From an uncultured Clostridia bacterium (GTDB taxonomy: Bacteria; Bacillota; Clostridia; Tissierellales; Sedimentibacteraceae), in assembly GCA_964617605.1 (NCBI GenBank), contig CAZTXR010000001.1, positions 1 through 35,812 of the forward strand: a stretch of 35,812 nt of DNA. Direction: 5' to 3'. The notes under the pieces were generated by a model. It ran no database searches and was not told the origin of the DNA. It saw nothing but the letters and a program-made list of their open reading frames with translations. This document shows, piece after piece, positions 1-35,812 of this stretch; position 1 is the stretch's first letter, and each line of letters starts with the position of its first letter. Both the position numbers and the translations under genes were made by a program.

Positions 1-1142
1 AATAAGGGGCCTGAAATTTTGCCTAAATATTTGTCAATTTGACCTTGGCTGCAGGTGCAATCATGGGTAGGATCTCCTAAGTAACCGCAAGGACAAGGGT
101 TCATGGATGCAACCATCATAAATTTAGCAGGAAATGTATAGGAGCCGGATGCTCTCGATATGGAAATTTTACCATCTTCCATAGGTTGACGGAGTACTTC
201 AATAACACTTTTAGGAAATTCGGGGATTTCGTCTAAGAATAAAACACCATAGTGAGACAAGGATACTTCTCCGGGTCGTGGTTTTAAGCCCCCTCCGGCC
301 ATTGATGTTCGGGATGATGTGTGATGGGGAGAACGAAAAGGTCTCGTTCTAATTAAGCCTTTGTTGCTGAGCAAACCGGATATGCTGTAGATTTTAGTAA
401 CTTCCAAGGATTCATCAAATGTAAGGTCTGGCAATATGGTTGGAATACGCCGTGCAATCATTGTTTTGCCTGAGCCCGGGCTTCCTAAAAGCAAAATGTT
501 GTGCATGCCGGCTGCTGCCACTTCAACTGCTCTTTTCATGGCAGGCTGTCCTTTAATTTCAGAAAAATCTTCTTGAAAATAATCTTGGTTATTAGCTAGG
601 TCGTACTTAAATTCAAATGGCTCAATATATAAATTTCCGTTTAAATAATCAACTAATTGGGAAATATTGTTAACAGCTATTATGTCAATTCCTTCTATAG
701 CGCCGCATTCTTCCTTATTGTCCTCAGGTACGACAGCTTTTTTAAAATTATTGTTACGCATTGAAATTATCATGGGAAGTGCGCCGTCAATTGCTGTTAT
801 TTTGCCGTCTAAAGACAATTCGCCTATTATGAAGGTTTTTTCATCCACCTTTTTATAAATTGCTTTAGATGCTGAAAGTATTCCCACTGCAATAGGCAGG
901 TCTATTTGACTTCCTTCTTTTTTTAAATTTGCCGGGGCAAGATTAACCGTAATACGGCTTACAGGAAATTCAAATCTGCAATTTTTAATAGCAGACCGTA
1001 CCCTTTCTTTTGATTCTTTAATTGAAATATCAGGCAGCCCTACAATATTAAAATTGGGAAGCCCCCCCGACAAATCTGTTTCCACATCCACTTCATAACC
1101 TTCAAGCCCGTAAAGGACACATGTTTTAATTTTTGAAAGCAT
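1..1142 (-). CDS. comM: YifB/ComM family Mg-chelatase-like AAA+ ATPase (partial, 3' end runs off the window; missing from the ORF track)
   Basis: Manual translation from ATG at 1142 (GGAGG upstream): [38 protein letters not shown]; ITVNLAPA; Walker A GSPGSGKT; RPFRSPHHT; [11 protein letters not shown]; ends ...KISGPL at the window edge. Confidence 0.93.
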
Positions 1143-1159
1143 AAAAACCTCCAATTTTC

Positions 1160-1966
1160 CTATGGAAGGAAGTGCATTAAGGGGAAAAAGCATAATAGAA
1201 GTATTTCAAAAAGCAAGAGTCTTCTTTCCGACTGAATGCTTCTAAAACTGAAATATTCCTCTGTTATGGAATCCAAAACATTGATTCTGTTTAGTAAAAT
1301 ATCATATCTGTCGTTTAATTCATAATATTCACTGAATATATCAAATATAGTTCTTGATTTGATTGTATTGTTAAACTCTGCCGGCCTGTCAAGGAGTCTG
1401 ACACTTTCTATTGTATTATATTTAAATCTTATGCATTCTGCCATTACAGATACTACCTTTTTGGTATTGGCTCTAAGTTTTCCCTTTTTTAAATAGTCAA
1501 TAAATATATCCGCATTATCCAAGACAAGGGGAAGTTCAGTTTCTATTTTGTAAAGTTCAATGGACTTTGCAAGTATTGTGGCAGCAATATCAATAATAAC
1601 TTCATTGTATTTAAACTGCTGCTCTGATTCAGGCCATAATTTAATATACCCATCCTCAGTTATAGTCATGGTTTGAGATTCATTGTAGCGCGATAATAAT
1701 TTGCTGTCCAAATCCACAAATGAACTTCTTAAGTAATCCAAAAAATTATGGATTTCGTTTTGGTTGAATCCTACAAATGTTATACAACCGTATTTATAAA
1801 GGTATACCTTTTTATCTGATTCATATTTGAATATCTTTTCTATATGTTCTTTATTTAATTTTATGTATTCCTTCCAACCCGCTTCTAATTTTAAATCAAA
1901 ATAAGAAGAAATATTGACCAAAGGAAGCTTGGAGGCTATTTTATATGTACTAAGTGTTATTTCCAT
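1160..1966 (-). CDS. RMD1/DUF155 family protein (paralog 2)
   Basis: [29 protein letters not shown] motifs and a C-terminal hydrophobic helix, parallel to the upstream paralog. Confidence 0.78.
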
Positions 1967-1976
1967 ATCATCCGCC

Positions 1977-2798
1977 TTATTTCAATAAATCAATAAACAT
2001 TAATACCACTTCGATTATAATTAAAATTATAACTAAGAGCTCTAAATAAAGACCTCTTATGGAATGACTTATATTTGCGAAACCATCTACTATATTTTTT
2101 AATATTTCTGTCTTGCTTTTAATTATTTCATATCTGTCATTTAATTCAAAAAATTCTGACATCTGCTCATAAAAATATTGTGCATCACTGTTTATCCATG
2201 TAATATCCGGCTTATCCAAAATCATTATGTATGCAATCGTATTGTACTCATGCCTTACAATTCTTGATGTAATCTTTGCCAATTCTTTATTTCTGATATT
2301 TATCTTTCCCTTTTCAAAACTGACTATTTTACTTTCCAAATCATCTAAAATTTTACTAAGCCGTTCTTCCATTCTTTCAAGCGCAACAGATTTTGCTATT
2401 ATAACTGATATAAGTTCAGGATAGAATAATTCCATCTCAGGAATTTGAACATAATCATCTGTAAATTCAATTTCCTCTCCTTCTGCTATATGAAGAGCAT
2501 AATCATCTTGAAACCTGTGATAGTTCTGCATGTCAATATCAGGCTTAAAGTCTTTGATATAAAGCATAAATCTTTCTATATGTTCCTTGTTTGAATTAAT
2601 AAAAACTATGCTGCCAAAGGAAAAAACAAGGACAATTTCATCTTCATTGACTTCACTTATAATCCTTTTTAACACTTCACCCTGCAAAATTAAAGGTTCT
2701 TCCCATGTGTATTTTTTCTTGATACTGCATTCAACCGCAATTTTATTTAAATCAATTTCATTTGTAACAGCATAGGTTTTAAAATCTAAGTTTTTCAT
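1977..2798 (-). CDS. RMD1/DUF155 family protein (paralog 1)
   Basis: FSFGSIVF, IAKSVALE, ILDKPDITW, EFFELNDRY, C-terminal LELLVIILIIIEV; ATG at 2798 preferred over GTG at 2804. Confidence 0.85.
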   Translation of the reverse strand: MKNLDFKTYAVTNEIDLNKIAVECSIKKKYTWEEPLILQGEVLKRIISEVNEDEIVLVFSFGSIVFINSNKEHIERFMLYIKDFKPDIDMQNYHRFQDDYALHIAEGEEIEFTDDYVQIPEMELFYPELISVIIAKSVALERMEERLSKILDDLESKIVSFEKGKINIRNKELAKITSRIVRHEYNTIAYIMILDKPDITWINSDAQYFYEQMSEFFELNDRYEIIKSKTEILKNIVDGFANISHSIRGLYLELLVIILIIIEVVLMFIDLLK

Positions 2799-2927
2799 AT
2801 TCACCTTCTGTGGTACTTTAGTTTAAAAAGAAGTACAAACCCCTATTATTTTTCTTTGCTATGAAATTATAGCACATATTGTAATAAATAACCATAGTTT
2901 ATCAGGTAATACTTTAAAAAGTCCTGT

Positions 2928-3043
2928 AAAAAAAGGGTTACGGATAAGACCCCGATAGGGTGTTGTACTGTCGCCATTCTTATTGATACATGAACAGTAA
3001 CAAGCCTAAAAAAGGGTGGTCGCTTCTTATGACCATCCCCTTT
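2928..3043 (-). other. Structured intergenic element: terminator hairpin for the ferritin-like gene, with an alternative ~115-nt long rod fold
   Basis: Minus strand: AAAGGGGATGGTC/GACCACCCTTT hairpin followed by a U-run; alternatively AAAGGG/CCCTTT, ATGG/CCGT, ATAAGA/TCTTAT, TAGG/CCTA and TACTGTT/GACAGTA pair end to end. Confidence 0.45.
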
Positions 3044-3069
3044 CGTTTAATTATTTTATTGCCCTTTTG

Positions 3070-3567
3070 CTAAAATGGCGAAAAACGCTGCTCGGCCCAC
3101 CATTCCTCTTTTAATATATTGTATTGATTAGTGAATTGATCTAAATGAACTTTTTCCCACTTAATCAATATATCAAACAAATCCTTGCTTGTCTTTGATT
3201 TTACTTTTTCTTTAGCTTCTTCATAAAAATCTACAGAGCTTTTCTCCATTTGCATTCCTATTCCAAATATGGACATTTCCTTTGTGGCATATAATTTATT
3301 AACCTTGTCCCAACGATAAATTTCCGGAGAAGGTATGCTTATGCCGGAAAATAATATTTCCTCTACATTTATTTCGTCTCCATCATTGAGAATGGTCCAT
3401 AATTTTTTTAAATATTCCGAATGCTTTAGTTCCTCATTGGCTAAAGATGTAAAAGCTTCTTTTGTACCCTGGCTCTTGGCTTGTTCTCCTGCCATTTTAT
3501 AAAATTCATAGCCTTCCATTTCATTTAAAACAGCTTGAGAAATAATAGAAAGTTCTTCCTTATACAT
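3070..3567 (-). CDS. Ferritin-like / rubrerythrin-domain protein
   Basis: Two E..FY and E-x-x-H diiron half-motifs (NEMEGYEFY...EELKH; MEKSSVDFY...WEKVH); C-terminal W...F.PF; AGGAGG RBS; TGgTATAAT extended -10 upstream. Confidence 0.85.
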   Translation of the reverse strand: MYKEELSIISQAVLNEMEGYEFYKMAGEQAKSQGTKEAFTSLANEELKHSEYLKKLWTILNDGDEINVEEILFSGISIPSPEIYRWDKVNKLYATKEMSIFGIGMQMEKSSVDFYEEAKEKVKSKTSKDLFDILIKWEKVHLDQFTNQYNILKEEWWAEQRFSPF

Positions 3568-3622
3568 AATATCCTCCTAATTTTTATATTATTATTATAC
3601 CATCAGGAGCAATTCTTAAACA

Positions 3623-5521
3623 TTATTCCTTCACAGCTACAGCTTTTTTAACTGCATTTATAAGCGCCTTGCTTGTAACTGTTGCACCGGAAACTGCATC
3701 CACATCAGTTGTTTGCTTTTCTATAATGGACTTAATAACTGTATCTATGGCATTTGTGCTTACTCCCCTTGTTTCATTGTGATGTGTAACATCAATATTT
3801 ATAATTTTATCATTCTTCATTGTAACCAAAACTTTAATAGGGCCCCCTATTCCTCTGTCTTCGCCTATATATTCCCCGGATTGAGGAATAATTTCTGCCG
3901 CTTCCTGCCAAATTGCTTTAACAGGTATTTTCCCTTCCATTACCGATTCCAAAGCTGCGTCATCTTTCATTTCAGCTGCATTTTGGCCTGCAATTTGTCC
4001 GAATATAAGGCATTCACCCAAATTGCCGGAGCCCTGATAAATTCCTGAAAACATTGAACCTAATTCACCGGCACTGTAAAGATGAGGAATTATATTTCCT
4101 TTAATATCTAAAACTTTACCCTTTTCATTTCTTTCAGGACCTCCTTGAGTGTTTGTAAAGGATGGTACTAATTCCATTGCATAAAACGGCCCCTTTTTGA
4201 TTGGCTTTAGTGTATCCTTAGCTCTTCCAAAGATTGGATCCTTTTTATCTGAACAATATCCGTTGTATTCCCTTATTTGTTTTTGTAAATTATCTGGGTT
4301 AAGGCCTATTTTTTCTGCCAACTCTTTAATTGTATCTGCTTTTACAATCAATCCCTTTTCTATTTCTTCCACATTGCCCTCACTCCATGTAGGATATACA
4401 GGTTGTGAAAGGCGTGCACTTTCATCAAATATGGCATATGCAGGAAGAGATAAGGGCATCTGTTTCCACATACCGTGAAAATCTATGTGGCCGTGATTTG
4501 GCAAAATGGATTCATCTGTGAACCGTGTTCCGTCCGCTCCGACAAATATTACATTTTGCCTTCCAAAGCCCGAGCATAGGTCAGCAGCCTTTTCGCCTTG
4601 AATCGCATATGCAAAGGCAGTATTTGTTTCAGGATTTAATACATTTAAATCCGGACCCGCAATGTTGCTCATATGCCATAAATTTGCCCCAACTTCCATT
4701 GCCATTTTGATTCCGTCACCGGTGTTGTATCTTGCTGCTTTGGAATATGCATATGGAAGCTGCAGATAATCCTGTATCATTTGCATATTGTTTTCAAATC
4801 CTCCGGTACACAAAACCACTCCGTTTTTTGCCCTAATGTTTAATAAGGTGCCGTTATTGTCAACCTTTACACCATGAATTATTTTTGTATCAGGATCCTG
4901 TATCAAGCTTAGGCCCGGAGATTCAAACCAAACTTCTATTAAATCCTTTCTATCTTCAACTGCTTCCTGCAAGGTTCTGTATAAGGCGCTTGTCCATATT
5001 TCTCCATCTATCAGCATTGCATCCATTACTTCCCCCCCGGGCAAATTATATTCCTGAAACGGGAAGACAAAAATATTTTCTGCTCCTAAATATTTTAGCC
5101 ATTCATAGTTAGTGCTTGCATATTCTATATATGTTTTAATCATTTCATCGCTTGGGGTCTTGTATTTACCGCGAAGATTTTTAAAATATTCTGTACCCTT
5201 ATCTATGTTCTCTTTGTCGATACTTATGACTGCCTGCATAGCAAATCTTGTATTTCCACCTTCTTCACCTTTAGGAGCTTTTTCAAGAAGCAGTACGCTT
5301 GCTCCTTCATCTGCAGCCTTTATACTTGCTGTAGCTCCTGCCCCCCCATATCCAACAACAATAACATCATATTCTCCATGCCAATCAACCGTTCCTAAAA
5401 AATTATTGCTTGAATTCTTTATGGCTTCTTGGTTTTGTCCATCAATGCTTTCAAAGGAAAATCCCGTTATAGTCTGCATTAAGATTAAAAAAAACAAAAG
5501 TAATACAAATAATTTTTTCAT
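3623..5521 (-). CDS. Secreted FAD-dependent oxidoreductase (flavocytochrome c/fumarate reductase/KstD superfamily) with a C-terminal FMN-binding (flavinylated) domain
   Basis: Signal peptide; DVIVVGYGGAG...LLEK...GGNT FAD motif; VVLCTGGF; NTGDG; TQGG; LYSAGE; C-terminal GIGGPIKV...ETRG...DAVSGATVTS. Confidence 0.88.
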   Translation of the reverse strand: MKKLFVLLLFFLILMQTITGFSFESIDGQNQEAIKNSSNNFLGTVDWHGEYDVIVVGYGGAGATASIKAADEGASVLLLEKAPKGEEGGNTRFAMQAVISIDKENIDKGTEYFKNLRGKYKTPSDEMIKTYIEYASTNYEWLKYLGAENIFVFPFQEYNLPGGEVMDAMLIDGEIWTSALYRTLQEAVEDRKDLIEVWFESPGLSLIQDPDTKIIHGVKVDNNGTLLNIRAKNGVVLCTGGFENNMQMIQDYLQLPYAYSKAARYNTGDGIKMAMEVGANLWHMSNIAGPDLNVLNPETNTAFAYAIQGEKAADLCSGFGRQNVIFVGADGTRFTDESILPNHGHIDFHGMWKQMPLSLPAYAIFDESARLSQPVYPTWSEGNVEEIEKGLIVKADTIKELAEKIGLNPDNLQKQIREYNGYCSDKKDPIFGRAKDTLKPIKKGPFYAMELVPSFTNTQGGPERNEKGKVLDIKGNIIPHLYSAGELGSMFSGIYQGSGNLGECLIFGQIAGQNAAEMKDDAALESVMEGKIPVKAIWQEAAEIIPQSGEYIGEDRGIGGPIKVLVTMKNDKIINIDVTHHNETRGVSTNAIDTVIKSIIEKQTTDVDAVSGATVTSKALINAVKKAVAVKE

Positions 5522-6135
5522 CCTTTCCTCCTCCTTTTTTCCATAGCTGATAATTCCCTTTTTTCTTCTTCTATAATAATTTCTTTCCTTATATTTAGCT
5601 CCCGGGATAATATGTCAATAAGTATACTCCTGAAATTAATTTTCCATTCTGTCATAGCCGGGTCGTAAGTTAATGCATAGGCAGACAGCTTGCCTGCATC
5701 TTCAGAAATATAGCCTTCTTTAGACTGCTCAAAATCAATTCCGTAAATTTTACTCCCCCTTATTATGAAATTTCTAAAATTAACATCATATAATATTATT
5801 TGTTCATTGCAACAATCAAATGTTGCATTATAAAAGGCTTTAAGCCAGCTGCACAGCTCATAAATCACAGTTTCATCCAAAATGTTTCGTTTTTCTGATT
5901 CTTCATACCAGTCAAGCAGCGTTCTTTCCCCCAAATCTTCAAGGTATAATACATTATCCTCTGACTTTATTATTGAGGGAACATTAACTCCCGAATTTTT
6001 AAGCATATGCAATAGGTCTTTTTCCTTTTGGAAGCTTTCTTTACTCTTAAAACATTTTACTATATATGCATTGTCTTCTTCCATAATACGCATTACCGAA
6101 TTTCGCTTGCTCAATAACTTTATCTTTTTATGCAT
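5518..6135 (-). CDS. Small protein-kinase-like phosphotransferase (APH/RIO/Kdo-kinase-like), cytoplasmic
   Basis: IVKCF Lys, helix-C Glu (FQKEK), GVNVP, LYLEDLG hinge, YDVNFRNF catalytic loop, IDFEQ metal loop. Confidence 0.75.
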   Translation of the reverse strand: MHKKIKLLSKRNSVMRIMEEDNAYIVKCFKSKESFQKEKDLLHMLKNSGVNVPSIIKSEDNVLYLEDLGERTLLDWYEESEKRNILDETVIYELCSWLKAFYNATFDCCNEQIILYDVNFRNFIIRGSKIYGIDFEQSKEGYISEDAGKLSAYALTYDPAMTEWKINFRSILIDILSRELNIRKEIIIEEEKRELSAMEKRRRKG

Positions 6136-6866
6136 ATTTCAATATCCCCATTTTTTGTATACCCATTCAGTTCCTTTGCAATACCTTCAATTGTATTTAT
6201 TAAAATATTCTGGACAAAAGGCACCATTGTAATTTCTTTGCCGTCAACTTTCAAAATAATACTTTGCTCTGTCAAAGTACAATCCCCCCTTTCCGCTTTC
6301 CCTTTTAATATAAGAGCCGATAATTGACTGCATGTGTGCCCGCAACTTTGGCAGCATTCATCATCCACGTCAGGTAATCTTTCAAATACTCTTTCCTCTA
6401 TTAAATCGACCAATTTCTCAATATCAGTCAATGAATTTATGACAGGAATTCCTTCATAATCCAATAAGCCCTCAGATATTCGCCCTGATATGGCAAATGT
6501 CCTTTCATCCATTTTTTCTAAAATTCCCTCGATATTATGTGCAGTAACTATTTTTGGAGCACACGTATCTCTTACCCCTTCCAATACAACAAAGTCATGA
6601 TTGTAAAAGCTTAAAATTTCATTTATATTCAGTTTGTTTTGAAACAATATATCGGTTTCATACATTCCCCTTGCTGTAACTAATTGTGAGCCTGCATCTT
6701 TATGCCTGTAAGTATTGCTTCCTTCAATATCAATTTTAAACTTTTCATAATGAATTTCTTTTACACTTCCTACCGTGTACTTTCTTCTTCTAAGTTCCTT
6801 TATTATATTTTCTATGGTAGTAGTTTTACCGGATTTCGATATTCCGATTACAGAAAAAACTTTCAT
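6120..6866 (-). CDS. mobB: Molybdopterin-guanine dinucleotide biosynthesis protein MobB with a C-terminal Fe-S domain
   Basis: N-terminal GISKSGKTT P-loop, VGSVKEIH, DIEGSNTYRH..AG, DFVVLEG; Cys cluster CCQSCGHTC...C; VPFVQ tail. Confidence 0.88.
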   Translation of the reverse strand: MKVFSVIGISKSGKTTTIENIIKELRRRKYTVGSVKEIHYEKFKIDIEGSNTYRHKDAGSQLVTARGMYETDILFQNKLNINEILSFYNHDFVVLEGVRDTCAPKIVTAHNIEGILEKMDERTFAISGRISEGLLDYEGIPVINSLTDIEKLVDLIEERVFERLPDVDDECCQSCGHTCSQLSALILKGKAERGDCTLTEQSIILKVDGKEITMVPFVQNILINTIEGIAKELNGYTKNGDIEICIKR

Positions 6867-6877
6867 GTTCCACCTCT

Positions 6878-7594
6878 TTACATAAAGATTATAAACAATA
6901 ACGCTGCACCTATACTAAGCCCTATGGTAAGATAATCATAAACATTCATCTTTAAGACCAAGTAGCTGCTTCTTTTTGGGTAGGCCCTAAACCCTCTCAT
7001 TTCCATTGCCGCAGAAAGTTCCTTTGCTTTTATAACAGAATTTATTGTTATTGGGGTAAGTATATATTTATAAACCAAAATTTTTTTATTTAATTTAATT
7101 TTATTTATATCAATACCCCTAAGCTGTATGGCTGTAATCATATCCGTCATTTCTTCTTTAAAAACTGGTAAAAATCGTAATGCTAGAGACACCATAAAAG
7201 CTATTTCATAAGGGCAGTGCCACTGAATAAGTCCTTGAATTATTTCCCTGCTTGATGATCTTGTAATAATTGCTGCTGAAACTATGATTATAGAAATCCT
7301 TAAAATGAATTCGAGAGACTTGATTACTCCATAATCAGTAAGTAATGTAAATTTTCCTGTTATCAAAATGGGATTTCCTGTTTTAGTCAATAAACTTTGC
7401 AATAGTGCTATTAAAATTATAATTTTTAATAATTTTTTTATCCTTACTGCTATTGATATTAGATTAACATTGTGTAATAAAGCAATTACTATGGAAGCAC
7501 ATAAAATTAGTGACAATGAAGATAATTTATTATAAATTAATGCCATGGTTGAAAGTATTAAAACTTGGATTAATTTTGTTCGGGGGTCATTCAT
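6878..7594 (-). CDS. ecfT: ECF transporter transmembrane (T) component
   Basis: DPRTKL N-terminus, LALRFLP, two X-R-G coupling motifs (QLRG, EMRG); start at 7594 overlaps the upstream stop. Confidence 0.9.
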   Translation of the reverse strand: MNDPRTKLIQVLILSTMALIYNKLSSLSLILCASIVIALLHNVNLISIAVRIKKLLKIIILIALLQSLLTKTGNPILITGKFTLLTDYGVIKSLEFILRISIIIVSAAIITRSSSREIIQGLIQWHCPYEIAFMVSLALRFLPVFKEEMTDMITAIQLRGIDINKIKLNKKILVYKYILTPITINSVIKAKELSAAMEMRGFRAYPKRSSYLVLKMNVYDYLTIGLSIGAALLFIIFM

Positions 7595-8249
7595 AAAATT
7601 GTCCCCCTTCAATGTTTATTACTCTGTCTTTATGCATGTCTATGAAATTTTTGTTATGGCTTACAAGAAGCATGCCTATTTTTCTGTCTTTTAGTTCATT
7701 TAGCACTTCCGACAATGAGTTTATTCTTTCTTTGTCAAGGGACGCAGTAGGCTCATCCAATATCAGGTATTTAGGTCCAATCATCAATACAGAAGCAATG
7801 GCTAATCGCCTTTTTTCTCCGTAGCTTAGAAATGAAGGATATGAATTTTGAACTTTTTTAAGGTCAAATATTTCAAGCATCTCCAATGCCTTTTTATTAA
7901 CCTCTTCCTTGTTATATCCCTTAAATAATAAAGGAAATGTCAATTCCTCCATAACTGAAGTGCTAAAAAGCTGTCTTTCAGGATATTGAAATACATAACC
8001 GATCATTTCGCCGATACTGCCAAGAGAAAGCAAATTTGTATTTTTGCCGAATATTTTTATTTCTCCGGAGGAGGGTTTTATAATTCCCATAATTAATTTT
8101 GTGAAGGTTGTTTTTCCGGACCCGTTTCTCCCTGTCAAAAAAGTGGTTTCTCCGTTATTTAATTGCATAGAAATATTTTCAAACACATATCCCTTGCCAT
8201 AGCCATAGCCATAAGAAATATTGTTGATTTCAATTTTATTATCCATCAT
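7587..8249 (-). CDS. ECF transporter ATPase (A')
   Basis: GRNGSGKTT, VFQYPERQLF, LSYGEKRR, ILDEPT, VSH. Confidence 0.9.
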   Translation of the reverse strand: MMDNKIEINNISYGYGYGKGYVFENISMQLNNGETTFLTGRNGSGKTTFTKLIMGIIKPSSGEIKIFGKNTNLLSLGSIGEMIGYVFQYPERQLFSTSVMEELTFPLLFKGYNKEEVNKKALEMLEIFDLKKVQNSYPSFLSYGEKRRLAIASVLMIGPKYLILDEPTASLDKERINSLSEVLNELKDRKIGMLLVSHNKNFIDMHKDRVINIEGGQFYE

Positions 8250-8917
8250 TCACCTAAATAAATAATTCTGTCTGCAATTTTTATATTTTCAAGGTCATGA
8301 TCAACCATAAGTATAGTTTTTCCTTCTTCTTTTAACTTAAGAAGTACCTTCATTATTATTTCTTTTCCTTCATCATCAATCCATGACATTATTTCATCGC
8401 ATATTAATATGGAGGGATTAAGCATCAAGGTTGATGCTATAGCAATAAGCTGCTGTTGACCTCCTGACAAATTATTGGGATTGTCATATCTTGACTTTTC
8501 CATATTTATGATTTTTAAGATTTCCTGCATTCGCATCCCTATTTCCTCTCTGTCAAGGCATAAGTTTTCAGGTCCAAATGCAAGCTCGTCTTCAATTGTA
8601 GGAGAAAAAAGCTGGGTTGAAGGATTTTGAAATATTATTCCTATTTTTGTGACTGTTTCAGCAATACTTAAGTTGATAATATTTTCTCCGTAAATTAATA
8701 CTTCCCCTGACAGATGACCCTTGTACAATCTTGGAATAAGCCCGCAAATCAAGTTGCACAGGGTGCTTTTGCCACAGCCGCTCTGCCCTTTTATGGCAAC
8801 TGTTTCACCTGATTTCACAGTAAAATTTACATCCTTTAAAATGTAGTCCTGTGAGTTGTTATATTTAAAGCTTAGATTCTTAACTTCTAGTGCATCTTTC
8901 GTATTTATCGCATTCAT
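8246..8917 (-). CDS. ECF transporter ATPase (A)
   Basis: GQSGCGKST, IFQNPSTQLF, ELAFGPEN, LSGGQQQ, ICDE, VDH. Confidence 0.9.
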   Translation of the reverse strand: MNAINTKDALEVKNLSFKYNNSQDYILKDVNFTVKSGETVAIKGQSGCGKSTLCNLICGLIPRLYKGHLSGEVLIYGENIINLSIAETVTKIGIIFQNPSTQLFSPTIEDELAFGPENLCLDREEIGMRMQEILKIINMEKSRYDNPNNLSGGQQQLIAIASTLMLNPSILICDEIMSWIDDEGKEIIMKVLLKLKEEGKTILMVDHDLENIKIADRIIYLGE

Positions 8918-9429
8918 TATTTAACCTCAATTTCAGTAATCCACTTGCACCTTCTGTTGCTGAAATTATCAGAAACAACTATTGATTCATAAGGCCCCCT
9001 GCCCCCTGTATCCCTGCTGCCAAGGTAGGCATTGTCCTCCATAAAGGCAATATATACATTTTTTTGGGCTAACACTTCTTCGGAAGAATAAGCGACGGAA
9101 TAACCGTCAACAGCTTTGATTATAATTGTTTTGTTTTGAAAACTTACATTGTTCTTCTCTAATAAATCCTTTAGCTGAACTCCTGTGTACATGTGGCTAG
9201 TAGGCTTTGTTTTGGCTGTGTCGAAAACTGCTTCAAAATTTTCACTGTATAAAATTATATTTTCCCTGTTTAATATACTTATCTTACCATCGTAAGCCAA
9301 CACAATTTGAGCATTAGCCAAAATTTGTTTCTGCTTTTCAATATTGGCATTATTAAAATTTAAGGATATAGTCAATACAATTATTAAAATTAATATTAAT
9401 GCAACAATTATTGCAGCTCTTTTTTTCAT
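8917..9429 (-). CDS. Membrane-anchored protein with one Cys-less molybdopterin-binding (sulfite oxidase/MsrP-like) domain
   Basis: N-terminal TM/signal; YTGVQLKDLL, KAVDGYS, YIAF.ED, GPYESIV, KWITEIEV. Confidence 0.75.
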   Translation of the reverse strand: MKKRAAIIVALILILIIVLTISLNFNNANIEKQKQILANAQIVLAYDGKISILNRENIILYSENFEAVFDTAKTKPTSHMYTGVQLKDLLEKNNVSFQNKTIIIKAVDGYSVAYSSEEVLAQKNVYIAFMEDNAYLGSRDTGGRGPYESIVVSDNFSNRRCKWITEIEVK

Positions 9430-10421
9430 TAATCATTTATGAAATATGGTACAAGCATATCTGTTTGAGAGCATATTCCATGACCTCCCCCTTCAGAAGT
9501 TTCATGCATGCCATGGTCAGGCACAAGTATAATGCTGCCATCCCATATTTCGCTTAAATTTTGCAGGTATCGGTCAATGGTTTTTATGTAATCCATTGTC
9601 TCTTCTGCATATGGTCCAAAGCTGTGTCCCCGGTCATCAATACCGTGAAAATGCATAAAGATGAAGTCATAATTTTCTTTTGCAGCCTTAAGAGCGCTTT
9701 GATACATTTCGTCATCCGTATCGCCGTTTTTATTTATGTCAATATGCAGTTCGGGTTCAATTTCAGTATTTAATATTTTAATATCCCCCTCAAGCAAAAG
9801 AGATTTTTTCTTGTTTTCAATTGAATATTTAAAAATACTGTCCACATTCATTTCCCTTACACTTCTGTCATGCACCCCGTTTACATTTGCAGTCTGTCCC
9901 GTAATTATTGCTGCGTAACCTGAATTTGTAACAGGAGTATATACGCTTAAGGCAGGATATTTAAAATATTTGCTCAAAAAAGGAATATAACCTTCCCTAT
10001 CAGCCATTTTAAACTGATTGTATGAAAAACCATCCAATAAAACTGCCATAACTTTTTCACTGTTTTCCAAATAATCAATCATTTGATAATAGGCCTTGGT
10101 AATGCTTTGATAATCATTTGTCAGGTAAATGCCTACAATATTATCAAATCTCATTTGACCGTCAGCTGCATATACAGTGCTGTCAACGCCTATGTAATAA
10201 TCTGAAGATAATAAAACCGTCTGCCCGTTATCCAGGATGATAGCCGCCTGAGAATATTTATCACGGCTTAATTCACTTATTGGAACCTTGCCCTCAGGGA
10301 TAAAGTCAACAAATAAGTTTTCATCCTCATTGAATATATTTATACCTTTTAATTCTCTTTCATTTATCTTGGCACTGCAGCCGGTTAAAAACACTAAAAT
10401 AATTAACAATAACTTTTTCAT
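9429..10421 (-). CDS. Alkaline phosphatase superfamily (nucleotide pyrophosphatase/phosphodiesterase-like) lipoprotein
   Basis: Lipobox FLTGC; VLLDG, SVYTPVTNSGYAAIITG (Thr nucleophile position), IDDRGH, PDHG, GGHG metal ligands. Confidence 0.82.
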   Translation of the reverse strand: MKKLLLIILVFLTGCSAKINERELKGINIFNEDENLFVDFIPEGKVPISELSRDKYSQAAIILDNGQTVLLSSDYYIGVDSTVYAADGQMRFDNIVGIYLTNDYQSITKAYYQMIDYLENSEKVMAVLLDGFSYNQFKMADREGYIPFLSKYFKYPALSVYTPVTNSGYAAIITGQTANVNGVHDRSVREMNVDSIFKYSIENKKKSLLLEGDIKILNTEIEPELHIDINKNGDTDDEMYQSALKAAKENYDFIFMHFHGIDDRGHSFGPYAEETMDYIKTIDRYLQNLSEIWDGSIILVPDHGMHETSEGGGHGICSQTDMLVPYFIND

Positions 10422-10422
10422 T

Positions 10423-10974
10423 TTAATCCTCTAAAATATTCATACTTTGCAGGCTTTTACTCACACTGAATGCAATAAGCCCTCCTACAGTTCCGGATAA
10501 GGCTGCTGCAGATAAGATTAATATAACTGTTGCAAAGGGAAGTCTGAAAAATAATATGTTGGAAATAAGCGTTCCCATAACATTTGCTGCCAGGCAGGCA
10601 AATACAAAATGAAGTGAATTATATTTTTTATTTTTGGAAAATAAAAACACAAGGTCAACAACCATCCCCGGCAATGTATAGGATACAATGCTCATAATGC
10701 CGTGGCTTCCCATAGTTCCTGCAGCAATTACCAATATACCCTGAACAATACCTATTAATGTGCCTGTTCCTGTTTTTTTAACGATTCCTGCACCAAGCAC
10801 TAACCAAAACATATAAAAACCGCCGGCTACAGCTCCTCCCGGAATAAACAAGGGGCCTGTTATTATATGAATTAAGGGCACCACTATGGGTTTTGTTGCT
10901 ATGCCAAGGGCTGAAACCACCGCTATTATTATTAAGTTGAAAATAGAAAATCTTCCAAGAAATCTTTTTTCCAT
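10423..10974 (-). CDS. ECF transporter substrate-specific (S) component
   Basis: 183-aa, about 6 TM, Gly/Ala-rich; IVKKTGTG motif resembles HMP/thiamine (YkoE-like) S components; adjacent to A/A'/T genes. Confidence 0.82.
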   Translation of the reverse strand: MEKRFLGRFSIFNLIIIAVVSALGIATKPIVVPLIHIITGPLFIPGGAVAGGFYMFWLVLGAGIVKKTGTGTLIGIVQGILVIAAGTMGSHGIMSIVSYTLPGMVVDLVFLFSKNKKYNSLHFVFACLAANVMGTLISNILFFRLPFATVILILSAAALSGTVGGLIAFSVSKSLQSMNILED

Positions 10975-10982
10975 AACTTCCT

Positions 10983-11453
10983 CTATTGTAATATTATTTC
11001 ATCTACATGCTTAATCCAACGCTGGCTGAAGGGATCTCTTCTGATAATAAGCTGAAAGGGGCCATTGCCTCCCTGTTTTTTAGACTTAAGCAATTCGCCG
11101 TCTCTTTCAAATGTTAAATAAACATTAGAAGGTTCCATAAGTTCTTCAATATTTAATGTTATTCTGTATCCGTCAGATGCATTAAATGTTGCTTTTGCGT
11201 AAAGTGACAAATCTATATCTATAGATTCAAAAAATCTTGTAAGCTCAATACCCTTATATTCGGTTTCAACAGGCTTGGAGCCGCTGCTTCTCACAACCGC
11301 AGGAAATGTTATGCTTTCATCATAAGCATATATTGTTTCTGCATAAATTGTTTTAGTTTCTTTTCCCGCACTGATGACAGCAATAGAGGGCTGGTCCCGG
11401 CTGCAGCCTGTCAATAAAAAAAATAAAATTAAACAAACAAAAAATTTTTTCAT
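10983..11453 (-). CDS. Lipoprotein with one Cys-less molybdopterin-binding domain
   Basis: Lipobox LLTGC; YKGIEL, FNASDGY, ERDGELL, GPFQLII, WIKHVDEI. Confidence 0.75.
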   Translation of the reverse strand: MKKFFVCLILFFLLTGCSRDQPSIAVISAGKETKTIYAETIYAYDESITFPAVVRSSGSKPVETEYKGIELTRFFESIDIDLSLYAKATFNASDGYRITLNIEELMEPSNVYLTFERDGELLKSKKQGGNGPFQLIIRRDPFSQRWIKHVDEIILQ

Positions 11454-11462
11454 ATTTACCTC

Positions 11463-12626
11463 TTAAGTGTTAAGGGATTTATTTACTGCATCCTTTATAG
11501 AATTTAGAAAGCCTCTTGAGCTTGAGGTTGCACCGCTTATGGAATCCACATTCAAATTTTGACTTTCAATAATTTCATAGCTTAACTCACGAAATACCTC
11601 TTCATAATAACCTTGCGTTTCCCTATGGTTTAATATTTTAATCTGGGTAATTTTTTTGTTACTTATGGAAATCTGTGTCTTTATAATTCCGCCAAAACCT
11701 GTGCCTATGCCCTCATAAGTGCCGTCGCCTATATTTTGAATGGAGCTGATAGTTTGCACTGCAGAATGCGCAACTGTCAAAGGAAGCACAAGAAATGAAG
11801 ATAATAATAAAAGCAAACTTATCATTATATAAATATTCTTTTTTAAATTTTTATTAAAAAATGTAAGATAGTAACCGCCCTTATTCCTTGTGCATGTATT
11901 TATACATTTAAGGCAGTTAATGCATTCAGGAGACACATTTTCTTCATTTTCTTTTAACCTGAGACCTTCGGACACCGGGCAGTTTTGCAAGCAATAAGAA
12001 CAGTCACAATTTTTCTTTTTAATTTTTAAGGGTCCAATGGCATAAAGCAAACTTTGAAAGGCTCCCATAGGACAAAAATATCTGCAAAATATTCTTCTTC
12101 CAAGTAAAGATATAAGAATAATTAAAAGTAAAGTTATTGTTCCCGCCTGCAGCTTAAATCCTGTGAATATGTTCAAGTATGCAAGCCAGGGAGAAAAGGG
12201 AGAAATCATATTTCCCATCCCGAATATGCTTAAAACCATTATAATAATCAATATAATATATTTTAATAATTCGGGCTTGTAGGAAAACTTTACTTCTTTT
12301 AATTTTAGTTTGTTGCCTAAATATTTAAAGAAGTCCTGCATAGCTCCAATCGGACAAATATATCCGCAAAAAAACCTCCCCATGAGAAATGCTGTAAGGG
12401 CTATGGCTGCAGTTAATGCAATGCTCCTTGTAAAACCCCTCCATCTGTAGGATAAATCCATAAAAGAAGATTTAACCGCACTCCATCCTCCGTATGGATT
12501 CATATCTCCTATGGAGAAAATTCTAAAATCAATAGTTCCACTTATGTACAAATAATAAATCAAGCATACTGCTATGACCGCAAATGTTGCTCCTATTTGT
12601 ATTATGTTTCTAATCTTTAATTTCAT
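11463..12626 (-). CDS. NapH/MauN-like 4Fe-4S membrane protein with a C-terminal FMN-binding domain
   Basis: GRFFCGYICPIG and RIFCRYFCPMG motifs; ferredoxin-like CDCSYCLQNCP and CINCLKCINTC; C-terminal GFGG...ETQG...DSISGATSSS. Confidence 0.88.
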   Translation of the reverse strand: MKLKIRNIIQIGATFAVIAVCLIYYLYISGTIDFRIFSIGDMNPYGGWSAVKSSFMDLSYRWRGFTRSIALTAAIALTAFLMGRFFCGYICPIGAMQDFFKYLGNKLKLKEVKFSYKPELLKYIILIIIMVLSIFGMGNMISPFSPWLAYLNIFTGFKLQAGTITLLLIILISLLGRRIFCRYFCPMGAFQSLLYAIGPLKIKKKNCDCSYCLQNCPVSEGLRLKENEENVSPECINCLKCINTCTRNKGGYYLTFFNKNLKKNIYIMISLLLLLSSFLVLPLTVAHSAVQTISSIQNIGDGTYEGIGTGFGGIIKTQISISNKKITQIKILNHRETQGYYEEVFRELSYEIIESQNLNVDSISGATSSSRGFLNSIKDAVNKSLNT

Positions 12627-14187
12627 TTCTTTCAATCCTTAAAAGGGACTCCATTACTTCATTATTTTCTTTAAATAAATTTACTTGCCCATTTTCATAT
12701 ACTAAATAACATGTAAGCATATCATTTAAGGATAGTTCAATCTTGCTTTCATCCGTATTAAGGGCTGTAAATACACTATAATCCTTCCATCTCATACCTG
12801 CTGTAAGCAATATATCCTCTAAAAGCATTCCTGTAAAACCGTTTATATCCTTTGTTCTGACTACTTCAATTATTTTTTCGGGAAAAATTACTGCATCCTT
12901 TGTTGTTGAAAAATGTGTCATGTGCTTTACATTCATGCCCAGTTTAAAATTAGGCGCAATATTCATCGGAGCATTTTCTCCTTCAACCTTAAGAAAATAT
13001 CTTTGTCTTACCAAGGATATTGTTTCATTTTTTAATAAGCCGTCAACTGCAGCCATGGTAAAAAACCCCTTATCGTCAACAAAGTCAAACTTCCGCAGTA
13101 TTTTGCCTATTTCAATTGATTTATCCTTGGAACCGTAATATTCATAATAATAAGGTTCAATATCTTCTGTCAATGGGTTAAAGATGTGTACCTTATCTAT
13201 GTCTTTTGGAGAAATTTCCTTGTATAAATCAATATTTGAAACCATCTTTACCCAGTAGGGACCGAGCTCCAGGGGAACAGAAATTCTTACAGGTTTTTCT
13301 TCATCCTTAATATTCTTTCCATCTATTTGCCATGTAAGTATTATATCGTTTATTTCTAATTTTTCCTTATCAATCATGGTATAGTAGCCATCTCTTCCGC
13401 TTATTCCTATACCTTCATATAAACTTAAATCAATACCTTCCTTTTCCAACACATGGCGAAGGGCAGGTCCTTTTACACGCATATCTGTTTCGGTGCCAGT
13501 GGTATTGATTAGTGTTACATCCATTTCTATCTGTTCATATTCTTTAATTTCATCGGTATCTATTCGAACAGAGCCCCCATCCCAGTTTATGGCAAAGCTG
13601 TTAACATCCTGCTGCCACATTTCCTGAGGCACCACATCCAAAACTTTTGGCATTTGAACATGATAATTCCAGTACTGATAATGCCCGATTGCTGCATTTA
13701 CCGCATTTACCACAGCCTGGGAGCTTATGGTAGCACCTGTAACCTGTACTATATCTTCAGGATTCTCCTTGTCAAGCACAACCAAATTCAAATATGTACT
13801 GATGGGTAAATTCTTAAACCTGTCAAGAAACCAATCCTTTTCTATATGTTCTGCATAATCCGGCGATTCTTCCTGGCTTAAAATTTTAATCCCCATTAAC
13901 TCATTGTCTTTGTTTATAGCTGCCAAAACTTCTATGGGACCATTATATCCGACACAACTTACCACATAGGCACATGTTTTACCGTCAATTTCATAGGCTC
14001 TTTTTACTGCGGGAAAATACAGGGAACTCTGCAAATCATCAAAGCCTTTTATTAAGGTGACCTTTTTTGCAGCAGGATAAAATACCTTTACTGCTTCCAT
14101 TTCTCCGGAAGAATCATTCAACACAAAGAATAATGACCCTGCAATAATCAATATTAGTAAAATAATCAGAATATATCTGTTTTTCAT
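12610..14187 (-). CDS. Membrane-anchored fusion: RnfG-like FMN-binding domain + Cys-less molybdopterin-binding domain + unknown C-terminal region
   Basis: N-terminal TM; GYNGPIEV...EESPDY...VTGATISSQAV; then VKGPALRHVL, GRDGY, LTWQIDG, PVRISVP, WVKMVSNI. Confidence 0.8.
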   Translation of the reverse strand: MKNRYILIILLILIIAGSLFFVLNDSSGEMEAVKVFYPAAKKVTLIKGFDDLQSSLYFPAVKRAYEIDGKTCAYVVSCVGYNGPIEVLAAINKDNELMGIKILSQEESPDYAEHIEKDWFLDRFKNLPISTYLNLVVLDKENPEDIVQVTGATISSQAVVNAVNAAIGHYQYWNYHVQMPKVLDVVPQEMWQQDVNSFAINWDGGSVRIDTDEIKEYEQIEMDVTLINTTGTETDMRVKGPALRHVLEKEGIDLSLYEGIGISGRDGYYTMIDKEKLEINDIILTWQIDGKNIKDEEKPVRISVPLELGPYWVKMVSNIDLYKEISPKDIDKVHIFNPLTEDIEPYYYEYYGSKDKSIEIGKILRKFDFVDDKGFFTMAAVDGLLKNETISLVRQRYFLKVEGENAPMNIAPNFKLGMNVKHMTHFSTTKDAVIFPEKIIEVVRTKDINGFTGMLLEDILLTAGMRWKDYSVFTALNTDESKIELSLNDMLTCYLVYENGQVNLFKENNEVMESLLRIERNEIKD

Positions 14188-14195
14188 GCTTCCAC

Positions 14196-14993
14196 CTATT
14201 CAATAATAATTATATCTATATTTGAAACCCATTGAGGTTTATTTACATCACCGGGCTCCTTTTGTCCTACAACCAATTTATAAGGTGCACCGTCATCAGC
14301 ACTGTATTCTTCACCCTTCTCTTCCCAAGCAATAATCATGGGATATTTGTTTGCAGGATTAGTTTCATCCATATATTCCATCTTTACCTGGTCAAGGGTA
14401 AATTCCATGCTGTAGCCATCCTGTGCAGTAATGATAACCTTTGTTGCTTCAGGATTTATAAAAGCTTTTGACTCCAATAAATTCCACAGCTTAACACCTT
14501 TAAAATGTGTATAGCCGGTAGTTCCGTAACTGTTTAAGGAATAAAAATCAGCTTCAAAAATAATATCATTCATTGCTTTTAAATCATCTAAAGAAAATTT
14601 GATATCATTTTCAACTAAACCTTTAATTTTCAATATATTTTGTTCATTTTCAACTGTTTCTGACAATTCATTAGAAGGTTCTAATTTGCCCGGGTCTGCC
14701 GGCAGTGCAGATTCAATCGGTGCAATGGGTTCAGTTGCGTGGTTTTCTTCTGTTTCTTTCGTCTCTTCAGTTTCCGGCTTCTTTTCAGCTTCCTGTATCC
14801 CTTCAGCTTCTGATGTACCTTGGGTTGCAGATGGCTCTTGTGTTTCTTCGTTACTATATGCCGCTTCATCATTTTTATCATTATTTAAATCAATTTCCTT
14901 ATTAACGTCCTGGCCATTGCTCACTTCAGGAATTCCTTGTGAACAAGCTGCCAGTAATAAAACAGCTAATAATATAATCAATAATCTTTTCAT
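14196..14993 (-). CDS. Lipoprotein with a long acidic linker and one Cys-less molybdopterin-binding domain
   Basis: True start MKRLLII at 14993 (GAGGTG RBS); lipobox LAAC; E/T/P-rich linker; LKIKGLVE..FSLDDL, FKGVKLWNLL, AQDGY, IIAWEEKG, GAPYKLVV, WVSNI. Confidence 0.82.
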   Translation of the reverse strand: MKRLLIILLAVLLLAACSQGIPEVSNGQDVNKEIDLNNDKNDEAAYSNEETQEPSATQGTSEAEGIQEAEKKPETEETKETEENHATEPIAPIESALPADPGKLEPSNELSETVENEQNILKIKGLVENDIKFSLDDLKAMNDIIFEADFYSLNSYGTTGYTHFKGVKLWNLLESKAFINPEATKVIITAQDGYSMEFTLDQVKMEYMDETNPANKYPMIIAWEEKGEEYSADDGAPYKLVVGQKEPGDVNKPQWVSNIDIIIIE

Positions 14994-15004
14994 ATTCACC
15001 TCAT

Positions 15005-15025
15005 AAGGGGAGGAAACCCCCCCTT
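15005..15025 (-). other. Intercistronic stem-loop
   Basis: Minus strand AAGGGGGGG-TTT-CCTCCCCTT (one G.U pair) between the stop of the 941-aa gene and the next RBS. Confidence 0.55.
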
Positions 15026-15031
15026 TAAGCA

Positions 15032-17857
15032 CTACTTATTTAAATATCTTAGAAGTATTACTGTTGCTTCTGCTCTGGATGTATTTTTTTCACCGGCAAA
15101 AATATTGCCCGGTTGTCCTTTAATAATTTCTGCTTTAACCGTTTTAGCAACAGGTATTTTTGCCCATTCTGCTATGTCATCATTGAAAATAAAAAGCACT
15201 TCTTCCGTATTTATTTCTTCATCTGCTAACAAGGAACCTATAATCGAAGCAATTTCTTGCCTTGTAATCGGCAGGTCAGGCTTAAATGCACCGTCACTAT
15301 AACCTTTTACATATCCCTTTTCCGCCGCAAGAGCCACTTCCTTATAAAACCAGTCATCGGTTTTTACATCGTTGAATTTTGATGTGCTGTCCCCGCTTAA
15401 ATTCAAGGCCCTAACCATCAAGGACACAAATTCTGCTCTGCTGATATTATCATTTGGTCTGAATAGGCCATTGCTGCCTTTGGCATAGCCTAATGCTGCC
15501 ATTTCCATTATGCTGTCTTTCGCCCAGTGATCTTCAATATCACTAAACATATCCATTTTTACATCCTTCATTTCAGGTGCTTCATAATCACCTGTACCAA
15601 CTACAATGCAATCTGTCCATTTTATCCACATGGATTTGCTTTCTTCAATAATAAGCCTCAGAGGTCCGTTAGCATTATTGTTTGCATACCCCACACTTCC
15701 TTCATTAGGAACTAAAGGGTACCCGTCGGCTGCATAAGCTAAAATGATTTTCTTGTTTTGCCCTTGAGAATTTAAGACGCCATTTACCACCTGTTCATTG
15801 CTTCTTAATATTTGGTTGTAACTTTGTCCGCTAAATACTCTTATACTTGGAACATCTATATCATCCTTAAGTCCTACCACATCATTTATTAAATTCCAAA
15901 GAACAAGTCCTTGCATTTGCCTGATTCCGTCACCGGTATAAGTATCTCTGACAGTATGGTTTGTCAATGCTTCAATTTGTCTTAATGTAAATGTCACAGG
16001 TTCCTTAACCTGAGAGCCGGTTACACGAAGTACAGGCATATCTAAATATTCTTTATATACACCTTGATTATGGTTCCAGGATTCATCAATTTCTGTTTCA
16101 GTGCTGGTACCGGTACCGGTTCCCTGTGTATCAGTAGCTATGGAATTTCCTTCGCCTATTATTATTTCTTTTGCAAACTGCACTTGGTTTGAGCCGTTTG
16201 TGTCATTGTAATTTGTTTTACCGAATATTATTCTTACGGGTCCTCCGTCATTGCCAAGCCCGGGGTTGAATCCTTCATCTGTCGGTCTTGTTACATAAGG
16301 ATACTTGTTAAATCCATAAGCAACCAAAACCGGTAAATTTGTATGAAGCGGATCTACATACTCTCCGGGGAATGTACCGTCTCCTTTGTCCAATGCACTT
16401 TTTTCATAATATCCGTACAAGGAGTTGTCTTTGATTTGTTTTATGGTCATCGGAGCAAAATTATAATTGTCGGCTGCAATAAAACGAACCTTTGTATTTT
16501 CATCTATATTTTTGTCTAAACCTGCCTTTAAAAGCAGCTCCCATAGCGGTACACCTTTAAATGTATTGTAATACCAAAAGTATTCACTGTTTGAAAGACT
16601 GTATTCATGAGTTGTATGGAGGTCTTTCATTGCCTCAATATCTTTTACCTTGTATCTTACTTCTTTCCCTAAACCGTCTCCGTGAATAATCAGTTCATAA
16701 TCTGTATATTTTGGATTATTGTAAGGAGCGTAGCTATGCTCATAAATATTTTTAGCATCTCGTTCTTCTATATAAACATATGCCACATTGGAAAATTCTT
16801 TTGCTGTATTTTTATCCTGCTTATATATTAACTTAAAACAGCCATTGTCATTGTATTTTTCTTTAATATATCCTTCTTCCGTATCCAGGTATACCAAGGG
16901 CACTTCATTAATGCCGTAGGCGACAATGTAATTGCTTGCCTCAGATATATCAACAGTTAAGATTGTCTGTCTTGATTTATCTTTAAATGTTATGTTTCCG
17001 GCATTAGGCTTTGCTTTTACATAATTGTCGATTAAATACTTAATATTAATACCTTCATAAGAGTTTTCAACTACTTTGCCATTAACTTTTTCATAATATA
17101 TACCTGATGACTGTCCATTTGTATCCTCTTCTATCTGTCTTAAAGAAATGGCTCTGTAGCCTTCAACGGCAGGTCCTTCAATGGTAAATGTTGCACCTGT
17201 TATGGCATCTATGTTGTAAGGTTCCCCCGCTTGGGAAATATGTTTGTATGGTGACGAGGAGCTTACTTTAATAAGTTCATCTCCAACAGTAATTTTAACA
17301 ACTTCCTTACCCCATTTAGACATATTCATGTCATCTATATCAGTTTGTCCAAATACTAATTTTGGAAAATCCTTATCTAAATCTGTTTCTGATATGGGAG
17401 CATCTGCCCATGCAAGAGGAGGTGCGAAAACATTTTTCGGAAAATCAGCCAAAACTTTTGTATATCTTGCTATCATAGGCAGGACTGTTTCCCCGCTGTT
17501 TAAAGTAAAATTACTGTAATAATAAGCTCCTTTCAGCTCGCTTATTGTTTTTGAAAATTCAAATCCATCAGAGCATGTAAATTTTACCACATAATCTTTG
17601 TCAGTTTTTAAGCCCTTTCCTATCAGTTCAAATAGATCATAACCTTTTGCCTTAACAATTTTGTGAAATCCAAGGCTGTTATTTGTAGAAAATATTCTTT
17701 CAACCATACTGTATTCTGACCAGTCACTTGAGGAAATTATTATTTCTTCATCAACTCCGGCGCCCGTAATAGTTAAATCAGGTTGAGCAGCCAATGCAGG
17801 AACATTTGTCATTAGCATGCATATAATCAACAGCCAAATTGTAAATTTTCTGAACAT
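15032..17857 (-). CDS. Secreted S-layer-homology (SLH) protein with four tandem Cys-less molybdopterin-binding-like domains
   Basis: Signal peptide (ALA-AQP); four repeats beginning LTITG/FTIEG/LIIHG/LRVTG, each with G..L..L and AYG/AYA-type motifs plus PKL/FKL/GPVRI/GPLRL; C-terminal SLH x3 (FSDIEDHWA, ISRAEF, ITRQE, TSRAEA). Confidence 0.82.
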   Translation of the reverse strand: MFRKFTIWLLIICMLMTNVPALAAQPDLTITGAGVDEEIIISSSDWSEYSMVERIFSTNNSLGFHKIVKAKGYDLFELIGKGLKTDKDYVVKFTCSDGFEFSKTISELKGAYYYSNFTLNSGETVLPMIARYTKVLADFPKNVFAPPLAWADAPISETDLDKDFPKLVFGQTDIDDMNMSKWGKEVVKITVGDELIKVSSSSPYKHISQAGEPYNIDAITGATFTIEGPAVEGYRAISLRQIEEDTNGQSSGIYYEKVNGKVVENSYEGINIKYLIDNYVKAKPNAGNITFKDKSRQTILTVDISEASNYIVAYGINEVPLVYLDTEEGYIKEKYNDNGCFKLIYKQDKNTAKEFSNVAYVYIEERDAKNIYEHSYAPYNNPKYTDYELIIHGDGLGKEVRYKVKDIEAMKDLHTTHEYSLSNSEYFWYYNTFKGVPLWELLLKAGLDKNIDENTKVRFIAADNYNFAPMTIKQIKDNSLYGYYEKSALDKGDGTFPGEYVDPLHTNLPVLVAYGFNKYPYVTRPTDEGFNPGLGNDGGPVRIIFGKTNYNDTNGSNQVQFAKEIIIGEGNSIATDTQGTGTGTSTETEIDESWNHNQGVYKEYLDMPVLRVTGSQVKEPVTFTLRQIEALTNHTVRDTYTGDGIRQMQGLVLWNLINDVVGLKDDIDVPSIRVFSGQSYNQILRSNEQVVNGVLNSQGQNKKIILAYAADGYPLVPNEGSVGYANNNANGPLRLIIEESKSMWIKWTDCIVVGTGDYEAPEMKDVKMDMFSDIEDHWAKDSIMEMAALGYAKGSNGLFRPNDNISRAEFVSLMVRALNLSGDSTSKFNDVKTDDWFYKEVALAAEKGYVKGYSDGAFKPDLPITRQEIASIIGSLLADEEINTEEVLFIFNDDIAEWAKIPVAKTVKAEIIKGQPGNIFAGEKNTSRAEATVILLRYLNK

Positions 17858-17871
17858 TATTGCCTCCTTAC

Positions 17872-17902
17872 AATAAATGAGCGAAAAAATCGCTCATTTA
17901 TT
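17872..17902 (-). terminator. Intercistronic 13-bp inverted repeat (leaky terminator or mRNA-stabilising hairpin)
   Basis: AATAAATGAGCGA-N5-TCGCTCATTTATT between operon genes 1 and 2. Confidence 0.65.
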
Positions 17903-17919
17903 CATTTATTTATTTGATA

Positions 17920-19077
17920 TTATTCTGCAAATAATGTGTTAAATACTACCAATGCAGCCTCAGCACGATTAACATTCTTAAGAGGTTCAAAGTTTTCTTC
18001 TGCTACTCCTGCGAATACCTTTTGTGCTTCAAGCCATGCAACAGCATTTCCTGCCCAATCTGCAACATCTTCTTTATCTATGTAATCAGATTTTTCCATT
18101 ACAAATTTATCTACCTTTGCTTGTTCAACCTTGCCGGCAGCAACTGCTGCTCTTGCTGCTACAAGAGCCATTTCCTGTCTTGTAATAACTTTTTCGGGAG
18201 CAAATGTTCCGTCAGGGTATCCTGCGAATAAACCAGAGTCTACAGCTGCTTGTACATATGTTGCTGACCATCTTTCTTTAGCTATATCGCTGAATACTCC
18301 TTGGTAGTCTTTAAGTTCATAACCTAAAGCTGCAACTACTATTTTACAAAACTGCTCTCTTGTAAATTCTTTTTCAGGAGCATAAAGTCCGCCGCCAACG
18401 CCATCGATTATTTTTCTTGCAGCAAGGTCATAAATTGCATTTTCAGCAAATTTATATTCTTCACTTAGATCTGTGAATGTTACTGTTTCTGTTGCTTCTT
18501 CTTCAACAGGCTCAGTAACGGGAGTTTCCTCAACAGGAGTCTCCTCAGGCGTTTCTGCAGTCTCTTCTGTAGCTTCTCCTACGGTAATTTTATTAACTAA
18601 TTTAAAAACTGTTCCAAACTCTCCTGCCTCTTTTACATTTCTATAAACCGTGATTTCTTCATTTTCAATTTCATCATTGTCTATCAGCTGGCCATCTACC
18701 TCATAAGCTAAAACGAATTTAAGTTCATCATTAAGCACATCCTTTAAGGATTGCGGATCAATGGGATATCCGTCAGATGCAAAGAATTCCACAGTACCTT
18801 CTTCAGCAGTTACACCTGCTTTTTCCTTCAACAGATAAGATAAGCTGACGCCTTTTACCTGAGCTGATTTTTCTCCGCCTTTTGAATTATAAATGTATTC
18901 CTGAGTTATTTGAGCTTCCTCAGGCATTGCTTTTAAATCTTCCAATGAAAATTTTAATTCTGCAGCAGCTAAGCTGCCACCAATTTCAACTGCATAGCTT
19001 TCCTCTGCAAAAACCAATGATTGCGATAAAATCATTACTACAGCTAATACCAATGAAATAATTCTAAATCTTTTCAT
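17920..19077 (-). CDS. Secreted SLH protein with one N-terminal Cys-less molybdopterin-binding-like domain
   Basis: Signal peptide (VFA-EE); FSLEDL, VKGVSLSYLL, FASDGY, LAYEVDG; E/T/P linker; SLH x3 (FTREQF, ITRQEM, VNRAEA). Confidence 0.8.
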   Translation of the reverse strand: MKRFRIISLVLAVVMILSQSLVFAEESYAVEIGGSLAAAELKFSLEDLKAMPEEAQITQEYIYNSKGGEKSAQVKGVSLSYLLKEKAGVTAEEGTVEFFASDGYPIDPQSLKDVLNDELKFVLAYEVDGQLIDNDEIENEEITVYRNVKEAGEFGTVFKLVNKITVGEATEETAETPEETPVEETPVTEPVEEEATETVTFTDLSEEYKFAENAIYDLAARKIIDGVGGGLYAPEKEFTREQFCKIVVAALGYELKDYQGVFSDIAKERWSATYVQAAVDSGLFAGYPDGTFAPEKVITRQEMALVAARAAVAAGKVEQAKVDKFVMEKSDYIDKEDVADWAGNAVAWLEAQKVFAGVAEENFEPLKNVNRAEAALVVFNTLFAE

Positions 19078-19080
19078 AAA

Positions 19081-19189
19081 TCTCCTCCATAATTTTGATT
19101 ATTTATTTAAAAGGGACATTCATGTAAAGATTAACCTTAATGTTTGTCCCATTTTTTACAATAAATTTTTAGGTCCTTGTGCTCGGAGT
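19081..19189 (-). promoter_or_regulatory. 5' leader resembling a degenerate or interrupted Moco (molybdenum cofactor) RNA motif
   Basis: Begins ACTCCGAGC-ACAAG-GACCTAA about 10 nt after the predicted TSS and ends TATGG-AGGAG at the RBS; the central GAAA-loop stem and CCTCCC/GGAAA elements are not visible. Confidence 0.4.
19113..19151. repeat. Degenerate copy of the GGGACA...TGTCCC REP/MITE-like element
   Basis: GGGACATTCAT ... ATGTTTGTCCCA resembles the ends GGGACATTCCT ... AGGTGTGTCCCCA of the 32058-32114 copy. Confidence 0.5.
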
Positions 19190-19205
19190 ATATTAAATTA
19201 AAAAA

Positions 19206-19234
19206 ATTATATCATAAATAAAAAGAAGTGTAAA
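19206..19234 (-). promoter_or_regulatory. Sigma-A promoter of the 15-gene operon
   Basis: TTTACA-17 bp-TATAAT with extended TG (TGaTATAAT). Confidence 0.75.
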
Positions 19235-19246
19235 GTTGCAATTTCG

Positions 19247-19951
19247 TTAATCTTCAAATACTTTGCCTATACTGTCGTTTATAACTAAATCAGCATTTTT
19301 GTCCATGGGGGTTGATGTTTTGTTAATCAATATCAGTTTACTGCCCTTAAAATAATTAATAAGTCCGGCAGCAGGATATACCACAAGCGATGTTCCCCCA
19401 ATAATTAAAACATCAGCATTTTCTATATATTTAACTGATCTTTCCATAATATCACTATCAAGGCTTTCTTCATATAATACAACATCCGGTTTAACAAGAC
19501 CCCCGCATTGGCATTTTGGAACCCCTTTACTATTGACAATGAAATGAACATCATGAAATTTCCTGCATTTCACACAATAATTACGATGTACTGAGCCATG
19601 AAGCTCCAATACATTTTTGCTTCCTGCTTTCTGGTGAAGACCATCGATGTTTTGGGTTATAACTGCCTTTAATTTTCCTTCTTCTTCAAGTTCAGCAAGC
19701 TTCTTGTGAGCATTGTTTGGCTTTGCATTTAAAAAAATCATTTTATTTATGTAAAAGTCATAGAATTCTTCTGTGTTGCTCAAAAAGAAGCTGTGAGAAA
19801 TCATTATTTCCGGCGGATATTTGTATTTTGTGCTATACAAGCCGTCAACACTTCTAAAATCAGGTATGCCGCTTTCTGTAGAAACCCCTGCCCCGCCAAA
19901 GAATACTATATTATTGCTTTTTGATATTATTTTTTTCAGTTCACTGTGCAT
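19247..19951 (-). CDS. cobB: NAD-dependent protein deacylase (sirtuin)
   Basis: GGAGVSTESGIPDFRS, ITQNIDGLH, ELHGS, CxxC/CxC zinc site, KPDVVLYEE, GTSLVVYPAA. Confidence 0.95.
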   Translation of the reverse strand: MHSELKKIISKSNNIVFFGGAGVSTESGIPDFRSVDGLYSTKYKYPPEIMISHSFFLSNTEEFYDFYINKMIFLNAKPNNAHKKLAELEEEGKLKAVITQNIDGLHQKAGSKNVLELHGSVHRNYCVKCRKFHDVHFIVNSKGVPKCQCGGLVKPDVVLYEESLDSDIMERSVKYIENADVLIIGGTSLVVYPAAGLINYFKGSKLILINKTSTPMDKNADLVINDSIGKVFED

Positions 19952-20033
19952 ATTTACCTCCCACTCATAATCTCTTCATTTATTATATCATAAACCAAGT
20001 TTTTATCAAACATCCGGAACAAATAAGATAAGA

Positions 20034-20070
20034 GGACAGGGTGCGGTTCATTATGAACCGCACCCTGTCC
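20034..20070. terminator. Perfect 17-bp inverted repeat (terminator of the deacetylase gene; REP-like GGACA..TGTCC ends)
   Basis: GGACAGGGTGCGGTTCA-TTA-TGAACCGCACCCTGTCC. Confidence 0.75.
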
Positions 20071-20078
20071 CCTTTTTA

Positions 20079-21176
20079 TTACTCATATATATTTACTAAT
20101 TTGTCCCCTACCATTTCCATGTTAAGATAATCTCTGTGTCTTTGTGGAATTGTAACTACATCAGGATTACCGTCACTAATAAATCTTTCCCTTTTATTAT
20201 TCTCATATGAATTAAAATAGTCATATATACCGCAGTTATCAACATTGATTTCGCTTGCTGTCACACGGTAAAGGCTCTTAAAATTCGTTAATGTATCAAA
20301 AGGCGAATAAGCAGGTCTCCAGCCTACATCCAAAACTGCTATTGTCTCATAGGCCTCGCCTTCATATTCTCCTTTAAGCATTGATTCAATAAACTCATCC
20401 TTTGGATTGCTGCCATGGGGAAGGGCAAGAGTTTCAACTGAATAATCAGGCAGGTACTGTTTTATTATATTGTTTACTGAGCCTATTTCTATTTGTATTT
20501 GTTCTGAGTTTAATTTTGACATCTCATTATGGCTATATGTGTGATTACCTATATCATATCCGTTATCAATAAGCCAGCTGAACTTTTCTTGTACATATTC
20601 TTTTTGGCCAAATGGATTAGTTCCTAAAAAAAAGCTTGCAGTAACGTTAAAATCAGGGTATTTATGTTTAAATTCTTCCAAAATCCCAACAGCACAATCA
20701 GGGTCTATTATCATTTCACCATTTGTTTCAATATAATTAAAATTATTTTGCCTTCCGTCATCAAAGGTCAGTATTATGGGGGTAAACCCTGCCTTTGTTT
20801 TAATTTCTCCCTTGGCATAATCGTTTAAACTTATCATTTGATAACCGTTTTGATACATATATTCCAAATCCTTGCGAAGGTTGTCGGGGGTTCTTTGCCA
20901 TGTTGACTCCTCCTGACCCACACCATGGTACATAAGTATCATGATTTCACCAAGTTCATTGGGATTCAGTGATAAATCAACAGAAGCTATAGCATCTTCT
21001 TTGGTGGGTTCTGTGATATCTTCTTTAACAGGCTCCTTGGGTTCATCGGCTTCTGTATCTGTTTTTTGCTCATCCGATGCTATGGGCGGTTTTTCCTCAA
21101 TTGGCATTTCTACAGGTTTTTCTGCCTTACAGCTTGTCAATAATAACAATACCAATAAAACAATTATTTTTTTCAT
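20079..21176 (-). CDS. Polysaccharide deacetylase (CE4/NodB) lipoprotein
   Basis: Lipobox LTSC; ILMYH, LTFDDG, IGNHTYSH, ALPHG. Confidence 0.9.
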   Translation of the reverse strand: MKKIIVLLVLLLLTSCKAEKPVEMPIEEKPPIASDEQKTDTEADEPKEPVKEDITEPTKEDAIASVDLSLNPNELGEIMILMYHGVGQEESTWQRTPDNLRKDLEYMYQNGYQMISLNDYAKGEIKTKAGFTPIILTFDDGRQNNFNYIETNGEMIIDPDCAVGILEEFKHKYPDFNVTASFFLGTNPFGQKEYVQEKFSWLIDNGYDIGNHTYSHNEMSKLNSEQIQIEIGSVNNIIKQYLPDYSVETLALPHGSNPKDEFIESMLKGEYEGEAYETIAVLDVGWRPAYSPFDTLTNFKSLYRVTASEINVDNCGIYDYFNSYENNKRERFISDGNPDVVTIPQRHRDYLNMEMVGDKLVNIYE

Positions 21177-21347
21177 TTTACTCTCCTTTTTCTGTAATTC
21201 TATTTTATATTATTAGAATACAAATGTCCATATGAAGATTTTTCATATTTTTGTTTAATATTGATTGTATTTTTGATATAATGAGATTAAAAGGAAGGGT
21301 TGGATGGGGGACACACCGGGACTGCACCTTTAACTTTGGAGGATAAA

Positions 21348-21881
21348 TTGGAAAACAGCAAAAAAAACGCACAAGATAAGTTAAAACTTTTGTATATATT
21401 GAATTTTATAGATTTACCATTAACAAATATAGAAATAAGCAACTACATATTAGAATACGAAATGATGGATTATTTCACATTGCAGCTCTTGTTAAGCGAT
21501 CTTCAGGATGCTAAGTTTACAATAATCAAGCACAGCAACGGAAAAGAATGTTATTTTGTTTCTGCAGCAGGTAAGGCTGCATTAGAAATGTTCAATAAAA
21601 AACTTCCTGAATATTTTATAAAGGAAGTTGAAAAAAATTTTTCCCATATAAAAAAACATATAAAAAAGCAAAGTGAATTGGTTGGTCATTATTACAAAAG
21701 AAAAGATGATGAATATGTCGTTTCTCTTCAAGTAACTGAAAACCTAACCAATATATTCAACTTGAGCGTAAATGTCCCTGATGAATATACAGCTAAAAAC
21801 ATAATAAAGAGATGGGAAATAAGTCCTGAAAATATATTTAGGCAAATAATGACTATATTAGTATCCGAAATTAATGAATAA
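21348..21881 (+). CDS. DUF4364 family protein
   Basis: KLKLLYIL..IDLPLTN..I....L....MDYF.LQ..L; TTG start at 21348 after GGAGG (21338-21342). Confidence 0.8.
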   Translation: MENSKKNAQDKLKLLYILNFIDLPLTNIEISNYILEYEMMDYFTLQLLLSDLQDAKFTIIKHSNGKECYFVSAAGKAALEMFNKKLPEYFIKEVEKNFSHIKKHIKKQSELVGHYYKRKDDEYVVSLQVTENLTNIFNLSVNVPDEYTAKNIIKRWEISPENIFRQIMTILVSEINE

Positions 21882-22764
21882 CTTTGATTAAACCCGGAAC
21901 AAATTGTAAATCCATGAATCTTAAATCATGCTTCTTTTTATCCATTATTGTAATTTGCTGTCGTTTTGAATTTGTTATGTAAATATTATCTTGACCGCAA
22001 GAAAGGGATTCCGGGTACCCGCCTAAATATATTCTTTGTGTGATTTCTCTTAAATCAGAATTTATAATATAAAGACATTTATCCACAATATTTATAGCAT
22101 ACAGTATATTTTGTTCAGGATCATGCAAAAAATCAGTACATAAACCGTCTATTACAATTATATTTTCTATCATAGCACTATTTAAATTTATATAGTTTAT
22201 TTTAGTGTGAACATTTCCATTTGCATAATATGTCATAGCCATTATTCTGTCATCTGAAGCAAATAAATGCATAGGCTTTCCTTCTGTTTTGAAACTCCTT
22301 CTCAATCCTTTATCAATGCTGTATTCCGCCACTTCATTTTCTTCATAACAAGATGTGTAAAGCGAGTTACTTTTTATTGAATAAATTACATCATGGGCTT
22401 TTATGCCTGCAGGTATGGAGCCTGTCAATGTAAAGGAATTTAAGTCTATTATTGAAATATTGTCTGATTCAAAATTAGCAACATATATATTTTCATTATC
22501 TAAACACATATGTCTCGGGTCTCTTCCCACGTTTGTTTCAAGAAAGTCATTAGTAATAATATCATATTTATATATCTTATTCATGTATGAATCTGCCAAA
22601 TAAACCGCATTTTTTGACACTTCCATACTGTGAATAGCAAGACTGTCACTTTTTCCCAAATTAACAGCTTTTTTAAATATGCAATTTTCACCTTGAAGTT
22701 CTATTATAAATAAAAATAAATTTCCTTGACTTATTCCTGTTGTGACAATTTTTTCATCATACAC
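21871..22764 (-). CDS. YncE/YVTN-type beta-propeller protein
   Basis: Repeats VGRDPRH..IYVANFESDNISIID, AGIKAH, LGGYPE..IYITN. Confidence 0.75.
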   Translation of the reverse strand: MYDEKIVTTGISQGNLFLFIIELQGENCIFKKAVNLGKSDSLAIHSMEVSKNAVYLADSYMNKIYKYDIITNDFLETNVGRDPRHMCLDNENIYVANFESDNISIIDLNSFTLTGSIPAGIKAHDVIYSIKSNSLYTSCYEENEVAEYSIDKGLRRSFKTEGKPMHLFASDDRIMAMTYYANGNVHTKINYINLNSAMIENIIVIDGLCTDFLHDPEQNILYAINIVDKCLYIINSDLREITQRIYLGGYPESLSCGQDNIYITNSKRQQITIMDKKKHDLRFMDLQFVPGLIKVIH

Positions 22765-22780
22765 TCAAATCACCTCCATA

Positions 22781-22808
22781 TAGTTTATGAATCATAAGTA
22801 AAGAAGTG
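22781..22808 (-). promoter_or_regulatory. Putative sporulation (sigma-K-like) promoter
   Basis: CAC-16 bp-CATAAACTA. Confidence 0.35.
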
Positions 22809-22878
22809 AATATTATGTTTTAATTTTATTAATATGGGTATAAATACTTTAAGAAATCAAATAAAAAAGGAGATATTT

Positions 22879-23394
22879 ATGTTAAACGAAAAAGTAGCAA
22901 ATTTATTAAATGAACAAGTCAACAAAGAATTTTATTCTGCCTATCTTTATTTAGATATGGCAAATTATTATACAGACAATGGATTGGACGGTTTTGCCAA
23001 TTGGTTTAAAGTTCAAGCCCAGGAAGAAAGGGACCATGCCTTATTATTTTTGCAATACATGCAAAATAACCAAGAAAAAGTTACATTAGGTGCTATAAAT
23101 GCACCGGATATTGTATTTGACAGTTTCGGTACCCCCTTAAATGAAGCATTTAAGCATGAACAATATGTCACAGCTTCCATAAATAATATTTATGATGCAG
23201 CATATCAAATCAAGGATTACAGAACAATGCAGTTTTTAGACTGGTTTATTATGGAACAGGGTGAAGAAGAAAAGAATGCAGATGATTTAATAACAAAATA
23301 CAAGCTTTTCGGTGCTGATGCCAAGGGTTTATATATGCTTAATTCAGAATTGGCAAGCAGGGTATATTCTGCACCATCATTGGTATTGGATTAA
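22879..23394 (+). CDS. ftnA: Non-heme ferritin
   Basis: LNEQVNKEFYSAYLY, QAQEERDHA, HEQYVT, FLDWFIMEQGEEE; ATG at 22879 after AAGGAG. Confidence 0.93.
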   Translation: MLNEKVANLLNEQVNKEFYSAYLYLDMANYYTDNGLDGFANWFKVQAQEERDHALLFLQYMQNNQEKVTLGAINAPDIVFDSFGTPLNEAFKHEQYVTASINNIYDAAYQIKDYRTMQFLDWFIMEQGEEEKNADDLITKYKLFGADAKGLYMLNSELASRVYSAPSLVLD

Positions 23395-23420
23395 TTATAA
23401 AAAATTAATATCAAGAAAAG

Positions 23421-23445
23421 AAACACAGCAAAAGATGCTGTGTTT
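23421..23445. terminator. Bidirectional intrinsic terminator between convergent genes
   Basis: AAACACAGCA-N5-TGCTGTGTTT with T/A tracts. Confidence 0.75.
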
Positions 23446-23510
23446 TATTTTGTTTTCCTGGAAAAAATGATTTCCACCTGTCTTGGAATGACGAGTATTC
23501 TCATTCTGTT

Positions 23511-24215
23511 TTACACCGTCGGTATACAGATCATGGTTCCGATAATTAAAAAATTTGCCGGTCTTAAATGAGGATTCGCAATAAGTAATTCTGATGGCGT
23601 AATATTATTGGCTATAGCTACGGTTGAAAGACTATCCCCTGCCTTAATTACATATTCTGATGCAGTTCCTTGCGGACATGGGGCAAAGGGCTCAGGCGGT
23701 ATACACAGGTCTGTTCCCGGTACAATAATATTCGGATTGAATTCTTTATTTGTTTCTTTTAGCTCATTTAAGCTTAAATTGTATGATATCAATATATCGC
23801 TTAATCTTGTTCCTTCTTGTATGGTAACAAGGGTACCGAAAGGACAGCCTGCCGGTACATTTGGTATGCATATCTCCTGACCTACCTTTAAATCATAAGG
23901 ATTTGCCTCAGGATTTGCTTCAAGAAGCAAATTCAGAGGAATACTGTATCTTTGTGCAATATTATAAAAACTTTCTCCTTCCCTTATGGTGTAATATGCA
24001 CCATTAATGCATGGCGGCCGTTGAGGAACTTTTGGCACACATAGAGTCATTCCTTCTGTTAATGATCTTAACCTTAATGTAGGGTTTAATTCAATCAACC
24101 CCACCAAATTCGTTCCAAACCTTGATGCAATGGAGTTTAATGTATCCCCTGGCCTCACTTGGTACGGCATTGTATATATGTTGGGGCATAATTGTTGATT
24201 TTGTCCATAAATCAC
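23511..24215 (-). CDS. Multi-LysM protein (4 LysM domains with Cys-Pro linkers; spore-associated type)
   Basis: YQVRPGDTL, YTIREGESF, VTIQEGTRL, YVIKAGDSL, each ending G..LC(V/I)P; GTG at 24215 after GAGGTG. Confidence 0.85.
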   Translation of the reverse strand: MIYGQNQQLCPNIYTMPYQVRPGDTLNSIASRFGTNLVGLIELNPTLRLRSLTEGMTLCVPKVPQRPPCINGAYYTIREGESFYNIAQRYSIPLNLLLEANPEANPYDLKVGQEICIPNVPAGCPFGTLVTIQEGTRLSDILISYNLSLNELKETNKEFNPNIIVPGTDLCIPPEPFAPCPQGTASEYVIKAGDSLSTVAIANNITPSELLIANPHLRPANFLIIGTMICIPTV

Positions 24216-24287
24216 TATAATCACCTCATATTATAATTAGTTAGTTTATAATATTCATCAGCCGGTGAATGTTTCCTTAATATATGT

Positions 24288-24731
24288 TTACTGTGTTTCA
24301 AACCTTTTTCTTTCTTCCACAGCTAATTTATCACATCTTTCATTATAGCTGTGTCCCCGGTGCCCCATGACATGAACAAATTTTACCTTATGTCCCTCCA
24401 TTGCCTTTAGCAACCTTTTCCATAACTCTATGTTTAAAACTTCTTTGCCGTCAGATTTCTTCCAGTTCTTTTTCTGCCAAGAATCAATCCAGCCTTTATT
24501 AAAGGAGTCTGTAATATATTTTGAATCAGTGACAATTACAACATCACAGGGCTCTTTTAATGCTTCAAGACCTATAATTACACCCATAAGCTCCATTTTG
24601 TTATTTGTGGTATTTTCTTCTCCCCCGGATAAGACAGATTCATGGCCGTTGTATTCCAATATTACTCCATAACCCCCGGGACCGGGATTCTTGCTGCAGG
24701 CGCCATCAGAGTATATGTTGACCTTTTTCAT
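24288..24731 (-). CDS. rnhA: Ribonuclease HI
   Basis: YSDGACSKNPGPGG, TTNNKMEL, TDSKY, GHRGHSYNERCD. Confidence 0.96.
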   Translation of the reverse strand: MKKVNIYSDGACSKNPGPGGYGVILEYNGHESVLSGGEENTTNNKMELMGVIIGLEALKEPCDVVIVTDSKYITDSFNKGWIDSWQKKNWKKSDGKEVLNIELWKRLLKAMEGHKVKFVHVMGHRGHSYNERCDKLAVEERKRFETQ

Positions 24732-24735
24732 TTTA

Positions 24736-25908
24736 CTACCCCTTATTTTTAATTAGCATTACTCTTAATATACCATAATGTTCTTCTAATTCCCTAAGCT
24801 TATCCTCATTGAATTCCCCTATTACATCTATAATATTGCATGCATAATCCCCCCTTGATTTATTGACCATGCCTATTATATTTACATTGTGAGATGCAAG
24901 TGCAGTTGTCATTTTACCAATCATGTTGGGAATATTTTTATTTAATACAACAATCCTGTCGGTTCCTTGATATCTGTCCATAGAACAATCAGGAAAATTA
25001 ACGGAATTTGTAATGTTGCCTTTTTCCAAATATTCTGTAAGCTCTGTAACAGCCATTTCTGCACAGTTTTCCTCTGCTTCTATGGTAGAGCCTCCCAAGT
25101 GAGGTATACAGACCACATTTTTGGTATTAATAAGCCTTTCGTTGGGCAAATCTGAAACATGGTAGCCTACCTTACCGCTTTCCAAAGCTTCTATTAAGTC
25201 ATCTTCATTGATTATTCCATGGCGTGCAAAATTCAAAATTTTAACGCCATCCTTCATTATACCAATATTCTGCTTATTTATATAGTTTTTAGTTTCATTG
25301 TTATAAGGTACATGAATCGTGATATAATCGCTTCTTTTGTACAGTTCGCTGATATCGCTTGAATATTGAACATCCCAAGACAAGCCCAGTGCATTTTTCA
25401 CTGAAATATAGGGATCGTATCCTATTACTTCCATCCCTAATTTAATTCCTAAATTAGCAACAAGATGTCCCACATTTCCAAGCCCGATAACTCCTAATGT
25501 TTTGCCTTTAAGCTCCGGACCCACAAATTGAGATTTTCCTTTTTCTACAGTTTCTGCAATATCCCTGTCTAAATTTTTTGTCCAGTCTATACTGTCCATC
25601 ACTTTTCTTGAGCTCATCAAGAGCCCTAAAAATGTCAATTCACATACTGCATTGGCATTAGCCCCGGGAGAATTGAAGACAACAATACCTTCTTCTGAAC
25701 ATCTTTCAACAGGTATGTTGTTAACACCCGCCCCTGATCTTGCTATGGCTTTAAGATTTTTTGAAAATTCCATGTTGTGAATATCTAAGCTTCTCATCAC
25801 AATTCCGTCTGCTTCGGATGTTTGTTCTTTAACTACCTTATATTTATCCTTAGGAAGCAAATTCATTGTATCCTTTGGAATATCACAAAAAAGTGCTACT
25901 TTATGCAT
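24736..25908 (-). CDS. serA: D-3-phosphoglycerate dehydrogenase-family protein with a C-terminal ACT domain
   Basis: ARSGAGVNNI, NSPGANANAV, GLGNVG, LNFAR, PHLGGST.EAE, NKNIPNMI ACT. Confidence 0.88.
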   Translation of the reverse strand: MHKVALFCDIPKDTMNLLPKDKYKVVKEQTSEADGIVMRSLDIHNMEFSKNLKAIARSGAGVNNIPVERCSEEGIVVFNSPGANANAVCELTFLGLLMSSRKVMDSIDWTKNLDRDIAETVEKGKSQFVGPELKGKTLGVIGLGNVGHLVANLGIKLGMEVIGYDPYISVKNALGLSWDVQYSSDISELYKRSDYITIHVPYNNETKNYINKQNIGIMKDGVKILNFARHGIINEDDLIEALESGKVGYHVSDLPNERLINTKNVVCIPHLGGSTIEAEENCAEMAVTELTEYLEKGNITNSVNFPDCSMDRYQGTDRIVVLNKNIPNMIGKMTTALASHNVNIIGMVNKSRGDYACNIIDVIGEFNEDKLRELEEHYGILRVMLIKNKG

Positions 25909-25935
25909 TTTCGTCCTCCTGTTATTTTAAAGATT

Positions 25936-25964
25936 AGTATAACGTTTAAATTGTATAAAAGCAA
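25936..25964 (-). promoter_or_regulatory. Sigma-A promoter of serA
   Basis: TTGCTT-17 bp-TATACT. Confidence 0.6.
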
Positions 25965-25991
25965 GTGCTAACTTTAATAAATACTTAATAA

Positions 25992-26028
25992 ATACAGGTT
26001 TTAAATGAATAGATACAGGTTTTAAATG
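25992..26028. repeat. 16-bp direct repeat, 21-bp period
   Basis: ATACAGGTTTTAAATG at 25992-26007 and 26013-26028. Confidence 0.85.
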
Positions 26029-26032
26029 CACA

Positions 26033-26056
26033 AAAATGCGGCTTTCGCCGCATTTT
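26033..26056 (-). terminator. Intrinsic terminator of the small membrane-protein gene
   Basis: AAAATGCGGC-TTTC-GCCGCATTTT. Confidence 0.8.
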
Positions 26057-26064
26057 AGTAAGTA

Positions 26065-26205
26065 CTATCTTCCGAAACCTCTTCCGAAGAAACTATTTCC
26101 CCCTAACAAGAAAAATATTATCCCTATAATTATTAACCATTCAATCCAATTGTTAGACTCATCATTAAAACATCCACAATTTGCAGCTCTTACTTCATCG
26201 GACAT
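26065..26205 (-). CDS. 46-aa small membrane protein (Cys/Gly-rich, clostridial sporulation-type)
   Basis: MSDEVRAANCGCFNDESNNWIEWLIIIGIIFFLLGGNSFFGRGFGR; GAGGTG RBS; own terminator. Confidence 0.7.
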   Translation of the reverse strand: MSDEVRAANCGCFNDESNNWIEWLIIIGIIFFLLGGNSFFGRGFGR

Positions 26206-26232
26206 ATAAATCACCTCTCTTAACATATAGTT

Positions 26233-26260
26233 TAATATATGTAAAATAGAATAATGTGTG
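26233..26260 (-). promoter_or_regulatory. Putative mother-cell sporulation (sigma-K/E-like) promoter
   Basis: CAC-16 bp-CATATATTA. Confidence 0.4.
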
Positions 26261-26272
26261 ATAGTTTTTTTC

Positions 26273-27433
26273 TTATAATATTTCCAATGTTTCATAAACC
26301 TTCTCAATTAATTCTTCGATATTTAAATTGCCTTCAGACCTTAAGATGGACTCCAATTTCGGATTAATCAAAGGATGTTTTGGCGCAAATACAGAACAAC
26401 AATCGTCATAAGGCAAAATAGAAGTTTCATAGGTTCCTATTTCTCTTGCTATTTCTATTATTTCAGTTTTATCCAATCCTACCACAGGTTTAAGTATCGG
26501 CATATCAATTGCATTTTCTATAACTGTCATTGAACTCATCGTCTGGCTTGCCACCTGACCTAAACTTTCTCCCGTAATAAGCATCTGCATATTGTTTTCT
26601 TTGGCAACTCTTTCAGCTATACGCATCATAAAACGCCTTGCTAAAATTGTAGTTTCTTCTTCCCTGCAAAATTCTTTTATAGCTTTGTGAATTTCAAGAA
26701 TATTAATACTGTACAGTTTTATTTTTCCACAATATTCTTCAAGCTTTTCCTTTAATTTTATTACCTTTTCATTTGCTCTTTCCGATGTAAAAGGATATGT
26801 ATGAAAATAAAGAGCATTAATTTCTACTCCTCTTTTTGCAATCATATATCCTGCTACAGGGCTGTCTATACCGCCGGATAATAAAAGAAGCGCTTTTCCG
26901 TTTGAACCTATGGGGAGTCCCCCTAATGTTTTAATTCGTTCTGAAGAAATATAGCAAGATTTTTTTATATCGATATATATTTCAACATCAGGATTATGCA
27001 CATCCACAGTAACCGAGCCGAATTCCTCTAAAATTACTCCCCCCACCAGGGCGCTGAAATCCATTGACTTAATGGGAAAATCCTTATCACTTCTCTTGGT
27101 TTTTATTTTAAATGTTTTTATATTTTGCTTTGTTAATAAATATCTGAATAGTTCCTTAGTTTGCTCAATAATTATTTCTGCTTCCTTTTCAGTTTTAATG
27201 GATGGGCTTAAGTTTGATATGCCGAAAACCTTCCTTACCTTTTCAACTATACCGTCCATATCTCCTTCATTTTTTGTTTCAACATATACTTTTCCCGAAT
27301 CTTTATAAACAGATACATCCTTAAATCCCTTTAAAGAATATTTTATTTGTTCAATTAGTTTATGCTCAAATGAGCCCCTGTTTTTGCCTTTTAAAAATAT
27401 TTCTCCGAAACTTACTGCAGCAATATTATACAT
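26273..27433 (-). CDS. thiI: tRNA 4-thiouridine synthase ThiI
   Basis: GEIFLKGKNR, THUMP domain, LLSGGIDSPVA PP-loop, TGESLGQVASQT, DCC. Confidence 0.96.
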   Translation of the reverse strand: MYNIAAVSFGEIFLKGKNRGSFEHKLIEQIKYSLKGFKDVSVYKDSGKVYVETKNEGDMDGIVEKVRKVFGISNLSPSIKTEKEAEIIIEQTKELFRYLLTKQNIKTFKIKTKRSDKDFPIKSMDFSALVGGVILEEFGSVTVDVHNPDVEIYIDIKKSCYISSERIKTLGGLPIGSNGKALLLLSGGIDSPVAGYMIAKRGVEINALYFHTYPFTSERANEKVIKLKEKLEEYCGKIKLYSINILEIHKAIKEFCREEETTILARRFMMRIAERVAKENNMQMLITGESLGQVASQTMSSMTVIENAIDMPILKPVVGLDKTEIIEIAREIGTYETSILPYDDCCSVFAPKHPLINPKLESILRSEGNLNIEELIEKVYETLEIL

Positions 27434-27439
27434 TCTTCC

Positions 27440-28588
27440 TTATCCTCTCTTTGTTATGTTTCTAATTTCTTCCACTGACTGTTTAATATTTCCAATAACA
27501 TATTCAATTTCTTCAAAGTTATTAAAATGACCTAAACTTATTCTTATGGCTCCTGCTTGATATTCCTTGCTTAAATTTATGGCATTCAAAATCCTGTTGT
27601 CTCTTGCCTTGGATGAGCAGGCTGAGCCGGTAGATACATAAATATCACTGCCTTCCAAATAATGTACCAATACTTCTCCGGGAACATTTTTAAAGGATAT
27701 ATTTATAATATGAGGAGCCGCCCCATCTATGGGACCGTTAATTTTAATATCTTTAATTTCCTCTGTTAATCTTTTTATATATTGATTCTTTAAGCTATAT
27801 AGGTTATTTGTTTCTTTTTCAAAATTATCATATATTAATTCACATGCTTTCCCAAAACCTATAATTCCGGCTGTATCTTCTGTTCCTGACCGTATACCCT
27901 TCTCTTGCCCTCCACCGTAAGTTAATGGATTTATTTTTAAGCCCGAGCGAATAAAAAGACCGCCAATGCCTTTTGGACCATGGATTTTATGGCTGCTGAA
28001 TGTCAATGTATCAATGGGTAGTTTATTAATATCAATTTTTATTTTTCCATAGGATTGAACGCAATCTATATGAAGTTTTATGTTTTTATTTTTTTCTTTT
28101 ATCATGTCGGCAATTTGAGCTAAATCTTGTACAGAACCTATTTCATTATTAACATGCATTATTGAGATTAAAAGAGTATTTTCATCAATCATATTACTAA
28201 GCTGTGAAATGTTAATTTTACCGTTTTCATCCGTATCAATATACTTTACTGTGCACTTGTTCTCAAATTGTTTAAATACATTGTATACAGAAGGGTGCTC
28301 AATTTTAGTGGTAATAATATTGTTTTGCTTGTTTAAATTTGATAAAAGCCCGTAAATTGCAATATTGTTGCTTTCGGTTCCTCCTCCGGTAAAATATAGT
28401 TCCTCAGGAAGAGCATTTATTAATTTAGCGGCAGACTTTCTTGCTTCTTCAAGTTTTTTTTCAACTTTTAGCCCCATCCTATGAAGCGATGAAGGATTAC
28501 CGTAATAATTTTCATTTACATCAATTATAGCTTGCAATACTTCCCTTCTTACCTTGGTTGTTGCACTGTTGTCTAAATATACCATCAT
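27440..28588 (-). CDS. iscS: Cysteine desulfurase (IscS/NifS-like, ThiI partner)
   Basis: YLDNSATT, GNPSSLH, GGTESNN, SSHKIHGPKG (PLP Lys), STGSACSS. Confidence 0.93.
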   Translation of the reverse strand: MMVYLDNSATTKVRREVLQAIIDVNENYYGNPSSLHRMGLKVEKKLEEARKSAAKLINALPEELYFTGGGTESNNIAIYGLLSNLNKQNNIITTKIEHPSVYNVFKQFENKCTVKYIDTDENGKINISQLSNMIDENTLLISIMHVNNEIGSVQDLAQIADMIKEKNKNIKLHIDCVQSYGKIKIDINKLPIDTLTFSSHKIHGPKGIGGLFIRSGLKINPLTYGGGQEKGIRSGTEDTAGIIGFGKACELIYDNFEKETNNLYSLKNQYIKRLTEEIKDIKINGPIDGAAPHIINISFKNVPGEVLVHYLEGSDIYVSTGSACSSKARDNRILNAINLSKEYQAGAIRISLGHFNNFEEIEYVIGNIKQSVEEIRNITKRG

Positions 28589-28649
28589 AAATTCCTCTCA
28601 ATATATAAAAATCATATACTCATAAAATGTAGATTTTTGTAAAAATAGC

Positions 28650-28678
28650 TTGCATAATATTTTTATGTTTGTTATAAT
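28650..28678 (+). promoter_or_regulatory. Sigma-A promoter with no downstream ORF
   Basis: TTGCAT-17 bp-TATAAT with TG extension. Confidence 0.7.
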
Positions 28679-28683
28679 TGTTA

Positions 28684-28776
28684 TTGGTTATCCCCCCCGA
28701 TAACCAAAATATATTCCCAATACCCCTTTTATGCATATTAATGCTTCACAACAATGGCCCCGAGGCCATTTTTGTG
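28684..28776 (+). ncRNA. Candidate ~90-nt C-rich small RNA
   Basis: Promoter, then hairpin TTGGTTATC-CCCCCC-GATAACCAA, single-stranded TTCCC and ACCCC motifs, and terminator AATGGCC-CCGA-GGCCATT-TTT. Confidence 0.6.
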
Positions 28777-28787
28777 TTCTAATAGGA

Positions 28788-28855
28788 ATGGGGACACACC
28801 TCTTAAATGTCCTTGTACTTGTAAAAGTCTCTGCTGTTAGAGGAATGTCCCCAAT
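28788..28855 (+). repeat. REP/MITE-like element, copy 1
   Basis: ATGGGGACACACCT...AGGAATGTCCCCAAT; identical ends occur inverted at 32057-32114. Confidence 0.75.
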
Positions 28856-28878
28856 ACTACATTTTCCAGAGTTCTTTT

Positions 28879-29694
28879 CTATTGTTCTATCTCTTTCCTA
28901 ACTTCCTTCAAATAAAGCTCAGACACCCTCTTCACAATTTCATTTTTCGAAGAATTAAATAACATCTCATCAATAGTCCTTATTGGCAGAATATCGTTTG
29001 AGGTACCTGTTATAAAAGCACCATCAAAATCCTTTATTTCACTGAAATTGATTATCCTTTTTTCAACCTCAATTGAATTTTCTTCACAAATGCTTATAAG
29101 CTTATTTCTTGTAACACCTAAAAGAACAGCACCATCCGGTGAAGTTATCAGCTTGTTGTTTTTAACAAAAAAAACATTTGATCTGCTGCCTTCGCTTACG
29201 GTATTGTCATTATTAATCAATATTGCTTCAAAGGCACTGTTTTCTTCCATTGCTCTTGTTACTTTATCCTTAAACTCTTTTTGGAATGATTTAATATTGG
29301 GGTTTTCTCTTTCAATTTTCACTGTAACAGTATGTATTCCCTCCTTAAATTCTTCATCAGAAGGGTAATAGCTTTCAATAAAATAAAACAATGTAAGAGG
29401 TTCATTTTTATAATAATATGAAACCCTTATGTTTAGGTTTTTAAAGGGGTTATTTTTTATCAATAATTTTGTTGAATTTTCAAATTCTTCATAATTTAAG
29501 CTGCCCCTTGTGCCGCTTAATCGTATACTTTCATTCATGCGGTCATAATGTTCTTTTAAAAATATTGGTCTGCCTTCAATAACCCTTATAACTTCATAAA
29601 TTTTGGCAGATTCTTCGCTTATGCGAAGCTCTGTCTCCTCTTTTGAAATTATTTGCTTATTCATCACATTTTTTTCGGATATTATATTTATCAT
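28879..29694 (-). CDS. Class IV PLP aminotransferase (IlvE/PabC/DAT-like)
   Basis: IYEVIR, EHYDR, NIKS (PLP Lys), SEGSRSNVFF, LLGVTR, FITGTS. Confidence 0.88.
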   Translation of the reverse strand: MINIISEKNVMNKQIISKEETELRISEESAKIYEVIRVIEGRPIFLKEHYDRMNESIRLSGTRGSLNYEEFENSTKLLIKNNPFKNLNIRVSYYYKNEPLTLFYFIESYYPSDEEFKEGIHTVTVKIERENPNIKSFQKEFKDKVTRAMEENSAFEAILINNDNTVSEGSRSNVFFVKNNKLITSPDGAVLLGVTRNKLISICEENSIEVEKRIINFSEIKDFDGAFITGTSNDILPIRTIDEMLFNSSKNEIVKRVSELYLKEVRKEIEQ

Positions 29695-29744
29695 ACTATT
29701 TATTCATCCTTTCTTTTCTAAAAGTTAAAAACCCTCGCTGCTGC

Positions 29745-32042
29745 TCAGGGTAATCTTTTTATTTCTTCAATAGATTTAATTTTTTTGTAATGCCTCCAAT
29801 GTTCAGGAAACAAATTCAAATATGTATATTGGCAAAGTCTTGAATCTATCAGTAAAACTGTTCCCTTATCAAATTCTGTTCGAATTACCCTGCCTGCAGA
29901 CTGAAGTATTTTATTAAAGCCTGGGTATTTGTAAGCAAAATCATAACCGGAATTCATTTTTTCATCAAAAAATGCTTTAATTATATTCCTTTCAAAAGAA
30001 ATTTGAGGTATTCCGGTTCCTATTATAACTGCTCCTATTAAATTTTCAAGGGGTAAATCAATTCCCTCAGAAAATATTCCGCCTACAACAGTAAATAAAA
30101 TAACATTTCTCTCCTTTATAAAGCTCTTCATTATTTCCTGCTGTTCTTCTTCTTTTATTCCCTGACTTTGAAGAATGATATTTTCAGTTGGATATAATGA
30201 TTCATATTTTGAATATACTTTTTTCATAAAATAATAGGAAGGAAAAAATATCATGTAATTTCCCTTTATTCCTGTTATTACTGCATTTATATATGCACAC
30301 GCTTTTTCTATATTTTCATCCCTGCTCGTATATTTCATGGATATGTCTGATGTTATCATTAGGTTTAAATTTTCAATATCAAAAGGTGAGCTGATTTTTA
30401 ATATATAATCCTCTTCATCTCCGCCTAAAATATACCTGAAATATTTTAAAGGTGTCAGTGTTGCTGAAAAGAAAACCGATGATGTTGCACCCTTTGCTAT
30501 CTCCTTTAAGATCTTGGATGTATCGATCAAAAACAATTTAACCTTTGTTTTGTCACCTGTTAAATCTGCATAATAGCAAAAATTATCATCAGCAATTTCT
30601 GATATTTTTATAAAAAATGTGCTTTTAAAATATATGTCCCTGAACTCATCAGGTGCTTTTTCATTTTTCAATTCATTGAAATATTTTTCAGCCTTAAGAA
30701 CAAATTTCCTTAATGCATTTATTAACTGGTCCGGTGATTCTTTTAATATTTCTGCTTCTTTAATACTCTTTTTTATATCAATAAATTTTTTATTTATATT
30801 ATATAACTCTTTGCTTATGCTTTTTTCTGCTTTCATCAATTTATAAACTTCATAAAATTCTTCCTTTACAAGCTCAGGTGAATACATATTTCGTGTTCTG
30901 TCTTCAAGGTTGTGGGCTTCATCTATAAGAAGGATATCCTTATCCTTATTAAAAACATCCTCCCTTTGCAAGGCAACCCTTGGATCAAAATAATAATTGT
31001 AATCACAAATAACTATATCTGACATATATGCTAAATCAAGACTTAATTCAAAGGGGCATAATTCATGCTCTTTTCCAAGTTCTTCTATAAATTCTCTCGT
31101 ATATAAGCAATCATGTTTTATTGTTTCCCTCAAGGGAATATTTAGTTTATCATAATAACCCTTAGCATAAGGGCAGTATTCCGGTTCGCATTTCGTTTCA
31201 TCCATAAAGCATATTTTTTCTTTGGCCGTTATAAGGGTTGTTCTTAAATTCAGACCTTTTTCCTGCATCATTTTAACAGTATTGAATGCTATAGTCTTTG
31301 TTGATGATTTAGCTGTAAGATAAAAAATTTTAGAATTATTTCCGTACATGGATTTTATTGCAGGAAATAATACAGAAACAGTCTTCCCCACACCGGTTGG
31401 AGCTTGCGCAAAAAGTTTTTTGCCGGACTTAATAGTTTGGTAAACTGCAAGACAAAAGTCCCTTTGACCTTTACGGTAGTTATCAAAGGGGAAAATTAAT
31501 TCTTTAATTGTTTTATCTCTTTGCTTTCTAAGCTTTATTATTGTTTCTGCCCAATCAATATATGTGTCTAAAAGTTTATAAAAAAAATCTTTTAACTCTT
31601 CTATTGTATAAGAATTTGTTATTATCTTCGTTTCTTTAGTGTCTAAATTGTAATACCTTAGCTGCACATTAAGCTTATCCGAATTGTTTAATAAGCCGTA
31701 CATATAGCCGTAGCATTTAGCCTGTGCATCATGAGCTAAATTATAACCATCATCAATTAAATCCAAGGGCATATAGGTTGATTTAATTTCATCTATTGTT
31801 ACTTCACTATCCCTAATAATACCGTCAGCCCTGCCCTCAATAACAAAAAGTATATTGTTAAGTTCAAATTCATTTTTAAGATAAAATTCCTTATGGTAAT
31901 TATCTCCCATTTGAGACTGAAGAATTTTATGAGCCTTAATACCTTCCATGGCTCTATCGGAACTTAAGCTTTTAACGCTTATATCTCCGCTTTTATAAAC
32001 AAATTCAACCAATTCTCTGACTGAAAGCTTTATCTTGTCCAT
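29745..32042 (-). CDS. XPD/DinG (Rad3-like) Fe-S helicase with an N-terminal PD-(D/E)xK nuclease domain
   Basis: GIKAH..LQ, GRADG, IDEIKS nuclease motifs; APTGVGKT; C..C..CPY..CPFE Fe-S; IDEAHN; SATL; QSAGRVIR. Confidence 0.9.
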   Translation of the reverse strand: MDKIKLSVRELVEFVYKSGDISVKSLSSDRAMEGIKAHKILQSQMGDNYHKEFYLKNEFELNNILFVIEGRADGIIRDSEVTIDEIKSTYMPLDLIDDGYNLAHDAQAKCYGYMYGLLNNSDKLNVQLRYYNLDTKETKIITNSYTIEELKDFFYKLLDTYIDWAETIIKLRKQRDKTIKELIFPFDNYRKGQRDFCLAVYQTIKSGKKLFAQAPTGVGKTVSVLFPAIKSMYGNNSKIFYLTAKSSTKTIAFNTVKMMQEKGLNLRTTLITAKEKICFMDETKCEPEYCPYAKGYYDKLNIPLRETIKHDCLYTREFIEELGKEHELCPFELSLDLAYMSDIVICDYNYYFDPRVALQREDVFNKDKDILLIDEAHNLEDRTRNMYSPELVKEEFYEVYKLMKAEKSISKELYNINKKFIDIKKSIKEAEILKESPDQLINALRKFVLKAEKYFNELKNEKAPDEFRDIYFKSTFFIKISEIADDNFCYYADLTGDKTKVKLFLIDTSKILKEIAKGATSSVFFSATLTPLKYFRYILGGDEEDYILKISSPFDIENLNLMITSDISMKYTSRDENIEKACAYINAVITGIKGNYMIFFPSYYFMKKVYSKYESLYPTENIILQSQGIKEEEQQEIMKSFIKERNVILFTVVGGIFSEGIDLPLENLIGAVIIGTGIPQISFERNIIKAFFDEKMNSGYDFAYKYPGFNKILQSAGRVIRTEFDKGTVLLIDSRLCQYTYLNLFPEHWRHYKKIKSIEEIKRLP

Positions 32043-32056
32043 AGTGACTCCTGTTA

Positions 32057-32114
32057 ATTGGGGACATTCCTTGTTCCCTCAAAGGCTTACCCTATACTAA
32101 AGGTGTGTCCCCAT
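32057..32114 (-). repeat. REP/MITE-like element, copy 2
   Basis: Reverse complement reads ATGGGGACACACCT...AGGAATGTCCCCAAT, with a different interior from copy 1. Confidence 0.75.
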
Positions 32115-32178
32115 ACCTCTATAATTTCTTTCTCCCTCTGGTTAAAGAAATTGGGTTAGGTCATAAAGGACATACAAA

Positions 32179-32201
32179 AATAAACACCGGCAGTGTTTAT
32201 T
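32179..32201 (-). terminator. Putative terminator
   Basis: AATAAACAC-N5-GTGTTTATT. Confidence 0.5.
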
Positions 32202-32230
32202 ATAGCAAATATTGTATATTATTTAAATGA

Positions 32231-32623
32231 TTATTTTATATATTGCACACAAGTGACCGTATTTCCTTCAACATTAAATTTATCCGCCAATCCTTCCACT
32301 AACATCAGGCCTCTTCCGGACTCCATAAAATCAAATTCCCCGCAATTTTTTTGCTTATAGCAAATACCGGTTCCTTCGTCTGAAACTTCAATAATAATGC
32401 GTGATCTGTTTATATATATTTTTATATTTATCATTTTATTCAGGTCTTCACAATTTCCGTGAACAACACTATTTATCATTAGCTCATAAAGGATAAGCTT
32501 TGTATTAAAAAAAGCATCCGGGTCTACTTTTCCTTTAATACTGCGTAAAACTTCATTAATAAGTTTTTTAACACACTTTATGTCACTATGGACCTTTCTT
32601 TCAACCACATAATCCATTACCAT
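32231..32623 (-). CDS. Anti-sigma factor / RsbW-like HATPase_c protein
   Basis: ELMINSVVHGN (N box), VSDEGTG (G1), GRGLMLV (G2). Confidence 0.85.
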   Translation of the reverse strand: MVMDYVVERKVHSDIKCVKKLINEVLRSIKGKVDPDAFFNTKLILYELMINSVVHGNCEDLNKMINIKIYINRSRIIIEVSDEGTGICYKQKNCGEFDFMESGRGLMLVEGLADKFNVEGNTVTCVQYIK

Positions 32624-32708
32624 TCCTCCCGATAGTAATTATACCCTGTTTTTTTAACCTTAAACAACTGTATACACTTAAATTATAAGGGAACATACTG
32701 TTATGAAT

Positions 32709-33308
32709 TTAATTTTTTATTTCTGCAGCTAAAATACTTTCAAACAAGGTCCATATTTCTTCTACTCCTAATTTGGCCGAAGCTGAAAAGGGATAAATCA
32801 AATTATTATCTTTTATTTTCAATGTTTTTTTAATAATGTTTATACTTTTTATTCTTTGGGAATTTGATAATTTATCTGCCTTTGAAGCTATAACATAACC
32901 TGTGAATCCAAAGCTTTTTATCCATTCATACATTTGAATGTCATTTATGCTTGGCTCATGTCTTATATCTACAAGCAAAATTACTTCCTTTAGCTGATGC
33001 CTCTCATGCAAATATGTGTCAATTATGCTTGCCCATTTTGTTTGTTCGGATTTTGATACTTTTGCATAACCATAGCCCGGAAGGTCTACAAAATTTAATT
33101 CATCATTTATGTTGTAAAAATTTAATGTCTGTGTTTTTCCCGGCTGCGAACTGGTTCTTGCAAGGTTTCTTCTGTTTAATAAAGCATTTATCATGGAAGA
33201 TTTACCCACATTGGATTTGCCGGCAAAGGCTATTTCAGGAACTATGGTTTCCGGATATTGTTCTTTTTTAACTGCTGAAATAATTATCTCTGCTCTTTTG
33301 ATAATCAT
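32709..33308 (-). CDS. engB: Ribosome biogenesis GTPase YsxC/YihA
   Basis: AGKSNVGKSS, PGKT, DLPGYG, SKADK; canonical position after lon. Confidence 0.96.
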   Translation of the reverse strand: MIIKRAEIIISAVKKEQYPETIVPEIAFAGKSNVGKSSMINALLNRRNLARTSSQPGKTQTLNFYNINDELNFVDLPGYGYAKVSKSEQTKWASIIDTYLHERHQLKEVILLVDIRHEPSINDIQMYEWIKSFGFTGYVIASKADKLSNSQRIKSINIIKKTLKIKDNNLIYPFSASAKLGVEEIWTLFESILAAEIKN

Positions 33309-33346
33309 AAGTTAATCCTTTCTTGTTGCAATTGACAGACCTATCA

Positions 33347-33428
33347 GAAAAATAATAAAAATATAAGCGAACATTTGCAGGACACAACTATGTGTCCGAA
33401 ACCGTGAGCGGTATTTTTATTATTTTTC
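33347..33428. other. Nested inverted-repeat structure in the lon-engB spacer
   Basis: 17-bp outer arms GAAAAATAATAAAAATA/TATTTTTATTATTTTTC enclosing hairpins GGACACA-ACTA-TGTGTCC and ACCG-TGAG-CGGT. Confidence 0.6.
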
Positions 33429-33430
33429 AG

Positions 33431-35755
33431 CTACCGTATTGATTCTTTCACCACATCATCAATTTTATCTGCATATACAATTTCCATGGAGCGAATTATT
33501 TTCGAATCCACTTTTGAAACATCTGCTTTATTTTTTGAGCAAAGCACAACCTTTTTTATACCTGCTCTTTTAGCAGCCAGTAATTTTTCCTTAAGTCCTC
33601 CTATGGGGAGAACCCTTCCTGTAATAGTAATTTCACCGGTCATGGCTACATCTTTTCTTACAGGCTTCTTTGTCAAGGCAGATATTATGGCTGTTGCCAT
33701 GGTTATCCCTGCAGAGGGTCCGTCCTTTGGAATAGCTCCTTCAGGCACATGCACATGTATGTCGGTTTCTTTAAATACCTGATAATCAATTCCAAAGTTC
33801 TCCGCATTGGCTTTTATATAACTTAAGGCTGCCATTGCCGATTCCTTCATTACATCACCCAATTGTCCCGTAAGCTGAAGTTTTCCGTCGCCCTTCATTG
33901 TATTTACTTCAACGAATAGTGTTTCCCCTCCAACCTGAGTCCATGCAAGTCCTGTAACAACTCCAATCTGATCATCCTCATAAGCGGTATCATAATCATA
34001 TTTTGGTATGCCTAAATAATTTTTGATGTTGGAATTATTAATGGTAACGGATTTTTTATTTTTTTCTACTATTTGAACAGCTGCTTTTCTTACTAATTTT
34101 CCTATATTTCTTTCTAAACTTCTTACCCCTGATTCTCTTGTATATCTTTCAATTATTTCATTTATGGCATTTTCAGAAATTTTAACTTGTTTTTCCTTAA
34201 GTCCATGTTCAGCAAGTTGTTTTTTAATTAAGTATTTTTCTGCAATATTTCTTTTTTCTACATCTGTGTATCCTGAAATTTCTATTACTTCCATTCTGTC
34301 CAAAAGGGGCCCCGGTATGGTTGATGTTGTATTTGCAGTTGTAATAAACATTACATTTTCCAAGCTGAAGGGTGCTTCAATATAGTGGTCCGTAAATGTG
34401 GAGTTTTGTTCAGGATCAAGAGCTTCTAATAAGGCTGAAGCGGGATCACCTTTAAAATCACTGTTTAGTTTATCTATTTCATCCAATAAAAATACAGGAT
34501 TATTTGTTTTAACCCTTGCAATAGATGATATTATTCTTCCCGGTATGGCCCCTATATATGTTCTTCTGTGACCTCTTATTTCTGCTTCATCTCTTACTCC
34601 GCCCAAGGAAATTCTTACATATTTTCTGTTCATGGCACGAGCTATGGACTTTGCAATAGATGTTTTACCTACTCCCGGAGGTCCCACAAAACATAAAATA
34701 GGTCCCTTCATATCTTTTTTAATATGCTTTACAGCTAAGTATTCTAATATTCTTTCTTTTACCTCTTCCAAACCATAGTGGTCTTCTGAAAGAATAGCTC
34801 TTGCTTTTTTTAAATCTGTATTATCCTTTGTTTTTTTATTCCATGGCATATCCAAAAGCCAGTCAACATATGTTCTTATAACACCTGCATCCGGTGAAGA
34901 AGGAGAAATTTTTAAAAGCTTATTAATTTCCTTTTCAGCTTTTTCCTTTACTTCTTTTGGCATATTAGCTTCTAAGATTTTTTGAAGGTATTCATCAACT
35001 TCATAATCAGTACCCTCATCTTCTCCTAATTCCTTCTGTATTGCTCTCATTTGCTCTTTTAAATAATAATCCTTTTGAAATTCACTTACTTGTTTTTTTA
35101 CAAGCTCATTTATTTCATTTTCTATTTGCAATACCTTAATTTCTTTTGCCAATAGTTTATTGATTGCTTCAAGCCTTTTATATGGCTCAAATATTTCTAA
35201 AAGCGATTGCTTTTGGTCAGTTTTTAAATAAATATATGAAGCAACAACGTCTGCAAGTTTATCGGGGTTTTTTATTTCCTTTAGTGAAACCACCGCATCC
35301 GGAGCTATTTTTGCATATATTAAAGCATATTCTTCAAAGTTGTTTAATGTAAGTCTGACCATTGCCTCTAAATTATCTTCTTTTGGCAAATTGTCATCAT
35401 AGATATATTCATCTAAAATAACTTCAAAATATGGGTCATTTTGAGTTATAGATTCAATTTTTGCCCTGTTAATGCCTTCAACCAACACTCTTATATTGTC
35501 TCCGGGCATTTTTATCATTTGTTTTATTTTACAAATGACTCCTACTTCATAAAAATCATCTTCCTTTGGAGTTTCCAAATCAGCCAACTTTTGTACCGTC
35601 AAAAATATGTCTGAATCTTCAAGCATTGCTTCTTCCAATGCATTGATTGACTTTTCTCTTCCTATGTCAAAATGTATGACTGTGTTGGGAAATATTCCGA
35701 TACCCCTGATGGGAATCAAAGGAAGGTTTCTTCTTTCAATAATGTAATTGTTCAT
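33431..35755 (-). CDS. lon: ATP-dependent Lon protease (start uncertain: 35755 preferred, ORF open to 35803)
   Basis: LPLIPIR N-domain, [33 protein letters not shown] catalytic Ser, PIGGLKEK. Confidence 0.97.
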
Positions 35756-35812
35756 ACTTTCTTGTATGATATAGTAGACAACTAAATCATACATTCCTTT
35801 CATTTTATTTAC

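Follow-up and report, generated by a model that had tools for sequence, protein, structure and literature searches.

We found that a 15-gene operon on the minus strand of the window (the whole 35,812-nucleotide stretch analysed, from an uncultured Clostridia bacterium of the Sedimentibacteraceae) probably encodes an ECF importer of metal-loaded pyranopterin, with capture at the cell surface, an external phosphatase, and, within the cell, a kinase and MobB. The cargo and the direction of transport are what we infer from four agreeing lines of evidence, namely the fold of the surface proteins, the gene order, the riboswitch of the relatives, and the carriers without synthesis genes. This agreement supports the capture, salvage, and import of a Mo/W-pterin put forward in the original prediction. 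In most carriers, the imported pyranopterin is likely the tungsten cofactor, released by other cells. Such import would account for the tungsten enzymes of relatives that lack the known cofactor-making genes.

The 15 tightly packed ORFs run from 19077 to 3623, and the successive gaps are 62, −1, 8, −26, 9, 8, 1, −1, −1, −4, −26, 11, −16, and −4 nt. One promoter driving 15 co-oriented, abutting or overlapping genes had been predicted. The packing agrees with this, but the predicted sigma70-type promoter (19206..19234, minus strand; 11 of 12 matches, TG-extended −10) is a consensus match only, with −35 and −10 boxes kept in all four close relatives aligned, and a probable 16th gene has to be added. 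This gene (g16, rubrerythrin-like; 3070..3567, minus strand) lies 55 nt downstream of g15 and is probably co-transcribed; a rubrerythrin gene was found within or beside the operon, in either orientation, in 10 of 80 loci. A terminator-like hairpin after g16 (3014..3038, scored on the plus strand) is a possible transcript end, perhaps used in both directions. The gene order, whose conservation had been proposed as a check, is identical in Sedimentibacter relatives, and a core of 8–9 genes recurs in many other anaerobic Bacillota. Across the 80 loci, the core genes were the g9 family (75), the ATPases (76), T (67), MobB (59), and the kinase (55), and the accessory genes were NapH (28), SLH (24), and FAD (10). 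At 5 of 20 phylum-level loci there was no PruR-like gene, a point against the importer reading. In addition, a horizontal island was rejected for want of a GC sign (35.3%, against 34.9% for the genome), the S component had no plasmid match, and an extra profile match on C162 was weak and looks unrelated.

Six surface proteins, all encoded on the minus strand, carry the fold of PruR and sulfite oxidase. g1 (17920..19077; 385 aa) is secreted and combines a Cys-less SUOX/PruR-like domain with three SLH, and g2 (15032..17857; 941 aa), also secreted, has four PruR-like domains and three SLH. g3 (14196..15032, with the true start probably at about 14993) and g6 (10983..11453) are lipoproteins with one PruR-like domain each. 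g4 (12610..14187) is membrane-anchored and has two PruR-like domains plus an RnfG-like FMN_bind domain that carries a flavinylation motif at 150, and g9 (8917..9429) is a PruR-like domain anchored by a single TM. The PF00174 profile search that had been suggested matched five of the six in Pfam; g6 had no Pfam match but was matched by a profile built for a family that includes it. The model of g9 best matches PruR (Z 16.4, rmsd 2.1, 123 aligned). The predicted sulfite-oxidase/MsrP-type molybdopterin-binding fold was thus found as the SUOX/PruR fold, but none of the 10 domains has the Mo-binding Cys, and a Cys anywhere in the beta-hairpin was seen in 2 of 379 domains surveyed. Because this Cys is missing and the best match is PruR, the six proteins are probably pterin binders, not enzymes; catalytic sulfite oxidases were ruled out by the absent Mo-ligating Cys. 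A pattern search found no twin-arginine (Tat) motif in the surface proteins, and three lipoboxes were seen. The PruR pocket is described, in the accessible text of PMC11194511, as too short for Moco, and this is a point against the importer reading.

The predicted ECF S component and A/A′/T were confirmed by Pfam and NCBIfam (PF09819, two ABC ATPases, and a CbiQ-type T), all on the minus strand. The S component g7 (10423..10974) has a YkoE-like fold (TM 0.77 to 5EDL); its model (pLDDT 90.6) shows the six-helix ECF-S fold with YkoE, RibU, and ThiT as best matches, and nothing useful matched among PDB sequences. g10 (8246..8917), g11 (7587..8249), and g12 (6878..7612) encode the ATPases A and A′ and the T component; in NCBIfam, ECF ATPase and ECF T models rank highest for them, although every one of these matches falls short of its curated cut-off. 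With the S fold and its own A, A′, and T in the operon, the module has the makeup of a dedicated group I ECF transporter. Furthermore, g9 is a candidate hand-over subunit of the transporter. Its predicted complex with S scored 0.50 against 0.00 for the best control, which is weak support; the runs agreed in at least 75% of contacts, with partner pLDDT at least 80. For comparison, 116 of 157 solved complexes attained the mark for a complex, as did 2 of 215 mismatched pairs; 18 of the 157 and both mismatches did so at 0.60 or below.

Domain matches also bear out the NapH-like Fe-S/FMN protein, the NPP/alkaline-phosphatase lipoprotein, mobB, and the small kinase (all minus strand). g5 (11463..12635) is a NapH-like Fe-S membrane protein with a C-terminal FMN_bind domain (Fer4_5 and FMN_bind), and its Cys motifs are kept in 28 homologues. 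In the lipoprotein g8 (9429..10421; alkaline-phosphatase/NPP superfamily, Phosphodiest), D130, T165, D262, H266, D302, H303, and H314, presumably the metal ligands and nucleophile, are conserved at 90% or more in 58 homologues. g14 (5518..6135) is a small kinase of the APH/RIO-like type whose catalytic motifs are intact; it has no close solved relative, the best being amicoumacin kinase (E 6e-8). The product of g15 (3623..5521), an accessory gene, is a secreted reductase as predicted, but it is a flavocytochrome-type FAD_binding_2 plus FMN_bind protein and not a simple flavin reductase. g13 (6120..6866) is a MobB-like P-loop protein with a Cys-rich C-terminal domain (PRK14494-like, below cut-off), and MobB has been placed in W-cofactor maturation (PMC13197769, in the text accessible).

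The Moco-RNA-like leader of the original prediction survives in the window only as a remnant, but the full switch stands before the operon in relatives. Alignment with the closest relative, L041, showed that 19153..19195 (minus strand) is what remains, at the 5′ side, of an RF01055 Moco/W riboswitch of the P3-less type, and that the window leader lacks 114 nt, among them the terminator hairpin and the greater part of the aptamer. L041 itself has an intact riboswitch with a terminator behind the aptamer. Rfam gave no Moco match in the window at gathering or E-value thresholds, and a profile search found no intact RF01055 copy elsewhere in the window genome, which is 74% complete. RF01055 preceded the orthologous operon in 12 of 14 loci (7/7 and 5/7; 59–78 bits, cut-off 36). 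Our own profile matched within 700 nt upstream in 48 of 65 loci (some seeds included) and gave no match in 13 of 20 phylum-level loci. The 14 relatives' loci had no switch for thiamine, flavin, folate, or B12 before the operon, and no TPP or cobalamin switch was found in these loci or the window. The short leader is not an assembly artefact: it lies within single contigs of runs X1 (possibly the source sample), X2, and X7, X3 from a third study covers it in pieces, and the contigs of the three studies agree. Stem P3 is absent from both riboswitch alignments displayed, and this P3-less form has been tied to the tungsten cofactor (PMC2408646, accessible text).

The S component was nearly confined to genomes with tungsten-type AOR genes. 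In the order draw (300 genomes, at least 90% complete), it was present in 16 of 19 AOR+ moaC− genomes, 28 of 98 AOR+ moaC+ genomes, 1 of 83 AOR− moaC+ genomes, and 1 of 100 AOR− moaC− genomes (AOR− in total, 2/183). AOR was present in 44 of the 46 carriers, and the two carriers without AOR contain genes of the DMSO-reductase family, in one case beside the operon. The co-occurrence P value of 8e-6 overstates the case because kin are not independent, and with enzyme status ignored, S showed no association with moaC alone in this draw (P = 0.74). The 16 AOR+ moaC− carriers belong to seven genera and four families; 14 had no MoeA_N match and 15 no TupA match (one query), in a search of these putative auxotrophs that covered the N-domain of MoeA and TupA. 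One of them, G026 (two contigs, 99%), lacks moaA and moaC, has four AOR and three XDH-family genes, and its MoeA_N match is a MobA-MoeA fusion. Among the three AOR+ moaC− genomes without an S match, G215 has the PruR-like and ATPase genes of the operon at contig ends, and an assembly gap is suggested in G179 because three moeA plus tupA are present. Points against the importer reading are that G019 (90% complete) has an AOR-like gene and no moaA, moaC, moeA, or operon, and that many of the genomes are fragmented MAGs; in G029, for example, part of moaA sits at the end of a contig.

In the phylum draw, 44 of 380 genomes were carriers, and 20 of these, from 11 families, had no moaC. AOR was present in four of the five near-closed moaC-less carriers, and the remaining one has an FDH-like gene adjoining the operon. 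Against the importer reading, the transporter of G110 (L120) occurs without mobB, and moaC, AOR, and DMSOR gave no match in this genome; G698 had no DMSOR match. The original prediction had asked whether carriers have Moco/W enzymes but lack moaA/moaC/moaDE, and many carriers without moaA, moaC, and moeA were found to keep W/Mo enzymes. Clostridiaceae bacterium M8S5 (locus L103) is another carrier in which no moaC was found. Meanwhile, moaC is retained by most carriers (29/46, 38/50, and 24/44 in three sets), the window genome included, which is a point against the importer reading. The window genome carries moaA, moaC, and moeA, as well as a MoeA-like protein without the N-domain, and judged from these genes it is likely itself a cofactor producer.

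We propose that the SLH-anchored and lipoprotein PruR-like domains of g1–g4 would bind the cofactor, which is sensitive to oxygen, and protect it, and that the NapH-like protein and the flavinylated FMN domains would pass electrons outward and keep it reduced. The phosphatase g8 would strip a phosphate or nucleotide cap, and g6 and g9 would pass the product on to S, through which it would be taken up at the expense of ATP. Inside, g14 would put the phosphate back, and enzymes of the AOR and FDH types would receive the cofactor from the MobB-like g13. With ample cofactor, the riboswitch would turn the operon off; in the window lineage, the leader deletion may have made the operon constitutive.

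Three other explanations have to be weighed. It is unlikely, in our judgment, that the cargo is a pyranopterin precursor without metal (MPT, dephospho-MPT, or cPMP), with the metal inserted inside by another route. The domains without a metal-binding Cys and their resemblance to PruR, a binder of metal-free pterins (PMC11194511, accessible text), would fit such a cargo, as would a phosphatase and kinase suited to any phosphorylated pterin and the MoeA-like protein of the window genome, which escapes a MoeA_N search. However, 14 of the 16 putative auxotrophs had no MoeA_N match and 15 no TupA match, and cPMP would also require MPT synthase. Quite improbable is an ECF module that exports cofactor to load surface W-bis-pterin redox proteins, in a respiratory chain with the NapH-like protein, the FMN domains, and the FAD reductase. 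W-bis-MPT of the AOR type is not known to need a Cys ligand, the operon contains NapH-like, RnfG-like FMN, and flavocytochrome genes, and surface proteins without a Tat motif would have to be loaded outside. At 5 of 80 loci an apbE gene adjoins the operon (apbE also occurs elsewhere in this genome), a NusG-II gene lies beside it in 6 of 80, and ECF export exists, as EetB/FmnA of Listeria export flavin (PMC9973259, accessible text). Nevertheless, genomes apparently unable to make the pterin keep the operon together with AOR genes whose products would need the cofactor, the genes for redox proteins are accessory whereas the kinase and MobB are core, and the domain begins past the sulfite-oxidase segment with Arg138 (aligned to residues 150–309).

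The least probable of the three is that the cargo is tungstate or molybdate, a metal chelate, or an ordinary vitamin such as thiamine/HMP, as for YkoE, with the other links coincidental. PF09819 and the best fold match do point to YkoE, some homologues are labelled thiamine/HMP or cobalt permease in databases, and Moco riboswitches also control metal transporters (PMC2408646, accessible text). However, metal alone would be useless without moaA, moaC, and moeA, the TPP and cobalamin switches are missing, S is nearly absent from AOR-less genomes, and invariant amides Q78 and N131 appear to sit where YkoE has its acidic thiamine ligands.

The general view is that every cell using Moco or Wco makes its own, because the free cofactor is very labile. 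With slightly less confidence than for the importer reading itself, we think that no bacterial importer of the intact W/Mo cofactor could be recognised before this one, that many anaerobic Bacillota are auxotrophs living on scavenged metallopterin, and that Wco/Moco is a cross-fed vitamin in digesters and sediments. A literature search, with most subscription journals outside its coverage, found no publication describing the operon. With a defined transporter, binding domains, and natural auxotrophs at hand, cofactor uptake by bacteria can be put to a direct test. If this is true, there would be a new ECF substrate class, a role for the Cys-less SUOX fold besides PruR signalling, a different reading of trace-metal limitation in digesters, and a source of proteins that may stabilise the cofactor.

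Salvage routes made of a phosphatase, a transporter, and a kinase serve NAD, thiamine, and flavin precursors, and they share with our proposal the surface dephosphorylation, uptake, and re-phosphorylation; the proposed cargo here is a metal-pterin cofactor instead. Tat export is a feature of exported sulfite oxidase/MsrP enzymes. The operon domains have the core fold of this family (SorA, SoxC, and MsrP/YedY), and g2 and g4 also have its C-terminal P-x-R and W-V-K, but they lack the Mo-ligating Cys, the segment before sulfite oxidase residue 150, and the Tat motif. Use of cofactor made by other cells is likewise known from the dietary Moco uptake of C. elegans (PMC9793310, accessible text), where the route of Moco across membranes is still open.

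PruR (7KOM, 7KP2, 7KOU, and 7RKB; accessible text of PMC11194511 and PMC13259868) is likewise a small, secreted, Cys-less SUOX-fold protein (Z 15.7–16.4). Its pterin-binding residues N102, Y104, and W160 would correspond, by offset mapping only, to a near-invariant D-x-Y (D108/Y110) and a C-terminal Trp at 160 in most domains, with Arg at 160 in g9 and 33 of 59 members of the g9 class. However, PruR has Pro-Trp at the Cys site, whereas the operon domains have N/T/S/K/D and lack this motif (columns 70–72 being D/R/Y/I/S, N/T/S/K, and S/T). The operon domains also differ in occurring in up to four repeats, SLH- or membrane-anchored, in Bacillota. Furthermore, the partner of PruR is a DcpA-type cyclase and that of the operon domains a transporter; no DcpA-type signalling gene was found in the window, and no such family recurs among neighbours at the 80 loci (singletons unannotated).

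YkoEDC of Bacillus subtilis (5EDL; PMC5037267, accessible text) shares with the operon the S fold, A/A′/T in one operon, and riboswitch control. Among its thiamine ligands (Y46, W49, E77, Q95, and D131), the Tyr-x-x-Trp pair of helix 2 has an invariant counterpart, Y54/W57, in the S family of the operon, whereas the invariant amides Q78 and N131 appear to take the places of Glu77 and Asp131, all matched by helix position and not by residue alignment. YkoEDC has a THI box, and the relatives of the operon have the Moco/W riboswitch instead. Beyond YkoEDC, the operon adds pterin-fold surface proteins, a phosphatase, a kinase, and MobB.

The original prediction placed 15 genes behind one promoter, and all of them were found on the minus strand between 19077 and 3623 (g1 to g15 in 5′ to 3′ order), with intergenic gaps of −26 to 62 nt and a strong promoter-like site at 19234-19206. 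The predicted parts list was also matched by Pfam and NCBIfam. In addition, a rubrerythrin gene begins 55 nt past the last operon gene and is followed by a hairpin at 3014-3038. Another hairpin (17872-17902, between g1 and g2) may lift the level of g1 above that of the other operon genes. Downstream of the operon there is a tandem pair of RMD1/DUF155 genes (1160-2804), and the window otherwise carries housekeeping genes (sirtuin, ferritin, LysM, thiI, and lon).

The nearest named relatives are Sedimentibacter-type records. The gene of the ECF S component (g7) was present in 15/36 genomes of the same genus; 13 of these 15 loci were retrieved, and all 13 kept the gene order of the window up to the contig ends. 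A scan of species genomes yielded 189 relatives; 80 loci were retained for family counts, and some of these contigs end early. ECF ATPases were found in 76/80 loci, the T component in 67, the small pterin-fold protein family in 75, the g4-type protein and MobB in 59 each, phosphatase in 58, kinase in 55, and the large SLH protein in 24. An AOR gene lies inside the locus in 4/80 and apbE in 5/80. Thus, the core comprises g4-type, S, phosphatase, g9, A, A′, T, MobB, and kinase, and the other operon genes are accessory. In an even draw across the phylum, 44/380 genomes had the S family, and the 20 loci examined included a PruR-like gene in 15 and mobB in 14.

Several variants were also observed. 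Two loci (L142:7256-9447 and L148:4439-6464) have S, mobB, and kinase without A/A′/T or PruR-like genes, and their S components may rely on a shared ECF module. A MotA/ExbB-like gene, unusual for monoderm bacteria, stands amid the pterin-fold surface-protein genes of L097, L098, L101, and L110 (for instance, L110:16307-16963), which are Pelotomaculum, Desulfotomaculaceae, and Formimonas loci. One Atlas cluster of look-alikes of the kinase (5518-6135) is 70% archaeal, a lead that the system may reach into archaea. Furthermore, a second, distant PF09819 S clade (~30% identical; L028:7471-9395, L029:5935-10746, L030:4939-8688, L031:9200-11023) is accompanied by a methyltransferase-like and an NTPase_1 gene, and in some loci adjoins XdhC, MobA/MocA-like, or xanthine-dehydrogenase genes. 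This clade could be a sister importer whose cargo is a Mo-hydroxylase cofactor.

Ten domains are spread over the six pterin-fold proteins of the window (g1-g4, g6, g9). The predicted structure of g9 (pLDDT 94) best matched PruR (Foldseek E 8e-8; Z 16.4); sulfite oxidases ranked after it, with coverage confined to residues 150-309. A Cys anywhere in the hairpin that bears the Mo ligand was found in just 2/379 domains, which sets them apart from conventional SUOX enzymes. The six 'molybdopterin' proteins originally described are thus probably pterin binders and not enzymes. The P-x-R motif of SUOX includes an Arg that we take to be a phosphate contact. This Arg is retained in most of the g1, g2, and g4 domains aligned at the site; at its position, g3 domains mostly have Lys, and those of g6 and g9 mostly have Gln or Glu. 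If that role is right, the pattern agrees with capture ahead of dephosphorylation and hand-over once it is done. Unlike PruR, whose Pro-Trp motif goes with a truncated pocket (PMC11194511), the operon's domains have small residues in place of this motif, and these may give space for a larger ligand.

RF01055, the Moco/W riboswitch, lies immediately upstream of the operon in 7/7 and 5/7 relatives of two sets. A profile made from eight of these matches hit just upstream in 48/65 loci, anywhere in the locus in 58/65, and in 7/20 more distant loci. Stem P3 is missing from both displayed Rfam alignments. Regulski et al. tied the P3-less form to the tungsten cofactor and showed repression by the E. 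coli RNA; in the passage on Syntrophomonas wolfei, two P3-less RNAs precede 'putative sulphite oxidase' genes and no transport reading is given (PMC2408646). In L041, the closest relative's locus, the aptamer is followed by a terminator hairpin. The window itself, leader included, had no Rfam match: its leader keeps the first ~30 nt of the riboswitch, and 114 nt are missing, the terminator among them. Thus, the Moco-RNA-like cue of the original prediction is a true remnant and not an intact switch. The identical short leader occurs in contigs from three studies, and in one sequencing run (X1) one low-depth contig runs on into an intact switch. No intact Moco/W riboswitch was detected in the whole assembly (74% complete), nor upstream of its moa/mod cluster on contig C47. 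From the leader sequence, constitutive expression is predicted in the window lineage. Elsewhere, a tandem pair of Moco/W riboswitch-like elements precedes a kinase-first operon version (L117:3450-3707).

Carriers with tungsten-type (AOR) enzymes and without biosynthesis genes had been proposed as a check, and they were found. Among 300 genomes of the order, S was present in 16/19 AOR+ moaC−, 28/98 AOR+ moaC+, 1/83 AOR− moaC+, and 1/100 AOR− moaC− genomes; kin are non-independent in all carrier counts, and MAG gaps may look like gene loss. Both AOR-less carriers have DMSO-reductase-family genes. As for the three AOR+ moaC− genomes without S, the operon is split by assembly in one, another (G019) is unexplained, and the third, with moeA and tupA, probably reflects an assembly gap. 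In the same genus, moaC was absent from 7/15 carriers against 2/21 non-carriers, and moaA absence tracked it except for a partial moaA gene in G029. Fifty genomes from the 80 named loci (30 loci were dropped for genus-set overlap, near-duplicates, or short contigs) included 46 with AOR and 12 without moaC; the genus and named-loci sets overlap the order draw, and their counts should not be summed. Of the 44 carriers from the phylum draw, 20 had no moaC. Among five near-closed moaC-less ones, AOR was found in four, and a DMSO-reductase-family gene was found in 4/5 genomes tested, including the AOR-less fifth. Apparent loss is also seen in closed or near-closed genomes (G026, G118, G451, G461, G731). 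However, G110 is a counter-case, with the transporter, no mobB, and no match to any enzyme searched. In G026, which lacks moaA and moaC, a MobA-MoeA fusion adjoins mobB and a solute-binding protein gene (L040:289-2592). The window's own genome has two AOR genes and, on C47, mog, moaA, moaC, a MOSC gene, moeA, and modABC-like genes (mog, MOSC, and mod were read from sequence); it is thus no auxotroph.

The putative cofactor-switched importer is common to almost all apparent non-makers with tungsten enzymes. Cells apparently unable to make the pterin or insert the metal would need ready cofactor from outside. The import of metal-loaded pyranopterin, close to what was first proposed, is our best reading and a probable one, given S in 16/19 AOR+ moaC− genomes and RF01055 before relatives' operons. 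A metal-free precursor as cargo ranks second and is unlikely; among the 16 AOR+ moaC− carriers, no MoeA_N was found in 14 and no TupA in 15. Export to a surface redox chain ranks third and is improbable: the NapH-like protein and the FAD enzyme were found in 28 and 10 of the 80 loci. Metal or vitamin uptake ranks last, as the most improbable.

The S component has an ECF-S fold with YkoE nearest by structure comparison, and its invariant residues include Y54, W57, Q78, and N131; the thiamine ligands of YkoE are Y46, W49, E77, Q95, and D131 (PMC5037267). Judged from helix position, S would have a stacking site like that of YkoE and a different polar read-out. The predicted S-g9 complex scored 0.50 against 0.00 for the best control, which weakly supports this pairing. 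The family motifs of phosphatase, kinase, and MobB are intact across 55-59 homologues.

No published description of this system was found in the literature searched. The system was not placed among YkoE, PruR, or SUOX members. By architecture, the transporter belongs to group I of the ECF family, and by analogy the operon would work in a mode like that of the phosphatase-transporter-kinase salvage routes.
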